DNA of 63,034 bases, counting the filler, from Folioceros fuciformis (taxonomy: Eukaryota), in NCBI GenBank assembly GCA_049999805.1. It is 8 parts of 8 records of this genome, joined end to end, with 100 filler letters (N's around TTAATTAATTAA, not from the genome) between each part and the next. Parts side by side here need not be neighbours in the genome. Positions count along the whole stretch, not along the records: positions 30,044 to 36,840 come from JBNGIO010005860.1; 7 more parts are not named here. The stretch is one strand, 5' to 3'. The position numbers and the translations under genes are program-made. Below the pieces are notes generated by a model, which made no database searches, had not been told where the DNA came from, and saw only the letters and a list, made by a program, of their open reading frames with translations. Shown here piece by piece: positions 1 to 63,034 of this stretch (position 1 is the stretch's first letter; each line of letters begins with the position of its first letter).

Positions 1-390
1 TTAGGTGCTAAAGTTCTCAATCAGCTGCTGAGGTGGCTAGCATTTAGGGCTAAGAGCGGAGGCCAAGGCTAGGGCTGGGACCTCCTCTTAGTTGCTGAGG
101 CGGCTGATACTTGGAGCTGTAGGTGGGAGCTGAAGATGATGCTGGAGTTCTCATTCAGCTGGAGCTGTGGTTGGCGTTGAAGACAGGGCTAAGGATTCTG
201 ATTTTTTTTGCTGTAGTGAGGCTAGGGCTAGGAGCCGGTTGATAGATAGGGTTAGATTAGGGCAGTGTGGGAAGATTGTAGAAAACCTTGACACTAGTTC
301 ACTCCCTTGGGAGCGAATCATAGTACTGCAACAATAATAAGGGGATGTGTGGTCCTTTGGTGGTTATTGGGTGCAAGAAATCACTCCACA
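1..390 (+). mobile_element. 3' end of an Athila-like gypsy LTR (same family as 10924-15221), truncated by the window start
   Basis: Colinear with 14841-15221 in the same orientation and ends in the same ...CACTCCACA terminus; visibly more diverged than the 721-1669 copy. Confidence 0.85.
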
Positions 391-1669
391 CCTCCCGCAG
401 CTGAAAGTTAAGGGTCTTGTTCTAACGTGATTGATTCCCCCAAGATCTGCTGGTTGTTTGCCCCTCTCCTCCTCCTTGCCAGTGTATGCCCTGGCTGTGC
501 CCTCCTTAGCTCCCTGTCCACTGCCCTTTGCTCACGCTCCAATGCTTGTTGCTGCCTCCTTACTTGAGCTTGAGCCCCCCCTTCATAGCTGGAGTTGAAA
601 TCTTCAACCCCTGTGCGGGGCATCCATCAGCCCTGCCACATTCCCTTGTACAGGCCCCTATCCAAGTCAATTCCCTCTAAACCTTGACAGCAATGTCACT
701 CCCCCGCAACGACACCAAAATGTGGAGTGGAACTTGCACCAAAGAACCACCAAGGGCCACACTTCCCCCTTATTATCATCGTAGTACTAGGATTCGCTCC
801 CAAGGGAGTGAACCAGTGTCAAGATTTCCTACAATCTCCCCCACTCTGCCCTACTCTAATCCTATCTATCAGCCGGCTCCTAGACCTAACCACACTACAG
901 CAAAAAGATTAGAACCCTGTCGTCAACACCAACTACAACCCTAGTTAAATGAGGACTCAGCATCCTCTTCAGCTCCCACTCCTAGCTCCGGGTATTAGCC
1001 GCCTCAGCAGCTGAGAGGAGGTTCCAGCCCTGGCCTCAACCTCCACTCTCAGCCCTAAATGCCAGCGACCTCAGCAGCTGATTGAGAACTTCAACACCTA
1101 AGCTCCTCACCTCAGCACAGCAACTCTCTACTCCAGCACTTCAAGTCTCTACTCTAGCACTTCTCCAGCACTTCAAACCTCTATTCCAGCACTCCAACTC
1201 TTCAATCCTTCACCATCACGTCTCACTCTTGGATTTTGAAACACAGTAGCCCCTCACTTGTAGTCCTTGAGGCAGGGATGTGCAGACCAGGCTAGATAGC
1301 CTCCTCGGCTCACAGCCCTGCCATCCGTTGCCTTGGAGACGTCAACGTACCCAACCACCCAACCAGCATGCAAGAAAGGTCAGCCCCTGCGGATCTGGCC
1401 ACCCAGATCTCGGCGATTTTGGGAGCCACCACGTTCCCCTAGTGGCATGGGGAATTAAGGCCGAGGCACATCTACACACTGGGTTAAACCTCTAACCCAA
1501 CAGCCTGCACACAAGGTCAAGGGAGCTCTCACCAAAAAAAAGCCTCTCCCCTCAATGAGTGGCCTGGCCTCTTATACCCACTTGGCCAAGAACCCCTGTC
1601 ACTACCTAACCAGGTCAGCGCGCCTCAGACAGAACCCTCCACTCATCAAAACCCTAAACCTAACTCCGA
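391..1669 (-). mobile_element. Athila-like element fragment: partial 5' LTR (721-1669), PBS and leader/possible gag start
   Basis: 721-1669 is the reverse complement of ~14259-15221. The LTR end at 721 is followed on the minus strand by TTT plus a tRNA-Asp-type PBS. The short ORF 408-623 may be the gag N-terminus. Confidence 0.85.
700..717 (-). promoter_or_regulatory. Primer-binding site (tRNA-Asp type)
   Basis: Minus strand TGGTGTCGTTGCGGGGGA, 15/18 match to the Athila PBS TGGCGCCGTTGCCGGGGA, immediately after the LTR end. Confidence 0.8.
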
Positions 1670-1826
1670 CATATAAAGATAGTCGAAGGATCGAGAGAGA
1701 GAGAGAGATTAGAACATGAGAGGAAGAATTATTTATTGGCCGTGACCTTGGCCTCTTAAGGCGTGCTCGTGCCTGTTCACGAAACGAGGAATGTGGCGGT
1801 TAGTCTAAAGTCACGACTGTATGAAA

Positions 1827-2119
1827 TGTTGAGTTATCGAGCTCTATATGAGCTAAACTCATGTGGTGTTAGTTATACCAGTTGGGTTCATACTAGACTA
1901 GTTCTAGTTATTAGTGAACTTAGGATAGTGTAGATTATCCCATATTGAACCTGGAAGTTGTGTAGCCCTAAATGTACTACTTAAATGGAGACCTCGGACC
2001 TCCATAGTAAGACAGTGGTGATGTGTATTGTTTTTTTGGTTGTGATCACCAATACCACCCTCTCTTCTCTCCTCTCCTCTCCTACACTTGCACGTAGATT
2101 GGAGTCGATCCTATTGACA
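1827..2119 (+). repeat. copia-A 5' LTR
   Basis: Direct repeat of 6991-7283, TGTTGAG...TTGACA. Confidence 0.95.
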
Positions 2120-2682
2120 TAGTATTAGAGCCCGGTGCAGGCGGTGCAAGATCGGCGTAGGAGGTGCTGCAAGAGGCAGCAAGAGTGCACACCAGAAGCT
2201 AGAGCAGCTACGAGAAGTTGGAGCAGCTTGGAGGGAGATCGGCAGCAAGCGTCCCGGCAGCTAACTCTCATATCGGTGTGTGCAGGAAGTGAGGAGAAGG
2301 GCGACAAGGCCCTGTCAGCTTACTGGACTAGCTGTTGATCCCCAGAGCTCTGTGGAAGGGCTGACAAGTGGAGGCAACAGCTGCAATAGCCTCAGCAGCT
2401 GCAAGAAAGTGTGCTAACCCTAGCTTGGCAGCAGGGAAGGAATTGACAGGAAATCTCACGGGAGCTTTGTGGGCAGACAGTCAAGAGTCTGTAAGGACAC
2501 GGAGCATGAGACAATCTGGTTCACGCAAGGCAGCGTGATTCCGCACCAGATTGCTCTTAGGAAGAAGAGACTTAAGGTCTTGTGAGTAAAACTCCAGTCA
2601 GAAGCAGTCTGGTTCTTTCAGACATTTATCAAGTGTGAGTACTCAAAAAAGGATTGAGTGTCAACCTTGAGTGGTGGCAAGA

Positions 2683-5600
2683 ATGGCCAGTGACAGTATT
2701 AACCAGATCGTACAGGAGAAGCTGGACAAAAACAACTTCCATGCCTGGAAGTTTCGTTTTACAAACTTTCTTATGGGAAAGGGTTATTGGGACTACATTG
2801 AGGGGGAGCATGAAAAACCCCCTGTAGTACTTGAACGGAATGCAACAGCGGAGCAGATTAAGGCGCTGAAGGATTGGAGTCAAGGATCTCGGAAGGTCAT
2901 GTATTGGCTGTCAATCAGCATTCATGACACCATGATTGGGCACATACAGGATGCAGAGTCGCCCAAAGAAGCATGGGATGAGTTGGTAAAACTCTATGAG
3001 ACTAACACGAAGGCGAGAAAACTGCAGTTGAAGAATGACTTCAACACAGTTATGAAGAAGAACTTATCAATCAATGAGTACGCGTTAAAGATCAAAGGGA
3101 TAGTGGAATCCCTTGCGTCCATTGGTGTCAGTGTGGAAGATGATGACAAGGTCGAAGTTTGCTTGCGCGGGTTAACACCTGCCTACAAGTAGTTCAAGAC
3201 TTCCATACAGACTCGGGAAAACATTCCCAATTTCTCAGACCTGATTTCTATGTTGATCATAGAGGAGAAAAACCTAGGCGAGGAATCATCCTCTAAGCCT
3301 AAGGAAAACTCTGAGCAGGCCTTCTACTCTGGCAGAGGCAGAGGTAGAGCCCAAGGTGGCAGAGGGCAAAGAGGTGGTAGAGGTCGGAATCCCTACCAAA
3401 ATCAACAACAGAATCAGGAGTCCCAGTACAAGAGTACACGTGGAAGAGGAGAAAATTCTCGAGGTTGGGGGAGTCAAAGAGGACGTGGAAATCAACAACA
3501 AAATGATACAAATGCAGACAATAATGGTTGCTGGACTTGTGGTAGGTTAGACCACTTCGAAAGAGACTGTCCAAGGAGAAATCAAGGCAACAGGAGGCAG
3601 CAGAACAATTATGCCTCTAGCAGCAATCAGAATGACTCAGAAAACTTGTTTGTCATGCAGCATATGCTTAACTCTGTGTCTGCTAATGGATCCAACAATG
3701 GTGAGATTGTGTGGTATGTGGACTCAGGAGCTTCGAACCACATGACATGCTATGGGGAGTGGTTCAAAGAAATGCAAGTGCTTGACAAACCTGGATATGT
3801 AGAAACTGGAGATGACACAACACATGCAATTGTGCATACAGGAACTGTACCTCTGAAGATGCAGGATGGCAAAGTGAAGTGCCTGGTAGATGTTCTTCAC
3901 GTACCCAACATCACAAAGAACTTGGTGTCAGTTGGGCAGATGGTTGAGCAAGGACTGCAGGTTAGATTTACACCTGCAGGACTCTTTGTTGAAGAGTGCA
4001 AGAAAGGCGGTCGCCTGATTGCTCAAGGACAGAAGGTTGGACGGATGTTCACCTTGAACGTGGAGGTTCCTAAGCTGAAGTCAGCCATGTTTGCGAAGGG
4101 TACAAGGGTAGTGACAGACCTAGAGATGTGGCACAAACGCATTGGACATGTAAATGTGCAGAAGTTGAAGTCCATGCAGCATCAGAAGGTTGTCACAGGC
4201 ATACCCAAGCTTACAGAAAATGGACTGCAAGGTATATGTGAAGCATGTCAACTTGGGAAACAGCCTAGGAATGCGTTCCCCCATGACAAACATGTCAGCA
4301 GATATGTGTTGGATGTTGTGCATTCATATGTATGGGGTCCTACACAGACTGCATCAATCGGAGGCTGCAAGTACTATGTGACCTTCATTGACGACCACAC
4401 AAGGAAGGTGTGGGTCTATTTCATGAAAGAAAAAAGTGAAGTGATCACTCATTTTCATACTTTCAAGGCGATGGTTGAGAAGCAGACAGGTAGGCACATC
4501 AAATGCCTAAGATCTGATGGAGGGGGAGAGTACTTCTCCGGAGAGTTCAGCAAATTCTTATCAGAACAGGGCATTCAACGGCAGTACTCATGTCGTTATA
4601 CGCCACAACAAAATGGAGTTGCAGAGCGCAAGAACAAGCACATAGCAGAAGTGGCGAGAGCCTTGATGACAGAGAAGAAGATGCCTCACTACTATTGGGC
4701 TGAAGCTGTAAGCACAGCAGTGTACATCATGAACAGAACTCCCACAGCAGCGGTGCACAGTGTAACACCGGAGGAGAAGTTCACAGGGAAGAAACTTGAC
4801 TTGTCACACTTAAAGGTATTTGGTTGCATTGCTTATGTCCATATTCCGGATGAGTTGTGGACTAAGCTTGATCCAAAAGCAGAAAAGTGTGTCTTCATTG
4901 GGTATTCTGTTACACAAAAAGGATACAGGTGCTACAATCCCAGTACACGGACTATGAGAGTAAGCAGAGACGTAGTCTTTGATGAAATGGGTAGCTGGTA
5001 CTTTGAAGTACAAGGAAGTAGTGTAGCTGATGTGCTTGAAACTGAGGTAACAAGCAATGCAGGTCAACAATCACAAGTGTTGAGTGGACCGCAAGCGTCA
5101 TCAAACTCGACAAATGTTCAGAATCCATGGAGTGGCAGGTTGCGAGGTAGTGTGAGCCCTACGAGCTCCACAGCTGTGTCTCGCAAAGGGAAGGAAAAAG
5201 TCCAGGATTCAAAGATACCAGACCTAAGTGCAGGTGCGGATGATTCAAGCGACTATGAGCAGAGCTTGGATGAGGAATTCGGTGTACCGAAAATCGAAAC
5301 ACCTGGTGCAAAAGAGGTTCAATCAGCCCCTGGAAGTGGTTCAATCCCACGGAGATCTGGAAGGCAGAAGGTTCCAATACAGCGGTTGACCTATGATAGC
5401 TATGTAGCTAGGCACCATGCCTATATGGCAAAGGTTGTACAGGATGTGGAACCAAGAAGCTTTGAAGAAGCTATTGGAGACACAAAGTGGGAACATGCTA
5501 TGGATGAAGAAATGAATGCGTTAAATCAGAATGCAACATGAGACCTAGTACAACTACCTGAAGGCAAGAAACCAATAGGTTGCAAATAGGTGTACAAGGT

Positions 5601-6977
5601 CAAACACAACGCAGATGGTAGTATCAACAGGTACAAGGCAAGGCTTGTGGCCAAGGGATATGCCCAGACATATGGAATAGATTTTGAGGAGACGTTCAGT
5701 CCAGTTGCCAAAATGGCAACAATTCGAACCGTGATCGCACTAGCGGCATCGAAAGGTTGGGTCCTACATCATATGGATGTGAAGAATGCGTTTTTACATG
5801 GAGAATTGCTGGAAGAAGTATACATGGACCAGCCACCAGGTTATGAGGATTTGGATCATCCAAATCATGTGTGCAAGCTGAAAAAAACGTTGTACGGACT
5901 GAAGCAAGCCCCGAGGGCTTGGCATGAGCGTCTTGCTCAGCATCTGATTCACATCGGATTCAACATGGCAGATGCGGATCATTCGTTGTATGTGTGCAAA
6001 AGTACAAAACGACTGGTCTTTGTGACCATTTATGTGGATGATCTAATCATTGGAGGTAATCAGTTGGATCAAGTGGAGCAGATCAAGGAACTTCTACAAC
6101 AAGAGTTCAAGATGGCGGACCTAGGTGAACTGAGGTTCTTTTTGGGCATTGAAATTATACGAACCAACACAGGCATTTGGCTGTCACAGCGGAAGTATGC
6201 GTCGGATGTACTAACTAAGTATGGTATGGTTGAGTGCAAGCCAATCTCGATTCCTTTGGATCAAAATCTAAAGCTCAGTGCTCATGATGGTGAAGCACTT
6301 GAAGATCCAACAATGTACAGGAAGATTGTGGGTAGCTTGATATATCTCACTCTATCCCGACCAGATTTGAACTATACAGTGGGATTGCAAAGTCAGTTTA
6401 TGCAGGCGCCAAGAAAGCCACATTTGGATGCAGTAAGGCAAACGTTGCGCTATGTGAAGGCAACTATGGATCATGCTCTCTTTTATGTTGCAGATTAGAA
6501 ATAAACCTGTGTGGGTACACAGATGCAGATTGGGCAGGCAGTGTTACTGATCGTAGATCTACAAGTGGATTCATTTTTTCACTTGGGAGTGCAGCAATTA
6601 CATGGAGTAGCAAGAAGCAGCCTACAGTGGCTTTGTCTAGTACAGAAGCTGAATACAGAGGCGCAGCAATGGCAGCGTGTGAAGTGACTTGGATTTGTAA
6701 GTTACTCGGAGATTTTGGATTGCAGGTCAACGACAAGGTTGTTATCTACTGTGACCATCTTAGCAGCATACAGTTGGCGCAAAACCCAGTGTTTCATGCC
6801 AGGACAAAACACATTGAAATACATTATCATTTTCTTCGCGAAAGGATTTTATCTGGAGCTATTGATCTTGTGTATGTCAACACAGACGAGCAGATAGCCG
6901 ATATATTTACTAAGCCAATGGGAGCAGAGAAGCTGAAGAAATTCCGAGCTATGTTAGGCGTACAGATGCTATGTTGA
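2683..6977 (+). pseudogene. copia-A gag-pol polyprotein, disrupted
   Basis: UBN2-type gag, CCHC knuckle CWTCGRLDHFERDC, protease VDSGAS, WHKRIGH/CEAC, integrase core, RT YVDD, RNase H. Stops at 3190, 5539 and 5587, a frameshift near 6495, and an integrase D->Y change (HSYVWGP). Confidence 0.95.
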
Positions 6978-6990
6978 GCTCGAGGGGGAG

Positions 6991-7283
6991 TGTTGAGTTA
7001 TCGAGCTCTATATGAGCTAAACTCATGTGGTGTTAGTTATCCCAGTTGGGTTCATACTAGACTAGTTCTAGTTATTAGTGAACTTAGGATAGTGTAGATT
7101 ATCCCATATTGAACCTGGAAGTTGTGTAGCCCTAAATGTACTACTTAAATGGAGACCTCGGACCTTCATAGCAAGACAGTGGTGATGTGTATTGTTTTCA
7201 TGGTTGTGATCACCAATACCACCCTCTCTTCTCTCCTTTCCTCTCCTACACTTGCACGTAGATTGGAGTCGATCCTATTGACA
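6991..7283 (+). repeat. copia-A 3' LTR
   Basis: Direct repeat of 1827-2119, preceded by the PPT. Confidence 0.95.
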
Positions 7284-10200
7284 GGGAATGGTCCCTATGG
7301 TCGTGGTTACCCCTCTCAGCTCCCCCACTGGCTGCATTCTAGACATATCGGCCAACCTCAAGACCTTGGTTGTGTGCTCGATCTCCAATCCGAGTTTCTT
7401 GGCAGTATCCTCCGTCATGGGGGTTCACGTGCCAAGGAGGGTGTGAAAGAAGGGGAGCTGATGGAAGGGGGCTGTGACCCAAGGGCTGATGGGCCTGGTG
7501 GTGATGATCCGGGGGTCACAAGGCTCACCTCCGAGGACCTATTCAGAGAATGAGGAATGAGGGAGGAAGATCCCCGGGAGTCGGAGGAGGGGTTTGGAGT
7601 CAGCTCAGCACCGGTGGAGCGTGAATGGGTGCAAGCTGATGAAATCAAGGATGTGGAGGTACTACCGGGCAAGGTGTTGAAGTTTGCAAAACAGTTGGAT
7701 GCCACATTGGAGGAGGGGATGAAGCAACTCTTGGCTGAGTTCATCGATGTGTTTGCCTTTGAGGTGACGGACATGAAGGGAATTCCCAAAGAATGGGGGG
7801 AGCACAAGATTGACTTGGAACCAGGAGCTGTCCCCGTCCGAATTCCACAATACAAGCTGAATCCAAAGTACTCCATGAAGGTAAAGGAACAGTTGGAGCA
7901 GTACTTGAAGGCAGATGTGATTTTTCCCATTGTGAATTCAGAGTGGGTGGCCCCAATCGTGGTGGTGCCCAAGAAACAGCCTGGTAAGATTCGGGTGTGC
8001 CAGGACTGGAGGAGGCTGAAAAAGGCCACCAAGAAGGATCATTTCCCCTTACCATTCATTGACAACATCCTGGATTTGGTGGCTGGCCGCATGATGTACT
8101 CCTTTTTGGATGGCTACTCCGGTTACAATCACCTGTCCCTAAGGGAGAGTGATTGGCCATTGACAGCCTTCACAACTGATTGGGGAACATTTGCCTACAA
8201 GAGGAGTGCATTTGGGCTGACAGGAGCACTAGGGTCCTTTATGCGCAGCATGTACAAGATCTTCAAGGATTTCCTCCACAACTTCCTAGAGGTGTTCATA
8301 GATGACTTTTGCGTGTCTAGAGGAGTGGAGCAACATATGGAGCACCTAAGGCTATGCTTGGCTAGGTGTTGTGAGACGCGATTTTGTTTGCATTCGGAGA
8401 AGTGCTATTTTGGCATGGCTAAAGGGATCTTGCTAGGTCACAGAATTTTAGCACGAGGCATTGAAGTGGACTCGGATAAGGTGAAGGTGATTGCTACTTT
8501 GAGGGCCCCAACCACACTTAAGGAGCTGCGTGGTTTCCTTGGAATGGTGGGTTACTATCGCCGTTTTGTGCCCAATTTTGCTAGACGGGCTGCTCCTTTG
8601 TGTTGAGATGTCACCCCCGCCATGCTCAAAGGAGGTTAAAACAAGTTAGTTGAAGCAAGATGCAGAATCCCAAAACTAAGGCTCTTAAACTCAAATGAAA
8701 AGGAGAATTACAAAAACAACACAATACAAGTGAAGAGGGAGTTAGACTACATATACTAAGTGGGTTCATCCCTTCTTTTATGGACCTATGGGTGGCACTC
8801 TCATTTCGTGCCCAATATGGGATAAATGACCCCAAACCCTACAATACTTTTTTTTGCCTAACATAGAAAAGTCTAATAAGCTATATATATATATTAATCA
8901 TAACCTTAATCACTCTTACCACTAATTAGTACAAACTCAATAAGCTGGATTAGCACTAATTAATCTCAACATTAATTATGCTTAACACTTTGACAGGCCT
9001 ATTGAGGAAGGAACAATCTTGGGAATGGACAGCGAAGAGGGAGGTTGCATTTCAGGACTTGAGGACCACTTTGGTGACAGCACCAACCCTCAAGGGGCCT
9101 GATTGGGACAGGAAATTCCACGTGTACGTGGATGTGTCAGCATTTGCCATTGGGACAGCCCTAAGCCAACGGGATGAGAAGTGGAGGGACTACCCAATCT
9201 ATTATGTTGGACGCCAACTCACGGAGGCTGAGCGCAAGTACACCACAACCGAGAGGGAGGCACTTGGCATGGTCTACTCTTGTCGTAAATTCTGCCACTA
9301 CCTCCTCTCCTATGAGTTTGTCTTCCATGTTGATCATTTTGCTCTCAAGCACTTGGTCAACAAGGCAGATCTATCGGGCCGGATAGCCCGCTAGATTTTG
9401 CTCCTATAGGAGTTCACATTCACCGTGGAAACAAGAGAAGGGCATGGACATGTGAATGCTGATTTCCTGTCAAGGCTGAAGACAGAGAAAGTAGTTCAGG
9501 ACCAAGAAGATGACTTTCTGGATGAGGCGTTTTCAGCAGAGCTAGTTGGGAAGGAAAGGGCCAAACCAAATGCTAAGTTGCCAAGAGATGGAGGTGTGGT
9601 GCCAAATGAGAAGGGGAGAAGAGGGGTCCACAAACCGTCTTACCAAGAGGTATCTAATTTTTTAGGCATGGGGGAATTTCCACCTCATCTCTCACGGCAG
9701 CAGCAACGGCTGTTCCTTTATTTCACGAGGCTGGTAGTTAAGCGTAAGGGCAAGCTGTATCGCACAGGAGCTGATGGAGTGGAGTGTTTGTGGGTCAACC
9801 ATGACCAAGTGGAGCAGGTTATCAGCTCCTTGCATGAGGGAGAGGCTGGAGGTCATTATGCAGCCCATGTGACCTGCAAAAAAATTCTGGCAGCAGGGTA
9901 TTGGTGGCCAACAATGCATGCTAATGCTGTGGAATTCATCAAGAGGTGTGATGCGTGCCAAAGGGTGGGGAAGCCTACTAGGACAACACAATGGCCATTG
10001 GTCCCCATCCTAGCCCTAGCACCATTTGAGAAGTGGGGGATTGACTTCGTGGGCCAATTCAACCCAGGTCCAAGGGGAGGCAAAACCAATACATCCTGGT
10101 GGCAACCGACTACTGCACACGCATGGTGGAGGCTCAAGCTTTGCCCGTGGACACAGCAAATATGGTGGCCAGATTTTTGTTTGAGTAGATCATCACGAGG

Positions 10201-10889
10201 TATGGATGCCCGTTGGAGCTGGTGAGTGATAGGGGGACTCACTTCGTCAATGAAGTGGTCAAGCACATGACTGAATATTTCAATATCAGTCATAGGAAGA
10301 CCACTCCCTACAACCCTAAGGCCAATGGACTCACGGAGAAGGCTAATGGGCGTTGTGCAAGATTCTCAGCAAACTCACCGTCACCTATGCTCATGACTGG
10401 GATAGGAAGCTCCATTTAGCCTTGTGGGCGTATAGGATTGCTGAGAAGGTTGCTACCCAGCAGACCCCCTATTACCTCACCTATGGACACTCACCGGTCA
10501 TGCCCATTGAATTTGAGGTACCCACCTTGAGAATGCAGGGGGGCAATCGATTGCCCGTGGAGGAGAGCCAACTGGAGAGGCTAACCAGTTTTGTGCAACA
10601 TGATGAGGATAGGGAACGGGCCTTGGCTGTTTTCCTTTATGTTCAGGAGAGGAGGAAGAAGTGGCACGACCAGAAGTTGTGTAAACAAGAGTATGTTGTG
10701 CCTGGAGATTTAGCCTTGTTATATGACAATAGGTACATGCACTTTCCAGGTAAGCTGCACTTGAGATGGATGGGACCTTACAGGGTGTTGGAGGTGTATG
10801 AGAATGGGTCCATTCAACTGCAGCACCTCAACGGCCCTAACTTGCCAACCAAGGTTAATGACTGGCGTGTGAAGAAGTATTATCAGTAG
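7284..10889 (+). pseudogene. Athila-like Ty3/gypsy pol (RT-RNase H-integrase), disrupted and 5'-truncated
   Basis: KATKKDHFPLPFID, FLDGYSGY, FIDD, RNase H YVDVS...YTTTERE, HHCC zinc finger, WGIDFVG core and GPY module; RT-RH-INT order; stops, frameshifts and a solo-LTR insertion. Confidence 0.92.
8601..8987. mobile_element. Solo LTR (387 bp) inserted in gypsy pol
   Basis: TGTTGAG...CTTAACA termini with a perfect CTTTG target-site duplication (8596-8600, 8988-8992). Removing it restores ...AAPL-TGLLRK. Confidence 0.9.
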
Positions 10890-10910
10890 TTGGCGAGGAT
10901 GCCAACAAAT

Positions 10911-10921
10911 GAGAAGGGGAG
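10911..10921 (+). promoter_or_regulatory. Polypurine tract of the Athila-like element
   Basis: GAGAAGGGGAG followed by TA and then the TGTGGAG LTR start. Confidence 0.8.
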
Positions 10922-10923
10922 TA

Positions 10924-13900
10924 TGTGGAGACCACATGGTAGATAGGCCTCTTAGAAAATGGGTGGTATACTTTTTTTTTGGAGTTTTGATAGAATTCCT
11001 CGAAGAGGTAATTAGGAAACTATGTTAGATAAGGCTAGATTAAATAGGATGATCAGGAGATAGTGGTGGTGCAGTTTAGAAAGTCAACAATCGTCTAGCT
11101 AACCCGTGGCCGTGGAAAATGTGAAGTAGGGGGTAGGGTGTGCCCGTGGAGAGGGACGCCAGTGTGTGTGGAGCCCTAAGTTGGGCGTGTGAGGGCAAGT
11201 TGTGGCCCCGGGAGCGTGCGAAAGGGGTTGGGCATAGACATGGGGGTGGGGTGCTTAGACTTGCCATGACCTTGCCCAGGTGCGCTGAGGGTTGAGAATC
11301 CTGAGAGCAAGCAGCTGGACAAGCCAGGATTAGGGCTAGGCTTGGCCGGATCCTGGTTGGCAAGTGGGTCGACCTGTTGCTATGGTGGATTCCGACAGGC
11401 CGGCTGTTCGGCTAGCCATGCTGTACGGCTGGCTGAAGCTAGAAGAGGGGGCGGTGTGAACCCCGTCGGATCTCTGAAGGCAAGGTCAGCGCCAGTGGCC
11501 GTGATCAAGGTTGTTGGCCTAGGTCATGGCGAGCGAGCGGCAGGTCGGGTAAGCGGCGGCGCTGTGTAGTTGGTCGAGGCCCGGCTGAGGACCCGGCGGG
11601 GTCTAGCAGGCAGGTGGCGGCGCGGATCCTGCCAGACGGCTGCAAGCAAGCAGCCCAGTACCGGTTGCAGACGGGTAGCTTGGTCTGGCTACAGGCCGCC
11701 ACCCACTGCAGGAAGGCAGCCTCGCAGCAACAGTAGGGACAGGGTGGTGTGTGGTTTTGGCAAGAGGGTAGATTCGACTAGGCAACCAGCGGGTTGGGGG
11801 AAGTCCTGGCCGGAGGGAGTGTCGGATCGGCAGGCTGGCTGCCTACCAGATCCGGAAGGCAAGAGGCCGGTTTGCGGCCTTTGGGGATGGAGGAGCCAGG
11901 CGGCAGCACTGGATCTGTGGGTGTACCAGGCTGGCAGGCAGGTTGGTCGACCAGATGGGCAGTCTGCCTGGGGGAGCCGGCCAGCCGGGGTGCAAGCGGC
12001 CTGGCTGGGTGCTCGGGGCTAGAGGATGGCGGCCAGTTGGAAGGGGTCCTGGCAGGGGAAAGCCTGGCCGAATCGGCGAGGTGGCCACCAGGAGGCTAGC
12101 ACGCTAGCCGGGTTGGCTGATTGGTTGCGGTTGGAGGTGGCCTAGCAGGGCCTTGGAGGACGGCCGGGCTAGCAGCAGCGCGGCTGCAGGTGGGCAGCCG
12201 GTGGGAGACCTGCTGGCTGGCAGGCAAACCTACCAGGCTAGTCGGATCCCGAAGCCAGGCAGCGGCCTGGCTGGCTGTCTTAGCCAGGCAGTCACCCGGC
12301 CTGCAGGCAGCCGGGTAGATCCAGATCCAGGCTGGTCGGGACTGGGGCTGGATCCGGAGGTTACCAGGCAGGCCGGCAGCACAGGCAAGCTAGGGGCGGC
12401 GCCGAATCCTGGCGGGCTGTGGCTGGTCCTGGAGCCAGGCAAGCGGCTGGCTGCTGAGGAGTAGGCAGGTAGCCGGGCTAGGCAGCAAGCATGCAGCCCC
12501 GCATCGGTGGAGGTAGGCCAGATGGGGGCAAGGCGCTCCGAGGGGCTGTGGCAAGTCTCCGGGGCAGTCTATGGCAGACCGGTGGCCAGCTGGTGGTCTA
12601 GCGGGCTTTTAAGGAGCCTAGTCAACAGCCCAGCGTTCTAGGCAGCTAGGCTGGGCAGGCTGGCTGGCTAGCCGGATCTGGAAGGCAGACAGCCAGACAG
12701 GCTGCTGGAGCATGGCCAGGCAGCCAGGCAAGGTTGCCAGATCCAAGTAGATGCTGGCCGGATGGCCAAACAAACCATCCCGGCCTAGGCAGTAGGAGGT
12801 CGGCGGAGCTAGGCCAAAGCCAGGAAGGCTGGCAGCTGGCCGGATTCGAACCAGCAGCGCAGGCAGGCCAAGTGGGTGTGGTCGGCCTGGCGGGACGCTG
12901 GAGGCGGGCTGTCAGCAGGGCGCTCTGGGCATGGCAGGCCGCATGACGGCGAGTAAGCCGGATCCGCAAGGGTGGCAGGCTGGGAGCCTGATATGGGCTA
13001 CGGCGGCTGGCCAGCGGGCTCAAGCGGCCCCCTAGCTGGATCAGATGGCATGCTGGCTGCGGCTGGTTGAGCTGGGGCCAAGCAGCCGCTGGGCAGCTGG
13101 CGGCCGGCTGGGGGAAGTTCAGGCGGGGGGGAATCCTAGCAGGTGGCTGGCCTAGCAGCAGTTGGTTGAGGAGCGGGCAGCCCAGCCCGGCCAGGCAGTC
13201 AGGCAAGGCTGCCAGATCCAGGAGGCGGCCAGAGTCCGGGTCGCAAGTGGCCGAATCCAGGCAAACAGGGGGTCGCGCATCCATGCTAGTGCAAGCGAAT
13301 TGAAACCAGACAGGCGACTGGCTGCAGGGGGCAAGATGTGGTGGAGGCAGGTAGGCTGGTGGAGGCCGGGTAGAGCAGGCCGGCTTGCGGGCAGCTTGGC
13401 TGGTCGACGAGTAGACCGGCTGCAGGGGAATTCAGCCAGATAGCCGGGCCGATCCGGTTGGCTGGCAAGCGAATCCAAGCCCGGCCGGATCGCTAAGGAT
13501 GGACGGGGCCGGGATGGCAGGATCCAAGCAACCATGGCAGGCTAGCCGGGATCGCGTTTGGCAGGTTGGTTGGCTAGAAGGCACTGAGAGGCTTGGATCG
13601 GGATCTAAGAAGGCGGCTGCTAAGCGGGCGGACTGGATCCAAGTGGTTGGCTAGCCTAAGCAGATGGCGTAGCCAGGCTGCAGGACGGCTAGGCAGCCAG
13701 GCAAGGCTGCCGGGTCCTGGGAGGCGGGGCTAGAAGTTGGGGATTCAGGGACAAGGTGGAGGGGAAGCAGCTCGAGTCTGGCTCCGGCTCGAGTCATGCT
13801 TCGAGCAGGGAGGCTACGGTGGTGTGGACAAAGGTCGGGGGCGCAGCCCGCCAGGTGAATGCGTGTAGACAAAGCTGAGGGACCTACAAACTGCCCCGTC

Positions 13901-15221
13901 CAAGCGAAAAGCCTAGTACAGGCGTGTTGCTAGCGGGTGGGAAGCCTAGTGATAGTTATGTTGTCAGAGATGGTGGATTGTCGCTTCGAGTGCCAAGCTT
14001 ACAAGGTGCCCACTCAGGGGCACTAGATGAGTAGCTCTGCTGGGTCATGGGCCTTGGCCAGCAGAATGGAGGGAAGGATCGGAAGAAGATGGAGATTCTG
14101 AAGGGTTGAGGGTGATCTGAGGGAAAGGGATGATCCGGGAAGAGAGTGTCGAGAGGAACTCGTAAATTTTGGTAGTTTGGAGAGGTTGATTAATTTTGAT
14201 AGGAGCAACCAGGGCTGCAAGTCGGGGGCAGGTTAGGTCAGAGTTAGCGTTAGGATTAGGTCGGAGTTAGGTTTAGGGTTTTGACGAGTGGAGGGTTCTG
14301 TCTGAGGCGCGCTGACCTGGTTAGGCAGTGACAGGGGTTCCTGGCCAAGGGGGTATAAGAGGCCAGGCCACTCATTGAGGGGAGAGGCTTTTTTTTGGTG
14401 AGAGCTCCCTTGACCTTGTGTGCAGGCTGCTGGGTTAGAGGTTTAACCCAGTGTGCAGATGTGCCTCGGCCTTAATTCCCCATGCCACTAGGGGAACGTG
14501 GCGGCTCCCAAAATCGCCGAGATCTGGGTGGCCAGATCCGCAGGGGCTGACCTTTCTTGCATGCTGGTTGGGTGGTTGGGTACGTTGACGTCCCTAAGGG
14601 GTTTCCAAGGCAACGGATTGTAGGGCTGTGAGCCAAGGAGGCTATCCAGCCTGGGTCTGCACATCCCTGCCTCAAGGACTGCAAGTGAGGGGCTGCTGTG
14701 TTTCAAAATCCAGGAGTGAGACGTGATGGTGAAGGATTGAAGAGTTGGAGTGCTGGAATAGAGGTTTGAAGTGCTGGAGAAGTGCTAGAGTAGAGACTTG
14801 AAGTGCTGGAGTATAGAGTTGTTGTGCTGAGGTGAGGAGCTTAGGTGCTGAAGTTCTCAATCAGCTGCTGAGGTCGCTGGCATTTAGGACTGAGAGTGGA
14901 GGTTGAGGCCAGGGCTGGAACCTCCTCTCAGCTACTGAGGCGGCTAATACCTGGAGCTAGGAGTGGGAGCTGAAGATGATGCTGAGTCCTCATTCAACTG
15001 GGGTTGTAGTTGGTGTTGACGACAGGGTTCTAATCTTTTTGCTGTAGTGTGGTTAGGTCTAGGAGCCGGCTGATTGATAAGATTAGATTAGGGTAGAGTG
15101 GGGGATATTGTAGGAAACCTTGACACTGGTTCACTCCCTTGGGAGCGAATCCTAGTACTACGACGATAATAAAGGGGAAGTGTGGCCCTTGGTGGTTCTT
15201 GGGTGCAAGTTCCACTCCACA
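10924..15221 (+). repeat. ~4.3 kb 3' LTR of the Athila-like element
   Basis: Starts TGTGGAG after the PPT and ends CTCCACA (7-bp terminal inverted repeat). The end is confirmed by the homologous copy at 721, which abuts a PBS. Confidence 0.8.
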
Positions 15222-15582
15222 CGCGATAACTTGTTGCAACAAAGTTAAGGTGAGCGCTTGCTCATGCACATAACCGCATTGCCACAAACTTGAACTTGCA
15301 TTATGAGACAAGAACATGAATATATTACAAAATCCAAGAGTGAACTTTGAAGTGCAAACATGTCAATCACGTGTATGTGCATCCGCAAGCACACGACATG
15401 ACACAACACAACACAGTGCAAGGCAGCATAAAATATGCGATGTACAAGCTGCACTACGTACTTATGCACCTATCATAGTATACCACAGTGTGCCACATAA
15501 GGTAGCATAAAATATGCAATGTACAAGTTGCCCTACGTACTTATGCACCTAACATGACATACGAAAGTGGCTAGTTACGAAC

Positions 15583-16125
15583 CTTGGATGCTGAGTAGGG
15601 TGCATTTTGTCTTGCTACTCTATTATTTTCATGTTTGGAGACTCGCTCTAAGGATATTTGTTCCTTAGCAGGATTTGCTTGTTTTTGTTCATTATAGTAT
15701 TGATGAGTGCCGCATCTTACTTGCATTTTATTAAGCTTGATCAAGTCGTCAAGACTTTGATCATTAATATTATTTTTATTAAGGTTGTTTCTTATTATAT
15801 AGTTTGCTTGCTCTCTATTGAGCTTTGCTTTTATATTAGATTTTCCTTGCTTTTTATTGAGCTTAATTAGTTCATCCAAACTTAAGGAGTTCATAGGCCC
15901 TTTTTCTTTTGGGCTGTGTAATTGTAGAGCGCATTCCTTTTCTTGTTTCTTTAGATTGATCAAGTGTCTCAAGTCATCCATACAAAGCATGTTTGCATGC
16001 CCTTTCGGGCCTTCTAACTTAGGGGCTTGCAATTTCATGAAATGGAATAGATTTGATTTATAGACTTCTCTCGTAATTGAATTATTGAAGGGATCTCCTT
16101 TTAAGTTTAAAAATTTGATGTTCAT
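15583..16125 (-). CDS. Putative first exon of a divergent ALY/REF (THOC4)-like mRNA export adaptor
   Basis: SLDELIKLNKKQ and SLDDLIKLNKMQ resemble the ALY N-terminal UAP56-binding motif (MSLDDIIKLNR). NRVARQNAPYSASK resembles the ALY APYS motif and is followed by a donor AAG|GTTCGT at 15582. Downstream exons (RRM) are not in the window. Confidence 0.55.
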
Positions 16126-16335
16126 AAAAGGTCTATTATAGATCTATAAAGATAAAGACATAAAACAATAAGATAAAGATCAATTCAAAGCATAGAACAA
16201 AATAAAAAGCACAAAACAAAAACAAACAATCAAGCACGAAATAGATTCACCATGAAGAACAAGAACAACATGAAGATGAAGATTAAGACTAAGACTAACA
16301 TTAGGATTGTAGGGTTATTAAAGCCCAATGTGCTT

Positions 16336-16435
16336 AGACTAATGTGATTAGTCTAATTAGACTAATCACATTAGTCTAATTAAACTAATGTGATTAATCT
16401 GACTAATCTAATTAATCTTAGACTAATGTGATTAG
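16336..16435. repeat. AT-rich palindromic short repeats (GACTAATGTGATTAGTC / CTAAT units)
   Basis: Several direct and inverted copies of ctaatgtgattag are visible. Confidence 0.7.
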
Positions 16436-17746
16436 TGTTGAAATAGCACCACAGGCTTAGAAGGACTCCACAGTTCCTTACTTATGGTGCACAGGATGCT
16501 ACATATATAGCCTTCAGGCGGGGCAACCCTCGATAAGGTAAGCCTTAGTCTCGAGGGTGCAATATCCTAGTATATCCTTAGCTTGATTTCTAACACTCCC
16601 CCTCAAGCTCAGACTATTTGTAACACTACAAGTAGTTCACGAAAGTGTAAGAACTTATCTCTACCTAGCGACTTAGTAAAGATATCTGCTACCTGGTCTT
16701 CAGTCTTCATGTGCCGAAGATCTATCTTCTCAGATAATACCGCTTCCCTGATGAAATGATAATGTACTTCTATGTGCTTCGAACGAGCATGAAACACAGG
16801 ATTAGTAGCCAACCTCATGCTACTCATGTTGTCATAGTAGATTGTAACCTTGTTATTCACTATATTTCCAAGACCATGTAGCAACTTCTGCAACCAAGCT
16901 GCTTCACAGGCTGCCATTGCAGCTCCTCGATACTCTGCTTCTGTGTTGGACAAAGCAACTGTCGATTGTTTCTTGCTTTGCCAGCTGATCATACTACTTC
17001 CCATACTGAATGCATATCCACTGGTTGATCTTCTGTCGTACACACAACCAGCCCAATCAACATCTGTATATCCTGTCAGTTCAAGATGCTTCCGATGCTC
17101 ATAGAGCAATCCAAACTTAGTAGTTCCTTTCACATATCTCATGATTCTTCTAACTGCATCCAAGTGCGGTTTCCTTGGGTTCTGCATGAATTGACTAATC
17201 TGTCCCACTGCATAACTTAAGTCAGGACGTGTGATAGTCAAGTAGATCAAACTTCCGACCATCTGTCGATACATAGTCACATTTTCCAGCTCAGCTCCTA
17301 CATCCATTTGCAGCTTGACGTTATGCTCCAATGGTGTATCCATCACTTTGCAATCTGCCATCCCATACTTCTGCAACATATCCTTAGCATATTGTTTTTG
17401 GAATAGCCAGATTCCTTGAGGTGTAGACACAACCTCAATTCCTAAGAAGTATCTGAGTTCACCAAGATCCTTCACCTTGAACTCGTTTTGCAGATTCGCC
17501 TTGATATCTGCAATACCATCTGCATCATCTCCTATGATGATCAGGTCGTCAACATAAATGACAAGACACACTTGTCCTACCTTGGTCTGTTTTACAAACA
17601 GACTGTGATCTGCGTCTCCAATCACAAACCCTCGCTCCTTCAAATAGCTTGTGATACGAGCATTCCATGCTCGAGGTGCCTGTTTGAGTCCATACAATGC
17701 CTTCTTCAGTTTGCAGACGTACGTTGGAAACTTAGGATGAACATAG
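16436..17746 (-). mobile_element. Ty1/copia fragment: RT-RNase H, PPT and ~160-bp 3' LTR
   Basis: ORF 16609-17697 ([20 protein letters not shown]); PPT GAGGGGGAG at 16596-16604; LTR 16436-16595 TGTTAG...TTCAACA. The RT frame (YVHPKFPTYVCKLKK) is cut at 17746 by another LTR. Confidence 0.9.
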
Positions 17747-18166
17747 TGTTGGAAATTAAACCCCGTTAGGGTTAGCGTTTCGTTTATGTCATAATTAAGC
17801 GAATAGCCACTTAGCGAATAGTTACGACGTTTCAGGAAAACACCTTAAAAACCCTTGTTGCAATTTCCTGAAAATCAATTAACCTGATATGGTATCAGAG
17901 CACATCTAATCCTACAATTTTTTTTTTTTATCACCTTCCGCTACAATAACAATGAAGACAAGGCACTTATACAATCTTTGGTCCTAGCTGCTCTCTTCAG
18001 GAGAGCATTTAGAGCAAAAGGGGACCAGACAATGTTCTTGTCTCGACCGCGGCGGTGAGGATGTGTCTCGTCCAAGTGAACCTTCAGGCGGTTGTTTCCT
18101 TTTGACATGACATCAAGAACGAACGGCAAAGCAAGGCGCCTGTCTGTGTTGTGCTTTTTTTGTCGC
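17747..18166 (+). mobile_element. 5' LTR (~143 bp) plus iMet PBS of a copia-type element nested in the preceding RT
   Basis: TGTTGG start exactly at the RT breakpoint; perfect TGGTATCAGAGC at 17890-17901; truncated by a gap. Confidence 0.75.
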
Positions 18167-18266
18167 NNNNNNNNNNNNNNNNNNNNNNNNNNNNNNNNNN
18201 NNNNNNNNNNTTAATTAATTAANNNNNNNNNNNNNNNNNNNNNNNNNNNNNNNNNNNNNNNNNNNN
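18167..18266. other. Artificial contig spacer N44-TTAATTAATTAA-N44 (also at 29944-30043, 36841-36940, 48527-48626, 52578-52677, 56906-57005, 59624-59723)
   Basis: Identical 100-nt construct with stops in all six frames, repeated seven times. Confidence 0.97.
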
Positions 18267-18269
18267 CTT

Positions 18270-18860
18270 TTGAACTGTGCATGCTTGGCTACGCTTTGCA
18301 CCATCCTTCATGCTTCCCACGGGACTGTGCCGAGCCCACTTCCTCCGTGAGTCCTGCTCTTCCTCCTCAACACCCCTGAGAACCTTGAGGCCTTCAACGT
18401 CTCATGGCTGTGGCGGAGGAAGAACCGGACTTACTCCGGGAAGGGTCCTGGTACAATCCCCGTCGAGTTTAGGGTATGTGACATGGATTTGGACTGAAAT
18501 GAGCTCCTTACTCTTGAGCTGTGCATGCTTGGCTGGCTTTGCTGGATCCACTTTCATGCTTGCATCGGGACTGTGCCCCGAGCCCACTTCCCCCGTGACT
18601 CCTGTTCCTGTTACTTGACACCCCTGAGAACCTTGAGGACAGGAACGTTCGTCTCCAATGCTGTCCGGGGGGCAGGAACAGGCCCCACTCCGGAGAGGAT
18701 TAGGGTTTTAGGCCGAACAGGCCCGTGCGCTGTTGGACATGGATTTGGAGTGCACTGAGCTTCCTACTCTTGTGCTTTGCATGCTTAGCTAGGCTTTGCA
18801 GCATCCATCGAGTCCATCCTTCTCACGGGACCGTGCCTCACCCCAGAACCTTGAGGCCAT
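18270..18860 (+). repeat. Diverged tandem duplication (~245-bp unit, two copies plus a partial third)
   Basis: Recurrent tgcatgcttggct...gggactgtgcc...gagaaccttgagg...acatggatttgga blocks starting near 18275, 18518 and 18775. Confidence 0.7.
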
Positions 18861-18932
18861 GCACTCTGGTGGCTAGTAGCGCTTAGGTAAAGGTGCTAGG
18901 TCTTGACATCAACCTACTTCGCCGTTTTGCAG

Positions 18933-19406
18933 ATCTATGTGTTCTTCCTCGGGACCAAGTTACCCGTCGACAAAGAGACAATTACTTCATGCTTCGCAAA
19001 GATGGACATGGAGCGGATCAGTGAGGGCATCCTCGTGCTACCTGAGATCTCTCTGGACGAGCAGGCGGTCCAAGAAATCGATGCCGACGCCAACGAGCGG
19101 GACATTCGGCTGTTCGAGGTATGTGCGGACCAGCTCGAGTTCCTTCGAAGCATGCTTTCTCCAAGCCCTACTGTCGTGACGCGCTGCAAGCAATTGCAGC
19201 CGCCAGCTTGTGACGCCATGATCACCTCAGGCAACCGCGCATGCAGAAGTTGTTGACTTTATGGTGTACACGTTCGATTGCAGGAGAGACAGCTCCTCCA
19301 CTTGCTGGACATGATGAACGAGCGAACGCCCTACCGCGCTTGGGTCAATGAAATCTGGCAGTATTACGGGACGGGGAACGCCAAGTCCTTCCTCAGACCC
19401 GGATAA
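18933..19406 (+). CDS. Two exons (18933-19118, 19284-19406) of a divergent RPB5-like (RNA polymerase subunit 5 N-terminal/jaw domain) gene
   Basis: TTGCAG|IYVFF...TI...M..E....ILV...L...A...I...LFE|GTATGT...TTGCAG|ERQLL aligns by eye with plant RPB5 IYVFF...RAILV...LEVFQ|EAELL. Both exons are phase 0 and splice in frame to a TAA at 19406. Confidence 0.55.
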
Positions 19407-20039
19407 GTGCTCCTCGCTGGAACTTGTTATCTTGCATCAAAAATCTATTTTCCTTGATGCGATGTTATTTTACTGTACATATTTATATAGGTATGTCAAA
19501 TTGAGGTCATGACCTGAAAAAATAACCTTAACTATTTAGCTGATCTGTTCAAATGTTTATGTATTATTATGTATACACATTGATGTATAATATGTATTTT
19601 ATTTTTTATGGTCTTAAAATATTATATGATCCCTTGGTCTCATCCCCCTTTGTGCGCTCCTTTTAAGAATCATCCTCCTTTCTCTTCTACATGCATGGGA
19701 TGCTAATGAAGGGAGCATTATGATAAGGTGCAAGGCTCATTATCCCTCATAGTAAGTCCATGCCTTCCATTTCCAAACCATTTGCCCTTGGTAGGCTGGT
19801 GGAGTCTTGGCCTAGTTCCCCAAGTGCGCAAGTCATGTCATTGGAAGTCAAGGTGTAGACGAGTAGGTATGGTATCTTCAACATACACCAACTTGCGATT
19901 ATACTGGCCACATCAATCTCACAGTTGTTGCAAAAATCTCCCAAAATCACTCCTTTGAGCCTAGTGGTCAGCTAAACCCGAATTACATTTATCAACCATT
20001 CACAACAACTAACATTCCCAATCACACATTTCCAAGTCC

Positions 20040-21799
20040 AACATCACACTGAGGCAATGGGAGAGCACCATTCCTCCATTCCTCATTCAAAAGGACCCCA
20101 ATACTCCCCTTAGCCACTACTAGCTCTCTACACCCAAAGCTCTTTCCTTAGACTGCCTACAACGGTTCCTAGACTGAACAACCAAGCTACTAGATTTACA
20201 GTGTATGACGCTCCCAACAAGACATCATAGGCATCTTTGCAATCGGCAAGGGAAAGCGCACTCCACATCTTGACCTTCAGCCTGGATGTCAACACAAACT
20301 TACGAATGTCTCCTCTTTTTATCACATTCAACAAAATCCCCACCCTTTCTTTAACACAATCCTCAAGCTCCTTGATTTAGGATCACTTGGCAACACAAGT
20401 TCTTCAAGCTCTAAACTAGCAACTTTTTCCTTGGGCCGTGTTTGCATCTATTAGCTAGAATTTCCAAGATGTCGTTCTCTAGAGTCTACCTTGAGGCCCA
20501 AGCCAACAGCCACACGGGTATTGCCACACACCCATGACAAAGCAACTCACACAACATCTGTTCACAAGGAAAAGAACTTGCAGGGGCATCCATGGAAGAA
20601 TATGAGCCCTCCGCCAAGCACTTTGACCATTGCAACTCTAGCCACAACTAGGCGCTGTGATGGCACACACGCTAAACAAATTTCCCACACTTTGCTATGC
20701 GTAAGGGCTCGCCATAAGAAGAGTGCACAATGTGGTGGTTCGATTCTTTGTGTAGCTACTTTGTGTAGGATTGCTCCACACATGAGCCCTACCCTACACA
20801 TAAATGTAGATGGTGAACTACCTTCTTTTTCACACTAGTCGCCATTGAGTTAAATACACATGCCTATCCAAATACCATAAGTTGAGACTTACCAATAATC
20901 TAATAGGGATCATAATTACGTTGCATACCACTTGAGTATATCAAGATCGTTGGCGTCATCCAAGAGATTTTTGCTCTTGTCTTTTCCTTCATCTCAAAGA
21001 GAGTGGTCATGACTGTTCCTAAGGGGAGGTAGGATGAGCTATCTCAGAAGCCATTAAGCCCTCCTCCATTAATTGAAGCTACTTTCTCCTAAGTTTGGGG
21101 GTTTCCATTGAACCTTCCCTTGTCTTTGTTCCATGGGGTGCCCTTTCACCATCACCTAATATGGGTGAGCAGATACGATACCCCTACTAGACACCCGCTC
21201 ACATGTATCATGGCCACATCAATCCGACAATCATTGTTGGCTTCCTCGAAAACGCTCTCTTCAAGCCCAGTGGTCAACTTCCTCCAACTACGTCTATCGT
21301 TCACCAACGATAGTCAACACTACCAATCACATACCTACCAATCCTATAACATGTGCAGACAGTGGCAAGGCACCATTCCCTCATTTAGAAGGGGCACCAT
21401 TCCCTCATTTAGAAGGAACCCAATACTCCCCCTACTGATTTCTACCTCCCTACACTCAATACCGCTTTCCTCACAAGGCTACCTCCGACGCCTTCCTCAA
21501 CCCAACAATCTAGCTACTCGTGTTCCTTCGTCCAACAACCAACAAGTTTTGTCCTTGGGCCTGTTGCGGCGTACTTGCACCTATGAGCGAGAACTTCTAG
21601 GAGTCTTTCCCTAGAGTCTACCCTCAACCCAACAGACATGCAAGTATCGCCACACACCTACGGCAAAGTAACGCACACAACAACCATTCATAACGGAAGC
21701 AACTTGCAGGGGTGCCCATTGAAGAATATGAGTCCTCCACTAAGCACTTCAACCACTACAACTCTAGCCACAACCAGGCGTTGTGATGGCACGTAGCCG
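20040..21799. repeat. Decayed local duplication (~20040-20670 vs ~21360-21799), probably TE-derived
   Basis: Shared blocks such as cccaatactcccc, ccttgggcc, ctagagtctacc, aacttgcagggg and caactctagccacaac. Confidence 0.6.
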
Positions 21800-21989
21800 N
21801 NNNNNNNNNCGACACATGCATGGATTCTTAGTTACCCTAGAAGAGGTGTCCCACTAGGAGCACTAGTGCGTTCAAGAGGCCAAAGCCAGAGGGCCAGGAT
21901 CAACAAGCCCACAGCGCAAATCTTTCTTTTCCTTCTCAGGGAGTGGCTTCACTGCCACATTCGTGACAGGTACGTGGCCTCCTCCTGGC

Positions 21990-22350
21990 TTCAGACGGGC
22001 GTTCCTGAATCCTGCCTTTGAAGCGTGATATGCTCTAACCCTTTCCCCACCAGAAATGTGCGTACTTGCAGAGAACGTCACATGGTTAAACGAGGGAGAC
22101 CACCCTGCTCCAATATTCAGCTATATACTCAACAGCGTGCATCCTATCCGAGCCCTTGCTGTGTATGCCCAGCGATCGGAGGGGTACAAGTCACCACATC
22201 CTTTGTGGCCAAGCTTTCAAAAACTTGTCGCGCATCGTTCAAGTGATCACGACTTTTTGCATACATATCCGTAAGTTCGGTACCCAACATTACGTCATCC
22301 AGCAGTTCTCTATCCACAATCCGTGAGAGCAGCTTCCTGCCCTTCTGCAA
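21990..22350 (-). pseudogene. PLS-class pentatricopeptide repeat (PPR) gene fragment
   Basis: LGTELTDMYAKS..L.DARQVFESLATKDVVT...IAGHTQQGLG matches the PLS PPR consensus (LVDMYAKCG...A..VF......DVV.W..MI.GY.Q.G); frameshifted. Confidence 0.75.
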
Positions 22351-23420
22351 CGTTATCGCGTGTCGCAGTCCTGTTCATGTGTGTGATTGTGGTTGACAAC
22401 TTTTGTTACCAGGGCATGGCAAGTGGAAATGGGGAAGCTTACAGGCCTCAGCTGCTTGCAGTAGTGTAGGGTACAAAGCTTACAGGTAAATCTGGCTCCT
22501 TCAGATTGAGCTGGATCAACGCAAGGCCGTCGCCTCCTGATGATGTTTATGGTGAAGCATACTTGTAACAGCTGATCGCGATGGTCCCGTAGCTGATTCA
22601 GATGATGGGCATCAAACCTTAGCACAACGCAGTTCGTTCCTGTAACATGTACGACTCCTCTGCAATGTGCATAGCAATCTAGCTGCACAGGCTCCAGCTG
22701 TGCATAACGAAACGGGCCTTGCTTCCAATTCAACGAAAGGGGCAAGCTCGCCTCGTGGACGGTGGGGTGTACTCTCGTTGCTTGATGCCCTCACACGGCA
22801 AAGGAACTGTCTCCGTTGGAGTCAGAGGTGAATGCTGGTGGTCCATGACAGGTACTTGTCTTTCTCGCTCTCTCAGGGCATCTCATTTTCCCGTTGGCCA
22901 CCGGCCTCTCGCCGTATCGGGAGGAAGCCATGAAGGAACCTGTTGATACCTGTGACCCAATGCCAGCCTTGGATTGATGATGTCATCGACGGACGGGAAG
23001 TGGTACAGGCTCCGTTAATTGGCTGATAAAAGACAACGGCGGCGCCCACATTTCAGGGTCCCCAGAGTTGGGTCCCCGTCCGTCAGGGGCTTTCGCACAG
23101 TTTCTTGCCAGCCGTTGTGGGACCGCGACCGCAGAGGAGCGAGTCGCGTGGGGCCGTGGGCCCGGGGGCCCGGCGTCCATCTGTTCCGGCCCGGACGCCT
23201 CCCGAGCGGAGGGCCGGCCTCTACCCTCCCCTTCCGCCTCGGGTTTTCACCTTGGTTCCAGCTTCCTTCGTCTCTCGCACCGGGCGAGCCATGGCGGATG
23301 AGGTGAGGTTGTGGGTGGAGGCCAGAGAGGCGGTGGAGCATGCGGATCAGGAGAGGAAGTGGAAGAGGAAGGTGGGCGAAGAGGATGAAGAGGTAGAGGC
23401 GCACAGCCCCTTCCTCGTTA

Positions 23421-25980
23421 GCTACGGCCAACCCTGCGTGCTCCAAGTTGTGGGCTTTATCGTTGAAGAAGAACTTCGTTGTCAGTGATAAAGCCTACCA
23501 CTTGGAGTACGCAGGGAACGCCAGGATTCATGGACGCTGGGAACGCTGAAGGTCTCACGCTCTCATTGTTGGGAGCTCATGGACTTTGACCACTTCCTCG
23601 ACGAGTTTGGGAGAATGCCGTCGAGAGAAATCTTGAGCCTCGTCACCAACGTTGCAGCGATAGCCAGCGTGGTTCCCACGAAGTCAAGCCTCCAGCTCTC
23701 CTCTCTTCGGTTACAAGTTTAACAAGTTTCTCGATGGTCGCTTTTGGCTTTTTCGTGGAGTTGATGTGGGTGCTCTGTATGCCGCTCTCTGTTCTGCTCT
23801 TTCAGAGTATCATTTGTGTATTCTGCGTGCTTGCAAGAGATGGACATTTTCGGAGTTCCGTTTGTGTGGTGCTGACCCGCGTGCGTTTGAGATTGACTGT
23901 TTCGGAGTTCAAGTGCGAGTGCGTACGCGCGCGGGCTGAACCCTGTGACTTACCTGTCCAAGGCATGAGATCGGTGCTAGCGCTTGTGCTTGCAGCCGCG
24001 TTGCCCTGCCCTGCTGAAAGAGCTTGCTTAACTGCGAGCCTTATGCGCGCCTGCACATGTGAATACGTTTTCTGTGCTCGGCAAAAACTGTTGCAGCCCA
24101 GCTGGAGCTCCAGTCATGGCTTACGTGCTTGTGACGTATGTGATTGAACCTGTACATGTGTGTAACGTTGCTCGCGCGTGCACTTGAATGTACCTCCATC
24201 CTGCTGCGCTCCAAGCCCTTCTAATGACCATAACAAGCTTGTTACTTCGAGCCTGGAGCTTGGGCTTAACTTGAAACTTGGATCTGGCCGATAGCAACGT
24301 CGCGCGGGCGTCAGTCGCCCGATATCTTTACTTGGCGATAATAGTGCAGCTCGAACTTTTGCTTCTCAACTTTCCCTGTTGGGTGCTGTGGATGTGTTTG
24401 CACGCGTGCAGGTGTCGATGTCCCGCCTGCCCCCAAAGGATTGCGAAGTTTGTGTTCTTGTACGTCTTGGAAATCTTCCCCGGTTGTGCAACACCAGGTT
24501 CAGGATTTTACTTCATTCTGTGAGTTCTTTTGTGGATTGTTCCTTCTGCTCGTTTTTGCCCTGCCCGGGTTGTGTGCTCAACGTCTCTTCTCTCGGTTGC
24601 TTTTCATATGATGTCACTGTCACTGCTTATGTCGCCAATCTGTTCTGTTACAGGTGAGGCTGTGTTAGAGACAGAAGAACTTATCCTGTGTCTTTGCCAT
24701 GCAGGTGCATACACTTTGAGCACGCTTCGTCGAGAAGATGATGTGGATTATAGTTCAGCCATTGTCCTCAATAGACAAAAACGCTAACTGTGCGTGGTTA
24801 CACTCCCTCTCCGGCAAGGAGAATCAAGCCTCTTCTCACGCTTATGGAGTTGGGGATCGGATCCAGTAAATTAAATGTAGCAAGGTATGGTTCGTAGCTG
24901 CCCATTTATNNNNNNNNNNNNNNNNNNNNNNNNNNNNNGTACAGCAGGTTCTCTGCCTTATTCCAGCAGTGTCTTGTCTTCGCAGCCTGACTTCCTTCGA
25001 TTTGCGTTTGGTGTAGCGTTTGCTGGCTTTGTTGTAGCCGAGATGGTCAGGGTAAGTGTGTTTCTTCCGAGCGTTTGTGTGAGTTGGTGTCTAACTTGAC
25101 GTGGTAGCTAAGAGCCTTCCCTTGCTACATTTATTTGCAGGTTTGGCGGTTACCTCCAGTAGGGGAATGGGTACACCATGGTGCTCATGAATGGTCTGAC
25201 AACAATCAATAGTCCTCCTTCGCTACGGCAAACCCTGCGTGCTCCAAGTTGTGGGCTTTATCGTTGACGAAGAACTTCGTTGTCAATGATAAAGCCTACC
25301 ACTCGGAGCACGCAGGGAACGCCAGGATTAATGGACGCTGGCAACGGTGAAGGACTCAAGGTCTCGACATTGGGAACTCATGGACTTTGACCACTTCCCC
25401 GACAAGTTGGGGAGGATGCCCTTGGGTTGCAATCGCTCGCTGTTTAAAAGTTTCGCAAATTCTCGGTGCAGGCATTTTCCTGCTTCTTGGAGTTGCTGTG
25501 GGTGCTCTGGATGCCGCTCTCTGCTCTGCTCCTTCAGAGCAGCATGTGTGTGTTCTGCGTGCTTTCAAGAGATGACAGTTTGGGAGTTTCGTTTGTGTGG
25601 TGCTGACTCGCGTGCGTTTGAATCGACTGTTTCGGGAGATCATGTGTGTGTGTGTGTGTGCGTACTCGCGCGCGCTTAAGCCTGTGACCCAGCTGTCCAA
25701 GGTATGAGATTGATGCTTGTGCTTCCGGGCGCATTGCCCTGCTGAAAGAGCTGGCTTAGCTGCGAGCCTTAGGCGCGCCTGTACATGTGAATCCGTTTTC
25801 TGTGTTGGGGAAAAACTGTTGCAGCCCAGCTGGAGCTCCAGTAATGGCTTATGTGCTTGTGACGTACGTGATTGAACCTGTACATGTGTGTGACGTTGCT
25901 CGCGCATGCACTTGAATGTACCTGCATCCTGCTTCGCTCCACGGCCTTCCAATGACCAGAACAAGCTTGTCACTTTGAGA
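23421..25980 (+). repeat. ~800-bp segmental duplication (23421-~24250 and 25222-~25980) containing decayed coding-like sequence
   Basis: Colinear copies starting gctacggc(c/a)aaccctgcgtgctccaagttgtggg and ending near acaagcttgt. Confidence 0.85.
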
Positions 25981-26356
25981 GCTTCTCTGGTTGAGCCCTT
26001 GGATCCGGCCGGTAGCAAGGTCGGAGAATTTGGTTTGGACATCCACTCTTGGATGAGGCTTACAGCTCCCTTTGGTTGAGCCCAGATTCAACTTCAGGAA
26101 GGGGTGATCGACGCTGGCATGTGATGTGTGAAAGCTGACGCTGATGTTAAGTCATGCTTACTTTCATAATTTGGTTTGGACATCCAAACAAGGCCTTCGG
26201 GATTGCCGAAGATGGACATGGAGATGCCGAAGATGGACATGGAGGTGGTCGGGTGACCCGATCATGTGCAACTCGATAACTCTCGTGGTGAGTTCACGGT
26301 CCAAGTGGACCATCTGCCTGCTCGGCAAGGCATGTCCAAACAGCTCAAGTTCCTTT

Positions 26357-28425
26357 GGTTACGAAATCAAGGATCCAGGCCTTTATAAGGAGGTCATACA
26401 ATGTGCTCCGATTATGAAATCAAGGATCTCGGATTTTATAAGGTCAGATAATGTGCTAAAGTTTTTTCAATTATGAAATCAAGGATCTAGGCCTTTATAA
26501 GAGGTCATACAATGTTCCCACACACGGATCTAGGCTTTTATAAAAAGATCATATAATGTTCCCACACAAGAATCTAGGCCTTTATAAAGAGGTCATATAA
26601 TGTTCCGAATCTAGGCNNNNNNNNNNGAATCTAGGCCTTTATAAAGAGGTCATATAATGTTCCGAATCTAGGCCTTTATAAAGAGGTCATATAATGTTCC
26701 GACACAGGGACATAAGTGTGCTAAGCACACTTCTACAACAAGATGGCATACAAGCCTACACACAAGTATATAATACCCTTGGATAAGCTAGGCCTTTATA
26801 AGGTCCTAGGCCTTCCATGCTATTGGTCCTTGACTTGCCCTTGTGGGCTTCACTTTAGCTTGCCTCTTCAAGAAGATGCTCCTTTGTCTTTATCTAGAAG
26901 ACGTTTTCTAGTTCTTATCATGAAAAACATGTTTAGGGCATCTTTCATGCAAATTACTTTAGGGTACTCTTCATTAACTAATTTTGATGTATTGTAATAA
27001 ACCATTTCTAACACTCCCACTCAACAAATGAAAATTAGTCCTTCAACCCAAGCATCTTATTCTTCATGAGTGAGTTATACTCACTATCCAGAGCTCATCT
27101 CCACTCCTTTGCCTTTGGTCCTTCCAACGCTTTCTTCAATCTTTGTAGTTCATCGACCTTTGCTAACAAAGCCACTTCATACTTACATGCGTTTATGGAC
27201 TCCAATATCTTGTGCGAAGGTTTCCATCGCCTTGCTGATCTTCTAAGTTGGGTTAGTGGTTCCTCTTGGATTCTTCGATCTTGCTCCTCTTCATCATCTT
27301 CGACGCTTCGAGTTTCTTCATCTCCTTTGTCGTCTTGATGTCGAGGTTGCTTACCCTCTAGAGTAGGTTGAGTTTGCTCTAGAGTATGTTGTTCAGGCAT
27401 CAAGTCTAGAGGAACTTCATCTAGTTGCCACAACTCCTCGGCAACAACTTGAGTTGCTCGCACTGGTTTGTTAGGTTCCACAATTTCACGAAAAACAACA
27501 TATCTACTGAAGATGATCTTCTTGGTAGAAATGCTATACAACCTATACCCTTTTACCTCATCGGAGTACCCAAGCATGATGCATTGGGTGCTTTTAGGAT
27601 CCCACTTGGTTCAGTTCTACTTCGGAACATGAGCATCAACCACAGAACCAAAAATCCTAGGGACATCACACAAGTAGGTCCCATTAGAAGGGAAAACACA
27701 CAAGTAGGTCCTATTAGAAGGGGCAACACACAAGTAGGTCCTATTATAAGGGACAACACACAAGTAGGTCCTATTAGAAGAGACAACACACAAGTAGGTC
27801 CTATTAGAAGGGACAACACACCAGTAGGTCCTATTAGAAGGGACAACACACTAATAGGTCCTATTAGAAGTGACAACACGCTAGTAGGTCCTAAGTTGCT
27901 GTAACAACAGCCTCTCCCTAAAAATGTACCTCCAACCCACTTTGATGGAGCATGCATTTTGCCACTTCCACCAGGCTTCTTAGCTTGCGCTCCGCTACTC
28001 CATTTTGCTCTAGTGTGTGAGGAATTGTGAGTTGTCTCCGAATACCACACTCCTTGCAAAAGCTTTTGAATTGAGACGAGATATACTCCCCTCCATTGTC
28101 ACTTCTCAGAGTCTTAAGGCATTCTCCACTCTTGTTTTCCACCAAGGCATCCGGGATCGCATCTTGAATGTGTTGACGATGCTCAAGGCTAAGAGCTATG
28201 CAATTGTGCACAAACTCTCACAAGCACAAGGCTAAGAGTTTGGCTATTGCACACAAGTTCTCACAAGCACAAAGCTAAGAACCATGCAATAAGACTTGAC
28301 TCAAGCATCCAACTAGGAGAAGTCTACAAGGCATTAGAACATGGCTCTGATACCATGTTAAGAAACCAAGGATCTAGGCCGTGTATGACCTCTCTATAAA
28401 GGCCTAGATCCTTGGTTTCCTAATA
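26357..28425 (-). mobile_element. Internally deleted (non-autonomous) Ty1/copia derivative
   Basis: PBS TGGTATCAGAGC at 28344-28355, integrase remnant (LRSDNGGEY...QNGVAER) and SH3-like remnant, PPT GAGTGGGAG at 27014-27022, 3' LTR ~26357-27013. RT and RNase H are missing. Confidence 0.85.
27662..27893. repeat. 30-bp tandem repeat, about 8 copies
   Basis: Unit ~GACAACACACAAGTAGGTCCTATTAGAAGG. Confidence 0.92.
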
Positions 28426-28543
28426 AAGCCCATGTGAACTTTTCTTCGAAATCGAATAGCGACATGCTGCTGTGCCTACCTAGGAACACGTCATTCGTAT
28501 TGGGCACAAGTTCATGCTCCATGCTTGCCCGTGCTTAATCAAC

Positions 28544-28713
28544 CTCTTCGAAACTCAATATCTTTACAACACTTCGACTCCAATTACTCTTCGAAACTCA
28601 ATATCTTTACAACGCTTCGACTCCAATTACTCTTTGAAACTCAATATCTTTACAACGCTTTGACTGCAATTACTCTTCGAAACTCAATATCTTTACAACG
28701 CTTCGACTACAAT
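28544..28713. repeat. 43-bp tandem repeat, about 4 copies
   Basis: Unit CTCTTCGAAACTCAATATCTTTACAACGCTTCGACTCCAATTA. Confidence 0.9.
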
Positions 28714-30043
28714 TTCTCAAAGTGTTTCGGACCACCGTGTCTGGCTGGCTCGGAATGTTGTCGGTTGCTTCCGGGGTGCTTTCGTTGGTCCAACCCGAAC
28801 ACAAGAACACCATGTCCTCAGCTCTAGCCCCTTCATGACACTATATATGGCATGCTGTCAAAGACAACATTGCTTCCTCCCCTTGTCCAATCAGCCAGCC
28901 ATACCAAGAGGTCAACTGCTTCTATCCACAGCCTCTACCACAACTTGGCCGATTCTATCTCCAGCGCGTTGGCCAACTCTAGGATCGTCCTTTCAGCAAA
29001 GAACAGCCGTGAATAATCTGGCATTACTCACTTCCGCTGCGCCTCCTAGGTTTGTCGATTGATCTTGGTTGTTGACTTCGTTGTCTTGGCTATCAACATT
29101 GAAGGGAGTGGATTGCCTAATGTGTCTGATTTGGATCACCTTCCTCTCTTTGATTTCACATAACACACGTATAGCGTTCTCCCTTAGCTACCTTTGTTGG
29201 GATTCTTCTGGCCGTGCTCACATAGACATCTACCAATCCACCCTAGACCCTGCGTGCTCCACCTTATCTTCGCTCCTTCTTCTTAATGGCCGCCGCCCAA
29301 TCGTATTGTCCTTCGCCTCTCTATGGCGACGTTATTAGTTTTCTGGCTTAGCTTGACCTCATCCATATTTGACTTGACCATTATTAATTTTTTGGCTTAC
29401 CTTGACCTCATCTATATTTGACTTGATCAACACCGCTGCCAGCCGTCACTGCCCTCATTCTGCTCATTCACCATTGCATGACAGGGACCGCATTTTCAAA
29501 AATGCAATCTTAAAATTCTATGAATGTGTACAAATTCTGAACAATATTGAAGTGTTGTGTGCAGTCACTTCTAACATGACTTACTCGTGTATAATTTATC
29601 CTTTTCAATATAGTTTTTTTAGTGTTTGAAAGACAGTATTTGGTGAATTGATATGTTGAATGAAATTATAGAACAAATAAAAAGAATTGTCTTATCTTAC
29701 AAATTGTTTTTGTTCTTCTATATAAGATATAGCTTGGTTAAACACTTTGCATCTTTAAACAATTAAAATAGATTATCCATTCTTAACCAGGGTATACGTA
29801 TTCACATAGATCTTTCATGCTTCCTTCGCCTTAGGCCAGGTTTACACTAGGGTGGTCATGACCACCCTGTCAGGAAATGGGGAGGCGGGATTGGGTGGTG
29901 CGTGTAAAGCCCTTGTACACTGCACGGTCATCCCATGGTGATANNNNNNNNNNNNNNNNNNNNNNNNNNNNNNNNNNNNNNNNNNNNTTAATTAATTAAN
30001 NNNNNNNNNNNNNNNNNNNNNNNNNNNNNNNNNNNNNNNNNNN

Positions 30044-33000
30044 GCTATCTTACACCTTAGAACCTTTGGATGCATAGCTTATGCATTTATCCCAAAGAAG
30101 AAACGTCCTAAGTTAGTTGCTAAAGCCAAGAAATATCTTATGATAGGCTACACTAAAGGTATAAAAGCATATAAATTATATGATGTACCTGAGAACACTG
30201 TGGTTTATGCCTGCAGTGTTACTTTTGATGAACAACAAGTTTGGCAGCCAGTGGGAGCTTCTCCCACTTCTTCAGACAACTTTGATTTATCTGCTCTGCC
30301 TAACATCACTGTTTTCCCTGATTACCCTAATGAGGAGTTTGCTCCTGAAAGGGGGGGAAGACAACAAGCACAGTGATAATGAGGATAATCAGCAGGAAGC
30401 TGCAGATGCTGAACTTGATTTTGCTGCTGCTATTCAGCACCAACCTCCTCATGCCTTTTCGGATCCTGAACCCATTGTTCCAGCAGAGGTTGACCTTGAT
30501 CCTGATCCTGCTGTTCTTGTGGATAGTGATCCTGAGAATATTCCAGCTCCTATTGAAGAGCCAGCTCCTATCCCTATGCGTCGTTATCCTGCAAGAGACA
30601 GACGTGCACCAGATTATTGTCAATCACAAGACTTTAGGGGACCTTCCATACATGCAGTTGATCTTGATCCTGTGGAACCTCAGAATTATGAAGAAGCCTT
30701 AAGTCGCCCTGACGCTACTGAATGGAAGAAGGCCATTCAATCTGAATATGATTCTTTGATAAAAAATGGAACATGGGAGTTAACTAAACTACCTCCAGGA
30801 CGCAAGCCAACATCTTGCAAATGGGTGTTTAAGCTAAAGGTCAAGGCAGATGGTACCTTTGATCGCTATAAAGCCAGGCTTGTAGCCAGAGGCTTTTCTC
30901 AAATACCGGGCCTTGACTACCTTCAAACTTATGCTCCTGTTGTTAAGCTGGCCACATTTCGCACTATCTATGCATTGGCAGCACACAATGATTATGAGTT
31001 GGACATGTTTGATGTGAAGACAGCCTTCTTACATGGAAAGGTGGATACAGAAATTTATATGCAACAGCCACAAGGATACGAGGTGAAAGGGAAAGAAAAA
31101 TATGTCTTACGTTTAATCAAGACCCTGTATGGTCTAAAACAATCAACTCTTGAATGGAATGTTGTCCTGGATGAAGAGCTGTGAGCGTTAGGCTTTGTCA
31201 GATGTCTCAGATGGGAGCTTATATGTATACAGGACAAATGAAGTGGTTTGTTACCTGGCAGTATACGTTGACGACCTCATATTGGCTTGTAACAGTCCCA
31301 CCTTCATCAAAGACATGAACAAGCTATTATCAACCAAATTTGAAATGACACACTTAGGTGCCTTACAAAGCTGTCTTGGTATTCTAATTCAGCGTGATAG
31401 AAAGAAGAGAACTATCTCATTAACACAGCCACGTTACCTTCTTAGTAGTGCGGAACAACTTGGATTGAAGGATGCTAAACCTTCTGCAACTCCTTTGCCT
31501 TGTGGACTGAAGATGAGTAAAACCATGTGTCCTGATACACAATTAGAAAAAATGAAGATGAGTTTAGTCCCTTACAGACAAGGTGTAGGCAAACTCATAT
31601 ATGCAGCTAACACCACTAGGCCAGAAGTAGCTTATGCTACTAGTGTCTTATCACAGTATCTGGAAAACCAAGGGCAAACACACTGGACAGGTGTTAAGAG
31701 AGTTTTCAGGTATTTGAAAGGAACTCACAGCATTGGTGTAAAATACAAGCACATACCTGGAGTGCCCTTACATCTTGATGTCTATACAGATTCAGACTAT
31801 GCTGGAGATATAGACACAAGGAAATCAATTTCTGGTTATGTTGTTATGTTGGCTGGAGGACCCATTTGCTGGTCCAGCAAGAAACAGCCTACTATAGCCC
31901 TATCTAGCACTGAAGCAGAATATTGGGTACTTACAGCTGCTGCAAAGGAGATAGCTTGGTGCAAGCTGATGTTCAAGGAACTTGGAATTCCCCTTCCAGC
32001 CTGCACCACAATCCACACAGATAACCAAGGGTCAATGAGCTTGGCACATAATCCTATTTTTCACTCCAGGACTAAACATGTGGAAGTTGAGTATCACTTT
32101 ATACGTGACCTCATCAAGTCTGGAGATATCAACCTTGAATATGTGCCTACGTCTGAAAATCCAGCAGACATTTTAACCAAGGCCCTAGGAAGGGAGCTAC
32201 ATGAAAAACAAATGAGAGTACTTGGCATGGGAAGCCATGAAGGCAATCCCACTACCATGTCTAAGCCCTAACCTACCAGGCTATTCATAACCCCAATCAG
32301 GACTATCATCATTGTCTGAATCTCCAGGAGGAGATTTAAAAGAACCCCTATTGTCTGAGGTGGTGGAATCACCAAGCTTCTCCCATGAAGCATATTCCAC
32401 AGTGTCAGAGGAAAAGACTTCATTCTCCAAACGAGGAGACTATCTCTTCTTCCTCTCCTTGTAGGAGATTCTGTCCTTAGATTCCAAGCTTTGCTCCTCC
32501 TCCAGTCGCTCTTCAAACCCTGTGAGGAGACAGTGGGAGCAAAGTCAGACAAGTGATGATAATCAGTAGGGGGTTAGGAAACAATTATGCCACAAGCTAC
32601 CATCAGCAAGAGGCTTACTGTAGAAGCTGATCATGTGGCCTTTACACTCCAAAAACATTTCAACCCTCACTCTCTTCATGGTGATGCCAGAAACTTGGCA
32701 CTTGTACCACAGCGGGCTGCCCGACACTTCCCAAGTACCAGGTGTGATCACCTTGGTCTTTGACATGACGTTGGGTGGAACTGGAGGACGTTGGTCAACA
32801 CCTTCGTACTGGAACTCACCTCGATTGAAGCGCCTCTGTTCCACAACAGCCCGTGAGTACACGAGCTCAGGAATGCGGCTCCTGGATAGGCCACCCATAG
32901 CCCCGGCTCTCGAAGATTCGGCAGTCCTAGCCGCCGTCCTCCCTCGTGCTGTGCCTGAACCTTTGCCCGCATCCACAGCACCTGAAGAACGTGTTGCTGG

Positions 33001-33814
33001 AGTTGCTGTAATTTGGCCACCAGTCTTCCCACCTCTGATGCTGGAAAGACGAAAGCTTGGAGGGGAGACGGAGAGTCCGGATGTCGCGATGTCGCGCCGC
33101 TAGCTCAAGCTTGCTCTGGTAGTGCCTCACGGCCGCCCCCGCGGTCTCCTAACGCCGCTAGCTCCTCCTCCTCGTGTGTGTGTCTCTGGCTGCTGTGCAG
33201 GTTGATGCTCTTCCGCCCGTGCTCCGATGGCAGTTGTTCTAGCCATAGGCGATGTGATGAACCTTCCTGCAGAGTCCCGCTGGTATGTGCACCGCTTGGC
33301 TGCTAGAGGATCATCAGACCCTGAAGACGCCATGGTTACTTTCCTCAGCCTTCTCTCAACGACCTTTATTGCCAGAAGGCATGGGACGTAAATAGCAGCT
33401 ACAAGAAGTGCGAACCTGTAGACGGTCGCCTTCACACACAGCAGCACCACCTTGAGCCTACGCCTCAAAGTACACACAAGGATCGCGAGGTTCTCAGCTG
33501 GAGTCACAGTCTCCACAACTCTGAACGTAGTGGAGGGGAGGCAAACCGACCCCATAATGATTAACAAGTGGGAGTGATGAGAATAGGGTGTTAATACATT
33601 AGGTTTTGTTTCGTGAATGCGTTCATAGCTACTATAAGTCTAGGTGCCCGTTCATTTGGGTTACGTCCTTTATGAAAGGGTGTGTCTATTCACCCTACCT
33701 AGCTTAAGTTCAGTTATTTGTCTATGCTGTATATAATTATTGTTTAATCAATATAATAATGTAATTGTTTTATAGCAATTGGTCTACACCAATTTCCATA
33801 TTTTCTCAACTTCA
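30044..33814 (+). mobile_element. Ty1/copia element (copia-B), 3' half: integrase C-terminus, RT, RNase H, 1.3-kb 3' region, PPT, 3' LTR
   Basis: [20 protein letters not shown]; pol ends at 32271; PPT AAGTGGGAG at 33566-33574; LTR ~33575-33814 (TGA...TCA) abuts the gag of the next element. Confidence 0.9.
32281..33333 (-). pseudogene. Antisense two-exon accessory gene of copia-B (exons 33333-32619 and 32519-32281); AT-hook-containing protein of ~317 aa
   Basis: ACCATGG start; one continuous frame with three premature stops, each one C->T from CGA or CAG; donor TACA|GTAAGC, acceptor CTCCTCACAG|GG, 99-nt phase-1 intron; exon 2 is in frame to a TAG 10 bp from the pol stop. Confidence 0.65.
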
Positions 33815-36800
33815 ATATTCGAAGGCAAACACGATCTCACAAGTTGCTGCAGATTACAAGCTGAGGTCTCTCTGCATGCGGGAAGGAGACTCAGCAGAAA
33901 AGTACATCAGTACATTCAGAGCAGCTAGAAATATGTTACATGCTGCAGGCGATGTAATATCTGATTTTCAGGCTGGTGCTATTTTTCTGAACTCCCTTTC
34001 ACCAGCATACCGCTCCTTTGTATCAACTCAAAACCAAGTGGTGAGAGAGGCTGAGACTAGGGTAAGGGGCATTGGAAATCCACCTGTGTTGGACTTGAGT
34101 GAAATCTTCGGAGCATTCATGCAAGAGGAAGCACATATGGAGGGCCTCCAACAAAGTCATGGAAGAGATAAAGCTCATGCTTTGTATGCTGAAAAGGGGA
34201 AATTTAAGAAGAAGTGGGGAGGAAAACCGTACTCACCTACAAAACCTAGAGGAGCTGAATCCTCAAAGAAACGGCCTGGAAATTGCAGATGGTGTGGTCT
34301 TCCAAATCACTGGGAGCGGGAATGCAGGAAAAAGGCTAATGGAGAACCTAGAAAGGAGTTGGCACCAAGCTCTCATGTAGCTGTGAAGAAGACTACAAAA
34401 GGCACACATGTGATACTTACAATGTGTCTTGCCAGCTCATCATCAGCGAAGCAGAACTTTTGGTTTTTGGACTCGGGTGCCACAGCGCACATTTGTCACA
34501 ACAAGCTATTTTTCTCATCCTATGAGGAGTCTCAACCTGGACAATTTGTCCTGCTGGGCGATGAGAGTGGACTAGCTATAAAAGGACAGGGTAGTGTCCC
34601 TGTTGAAATGGCTGATGGTATCATTGTTGTGCTAGAGGATGTTCTTCATGTCCCTGCCATGACAAAACGCCTTTTATCAGTTAGGCAGCTCTGCAAAGAA
34701 GGTGTGCACACAGTTCAATTCACTGACAATGACTGCGAAATTTGCATGAAGGACTCTGATCTTGTAGTGACAAGGGGCACCGAGCAAAGTGAGCTGTATA
34801 AGCTAGATCTTCGACCTCTTCATCCCTTGAAGAAGTCTATTCATACAGTTGATGCGGCGACTGCGGAATTTCTTCTTGTGGAAGCACATCAAGGATCATT
34901 TGAGGGCCAGACTAGTTCTCAAGCAAAGAACACAAAGTTGTGGCATTTACGTCTAGGGCATCCTCATGCACAGAGACTATATAAGCTTCCTTCTAGTAGC
35001 CTGTACAGAGATGGGATTAAGGAGACTTTATCAGATCTACCTCTGTGCGAAGCATGCGTTTTTGGCAAGCAACATGAGCTTCCTTTTAAGAACAAGGCTC
35101 CTGAACGTGCCCTAGAAGTGCTGGAGCTTGTACATGCTGATATCTGTGGGCCCATTTCAGGGAAATCTTTCAGTGGTGCAGAATTTTTCATATCATTCAT
35201 TGATGACTTCTTGAGATATACACACACATACATACTCTGGAAGAAGTTAGATGTTTATGATGTCTTTGTGGAATATCTTGCATTGGTGGAACGTCAAACT
35301 GGAAAGAAGTTGAAGAAGCTGCACACAGACAACGGTGGAGAGTTTACTTCTAGGTTTACCCAATACTGTGGTGAGGTTGGTATCCAACAGCAGTTTACAG
35401 TTGTTTACAATTCCTAGCAAAATGGAGTTGTGGAAAGAAGTCATAGACGTAAGTAGGACGCAGCCAAAAGCATGCTCTACGCAGCAGGCCTGCCTATTCA
35501 ATTTTGGGCTGAGGCAATTATGTGTGCTACTTATCTCCAAAACAGACTACCTACCTCTGCTGTTGAAGGCAAGACACTGTTTGAGGTCTTTACGAGCAGG
35601 AAACCTTCAGTTGCTCACCTACGCACGTTTGGGTGCACAGCTTACGCGATTCTACACAAGAAGAAGCAACGGAAATTTCAGTTTTCCTCAAGGAAGATGG
35701 TGTTTGTGGGCTACACTGATGGACACAAAGCCTACAATCTCTTCAATCCTGAAACCAGGGAGGTCATCTATGCACGCAGTGTGATTTTTGACAAAGCCAA
35801 GTTGCTCACCAGTTTGGAGTCTCGCACTGCTACTGTTGGTGAGCCTGTGGGAGTCAGCACAGCTGCGGTGCCGGAGGAGATTCCCTTGGAATCCCTTGAA
35901 TGGTGGGAGGAGCAAGTTGTTCATTTTGACCAGTCAGAGGGCTGTGACATTCACCTGCCGTTGGTGGGAGCTTCCTCGCCTGTGGGAGTTTCCTCTACCC
36001 CTGCTCCATCAGGTGATGTATATGCGGATTCAGACAACTCTTTGGAGGATCATGAGGAGGAGAAGCCTGCTCCAGCTGTGGAGCCCCTACCTGTCACGCT
36101 TGCCCTTGTCAGAGCTCCACGGAGGCCTGCACTTGCTGTTGTTCCAACTGAAGGTCTTCGGCACAGCCTTCGCCAACCAGTACCTCGAGTGCGTTTTTCT
36201 CCGGATGACTTTCACATTCGACGGCCTCGAGGTGCTCGGGCTATTAATGACAGGGAGGATGATGGTCCTAATGTAACTGCTGCAAGTACTTCAGCTGAGA
36301 GTGTTGCTAGTCAGGAAGACCTACCTGAGAGTTGCTTCGGACCAGGTGTCGTTGCTAGCCCAAGCTTTGCTAACTGCAACTGCAAATCCGTCCGACCCTG
36401 TGACCTTTGAGCAAGCTTTCACGGGTCCCCATGGGAAAGAGTGGAAAGCTGCAGTTATAGACGAGCTCAAAAGCCTAGAGGAGAACCAAACCTGGATTGT
36501 GTGTGATCTTCCAAGTGACCGCAAGCCAGTTGGTTCCAAATGGGTGTTTAAAACCAAGCTGGATGAACATGCAAACTTGTCCAGATATAAAGCTAGGTTA
36601 GTAGCTCGTGGCTTTACACAAGAAGAAGGATTGGACTACACAGAAAAGTTTGCACCATTGGCAAAATTCCAAACTTTCTGCATTGTCATGGCCATTGCTG
36701 CTCACGAAGACCTAGAAATTCATCAGCTTGATGTTAAAACAACTTTCTTACATGGCGTGCTAGAAGAAGAAGTATACATGTCACAGCTGCCTGGCTTTGA

Positions 36801-36840
36801 AAAGACTGGAGCTGAACATAAAGTGTGTCGCCTGCACAAG
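33815..36840 (+). mobile_element. Ty1/copia gag-pol fragment (copia-C): gag C-terminus, zinc knuckle, protease, integrase, RT start
   Basis: [52 protein letters not shown]; contains stops and frameshifts. Confidence 0.92.
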
Positions 36841-36940
36841 NNNNNNNNNNNNNNNNNNNNNNNNNNNNNNNNNNNNNNNNNNNNTTAATTAATTAANNNN
36901 NNNNNNNNNNNNNNNNNNNNNNNNNNNNNNNNNNNNNNNN

Positions 36941-37289
36941 TGCCCACAAGAGAATATGCCAAGGCGTTAATCTCGGCTGGGACCGTCATAGAGGCTTCAT
37001 GTAGGTCGTCGCATCTGTAAGAACGCGAACCACGCCCCTGACCAACAGATCCGCCGCGCTGAGGCATTATCAACAACGAGAATAAAACATCAGAACCACG
37101 CGGGCTCTGATACGATGTCAATTTGGGAGTCGCAAAAGGTGAGAGCCGCGGAGCGCAGAGCCCTTGTGCGTGCAATCTACCAAATGTAATTGATTATGAA
37201 TAATAAATAAAATTGTCTTTAAGTATTATTTTATGCATAACCCTATTATTTACTTAAGTTGGGTCGTATAGGGTTACCCCCCCTCAACA
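36941..37289. mobile_element. Probable LTR end inserted into copia-D
   Basis: Non-coding stretch ending ...CTCAACA directly before copia protease-region sequence; truncated by a gap. Confidence 0.4.
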
Positions 37290-40200
37290 CAGAAGCACAT
37301 TCAACCACAGCCTCCACACCGGGGTTGCTGGTAACTTGTTTGTCTTCCACAAGGTTAGACTCACAAAGTTGGTTCCTAGATAATGGAGCCTCGAATCATA
37401 TGTGTTCACGTCGTACAACATTTGTTTCCTTTGAGTCAGTACCAACCTGTCATACAGCAGCAGTAGTGTTAGGAGATAGTTCAGAATTGCCTATTAGAGG
37501 ATCTGGTACAATACATGTAATGCTCCAGAGTGGAGAGATGTTTCAATTGGAAAACACCTTGTATGTCCCAGCCCTGACCAAGAACTTAGTGAGCACTATG
37601 GCTCTAGGCAAAACAGGTAAGTATAGAATTACCTTTGAAGGGTTAGAGTGTGTGATCTCTCCCCTTTTATCTCCTTCAGTGGTGCTAGCTAGGTGAACCC
37701 CTCTGTATGACTTGTATCTGCTTGATTTTGTGTCTATCCCACATAAGGCATCTGCTCAGTTAGCTGACTCTATACAATCCAAGACAGATCTTGCTTTTAA
37801 GTGGCACTATCACCTAGGACACCCAAACATCCAGGCAATGAGACGTCTGCTAAAGGAGAAAATGGTGTTAGGGTTCCATGAGACAAGCTTGCCTGACCTG
37901 GATTTGTGCGTAGCTTGTGTTCATGGGAAGCAGTTCAAATCTCACTTTGGGAGTGGAAAGCCATGAAAGCCAACTGAAGTCTTGGATCTTGTACACATAG
38001 ATATTTGTGGTCCCATGTCTACTCCATCATGGGGAGGTGCTAGGTACTTTGTGGTCTTCGAAGATGATAAGACACATTTTACAATCACTGAACTCCTGCA
38101 CAAGAAGAGTCATGTGTTTGAGAGTTTCAAACGATACCTAGCATATGCAGAAAGGCAAACTGGCTATAAGTTGAAGAGCATACGTTCTGACAATGGCAAG
38201 GAATACCTTTCAAATGCATTTCAGGAGTACTGCCAGGAAAGGGGAATTACAAGACAGTTGACTATACCTTACCATTCAGATATGAATGGAAGAGCAGAGA
38301 GGAGGCATCGCACCATCCAAGATGCAGCAAGGACTCTTCTATTTCAGGGGAGGCTGTCAATCAAATTTTGGGCTGAAGCTGTACAGGTAACAACTTTATC
38401 TGCAGAACAGAACTGCAGTGTCGTCACTCCATGGTGTGACTCCCTTCGAAGCTTGGACAGGTTCCAAACTAGATTTGTCTCACTTGAGGGTGTTCGGCAG
38501 CATTGCATATGCACATATCCCAAATCAATTGCGTCAGAAATTTGCATTCAAATCCAGGAAGCACCTCTTCATCGGCTACACTCTAGGTATTCATGGCTAT
38601 CGACTGTTTGAGCCTACTTCGCGTAGAGTTATACATGCACGGACAGTCGCATTTGATGAGCAGTCAATATTAGGGCCAAGATCAGAAACATTACCTATGA
38701 GTGAGTCTGATGACCTTCCTGTTCTTGATGATGTTGAAGTTGAAGTTGACACAGTCTCTTTTCCTGATATAGTTGATTTTCCTGATGTGGATCCTTCCTT
38801 TGATCCCCCTCCTGATGTTCAACCACAGCCAGCCGTGCCTGTTGCACTAGTCCCCAACCCTGTCATTCCTACACCTGTACCTCTTGCACTATCTCCACCT
38901 GAGTCTGATGATGAGGTAGATTTATTTAACTTGCTTGATGAGCAGAATGAATAGGATGAAGCAGATCCCTTACCAGAGCCTGTCAATACTGATGTTGATG
39001 ACCCAATAGAGTACGTCATGCCTCCAGTCCAGCCTTGTAGGTCAGCTTGAGTCCATCGCCCTCCATCCCAGTGGCTGGAACCCCCTTACAGGAGTGAAGA
39101 TTTCCGGAAAGTCCTTCCTCCTATTGGGTTAGAAGCCGATGAGATTGTAGTTGATGTGGTAGACTATGCAAACGTGTCTATTAACCCTGGACATGAGCCA
39201 CAGTCTTACTATGAGGCCACACATGGACCTGATGCTGCACACTAGAAAGAAGCCATCAAATCAAGATATGACTCTCTTCTGTCCAATACAACATGGGAGC
39301 TTTGCCCTCCGCCTCAGAGGAGGAAGATTGCTACCTCAAAGTGGATATTCAAGTTAAAATATAAGGCGGATGGCAGTATAGCTCGGTATAAGGCATGACT
39401 GGTAGCTCGGGGATTTTCACAAGTACCTGGCCTGGATTACAACGACGCCTTCTCTCCAGTCGTCAAGGCTCAGTCTCTAAGGGTGCTGTTTTCGATGTCA
39501 ACCTTCTTCTCTTTATTCATCCACCAGATGGATGTGAAAACTGCGTTTCTACACGGCAAGTTAGAAGAAGACATCTATATGCAGCAGCCAGAAGGACACG
39601 AACTGGAAGGGAAAGAAGATTGGGTGTGTAAGCTACTTAAAACCTTGTATGGGCTAAAGCAAAGCCCAAGGGCCTGGTACCAAGTCATAGATGAATTTCT
39701 TCTTGATCTGATGTTTGTCAAAAGTGTCGCTGACTCAAACGTGTACATGCTGCAAGAGAGTGGAGGTTTTGTCATTCTAGCTTTATATGTAGATGACTGT
39801 ATACTAATGGGAACTGACTTGGACAGAATCACAAAAGTAAAGAGCTTACTGTCAGGTAGGTTTGACATGGTAGATGTCAGAGAGTTGTCTTACTGCCTGG
39901 GCACACAACTTCAGAGAGATCCTATTAGTGGGTTACTGGTGATACATCAAGAAAAGTACATCCTTGATATGTTGTTCAAGTACAAACTAACAGATGCTAA
40001 GCTAGCTTTGACACCCTTAGAAGCAGGATGTAAGCTAACAAAAGATCAATCTCCTAAGACTGATGCTCAAAGAGAAGAGATGGTAAACGTACCTTATGCC
40101 CAAGCAGTGGGCTCGCTAATATTCTGTGCAAACCATAGTAGACCAGATGTGTCTCTAGCTGTTAGTATGACCTCCCAGTTTCTAAAAGAGCCAAGCAAAG

Positions 40201-41998
40201 TGCATTGGTTAGTAGCTAAAAGGATATTGAGGTATCTGAAAGGCACAAGCAATCATGGACTGCATTATTTGAAGAGGAAACGAGATGAAGAACAATTTAT
40301 CTTGGTTGGTTACTGTGATGTCGATTGGGCATCAGACCCAGATACTCGACGATCAATCTCCGCATATACATTCCTATTGGCAGGAGGAGCTGTGACATGG
40401 TCGTCCAAGAAACAATCAACAGTCTCGCTCTCATCAATAGAAGCAAAGTATGCTGCTTCTCACTTCAGCTGCCAAGGAAGCAATATGGCTTAGGAGATTG
40501 CTTGCAGATCTAGGCCAACAACAAAAGGAACCAACAATGATATATTGTGACAATCAGTCAGCATTATCACTTGCTCAAAATCTAGTATTTCATGCCCGCC
40601 CCAAGCACATTGAGGTGCATCATCACTTCATCAGGAATGCAGTAACTACTGGGCAAATCAAACTGGAGTATATACCGATTGATATTAACACAGCAGACAT
40701 ATTAACAAAGGCACTTCCAAAATTTAAACACTACCAGCTTACGGAGTCTCTTGGGGTACATGTGTTCCCCAAATTGTCTACTCAGAATGATTAGCTGTGT
40801 AGTGATAGCAAAGTCTGAAGATGTCTAGCAACCAGAGCTCTTAGAATCACTAGAGCTGCTGAGTTGGTTAAAGAACTTGGTCCTCTCATCCTTATCCCCT
40901 CTCAGGAGAGCAAGGAACCTTCTATCATTGTTAGGTTCAGAAACTTAACTGTCCTCTTTAGAGTTGTATACCACATAAGCTTCCTCACACATAATCTCGC
41001 TGGATCTTGCACATTCAAGTGAGAGTGTTAGTAATAAAGTCAGCAGTAGCAACAACTCAAACCAAAGAAACAATGGGAGATAGATTAGAGTCTGGTTGCT
41101 CACTATAGAACGAAACATAAACCCTTGCGCTCCCTTCAGGCAGGTTGAAGTGTCTAGGCCTGTAATAAGAAGGGAAGAAAACAGTCAGTTCTCTGTTGAG
41201 CAAGGTATCAGCTCCGTTTATATCAAGTGAGTAGGTTCCACTCTTGGTCCTTCAATGTTTGAGGCTGCAGGTGTGGTGGCCTGATTCTCCTGGCAAAGAG
41301 GACTCTTAGAATCTGAGGTCTTCTAAGCTTTAGCAGCTCGTTCTCCAGCTTCTTCATCAGCCCTCTTCACCACAAATGTAACAGTTGCTGATGAGCGTGG
41401 AAGGCTGATTAGTTGCCAGAACAGTAGCAGTATTGGGAGACTGTGAAATAGAAGCACCTGCAAGATTTGGAGCAGCTGAAGAAGACGGATTGTTTGCAGC
41501 TGTGGAGTAGATATGACTGAAGCGCCTGGGTCTTGTGGCAGTGCGCACATGGATCAGGTCTTCCCTGACTTCATCTTCGTCCAAGATCACAGAACTGTCA
41601 CGTAGAGAAGTGTTGGAGCACATGGTGAGGTTCAGCTCAGCTGGCGGCGGTCAGCTTGGCTTAGCTGCAGAGACTGAGCACGGCACTGGGTTTCACAAAG
41701 GAAGCCGTAATGGAAGTTAGGGTTTCATTGTTTAAATAACCCTTGGTTCAAGAATTAAGTTACATACATTGTGCAAAGTAAATGTTAGTAATGAGTGGGA
41801 GTGTTGAAAGTATTTTATGACGTTTAAATACTATACATTACCAACATTGTTACTTAGTTAGGTTACATAGTTTGTTTGGTTGTTTTAGCGGTTATGGCGG
41901 TTGCATGCTTTATGAGCGTTTTTGTATCAATCACAATGCAATGAATGTGTGTGCTTTTGAGGATCATGTTTGTGTAAAAGCATTGAAGAATGTGAACA
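37290..41998 (+). mobile_element. Ty1/copia element (copia-D): PR-INT-RT-RH, ~1-kb 3' region, PPT, 3' LTR
   Basis: FLDNGAS, HIDICGP, RSDNGKEY, YVDD, ADILTK; pol ends at 40794; PPT GAGTGGGAG at ~41793-41801; LTR 41802-41998 (TGTT...AACA) interrupts a gypsy gag. Confidence 0.9.
40800..41623 (-). pseudogene. Decayed antisense two-exon accessory gene of copia-D (intron ~41103-41007)
   Basis: ACCATG start at 41623; protein-like frames with frameshifts; donor VSFY TATA|GTGAGC; branch-like CTGAC/CTAAC; acceptor reads TGCAA|GA (AG->AA inferred). Confidence 0.45.
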
Positions 41999-43579
41999 AT
42001 CTACATACCAATAGTCACCTGGCATGTAGGCCTCCACCTGATTGACAACATGTCTTGGTGCTCTAGCACACTTCCTATTGGTATGACCTGCTTGTTGACA
42101 AATTGAGCAATATACCCCATGCCTCCCAGGAGATGGTGATCTCCTTGGTGCTTGATTGCGAATAGTCCTCACCTCAAGCTCTGCCAAACGCTTGGTCAAT
42201 GCCTCAATCTTGTCCTCCGCAACACTTCCGCCCGTAGGTAAGATGGCTCTCTCCATCCTATAAGATCCCTTTCCTCTCCTATCCTTCTCAGCCGACCTCT
42301 CAGCCTCTTTCTGACGTCTCCTATGAACTCTATCCAGATCCTTTTTGATCCTCCTTTCATAGCCACGATCCGACTCCTCATCAAAATACCCATCTGACCC
42401 ATAGCTGTCAAGTTCCACATCTGACAGAGAAGGAGATGTAGATCTGGATGAAGAATTGGGGCTAGAGTGTCTCCTTCCCCCATGCCTCTTAGATTCCCAC
42501 TGCCTCCTCCTTCTCTTGTTGATCTCCGTCGTCTCGTAGTCTTCAGCAGCTTTGATGGCTCCTTCCAAAGTTGCCACACCCCTTCGACAGTAGGTCTCCA
42601 TCTTCTCAGGCAAGCCACCAGCAAACCAATCGAAGGCTTGCTCATCTAAATATCCAAGTGTATTATGCCCTCCAGGCCCTCTTGGCCTTCTAAGCACCCT
42701 AACTATGTAGCTATAGAACCTGTTTATGTAAGAATATAGATCCTCTTTCCTACCTCTCCTTAGAGTCCTTAATCTAGCAAAGGTACCCGTATGATGACCA
42801 CGACTCAACCCTCTAAACCTAGTCAGAAATTCAGACTTGAGGGTCCCCCAACTCAACGGTGTGGTACTACTATACGTCCTACTGTACCATTGTTGGGCTT
42901 GGCCCCTCAATAGCCTTGGGAATAGCCTTAGCCTATCAATTTCTGACCCCTTAAGGTTAGCATTAGATACGTGTTCAAAAGTCCTAATTAAAGCCTCTGC
43001 ATCTCCTCTCTTTCCCTCTCCAAACTTAGCATAATGCTGACTACGATGTGGGTGGACAACACTTCCACCACTAGCACCTGACCCACTCATCCTAACCGGC
43101 TGTACAACAAGTACTGACTGGTTGACAAATGTTTGAGTGCCCACTAACGCACTGATAGTTATCTGACCAACAACTGATAGACTGATAGATGACTGGTAAA
43201 TTGCTGACAAATTGGTAGCCTGTTGGGTAACAACAGACAAACTTGTAGCTGCCTGCTGAATAGATCCAGCTTTCAAAGCTCTGATAGATGTTGGCAGATG
43301 TGACTGAACTATCCCGTAAGGATGTTCCCTCTTTGATAAACCCGTAGGAACCTCTTGGATCACTCCTTCCCCTCCTTCAGACTCAAAGTTAGGTCCCCCA
43401 TTTGGAAAATCAGCTTCTTCCTTTGCAAGTACACCAAGACTAGGCACAAAGTCAGTCTCTCTCACCCACTTGTCACTCTTTCCTTCACGGATCACATTCC
43501 TCCATGCAGCTCGCTGATCTCTTGGCGAAAAGGTGTCTCTCCTTCTTCTAGCTCCACGTTCACCACGACCACCAAACAT
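41999..43579 (-). CDS. Athila-like gypsy gag (truncated by the copia-D LTR)
   Basis: LRGQAQQWY...SWGTLKSEFLTRF retrotransposon-gag motif and knuckle CSICQQAGHTNRKC; lies downstream of a tRNA-Asp PBS. Confidence 0.85.
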
Positions 43580-43634
43580 GGTTGTCCATGCTGCTCAAGC
43601 ACTTCATACACACAAAAGCAACACACAAGCTCAC

Positions 43635-43652
43635 TCCTTGGCAACGGCACCA
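43635..43652 (-). promoter_or_regulatory. Primer-binding site (tRNA-Asp type)
   Basis: Minus strand TGGTGCCGTTGCCAAGGA, 15/18 match to the Athila PBS. Confidence 0.8.
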
Positions 43653-43656
43653 AAAA

Positions 43657-44857
43657 CGTGGCGGCTGGATCTCGGGGAGTGGGACTCCCTGAGCTCTGTC
43701 CTATAGTGGCCACACTTATCCCACTGTCATTAGTATAGAATGGGTTTCGATCCCACCAAAGAGTGGCTAGTGTTCCCAATCTGTAGTGTATGAGATGACT
43801 TCTCCTAACTCCACAACTTCACAACTCTTACATCCAACCCAACAACTCCTGTCCACTCAACTATTGACTCTCTACTTTTGACCTTGCGACCCCTAGTTAG
43901 GACTCATCTAGTGGCAAACTGATCAGGTTTGTCACCCTTGATCTGACCACACCACCTCCCACTTCACACTTCTCACGTCTCACAACCAACTTCCATCCAA
44001 ATCACTTCTGACCTTGCTAACTTCGGCAAGAGGTACTACTCAGCTTCCAACAGACCTGCCAACTGCAGATAGGTCAGGACTGTCACTCCTACCTTGCCAA
44101 CGGTTCAGGTCGCCATTGCCAACCTATGGATAGATCTTCACACTCTCAACTGCTGTAGGTGTTACTGCCTACAGCCCCCTCACTCCAGGTACTGGAAACC
44201 ACAAGTCAGGACCTGCAGGAGGAAGCTACAACCATGTTGCAACCCTCCCTCGTCAGTTCCTGCCAGCACCACGTCAGAAACACACACCAATTAGGGCGGA
44301 TTTGAGGAACCACAGCCTCAGGCTCCTTGTTAGGCCTTGAGCACTCTCAGTGCCTTGCAACTCTAAACACTACAATGACCTTCACCTCTACTCCTCTACT
44401 TGTTCTCCCCTCCGCGGGTCAAAACTCTCCTACGCTACCCCACAGATTGATGGAACCTGCCCTTACCTCCTACTAGACACCAAGTCTCCTTGGCCGGCAA
44501 CACACTAGCAAGACTAGCATGCGGGAACAGTAGGGACAGCAACCATGGACACTTGCACCATCAGCCAAACCCCAACCTCATCCACATCTACAGCTGCAAC
44601 TTAGCAACATCTGACCGAAAAGAGAGACGAGGTCTCAACCACATCAATCAGTTGAAACAAGAGACATATGGAGCTCAAGAAGCAAGAGCTGAAGACTAAA
44701 GGGTGGCAAATGACAAAATGAGTTCAGGGAACTCTCCTAGCCTTATAGGAGATCCCCTCTCTCTTCACTCTCTCTCCTTAGGTCAATACTATAAAAATCA
44801 ACTAAATTAATGAACCTCTTGGCTCATTGACGTAGGCTTGCCTAGAAAGTGACTCGG
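43657..44857 (-). repeat. Partial 5' LTR of the second Athila-like element
   Basis: Non-coding sequence adjacent to the PBS (terminus CCACG vs expected CCACA), interrupted by a copia LTR. Confidence 0.55.
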
Positions 44858-46987
44858 TGTCAGAAGTCTTAATGGGTGACAGGAGTCTTCATGTATGCTG
44901 TGAACGTGGTAGAGGTGCAGCACTAGCGACACAGCAAGTAGACTAAGACTTAAAAAAATGTATGTTCCAAAAATGTATATTATATGTCAGTTGGGGTTGG
45001 TGCCCCTTCACTCTATAAGTGTAAGCGGACAAGAAATGCTATGTACTTATGTATATAAATAATCAGCGATTACTTATCCTAACACACCCCCTTAAGGACA
45101 AAGCTGTTTCGTAAAGCCATTGTACCACAACGCTCACAATTTGCAGTTGAGAACTGCAAATTGGCAATGGAACTGGGAGACGTGTTGTTGTTGCAGGGCG
45201 AGTGATGAAGCACCAAAGGCAGAGTGGCAGAGGTAAGACATGTCCAACTGCCAGCAGAAATTAGTGCAACAGGCGCAGCGATTAGATAGCAAGCTGAAGC
45301 TTCATCCGCAACAACCTGTTGTTAGAGCTGAAGAAAGCATCTCCAGACTCGAAGAACCCTAACGTGAAAGGGAAGGGGAAGGAGACACACTGAGATGATC
45401 TACCAATCCCATCTGTTCTAGATGAAAGGTATGCTTAGGGCCAGGCAGTGTCTTTGTGAGTAAGTCTGCAACATTCAAGTCTGTAGACACATGCTCAATT
45501 CTGACGACTTTCCTTTCAACAGAATGGTGCACAAAATGGTGCTAGATTTCTATGTGTTTCGTGCGTGCGTGGAAACGCGGATTCCCTACAAGAGCTATGG
45601 TGGACTGGTTATCACAAAAGACTGTAGTGGGCTGGGGCTGTGAGACACGAAGACCGGCCAAGAAACTCCTCTCCCATTCAGCTTCTTTAGCTGCATTTGT
45701 AAGGGCTTTGTACTCAACCTCAGTGGAGGACAGAGCTATAGAAGCCTGCTTCTTTGAACTCCAATTTACAGCTGCGCCTGAGAGGAAGAAGCAGTAGGCA
45801 GACATGCTGCATTTACTTTCAAGGTTTGAGGCCCAATCGACATCAGCGTAACCTACAAGTGTGAAACCATTAGGTGCGCCCCCTCTATAACACAGTCTAT
45901 ATGTCGTGGTGCCCTTAAGATAACGCATGATGCGTTTGACAGTGCTCCAGTGCTCTTTGCCAGGTTGTTCTAGAAACTGAGCAACGGAGCTGACAGCATG
46001 TTGTATATCCGGGCGTGTCCAGCAAGCAATATAATTCAGACACCCTATTGCGTGCCGATACGGGACAGAGGACATAGCCTCAATCTCGTCGTTGTCCTTG
46101 GGTGATTGCTCAGAGGTAAGTCTGAAACCAATAGTGCCAGGAGTGTTTACAGGTCAAGCATTGTCCACATTAAAACGCCGGAGAGTCTCATTCACATACT
46201 TCGTCTGGTGCAGGACTAGGATTTTGTTTTGTCTGCCTCTCAACAACTGGACTCCCAGCACAAAGGTGATTGTCCCTACATCTTTCATATCATATTGTCT
46301 ATGGAGCATTTTCTTAACCCATTCTAATAGCTCACAATTTTTTGACGCTAGAATTGCGCCATCGACATAGAGAGCTAACAACACCATTTTCCCATCTTTG
46401 AAATAAACATAAACGTTGGCATCTGCAGGATTCTGGAGAAAACGAATAGACTTCAGGTAGGCATCAATAGTTTTGTACCACTCACGTGCACTCTATTTTA
46501 GGCCGTAGATAGTCTTCTTCAACTTACATGCCCATGTGGGATGTTCAGGGTCAAGAAAGCCTCCCGGCTGCTCCATAAATATGTCTTCTTCAAGCTCCCC
46601 GTACAAGAATGCTGTAGATACGTCCATCTGCTCTAAGTCCCAATCTCAAGCATATGCAAGTGCCAGGATGAGCCTAATAGATTGAGTTTTGACCATAGGG
46701 CTGAAGGTTTCTGTATAGTCGACACCTGCAACCTAAGAAAAACCACGAGCCACAAGTCTAGATTTATATCTAGTTATTTGGCCTCGTGCATTAAGCTTGT
46801 GCTTAAACACCCACTTGCAGCTCACAGCTTTCCTCTCAGTAGGTAAGGGAAGCTCCCATGTCTCGTTTTTTATTAGAGAATCATATTCATCTTTGATAGA
46901 AGGAATCCACTGATCCTTGTCTTTGCCTGTAATCGCCTCTTGATATGTACGAGGCTCTGGAGGAAATCCAGTACCAAAATCGACAGG
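44858..46987 (-). mobile_element. Ty1/copia fragment (copia-E): RT-RNase H, PPT, ~227-bp 3' LTR
   Basis: [38 protein letters not shown] at 45085-45093; LTR ~44858-45084. Confidence 0.85.
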
Positions 46988-48526
46988 TGTGGTGTTAAAA
47001 TATGGTACCCGGGAGTACCGCGAGGTCCACACAAGCCCTCTATGTCGTTGTAGCTCTGGGATTTGATCCCAAGGGAATGATTTGTGTTAAACTACACAGG
47101 TTAGCTTCTAAAGTCAATTAACACCTAAACCTTGACTGACCCACACACACACGTCCAGTGCTCGGACCTTACCAAGCCCCCTTACTTCTCCCACCAGACG
47201 ACCCCTCAACCACCCAATCGCCCTAGGGACTACCTCCCCCTGGACTACTCTTAGTTGCCCACCGGGCTACCCTCCGTTCCCCAATGGACTACTACCGTCG
47301 CCCCCTGGACTACCTAAGTCGCTTTTCGGGCTACCTCCGTCGCTTTTCGGGCTACCTCCGTCGCTTTTCGGGCTACCTCCGTCGCCTTTCGGGCGACGGT
47401 CGCCTGACGGTCTACCGCTTGTGGGTCCCACTCTCTCTCTCTCTTAGTTCCCTCTCTCTAGAATTTTCTCTCCCTAGGGTTTCCTCTCTCCCTTCGGGTC
47501 GTTCCTACCTGACAGATTACCTCCTACCCGCGCATCCCTTTTTGCGCTTCCCTTCCTTGGTTCACCACAAAACTGCCTCACTCAGCTCAGGACCAAGCGC
47601 ACGCACACATGAACAGCAGCAATCTGTTGGACGCCTTCCACCCGCGTGATCTCACACCTTAGATACACCCCCTGCGGTCTCAATTCAACTTCTTCACAGC
47701 CTCTCCAGTCTCATCGCGACCAGTCACACATACACACCACGTCTCGTTGCACCCCACACACATTACTCACCTCGCCTCCAGGGTTTCCCCGGCTTTGTTC
47801 TCTCTTACCCCACTCACCAGTTCTCTGCATACATTCTGCCTGTCTTAACAGTCGTCGAATCGCTTCCACTCCGCTTCACTTCTTGCTTCCACTCCTTTTG
47901 GCTTCCTTTTCGCATTCGCTCTTACCCACTACTCGGCCACTCGCTCCTCCTCCTTCTCACACACGCGCACTCTCGCGCTCTCCTTTCTCCGGTTCTTCAG
48001 TCTTCTTTCTCAGCAATGCCCCTCCTGGGCTCCTATTAACGTTGAGGAATGGTGAGGTACCGGGGCTAAGGGAAGAGGAGTCCCTTCCACTCCGAACTCG
48101 CGGATTCGGCTCTGACACCCGCACCACCCCCACGTGACCATCTCGAGGATAGCTGGGGAGCTTCTCTCCCACTCGGCGAGGCTCTTCCTCCCGATTCGTC
48201 CCCGGACTTGATCACGAAGCGCCCACCACCTACACCCGCACCCCAGGTTGCTACGTGCGTGTGAACGAAAAAAACTTTCGGAACCCCCATTTTGAGCGAC
48301 AGAATGAGCAGGTTGTGATTTGTTTTGTGAAGGGACAGGCGAATCGGCTTAGTAGGTGAACAAGACCAGGGTGTTTATACCCAAAGTCCCCCTTGGGCTT
48401 CGGGGTTTGGGGTGTACTGGAGACCGGGACAAGGAGGGGGAATGAGCAAGTGCCTCCTTGGCCCTCGGGTCATTGAGAACATTAAGGACCAGGTCTGTAG
48501 GTAGGTGAGTGGGATATGTCCTTGGC
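46988..48526. mobile_element. Probable large gypsy-type LTR fragment inserted in copia-E
   Basis: Begins TGTGG exactly at the copia coding breakpoint; non-coding; contains 21-bp tandem repeats (CTACCTCCGTCGCTTTTCGGG, ~47270-47395). Confidence 0.55.
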
Positions 48527-48626
48527 NNNNNNNNNNNNNNNNNNNNNNNNNNNNNNNNNNNNNNNNNNNNTTAATTAATTAANNNNNNNNNNNNNNNNNN
48601 NNNNNNNNNNNNNNNNNNNNNNNNNN

Positions 48627-51600
48627 AAATACTACCCATTTTTAAGACACCTATCTACCATGTGGTCTCCACAAAATGTCACAGTCAACAACTTTAAGTA
48701 TGACTTTAAAGACAAAGATAGATTTAGTGGCCAACACTTTGACATATGGATGATTCGAGTACGTACCATTCTTCAAGAGCTCGAACTCTGGGAGTACATT
48801 ACTAGAGCAACTCCAATGCCAGCAACACCTGCTACAGGTGCAACTGCTGCAAGCCGAGCAGACCAGCATGCCTGGAAACTCAAGGATCTTCGCGCCCAAA
48901 ACGTGATCCATTCTGCTTTGGATTTAAGCATGATGTCTCATGCCCAGGAGGCAGACAGTTCGAAGGCAATCTGGGATTCACTCTATCAAGTGTACCAGAA
49001 GAAAAGTGTCACAACACTTGTTCATGCCACACGTGCCTTCTATAATCTGAGAATGCGAGATGGGAATACTGTTGAGAATCATGTCAGCCGCTTTAGGATG
49101 TTACGTACCAAATTAATGACGGCTGGCACTGCTCTTGATGAACTCCAAGCTGCAGTGGCCCTCCTTATGTCACTACCAGAAAAATACAACAGCTTTGTGA
49201 GCACTCAGAATCAACACATATAGACAGCTCAAGCATCAGTAGCTGCTGGCACACAATCTCCAATCACACTCTCATATATCCTTGGTGCTTTGCTCAACGA
49301 GGAGGCTACTCACACTCGTGGTCGAGGATCCTCCTCCAGCAATCCTGCACGAGCCATGTTCGTCTCTCAAGGACGAGGACGGCGTGCTCAAGGTGGCAAC
49401 CGCCCACCTTATAAACTAGGCTCTCCTCGCCCTACATGGTCAGCCTCCAAGTCCAGTAATGCCAAGCGAGGCCCTTGCACATGGTGCAGGATCCCAGGGC
49501 ATGTGGAATCTGAATGCCGTAAGAAGCAGAATGGTGAACCCAAGCGAGAAGCTCCTCCATCTGCTCATGTATCTTCAAAGAAAAGTACAGGGGCCATCCT
49601 CACAGTGTGTATGGTCTCCTCTTCTCAAGACAGGCATGCCTGGTATCTAGACTTAGGTGCCACCACGCATGTCTGTAACACTTGCACAGCCTTTACCACT
49701 TTCACGTCTTCTCCTAAGGGACATTTTGTACTTTTAGGTGATGACAGTGGTCTATGCATCGAGGGCACTGGCACAGTTGTCCTTCACCTTGCACAAGGCA
49801 AAACCATCACTTTGTTAGACGTCATCTTTGTCCCACAGATGGCTAAAAATCTAGTCTCGTTAAGACGCCTGTCTCCTCCACTGCTTACCTTGGAGATGAC
49901 AACTGATGGTCTTGCACTGCGGGAGGCTGCTGCACCGCACCAGTTATTGGTCACATGCACTCTCAAGAATGACCTATATCAGCTCAACTTGAAGAGCAAC
50001 CCCATCCAGCAGCTGAAGGCACCAGCTGCTCATGCAACAGCCACCAGTTCTCCTAATGAGACACAACTGTGGCACTGCCGACTGGGACATGTGCACCTCC
50101 AACGTCTCCGGACTCTGCCTGCTTCATCCTTGTACAGGACAGCTCTTCACTTCAAGTCTGAGAACTCCATCTTTTGTGAAGCCTGCATACAAGGGAAGCA
50201 CCATAAGGCTCCACATCCCACTCAAGATGCAACGAGAGCTACTCAGCTACTTCAAACTGTGCACACTGACCTCTGTGGTCCTATGTCCACACGTTCCCTT
50301 AGTGGTGCTCTCTACTTCATGCATCTCATTGATGACTGGAGTCGGTTTACAGTCACTTACTTTCTCAAGCACAAAAGTGAAGCCTTCTCTTGCTTTCTGC
50401 TGTACCTCTCGTATGCTCAACGCTTTACAGGTTAGAAACTGAAATGCTTTGCGAAGTGATAACGGAGGCGAGTTTACCTCAAGAGAATTCACGGACTTTT
50501 GCTCATGGGAGGGTATTCTTCGGCAACTTACCGTTCCCTATGAGCATGAGCAAAACCCTCTGCCTGAGAACAAAAACAAGGTCACACAGGCTGCTGCCAA
50601 GTCTATGCTGCATCTCGCCAGACTTCCTCGGTGCTTCTAGGCAGAAGCTGTTGCCACAACAGTTTACATTCAAAACCGGCTACCCACTCGTGCCTTTGCC
50701 AATGCTACACCCTTTGAGAGGTGGACTGGCGTCAAGCCTCGAGTGGACCACTTGCGGATCTGGGGCTGTCCAACATATGCCCATACACCTGATGAAGTCA
50801 GACGCAAGATGGACTTTAAGGCAACCAAACACCTGTTCATCGGTTATACAGAGGGCATTAAAGGCTACAAACTTTATGACCCCCTGAATCGTCGTTTCCT
50901 GCATGCCAGAAATGTCATCTTTGATGAGCAGTTTCTCCTGCAAGTCTCAGAAAAGAGCAGAGACGTACCTGGCCTGGAACGTCTCACAACTGATGAACAA
51001 GATGCACCCTCAACACATGATGAGCACCTGGTTACCTTTCAGCAAGTACCAACTGCTGCCGAACAGCCTGCTGTTGCCTTTCCAGAAGATGAACCTGACC
51101 TCACTGCAGATGACTCAACCTCGGAGACAAATGACCAGGTTGACGAGCCTCAGTATGAGGAACATGACAATGTGACTAACGATAGTCCCCCACATTCTCC
51201 TCCACTAGAAACTGAGGAGAACCAGGAGCAGCTTCACTCAGAGGTCGCTGAAGAAGTGGTTCAGGCACCACAGGAGCTCAGAAGATCTGCCAGGAGCCCC
51301 ACCACAGATCCAAGCCAGTGGACGCACAAACCACTGAGCTATGAATTGGATGAAGAGCACCGAAGACTGCATGCAAACTTTGCAGCCAGCTCAGATGCTC
51401 CTGGAGTTCAGGACTTGCACATACCTCATAATTATGTTGCACGCGCCCTGATAGCAGCTCAGGACCTCGGAGAACCTGCTACACTGAAGGAGGCACTGTC
51501 CTCCCTAAAAGGCAAGCTTTGGAAGGTAGGCATAGACTCTGAATACCAGTTTCTCATCGATAACCAGACTTGGGAGCTGGTAGACCTGCCTCCAGGACGC

Positions 51601-52577
51601 AAACCACTCACGGGAAAGTGGGTGTTCAAGAAAAAGTTAAACCCCGATGGGTCAGTGGCCAGATACAAGGCAAGATACGTTGTTCATGGATACAAGCAGG
51701 TCGAGGGACTGGACTTGCATGAAACATTCTCACCTGTTGTACGAGCCTCTTCTGTAAGGATGCTCTTTGCCTTGGCTGCTGAATGCAAACTGGATATTCA
51801 CCAAATGGACGTCAAGACCGCTTTCCTGCATGGTGAAATAGACGAGGAGATGTACATCACCCAGCCTGAGGGTTATGTCAGCAAGTCAGAACCACACAAG
51901 GTATGCAAGTTGAGAAAGAGCCTGTACGGCTTAAAACAAGCTCCAAGGATCTGGTACCAAAAGATTCATGCTTACCTGGTCAAATCCGGATTTAGTTAGA
52001 GCAATGCTGACACAAACGTCTACATCCTGAGGCAAGGGCAGATGTTTGCCATTTTAGCACTGTACGTCGATGATGCACGGATATTTGCCAATTCCCCTGA
52101 ATTTTCCATGACGGATTTGGGACAACTCACTTTCTTCCTAGGCATACAGATTGTCATCAGTCCAGACAAGAGCAGTATATTCTGCCACCAAGCACAGTAC
52201 GTAAGGCAAATGCTAGAAAGATTCACTATGACAGACTGCAAGCCAGCTATCACTCCCATGGCTGTGGGAGAGAAGTTCTCCACAGACCAGAGTCTTAAGA
52301 CAGAAGCAGAAAAGATAGAAATGGCAAAGAAACCCTACAGTATGCTAACGGGATGCCTTATCTGGATCAGCGGATGGACAAGGCCTGATGTAGCTCCGGC
52401 TGCACGAGTCTTCTCTAGGTTTCTTACTGACCCCGGCACTGCACACTGGACAGGAGTTAAGAGAGTCCTACGCTATCTGAAGGGAACACAGCATCTTGGA
52501 CTCAAATACAAATCACAAGGAAAGTTTCCACTACTCATCTGCTACTCTGACTCTGATTGGGCAAGTGATGAAGACTC
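48627..52577 (+). mobile_element. Ty1/copia gag-pol pseudogene (copia-F)
   Basis: UBN2 gag, CTWCRIPGHVESEC, YLDLGAT, HTDLCGP, RSDNGGEF, YVDD with a short internal RT deletion; related to copia-C (shared ECRKK.NGEP). Confidence 0.93.
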
Positions 52578-52677
52578 NNNNNNNNNNNNNNNNNNNNNNN
52601 NNNNNNNNNNNNNNNNNNNNNTTAATTAATTAANNNNNNNNNNNNNNNNNNNNNNNNNNNNNNNNNNNNNNNNNNNN

Positions 52678-55600
52678 GAAGAAGAGACTTAAGGTCTTGT
52701 GAGTAAAACTCCAGTCAGAAGCAGTCTGGTTCTTTCAGACATTTATCAGGTGTGAGTACTCAAGAAAGGATTGAGTGTCAACCTTGAGTGGTGGCAAGAA
52801 TGGCCAGTGACAGTATTAACCAGATCGTACAGGAGAAGCTGGACAAAAACAACTTCCATGCCTGGAAGTTTCGTTTTACAAACTTTCTTATGGGAAAGGG
52901 TTATTGGGACTACATTGAGGGGGAGCATGAAAAACCCCCTGTAGTACTTGAACGGAATGCAACAGCGGAGCAGATTAAGGCGCTGAAGGATTGGAGTCAA
53001 GGATCTCGGAAGGTCATGTATTGGCTGTCAATCAGCATTCATGACACCATGATTGGGCACATACAGGATGCAGAGTCGCCCAAAGAAGCATGGGATGAGT
53101 TGGTAAAACTCTATGAGACTAACACGAAGGCGAGAAAACTGCAGTTGAAGAATGACTTCAACACAGTTATGAAGAAGAACTTATCAATCAATGAGTACGC
53201 GTTAAAGATCAAAGGGATAGTGGAATCCCTTGCGTCCATTGGTGTCAGTGTGGAAGATGATGACAAGGTCGAAGTTTGCTTGCGCGGGGTAACACCTGCC
53301 TACAAGCAGTTCAAGACTTTCATACAGACTCGGGAAAACATTCCCAATTTCTCAGACCTGATTTCTATGTTGATCATAGAGGAGAAAAACCTAGGCGAGG
53401 AATCATCCTCTAAGCCTAAGGAAAACTCTGAGCAGGCCTTCTACTCTGGCAGAGGCAGAGGTAGAGCCCAAGGTGGCAGAGGGCAAAGAGGTGGTAGAGG
53501 TCGGAATCCCTACCAAAATCAACAACAGAATCAGGAGTCCCAGTACAAGAGTACACGTGGAAGAGGAGAAAATTCTCGAGGTTGGGGGAGTCAAAGAGGA
53601 CGTGGAAATCAACAACAAAATGATGCAAATGCAGACAAGAGTGGTTGCTGGACTTGTGGTAGGTTAGACCACTTCGAAAGAGACTGTCCAAGGAGAAATC
53701 AAGGCAACAGGAGGCAGCAGAACAATTATGCCTCTAGCAGCAGTCAGAATGACTCAGAAAACTTGTTTGTCATGCAGCATATGCTTAACTCTATGTCTGC
53801 TAATGGATCCAACAATGGTGAGATTGTGTGGTATGTGGACTCAGGAGCTTCGAACCACATGACATGCCATGGGGAGTGGTTCAAAGAAATGCAAGTGCTT
53901 GACAAACCTGGATATGTAGAAACTGGAGATGACACAAGACATGCAATTGTGCATACAGGAACTGTACCTCTGAAGATGCAGGATGGCAAAGTGAAGTGCC
54001 TGGTAGATGTTCTTCACGTACCCAACATCACAAAGAACTTGGTGTCAGTTGGGCAGATGGTTGAGCAAGGACTGCAGGTTAGATTTACACCTGCAGGACT
54101 CTTTGTTGAAGAGTGCAAGAAAGGCGGTCGCCTGATTGCTCAAGGACAGAAGGTTGGACGGATGTTCACCTTGAACGTGGAGGTTCCTAAGCTGAAGTCA
54201 GCCATGTTTGCGAAGGGTACAAGGGTAGTGACAGACCTAGAGATGTGGCACAAACGCATTGGACATGTAAATGTGCAGAAGTTGAAGTCCATGCAGCATC
54301 AGAAGGTTGTCACAGGCATACCCAAGCTTACAGAAAATGGACTACAAGGTATATGTGAAGCATGTCAACTTGGGAAACAGCCTAGGAATGCGTTCCCCCA
54401 TGACAAACATGTCAGCAGATATGTGTTGGATGTTGTGCATTCAGATGTATGGGGTCCTACACAGACTGCATCAATCGGAGGCTGCAAGTACTATGTGACC
54501 TTCATTGACGACCACACAAGGAAGGTGTGGGTCTATTTCATGAAAGAAAAAAGTGAAGTGATCACTCATTTTCATACTTTGAAGGCGATGGTTGAGAAGC
54601 AGACATGTAGGCACATCAAATGCCTAAGATCTGATGGAGGGGGAGAGTACTTCTCCAGAGAGTTCAGCAAATTCTTATCAGAACAGGGCATTCAACGGCA
54701 GTACTCATGTCGTTATACGCCACAACAAAATGGAGTTGCAGAGCGCAAGAACAGGCACATAGCAGAAGTGGCGAGAGCCTTGATGACAGAGAAGAAGATG
54801 CCTCACTACTATTGGGCTGAAGCTGTAAGCACAGCAGTGTACATCATGAACAGAACTCCCACAGCAGCGGTGCACAGTGTAACACCGGAGGAGAAGTTCA
54901 CAGGGAAGAAACCTGACTTGTCACACTTAAAGGTATTTGGTTGCATTGCTTATGTCCATATTCCGGATGAGTTGCGGACTAAGCTTGATCCAAAGCAGAA
55001 AAGTGTGTCTTCATTGGGTAGTCTGTTACACAGAAAGGATACAGGTGTTACAATCCCAGTACACGGACTATGAGAGTAAGCAGAGACGTAGTCTTTGATG
55101 AAATGGGTAGCTGGTACTTTGAAGTACAAGGAAGTAGTGTAGCTGATGTGCTTGAAACTGAGGTAACAAGCAATGCAGGTCAACAATCACAAGTGTTGAG
55201 TGGACCGCAAGCGTTATCAAACTCGACAAATGTTCAGAATCCATGGAGTGGCAGGTTGCGAGGTAGTGTGAGTCCTACGAGCTCCACAGCTGTGTCTCGC
55301 AAAGGGAAGGAAAAAGTCCAGGATTCAAAGATACCAGACCTAAGTGCAGGTGCGGATGATTCAAGCGACTATGAGCAGAGCTTGGATGAGGAATTCGGTG
55401 TACCGAAAATCGAAACACCTGGTGCAAAAGAGGTTCAATCAGCCCCTGGAAGTGGTTCAATCCCACGGAGATCTGGAAGGCAGAAGGTTCCAATACAGCG
55501 GTTGACCTATGATAGCTATGTAGCTAGGCACCATGCCTATATGGCAAAGGTTGTACAGGATGTGGAACCAAGAAGCTTTGAAGAAGCTATTGGAGACACA

Positions 55601-56905
55601 AAGTGGGAACATGCTATGGATGAAGAAATGAATGCGTTAAATCAGAATGCAACATGGGACCTAGTACAACTACCTGAAGGCAAGAAACCAATAGGTTGCA
55701 AATGGGTGTACAAGGTCAAACACAACGCAGATGGTAGTATCAACAGGTACAAGGCAAGGCTTGTGGCCAAGGGATATGCCCAGACATATGGAATAGATTT
55801 TGAGGAGACGTTCAGTCCAGTTGCCAAAATGGCAACAATTCGAACCGTGATCGCACTAGCGGCATCGAAAGGTTGGGTCCTACATCATATGGATGTGAAG
55901 AATGCGTTTTTACATGGAGAATTGCTGGAAGAAGTATACATGGACCAGCCACCAGGTTATGAGGATTTGGATCATCCAAATCATGTGTGCAAGCTGAAAA
56001 AAACGTTGTACGGACTGAAGCAAGCCCCGAGGGCTTGGCATGAGCGTCTTGCTCAGCATCTGATTCACATCGGATTCAACATGGCAGATGCGGATCATTC
56101 GTTGTATGTGTGCAAAAGTACAAAACGACTGGTCTTTGTGACCATTTATGTGGATGATCTAATCATTGGAGGTAATCAGTTGGATCAAGTGGAGCAGATC
56201 AAGGAACTTCTACAACAAGAGTTCAAGATGGCGGACCTAGGTGAACTGAGGTTCTTTTTGGGCATTGAAATTATACGAACCAACACAGGCATTTGGCTGT
56301 CACAGCGGAAGTATGCGTCGGATGTACTAACTAAGTATGGTATGGTTGAGTGCAAGCCAATCTCGATTCCTTTGGATCAAAATCTAAAGCTCAGTGCTCA
56401 TGATGGTGAAGCACTTGAAGATCCAACAATGTACAGGAAGATTGTGGGTAGCTTGATATATCTCACTCTATCCCGACCAGATTTGAACTATACAGTGGGA
56501 TTGCAAAGTCAGTTTATGCAGGCACAAAGAAAGCCACATTTGGATGCAGTAAGGCGAACGTTGCGCTGTGTGAAGGCAACTATGGATCATGCTCTCTTTT
56601 ATGTTGCAGATTTAGAAATAAACCTGTGTGGGTACATAGATGCAGATTGGGCAGGCAGTGTTACTGATCGTAGATCTACAAGTGGATTCACTTTTTCACT
56701 TGGGAGTGCAGCAATTACATGGAGTAGCAAGAAGCAGCCTACAGTGGCTTTGTCTAGTACATAAGCTGAATACAGAGGCGCAGCAATGGCAGCGTGTGAA
56801 GTGACTTGGATTTGTAAGTTACTCGGAGATTTTGGATTGCAGGTCAACGACAAGGTTGTTATCTACTGTGACAATCTTAGCAGCATACAGTTGGCGCGAA
56901 ACCCA
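52678..56905 (+). mobile_element. Second, near-identical copy of the copia-A internal region
   Basis: Colinear with ~2561-6788. Its own lesions are a frameshift near 54992, TAG at ~55019 and TAA at 56762. Confidence 0.96.
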
Positions 56906-57005
56906 NNNNNNNNNNNNNNNNNNNNNNNNNNNNNNNNNNNNNNNNNNNNTTAATTAATTAANNNNNNNNNNNNNNNNNNNNNNNNNNNNNNNNNNNNNNN
57001 NNNNN

Positions 57006-59623
57006 ATTTACATATTTAAACTGATGTATGATCAATTTGCCTTCTGATCTAACCCTGAGTAACTGTATGCCCAAGCAGAAACGTAACTCGCCGATGTCCT
57101 TCATATCAAACCGAGCAGTGAGCTGTTGTTTGACATGAGATAATAAGTCCTGATCATTGGTGGCCAAGATGACATCGTCGACATAAAGTGCCAAGACGAC
57201 CACAGATGGACCCTTGGTAAGCTTATACACATTAGTGTCTGCTGGGTTTTGTATAAAATCAATACTGATTAAGAATTGATGCATGGTAAAATACCATACG
57301 CGTCCACTTTGCTTGAAGCCGTAAATACATTTTAAAAGCTTAAGGACTTTATGTGGGTATTTCTGATCTTCGTATGCCTCTGGCTGTAACATGTACAGTT
57401 CATAATCAAGTTTGCCATACAAGTAGGCTGTGCACACATCCATCTGTTGAAGATCTAAGTCGAATTCAGCAGCGTAAGCCAAGAGGATCCGTATGGACTG
57501 GGATCTGACTACTGGAGAGAATGTCTCTTGGTAGTCAATTCCCTCCACCTGTGTGAAGCCACGCGCAACTAGACGTGCCTTGTAACGTGCAACTTCACCC
57601 TTTGCATTTAGTTTCAATTTAAATACCCATTTGCATGAAATAGCTTTTCGGCCAGGTGGCAAATCAGTTAAGACCCATGTTTGATTTTTGACCAGGGATT
57701 GATATTCATCTTCTACAGCGGCCTTCCACTGCATGCTTTGAGGACCAGTAAAGGCCTGGGTGAGGGATGTGGGTTCATCTGGCAAGGAGTCTTTAACAGC
57801 AAGATGGGATCTAAAATCTATTGACTGATAAGGGGGCTCCTTCCATTCTGCAGGTCGTGCATGGTGACGTGTGAAACGTCTAAGGGCAAGGGCAGGCACA
57901 TCCGCAACAGGTGGGTCATCAATAACATGCGGAGCATCATGCGCATCCTGAACAGGTAGGTCATCACGTACATCAGGAACAGGCAAAACCACATCATGCT
58001 CTTCAGCAAGTTCCTCTTGTACTGGATGTTGATGTTCAGGATCGTCATGTGGGATGGGAGGATTAGGGATATCTAACCCATCTCCTGCTAGGGAAATTGC
58101 AGGATGGTTGGGTTCATCCGCATCAGGGTCATCAAGGGGATAATCTGCTGCTTCAGCCGTAGAGGTATCTGTCTCAGTATCCACTTGTATATCATCTGAT
58201 GTGGCTGGTGAACTTCTTTCTAGAAATGTCACACTACGTGCCAATACAATATCTCCTTTATCAGGATTATATAGCTTGTATGCTTTAGCTTGTTCGCTGT
58301 AGCCTACAAAGATGAGAGCCTGTGCCCTAGGGTCAAGTTTCTTACGTTTCTTAGCAGGTATAAGAGCAAAAGCCTTAGATCCAAAAACTCTTAGATGTGC
58401 TAAACTTGGTTTCTTATGCCAGAATGCCTCATAAGGTGTCATGTGTGGGACTAAACTTGTGATAATCCTATTCAGGATATAGGTAGCTGTAACAACAGCC
58501 TCGGCCCAATATCCTTGAGGTAAGCCTGCCCACAATAGCATGCTTCTGGTCATATTAAGTACAGTCTGATGGTTTCGTTCTGAGACAGCATTTTGTTGAG
58601 GTGTGTAGGGCACAGTCAATTGCATGAGGACACCAGCTTCTTGAAGGAAGGAGTCAAAAGATGGATTGACAAATTCGGTACCATTGTCAATTCTAAATAT
58701 TTTAAGCAGTTGTCCTGATTGCCTTTGAGCCGTATGAAACCAGTCCTTGAAGAAACTAAATGTGTCACTTTTATATTGCATTGGGTATGTCCACGTATAG
58801 CGGCTATAATCATCTGTTAGGGAAAAAAAGTATTTTGAGCCTCCCAGGGAAGATTCACTGATTTTTCCTGATATGTCTGCATGTACTAACCCACGTGGAT
58901 GTGTTGCCCTATGTGAAGAAGCACTTGGAAAAGGAAATTCCTTTTGCTTTGCTAAGATGCACGTTTCACAAATGGGTAAGTGTTTGAAGCACTTTGGAAG
59001 GGGTTCCTTATGTCATTTCGTAACAGACATGTCAATTAACTTAGACCTGTTGACATGCCCTAATCTGGCATGCCATAAGATGGCTTCCTTTGTTGAACTT
59101 GACTGAGATTCTCCTGCTGAATAAGCTGAATGTTGTGCATCAGCTGCTGGTTGACAAGTAATGTCTAATCTGTAGAGGTCTTGTACAGGTAGTCCTTGAA
59201 ATACACATGTGCCAGGAGAAGATCATCGATAAAAACAGCAATGCTCATGATCTGCCCGTAGATTGAAGAGCTGTAGACGCATGAGCTGGCTTAAAGACAT
59301 AAGATTTTTAGCCATAGTTGGGACGAGAAGGACATCCTCAAGGAGCAGGGTTGTTCCGTCATGGAGACTGAAAATACAGGTACCTTTTCCCTGTATTTGC
59401 AAGCTAGTTTTGCTTTGTTCATCTCCTAACAAGACCTTATTACTTCCTGATATAGGTTGTAGAGTGGTGAACAAGCTTCTATCCTTGCAGATATGTGTGG
59501 TAGCTCCGAAATCGAGATACCAACAAGCGCCATCATTTAGAGAACTTGACAAGCACACTGTGAGTATCTTCACCCATGCTTTCGATCCTCCTGATGCTTC
59601 TTTGACTGCAAGACTAGCAGCCT
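57006..59623 (-). mobile_element. Ty1/copia PR-INT-RT fragment (copia-G)
   Basis: [39 protein letters not shown]. Confidence 0.92.
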
Positions 59624-60310
59624 NNNNNNNNNNNNNNNNNNNNNNNNNNNNNNNNNNNNNNNNNNNNTTAATTAATTAANNNNNNNNNNNNNNNNNNNNN
59701 NNNNNNNNNNNNNNNNNNNNNNNGGTTTGCATCTCCGTATAAGTATAAACCCAAAGAAGTGGAGGAATAGCTGTTGCTCTACATGCGAATTACTTCATGA
59801 GACCAACTATCAGGAGTGGAGCACATGAGAGAGGCAATCGACTAACAGAGTGCAACTAAGCAAGGAATCTTGAGCACAAAACATAAGTTATCCTCTTAGA
59901 CCTATTGTCTAGCCACTGTACTTGATTTGACCAAAATCCTTCTTTCACTACGTTATGTTCAATTGGGGCTGCTGGCATTAGGATGGAAAACGTCAACAAA
60001 AGAGCTTGCCCACATATCTGCACCCTTAGCAACTCATGTTGAGGCGAGCAAATGTTCCCACAACCCACTAATATGGATTCTAGGCTTCCGTCTTAACTCT
60101 CTTTCATAATATTCAATTCATAAAATGTTATGCTAACTAACATTGGATCACACTATTTCTCATCATCATTCATAGAATGAAATACAACCATGCTTTTGAA
60201 TCCAAATCTTTCATCACAACATATGATTAATAACAGTACATTGCAATGCTACATACAAAGTGGCATAGTAAAGCAAACCTATTACATTTCATACTCCTAA
60301 TCTTCGAAAA

Positions 60311-63034
60311 TCAACAATCTACAACAAGCCCCTTATCCTTGCACTTCATTATGCATTCATCACAAAGCCATGCTGTTTTCTTGTCTTCCAAGTATCTCAC
60401 TCGTGTCAACTGAAATAACTTCCACATTTGGTTGCGAGATTGAATGGACTTGATAACCTCTTTCAACCCTCCATCCATGGCCACTTCCCCATCATCCCTA
60501 TTTATAGCTTGCATTAGCACCAATTCACTATTGGCCAACATGGATTCTGTCACTAATGCAAGTCCTTTCATACCATTTGGTGTGTCTATCCCAGCAGCCA
60601 CATGAAGCCCTACTTTGGCTAGACAAAAGAACATCTTGACAGCATTCACCAAAAGCTTGCGAATCCACTTACAATTTTTCTCCTCTACAACCATAGCATA
60701 GCCAGGTTGTCCTTGCACTACGTGATTCCCACCCCTCTCTTCGCACATGAGACATAGACGAACCACCACACCAACTTGAACCAAGCTTTTAGCATTTCTA
60801 CGATAGATACATTATCACGAGAAATGTAAGGACGACAAGGTAAGGTGGAGGAACTATGATACCCAATAATGTCACTTATGAGCGACTCCAATAAGCCCAA
60901 AGTATCCCTTTTGAAATTTGTTAGCTTCTCATCATTGAACTTGATGGCCCTCAAAAACTCCTCTTTATCGCAATCTAATTTTCTGATAAGTTCCCCATGA
61001 TGCATAACAAGTTCCCCATGATGCATAACAAGTTCCCCATGATGCATAACTTGGTTGTCCTTGATATTCTTCACATCCTTTTGTATATTGTTCAACACAT
61101 ATTCCATGCCTTCCAATCTTGTTCCACCCAAAAGATCAGAACGACACCTTACAAAGGAGAACTTGTTGAAGTCATACTTGCAGAAGGATCATTTGACTTT
61201 GAGCTTGTAATTGTCTCTTTTGATGTCATAGACAAACCATCACCTCCACCTCCACCTTTTAGCTTGCCATGTGTAAGAGCATCCGCCATTTTCAATATGG
61301 AATGATGTTGATCCTTGTGAAACTTAGCATTTTCCCTCACTATCTTGCTCAAGTCTTCTACGTCCAAGAGTTCTACTATGGCATCCCGTGTTGTATGTTA
61401 CACATGTCCAGGAATTTCAAGCCAATAATATCTACTATGCGATATGTTGCTCATAGTAAAGTATCCTTTCCCGCACTTCAAAGCTTGCTTTTCATCTAGA
61501 AGATATTCTCTATAATCCTTTTCCAACCATGCATGCCCATGTTTATCATTGCAAGGTATCAAGTTGCCTACACAATAGGGATTGATGATACCTTGCACCA
61601 ATGTAACTCTCGGGCAACCTTTTGGTGAAGCACAAAAAGCTCTCAACTTGTCAAGGATGTGATGTTTCACAAATGCATTAGCCAAACTTGGACTTTGTTT
61701 TGATCTGATGAGTACGTAGACATATTCACCAATCACATCTCCACCACTCAATTCTATCAAAATATTATGTTGTCACAAGCCATTGAGATAAGATTGTAAC
61801 CAAACTTGTATTGATGAGGATTCATTCTAAAGTTGGTCTTAGAAAAGAGATGATTTTATAAGGCCACCTACAACAGGGGAAACACGAGTGAATGCAAGTA
61901 GCTACACTATGTAGATTAGCATCTTTGTCATATTCTTGAAAGTAAGTACTTCATACAAAGAAGTAAAGCGTACCTAAAACCGTGGAAAAAAACCCTCAAT
62001 TAAGACCATTCGAAGAGAATCTTCACATTGCAATTGACGTCCAAACAAATCGTATTGCTTTCCTTGCTTATCGCATCCAGATAACCATTGTACAACTTTC
62101 TTCTTGTCCAATGGGGGACAAATTGTTGTTGGAATGAAGAAGCCTTGTACTTGACCATCTTCTAGAGTGGCTTCATAGCACAATTCTAATGCCACCATAA
62201 TATTCATCAAGTCTTGGGTTTTCTGGTTAGTGTACTTAGCATCATTAACAAATATAGAATTGAAGACATGTTCGGATAGTATCATCTTATAAATCCTTGT
62301 TCATTAGTTTCTTTGAGTAAAGGACTATGTGCTTGTATAAGTTGACCTAAGAAGTGCTCCGTCATCCAGTTTGGATTTATTATTCTGATATTAATTTTTT
62401 TAAAATAAAGAACATTTCACTATCATGTAGATAAGATGAAATAGCCTTTATAATGTTGATTTGGTCAGCACACTCTCAGCTAGTTAATTCTTCACACTTG
62501 GACATACAAAAGTTTGTAAACTCATCTTGAATCATTAAGGGTTGAGATTGGTTTTATAGTGACTAGTTTATCAAGGCACTAGTTACCTTCTCATAGACTT
62601 TTTAGTTTGATAAATTCTTCTTTTAAAATATTATGGATGGGCTTTTTCTCTTTTTCAAACTTATCTAGATGACTGATTATTACAAATAATTTTGGTTTTT
62701 TCTTACCCCTTTCTTGCATATTAGATGAAATAAACTTCAACCAATAACTAAATTGTTTTTGAAATTGTGTACTTATTTCATTACCATTTAAAAGCTTTGT
62801 TAATTGAAAAAGACAAAACACAAATAAAAATAAGCAAGCTTGGTAAATATTAGGGAAGAGGTAGTCATGCAGAATATGATACTCATGTTGACCAAATAAA
62901 TCCCAAAAGCTTGCTTGCAAAAGATGGAGGAGGGACTCCATTGCTATGCCTTCAGTTTTCCTCCATGGCTTCCATATAAACTTCTTTATCCGCATTCTCC
63001 ATTCTTTTCATTTTCCTTGAGAATGATGGAATTT
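60311..63034 (-). pseudogene. TORNADO1-like ROCO (ROC GTPase-COR) gene, frameshifted; 5' part beyond the window
   Basis: KTEGI and WDLFGQHEYHILHDYLFP (cf. TRN1 WNLAGQHEF..LHDLMFP), SHLDK G4-like motif, COR-like LELCYE and GFFPR; putative intron 61973-61868; multiple stops and frameshifts. Confidence 0.75.
60988..61050 (-). repeat. In-frame 21-bp tandem repeat (VMHHGEL x3)
   Basis: AAGTTCCCCATGATGCATAAC repeated three times. Confidence 0.9.

Follow-up and report, generated by a model that had tools for sequence, protein, structure and literature searches.

Here we describe an antisense reading frame that fills almost completely the 1.3-kb gap between pol and the PPT in a retrotransposon of Folioceros fuciformis, and which we tentatively read as the decayed remains of an antisense extra ORF from a Ty1/copia lineage that has been poorly sampled. 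The element (hereafter copia-B) lies in a window of 63,034 nucleotides, that is, the whole stretch of DNA analysed. Its antisense frame is a single minus-strand frame of 317 codons when two proposed exons are joined, and contains three internal stops. Among LTR retrotransposons, gypsy elements commonly carry extra genes in antisense; a copia element with an antisense intron-bearing gene, if true, would mean that this layout arose independently in the other superfamily. For now, the antisense gene is a lead rather than a case, the copy being dead and no listed RNA run carrying the stretch.

What this contig holds of the carrier's Ty1/copia pol is the 3′ half, with the C-terminus of integrase, RT and RNase H (30044..32271, plus strand), delimited by Pfam RVT_2, blastx and a spacer map. 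Its reverse transcriptase is of the RVT_2 type (Pfam matches of 1.4e-41 and 4e-11), and blastx against copia polyproteins places the C-terminal part of integrase upstream of RT, which is the Ty1/copia order. At its 5′ side pol is cut by the contig edge, inside integrase. Blastx against five relatives reads it in frames 1, 2 and 3, with one frame change between 30373 and 30486 and another near 31200, and without in-frame stops in ~702 codons. The last pol ORF (31192-32271) closes with a natural stop ending at 32271, and homology to relatives reaches residues 346-351 of its 359. Because of the three stops in the antisense frame and the two frame changes in pol, this copia-B copy is dead. Matches to pol are spread over plants, arachnids, insects, fungi and one oomycete, none from a named organism exceeding 46% identity; the 33 loci obtained by scanning metagenomes with pol do not exceed 50% identity, and pol identity to the other copias within the window is no more than 33-48%.

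Downstream of the gap, a PPT-like purine-rich run, AAGTGGGAGTGATGAGAATAGGG (33566..33588, plus strand, 18/23 purines), is followed by TG at 33589 and falls in a block kept in a diverged sister contig (33539 onward). We presume that the 3′ LTR starts here (TGTTAATAC..., 33589..33770, plus strand), with at most 182 nt left and a contig that has no 5′ LTR for comparison. The number of sister contigs is higher in this presumed LTR (4-6 at 33607) than in the stretch (1-3 at 32351 and 33363), as is summed depth. No other copy of the 1.3-kb stretch or of the LTR stub was found within the window. Abutting the stub, and outside the finding, is a different, 5′-truncated copia (33771..36840, plus strand; gag from ~residue 69-102, protease, integrase and RT start, by Pfam and blastx), which shares 72% nucleotide identity with copia-B in the RT motif region.

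An intron-containing antisense gene had been predicted in this gap from the sequence. On re-reading, all of the sequence features named in that original prediction are present at the positions given there, and the location inside a copia element, between the natural end of pol and the PPT-like run, is borne out. Proposed exon 1 (33333..32619, minus strand) translates into 238 codons plus one base from an ACCATGG start, the ATG lying at 33333-33331 in the context AACCATGGCG, with the motif TATTTA ~60 nt upstream. Its first ~150 residues are rich in A/G/S/R/T and of low complexity, its last ~88 are of ordinary composition, and it is interrupted by TGA at 33129-33127 and TAG at 33102-33100. Proposed exon 2 (32519..32284, minus strand, by translation) adds 78 codons that encode a tail rich in serine and acidic residues. 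It is interrupted by TAG at 32442-32440 and closes with a TAG (32283-32281) that lies 9 nt from the pol stop. Although each internal stop is one C>T away from CGA or CAG, as had been pointed out, this holds for any TGA or TAG and therefore is no evidence.

Between the two exons lies the proposed intron (32520..32618, minus strand, 99 nt, called on sequence), which begins GTAAGC and ends TCTCCTCACAG. Its donor has an A before GTAAGC, with the G at 32618; its acceptor reads CTCCTCACAG followed by GG, with the AG at 32521-32520; and the branch-like motifs CTGAT and CTGAC lie within it, so that the GT..AG ends, pyrimidine tract and branch-like motif of a spliceosomal intron can all be read as GTAAGC...CTGAC...TTTGCTCCCACTGTCTCCTCACAG. 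Such signals are rare: 124.7 kb of strand contain 13 pairs of GTAAG and a pyrimidine-rich CAG/G acceptor at a spacing of 60-300 nt, or ~0.10/kb. The splice signals are where they had been predicted, but their use does not restore a frame: the intron is 33 codons long, therefore both exons share one genomic frame, and removal only takes away two further in-frame TGA codons, at 32565 and 32547, leaving three internal stops instead of five. These well-formed GT..AG signals enclose the one 99-nt segment in the middle of the frame with two stops; the difference in stop density between intron (2/33) and exons (3/316) is not significant (p=0.07). A 1-nt frameshift into an open frame at 32573-32268, considered as a replacement for the intron, was rejected, as exon 2 in the predicted frame has the usual codon-position pattern (G-rich first, A-rich second positions) and shares the genomic frame of exon 1.

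The start is less certain than the original prediction had it. The ATG and its context at 33333 are as described, but this ATG is a candidate start, because the frame stays open for another 102 codons upstream (33334..33639, minus strand; from the ORF list, translation and path test), through the PPT, and has an in-frame ATG at 33555-33553. Starting from this second ATG instead, the frame would occupy the gap as far as the PPT, and would also include a hydrophobic, TM-like segment of the continuation (hydropathy 2.46 over residues 48-66).

The view that the minus frame has coding-like statistics is supported by shuffling and by periodicity. In the best frame, 438 codons contain 6 stops, a count that 7/1000 dinucleotide shuffles equal or better, and a stop-free path from an ATG that allows one GT..AG gap extends over 312 codons, matched by 0/200 shuffles. 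Three-base periodicity is 3.77 in the N-terminal half of exon 1 and 3.94 in exon 2 (0/500 shuffles each), 2.16 in the upstream continuation (6/500) and lacking in the C-terminal part of exon 1 (101/500); as controls, pol gave 9.09 and 3.14, and two non-coding segments 0.14 and 0.83. Tandem repeats are not the source of this periodicity, because TRF gives only a 17-nt repeat in the stretch. The preference for G in first and A in second codon positions is further evidence of a coding origin. In 238 sliding windows, nearly all of those with at most 6 stops are known TE coding sequence. A sense-strand extra ORF was rejected, the plus-strand frames of the stretch having 11-25 stops.

A possible, if rather unlikely, alternative to an antisense ORF is that the 1.3 kb are a non-coding internal spacer, that is, a long 3′ UTR, with a frame and GT..AG signals that arose from composition or chance and were picked out of a 63-kb window. 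The longest open run, 178 codons, is reached by 43/1000 dinucleotide shuffles; five stops remain if no intron is granted; the first 150 residues have the low complexity expected of translated GC-rich DNA; and other stretches with a GC content of 0.52-0.68 have best frames with 4-9 stops. GC-rich non-coding sequence at 11201-14116 likewise has only 4-6 stops. Yet that stop-poor control is without periodicity (0.1-0.5), whereas the two sub-blocks of the antisense frame have it at a level seen in no shuffle and without a tandem repeat, and a spacer also leaves unaccounted for the stop-free path and a frame that reaches from the PPT side to 9 nt from the pol stop.

Searches for relatives of the product also speak for a spacer and against a working gene. 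With the 160-aa open part, HMMER gave 0 matches at E<=0.001 in 1.84 billion representative proteins; a word-indexed protein search with exon 1 and exon 2, X in place of stops, gave none at E<=0.01; and ten readings of the region and its neighbours yielded no Pfam family for the antisense frames. An AlphaFold model, suggested along with the original prediction, gave the product no confident fold (single-sequence AF2, mean pLDDT 37.8), and a PDB sequence search returned no match. In a metagenome scan with the 160-aa piece, 0 of 599 matched pattern stretches encode a relative, and none of the 33 metagenome pol loci resembles the antisense protein (best tblastn E 2.3). At the nucleotide level, an exact 24-mer scan of genome and viral contigs had 0 matches, and the window yielded neither an Rfam family nor a tRNA. 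No RNA run is listed as carrying the stretch, and one RNA run (X4) gave only 4 contigs, 0 of them on 32281-33639.

Contigs from public DNA runs extend the stretch to two further variants of the element, one ~2% different and one alignable in blocks of at least 80% identity only. Since these two carry it, the stretch is not a one-off captured fragment, which was one of the outcomes on which the original prediction was to fall. Near-identical contigs come from run X2 (1057 nt, 32228-33266) and run X1 (480 nt), and a contig of 196 nt from run X3 matches 32973-33168 with 0 differences, including both exon 1 stops. The diverged sister aligns in blocks from 32228 to ~33602, of which those kept include the region of the ATG and TATTTA (33313-33399) and the intron with its acceptor (32431-32613). 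Alignable nucleotides amount to 94/99 in the intron, where the alignment ends 5 nt short of the donor, as against 120/715 (17%) in exon 1 and 89/236 in exon 2. Judged from this alignment, the intron is kept better than its exons, whereas selection on a coding gene should lead to the reverse, and conservation that disregards the exon-intron map is again in keeping with a spacer.

The poor retention of exon 1 between variants also speaks for another explanation, which we regard as improbable: that one founder element captured a host gene fragment, intron included, in reverse within its 3′ internal region, and that the fragment has since decayed as a passenger. Host genes typically have introns that look canonical, as this one does, and starts such as ACCATGG; the coding-like periodicity also fits, and gene capture by LTR retrotransposons is documented (PMC7264820). 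The best pol relatives, 1333-1354 aa on contigs of 4428-4894 nt, leave little room for such a stretch. In-frame stops are more frequent in the antisense frame than in pol (3 in 316 codons vs 0 in ~702; Fisher 0.03), a difference that is not significant with frameshifts counted (0.18). Against capture, no related protein was met in any library, though the host lineage seems poorly sampled; transduced sequences are usually sense and in one or few copies (PMC7264820); and none of the variants seen to span the end of pol lacks the stretch, contig cover being 2-3 at 32132-32271 vs 1-3 at 32351 and 33363. A nested foreign TE as source was rejected, the stretch being common to the sister variants and having no inverted repeats and only two weak 18-nt direct repeats. 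Least likely of all, and by a wide measure improbable, is that the stretch gives rise to a non-coding RNA, antisense and spliced, with a regulatory effect on the element, for instance as dsRNA with the genomic transcript, the frame being a relic or irrelevant: the diverged sister does keep the start region and the intron with its acceptor but not most of the coding sequence, and retrotransposons, copia-type ones included, are reported to have antisense promoters and antisense RNAs that do not code (PMC7264820), yet the periodicity and the stop-poor frame would be left unexplained.

On the reading as a decayed antisense ORF, a transcript may in intact relatives start near or inside the 3′ LTR, run towards pol and lose the 99-nt intron. 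That intron would outlive retrotransposition: in the genomic RNA its ends are CT..AC, which rules out splicing. The product would be mostly disordered, with a basic low-complexity front, a small segment of ordinary composition and an acidic tail, and its likeliest role, by analogy with Grande, RIRE2 and Retand, may be that of an accessory factor that acts in the nucleus or binds nucleic acids; or it could be the antisense RNA, not a protein, that damps the element. To call it a regulator or anti-silencing factor, as in the original prediction, would be pure inference. If a copia gene with an antisense intron is borne out, it would show that reverse placement lets elements retain spliced genes, and the presence or absence of the intron would be a built-in marker of which strand's RNA was copied.

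Among retroviral antisense genes, HTLV-1 HBZ has a spliced transcript that starts in the 3′ LTR. The proposed transcript would resemble it in being antisense, from the 3′ LTR side, spliced and encoding a regulatory protein, but belongs to another class of element, is without homology to it, and is predicted from sequence. On a bolder reading, which we consider doubtful, a copia lineage of an under-sampled host would encode an orphan accessory protein in antisense, by a gene that fills the gap, has its promoter towards the 3′ LTR and keeps its intron through being antisense to the genomic RNA; such a gene would be a copia counterpart both of HBZ-type retroviral antisense genes and of the aORF-3R of gypsy elements. 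An antisense promoter in HTLV is mentioned in PMC7264820. According to PMC7264820 and PMC4093653, extra ORFs that lie in antisense downstream of pol and before the 3′ LTR (aORF-3R) are an established class in Ty3/gypsy, with maize Grande gene23, rice RIRE2, Silene Retand and ORF2 of 15 Phaseolus gypsy families as examples. The present frame is like these in its position before the PPT or 3′ LTR (33333, or 33555, to 32281), its opposite strand, its lack of a recognisable domain and its presence in at least two further variants of the family (PMC7264820; PMC4093653). It differs in having a Ty1/copia rather than a Ty3/gypsy carrier, and in this copy it is not the uninterrupted ORF that characterises the class. 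It also differs in its proposed intron, as none is mentioned for aORF-3R ORFs in PMC7264820 or in the part of PMC4093653 consulted; the word "intron" occurs 0 times in a paper on Retand (PMC11963269). Within the protein libraries searched, no match to Grande, RIRE2 or Phaseolus ORF2 proteins came up.

Among copia families, the excerpted part of PMC4093653 has sense env-like ORFs only, and our literature searches found no description of an antisense intron-bearing extra gene in copia. As in SIRE/Maximus, whose env-like ORFs are sense, the present case is an extra copia ORF between pol and the PPT, but it has the opposite orientation and no detected similarity, its product has a TM-like hydrophobic segment only if the ATG at 33555 is used, and its expression would need a promoter of its own, where theirs uses splicing of the genomic RNA. 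Retention of an intron by an LTR retrotransposon is known from the gypsy element Ogre, where, according to the portion of PMC6317226 consulted, it is sense, lies within gag-pol and is spliced from only some genomic transcripts; the intron proposed here is antisense and would be invisible to splicing of the genomic RNA.

The 1.3 kb between the pol stop and the PPT of a copia element in the window is, in our tentative but preferred reading, occupied by a degenerate copy of an extra ORF, probably with an intron, which a poorly sampled copia family carries in antisense. Since the window consists of eight contigs rather than one locus, joined by N44-TTAATTAATTAA-N44 spacers (18167-18266, 29944-30043, 36841-36940, 48527-48626, 52578-52677, 56906-57005 and 59624-59723), features cannot be linked across the spacers. 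The contig bearing the antisense frame (30044-36840, 6797 nt) opens within a Ty1/copia integrase on the plus strand, followed by RT, RNase H and a stop codon whose last base is 32271. This pol, which has two frame changes and zero in-frame stops, matches RVT_2 in Pfam, and blastx against five relatives agrees on its domains. Homology to relatives extends to residues 346-351 of the last 359; 32271 is therefore the natural pol end. As its best matches are only 33-46% identical and come from plants, arachnids, insects, fungi, an oomycete and metagenome contigs, the lineage labels of plant copia cannot be applied to it.

A purine-rich, PPT-like run lies 1.3 kb past the pol stop (33566-33588), directly followed by the presumed LTR start at 33589 (TGTTAATAC...), a boundary placed on a contig without a 5′ LTR for comparison. 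The presumed LTR breaks off after 182 nt or less, and this stub adjoins a different copia, truncated at its 5′ end and with gag homology from polyprotein residue 69-102 onward (Pfam, blastx). The arrangement at 33589-33816 results either from nesting or truncation or from a chimeric contig. Beyond the stub the second copia is without LTR, PBS and the first 70-100 gag residues, and a sister contig of it departs from the window sequence at 33810.

Direct inspection of the sequence located every feature on which the original prediction of a spliced antisense accessory gene was built. On the minus strand, proposed exon 1 runs from the ACCATGG start at 33333 to 32619, where it meets a candidate donor (A/GTAAGC, 32619/32618); the proposed 99-nt intron (32618-32520) contains the motifs CTGAT and CTGAC together with a pyrimidine tract and ends in CACAG/GG, and a TAG (32283-32281) closes proposed exon 2 (32519-32284), leaving 9 nt to the pol stop. 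Antisense introns are known to survive retrotransposition. This candidate spans 33 codons, with both exons in one genomic frame, and would take out two further in-frame TGA (32565 and 32547). Three internal stops remain among the 317 codons (33129, 33102 and 32442); that each is one C>T change from CGA or CAG is correct and carries no weight, because every TGA or TAG has this property. Upstream of 33333 the open frame continues for 102 codons, over the PPT, to 33639, and includes an in-frame ATG (33555) and, after it, a hydrophobic segment of 19 residues (Kyte-Doolittle 2.46; 33334-33555, minus strand). Counted from this ATG the frame fills nearly the whole gap between pol and PPT; were it used, the product would open with a membrane-type segment and the promoter would have to sit in the LTR.

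A chance frame within a non-coding spacer is the strongest alternative, possible but rather doubtful. The longest open run in 32272-33587 (178 codons) was reached in 43 of 1000 dinucleotide shuffles, and the best frame (6 stops in 438 codons) was equalled in 7 of 1000, with 11-25 stops in the plus-strand frames. A stop-free path of 312 codons, the longest that starts at an ATG when any single GT..AG gap is permitted, was attained in none of 200 shuffles. Three-base periodicity was 3.77 in the N-terminal half of exon 1 and 3.94 in exon 2 (0 of 500 shuffles each), 2.16 in the upstream continuation (6 of 500) and a non-significant 1.11 in the C-terminal part of exon 1 (101 of 500), compared with 9.09 and 3.14 for pol and 0.14 and 0.83 for two non-coding controls. 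Tandem repeats do not cause this signal, as TRF found just one 17-nt repeat. Among 238 sliding windows, nearly every one with at most 6 stops was known TE coding sequence, except for a stretch of GC 0.64-0.68 without periodicity; the antisense region, with 6 stops and a periodicity of 2.5, scores near the bottom of the range for coding sequence. That GC-rich exception (11201-14116) has best frames of 4-6 stops per 438 codons and a periodicity of only 0.1-0.5, and its 261-codon minus-strand ORF at 12646-13431 matched no Pfam family. Donor-acceptor pairs of the candidate's quality number 13 in 124.7 kb of strand, and stop density in the intron (2/33) against the exons (3/316) gives p=0.07. All statistics together make a coding origin of the minus-strand stretch the likelier case, not a proven one. 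With stops in 3 of 316 antisense codons and 0 of about 702 pol codons (p=0.03; not significant, p=0.18, once pol's two frame changes are counted as lesions), constraint on the antisense frame was probably weaker than on pol in the ancestry of this copy.

Contigs from public DNA runs show that the stretch is carried in at least two further element variants. Roughly half of its 31-mers are present in one sample (runs X1 and X2, organism A), which fits a divergence of about 2% from the window. The X2 contig (1057 nt) covers 32228-33266 with 22 differences and 18 gap letters, the X1 contig (480 nt) covers 32228-32707 with 8 differences, and contig cover is 4-6 at the LTR start (33607) and 1-3 over the stretch, as expected of an internal region adjoining an LTR. 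A 196-nt contig from a third run, X3 (organism B), is identical to 32973-33168 and spans both exon-1 stops, which are thus not artefacts of the window assembly. Apart from this piece (100% identical, depth 4.7), X3 is nearly without the first copia and the antisense stretch, and the second copia (33676-36840) has a much greater summed depth there than in X1 and X2. The stretch thus travels with the element, which speaks against a one-off capture. A piece of a host gene, captured and kept as a passenger, seems unlikely, although the contigs of the closest polyproteins are too short to accommodate 1.3 kb, a weak hint that the stretch may not be ancestral.

The original prediction is partly supported, in that the stretch lies within a copia, recurs in sisters and has a coding-like frame, but in a diverged contig the intron is better aligned than the exons. 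At 80% identity or more this contig aligns only over about 32228-32283, 32431-32613, 32702-32766, 33210-33243, 33313-33399 and from 33539 onward, that is, over 94 of 99 intron nt, 120 of 715 exon-1 nt and 89 of 236 exon-2 nt, and stops 5 nt short of the donor; a protein under selection would not be expected to align in this way. No RNA run carrying the stretch was found among the public runs listed. A spliced antisense non-coding RNA appears improbable.

The product, if a protein at all, is an orphan. Searches for relatives of the reconstructed product returned no Pfam family for any reading of the region, no PDB relative and nothing in a word-indexed protein search; for its 160-residue open part, 1.84 billion representatives gave 0 matches at E≤0.001 and metagenome contigs gave no relative. 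None of the 33 metagenome loci with pol relatives (each ≤50% identical) resembles the antisense frame. AF2 without an alignment gave a pLDDT of 37.8. The first 150 residues are rich in A, G, S, R and T, the next 88 are ordinary in composition, and acidic residues and serines abound in the tail.

Extra ORFs that run antisense between pol and the 3′ LTR are known from Grande, whose gene23 has a dedicated promoter, RIRE2, Retand, PvRetro13 and Boty, the main text mentioning no intron in them (PMC7264820). A further paper reports an antisense ORF2 in 15 gypsy families and, in two copia families, an extra ORF in sense (PMC4093653), whereas the copia frame here is antisense. The word "intron" does not occur in PMC11963269, and the passages of PMC6317226 that were covered name just the sense intron of Ogre. 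Searches of open-access papers, in their main text, brought up no description of an intron-bearing antisense ORF in copia.

Elsewhere in the window, a complete-looking copia (1827-7283) has 293-nt LTRs (1827-2119 and 6991-7283) that are 98% identical, and a second copy of it, 98-99% identical, lies on another contig (52678-56905); at most about 15 nt separate the end of its pol from the LTR, and it is thus without an extra region. Tandem arrays occur at 27629-27923 (period 30, about 10 copies, 72-92% identical) and 28501-28758 (period 43, about 5 copies), with no coding sequence recognised nearby in the contig. A direct duplication (23412-24251 and 25213-25979; about 1.73-1.80 kb apart, 83-92% identical, GC 0.52-0.57) may represent LTR-like repeats or a long tandem unit.
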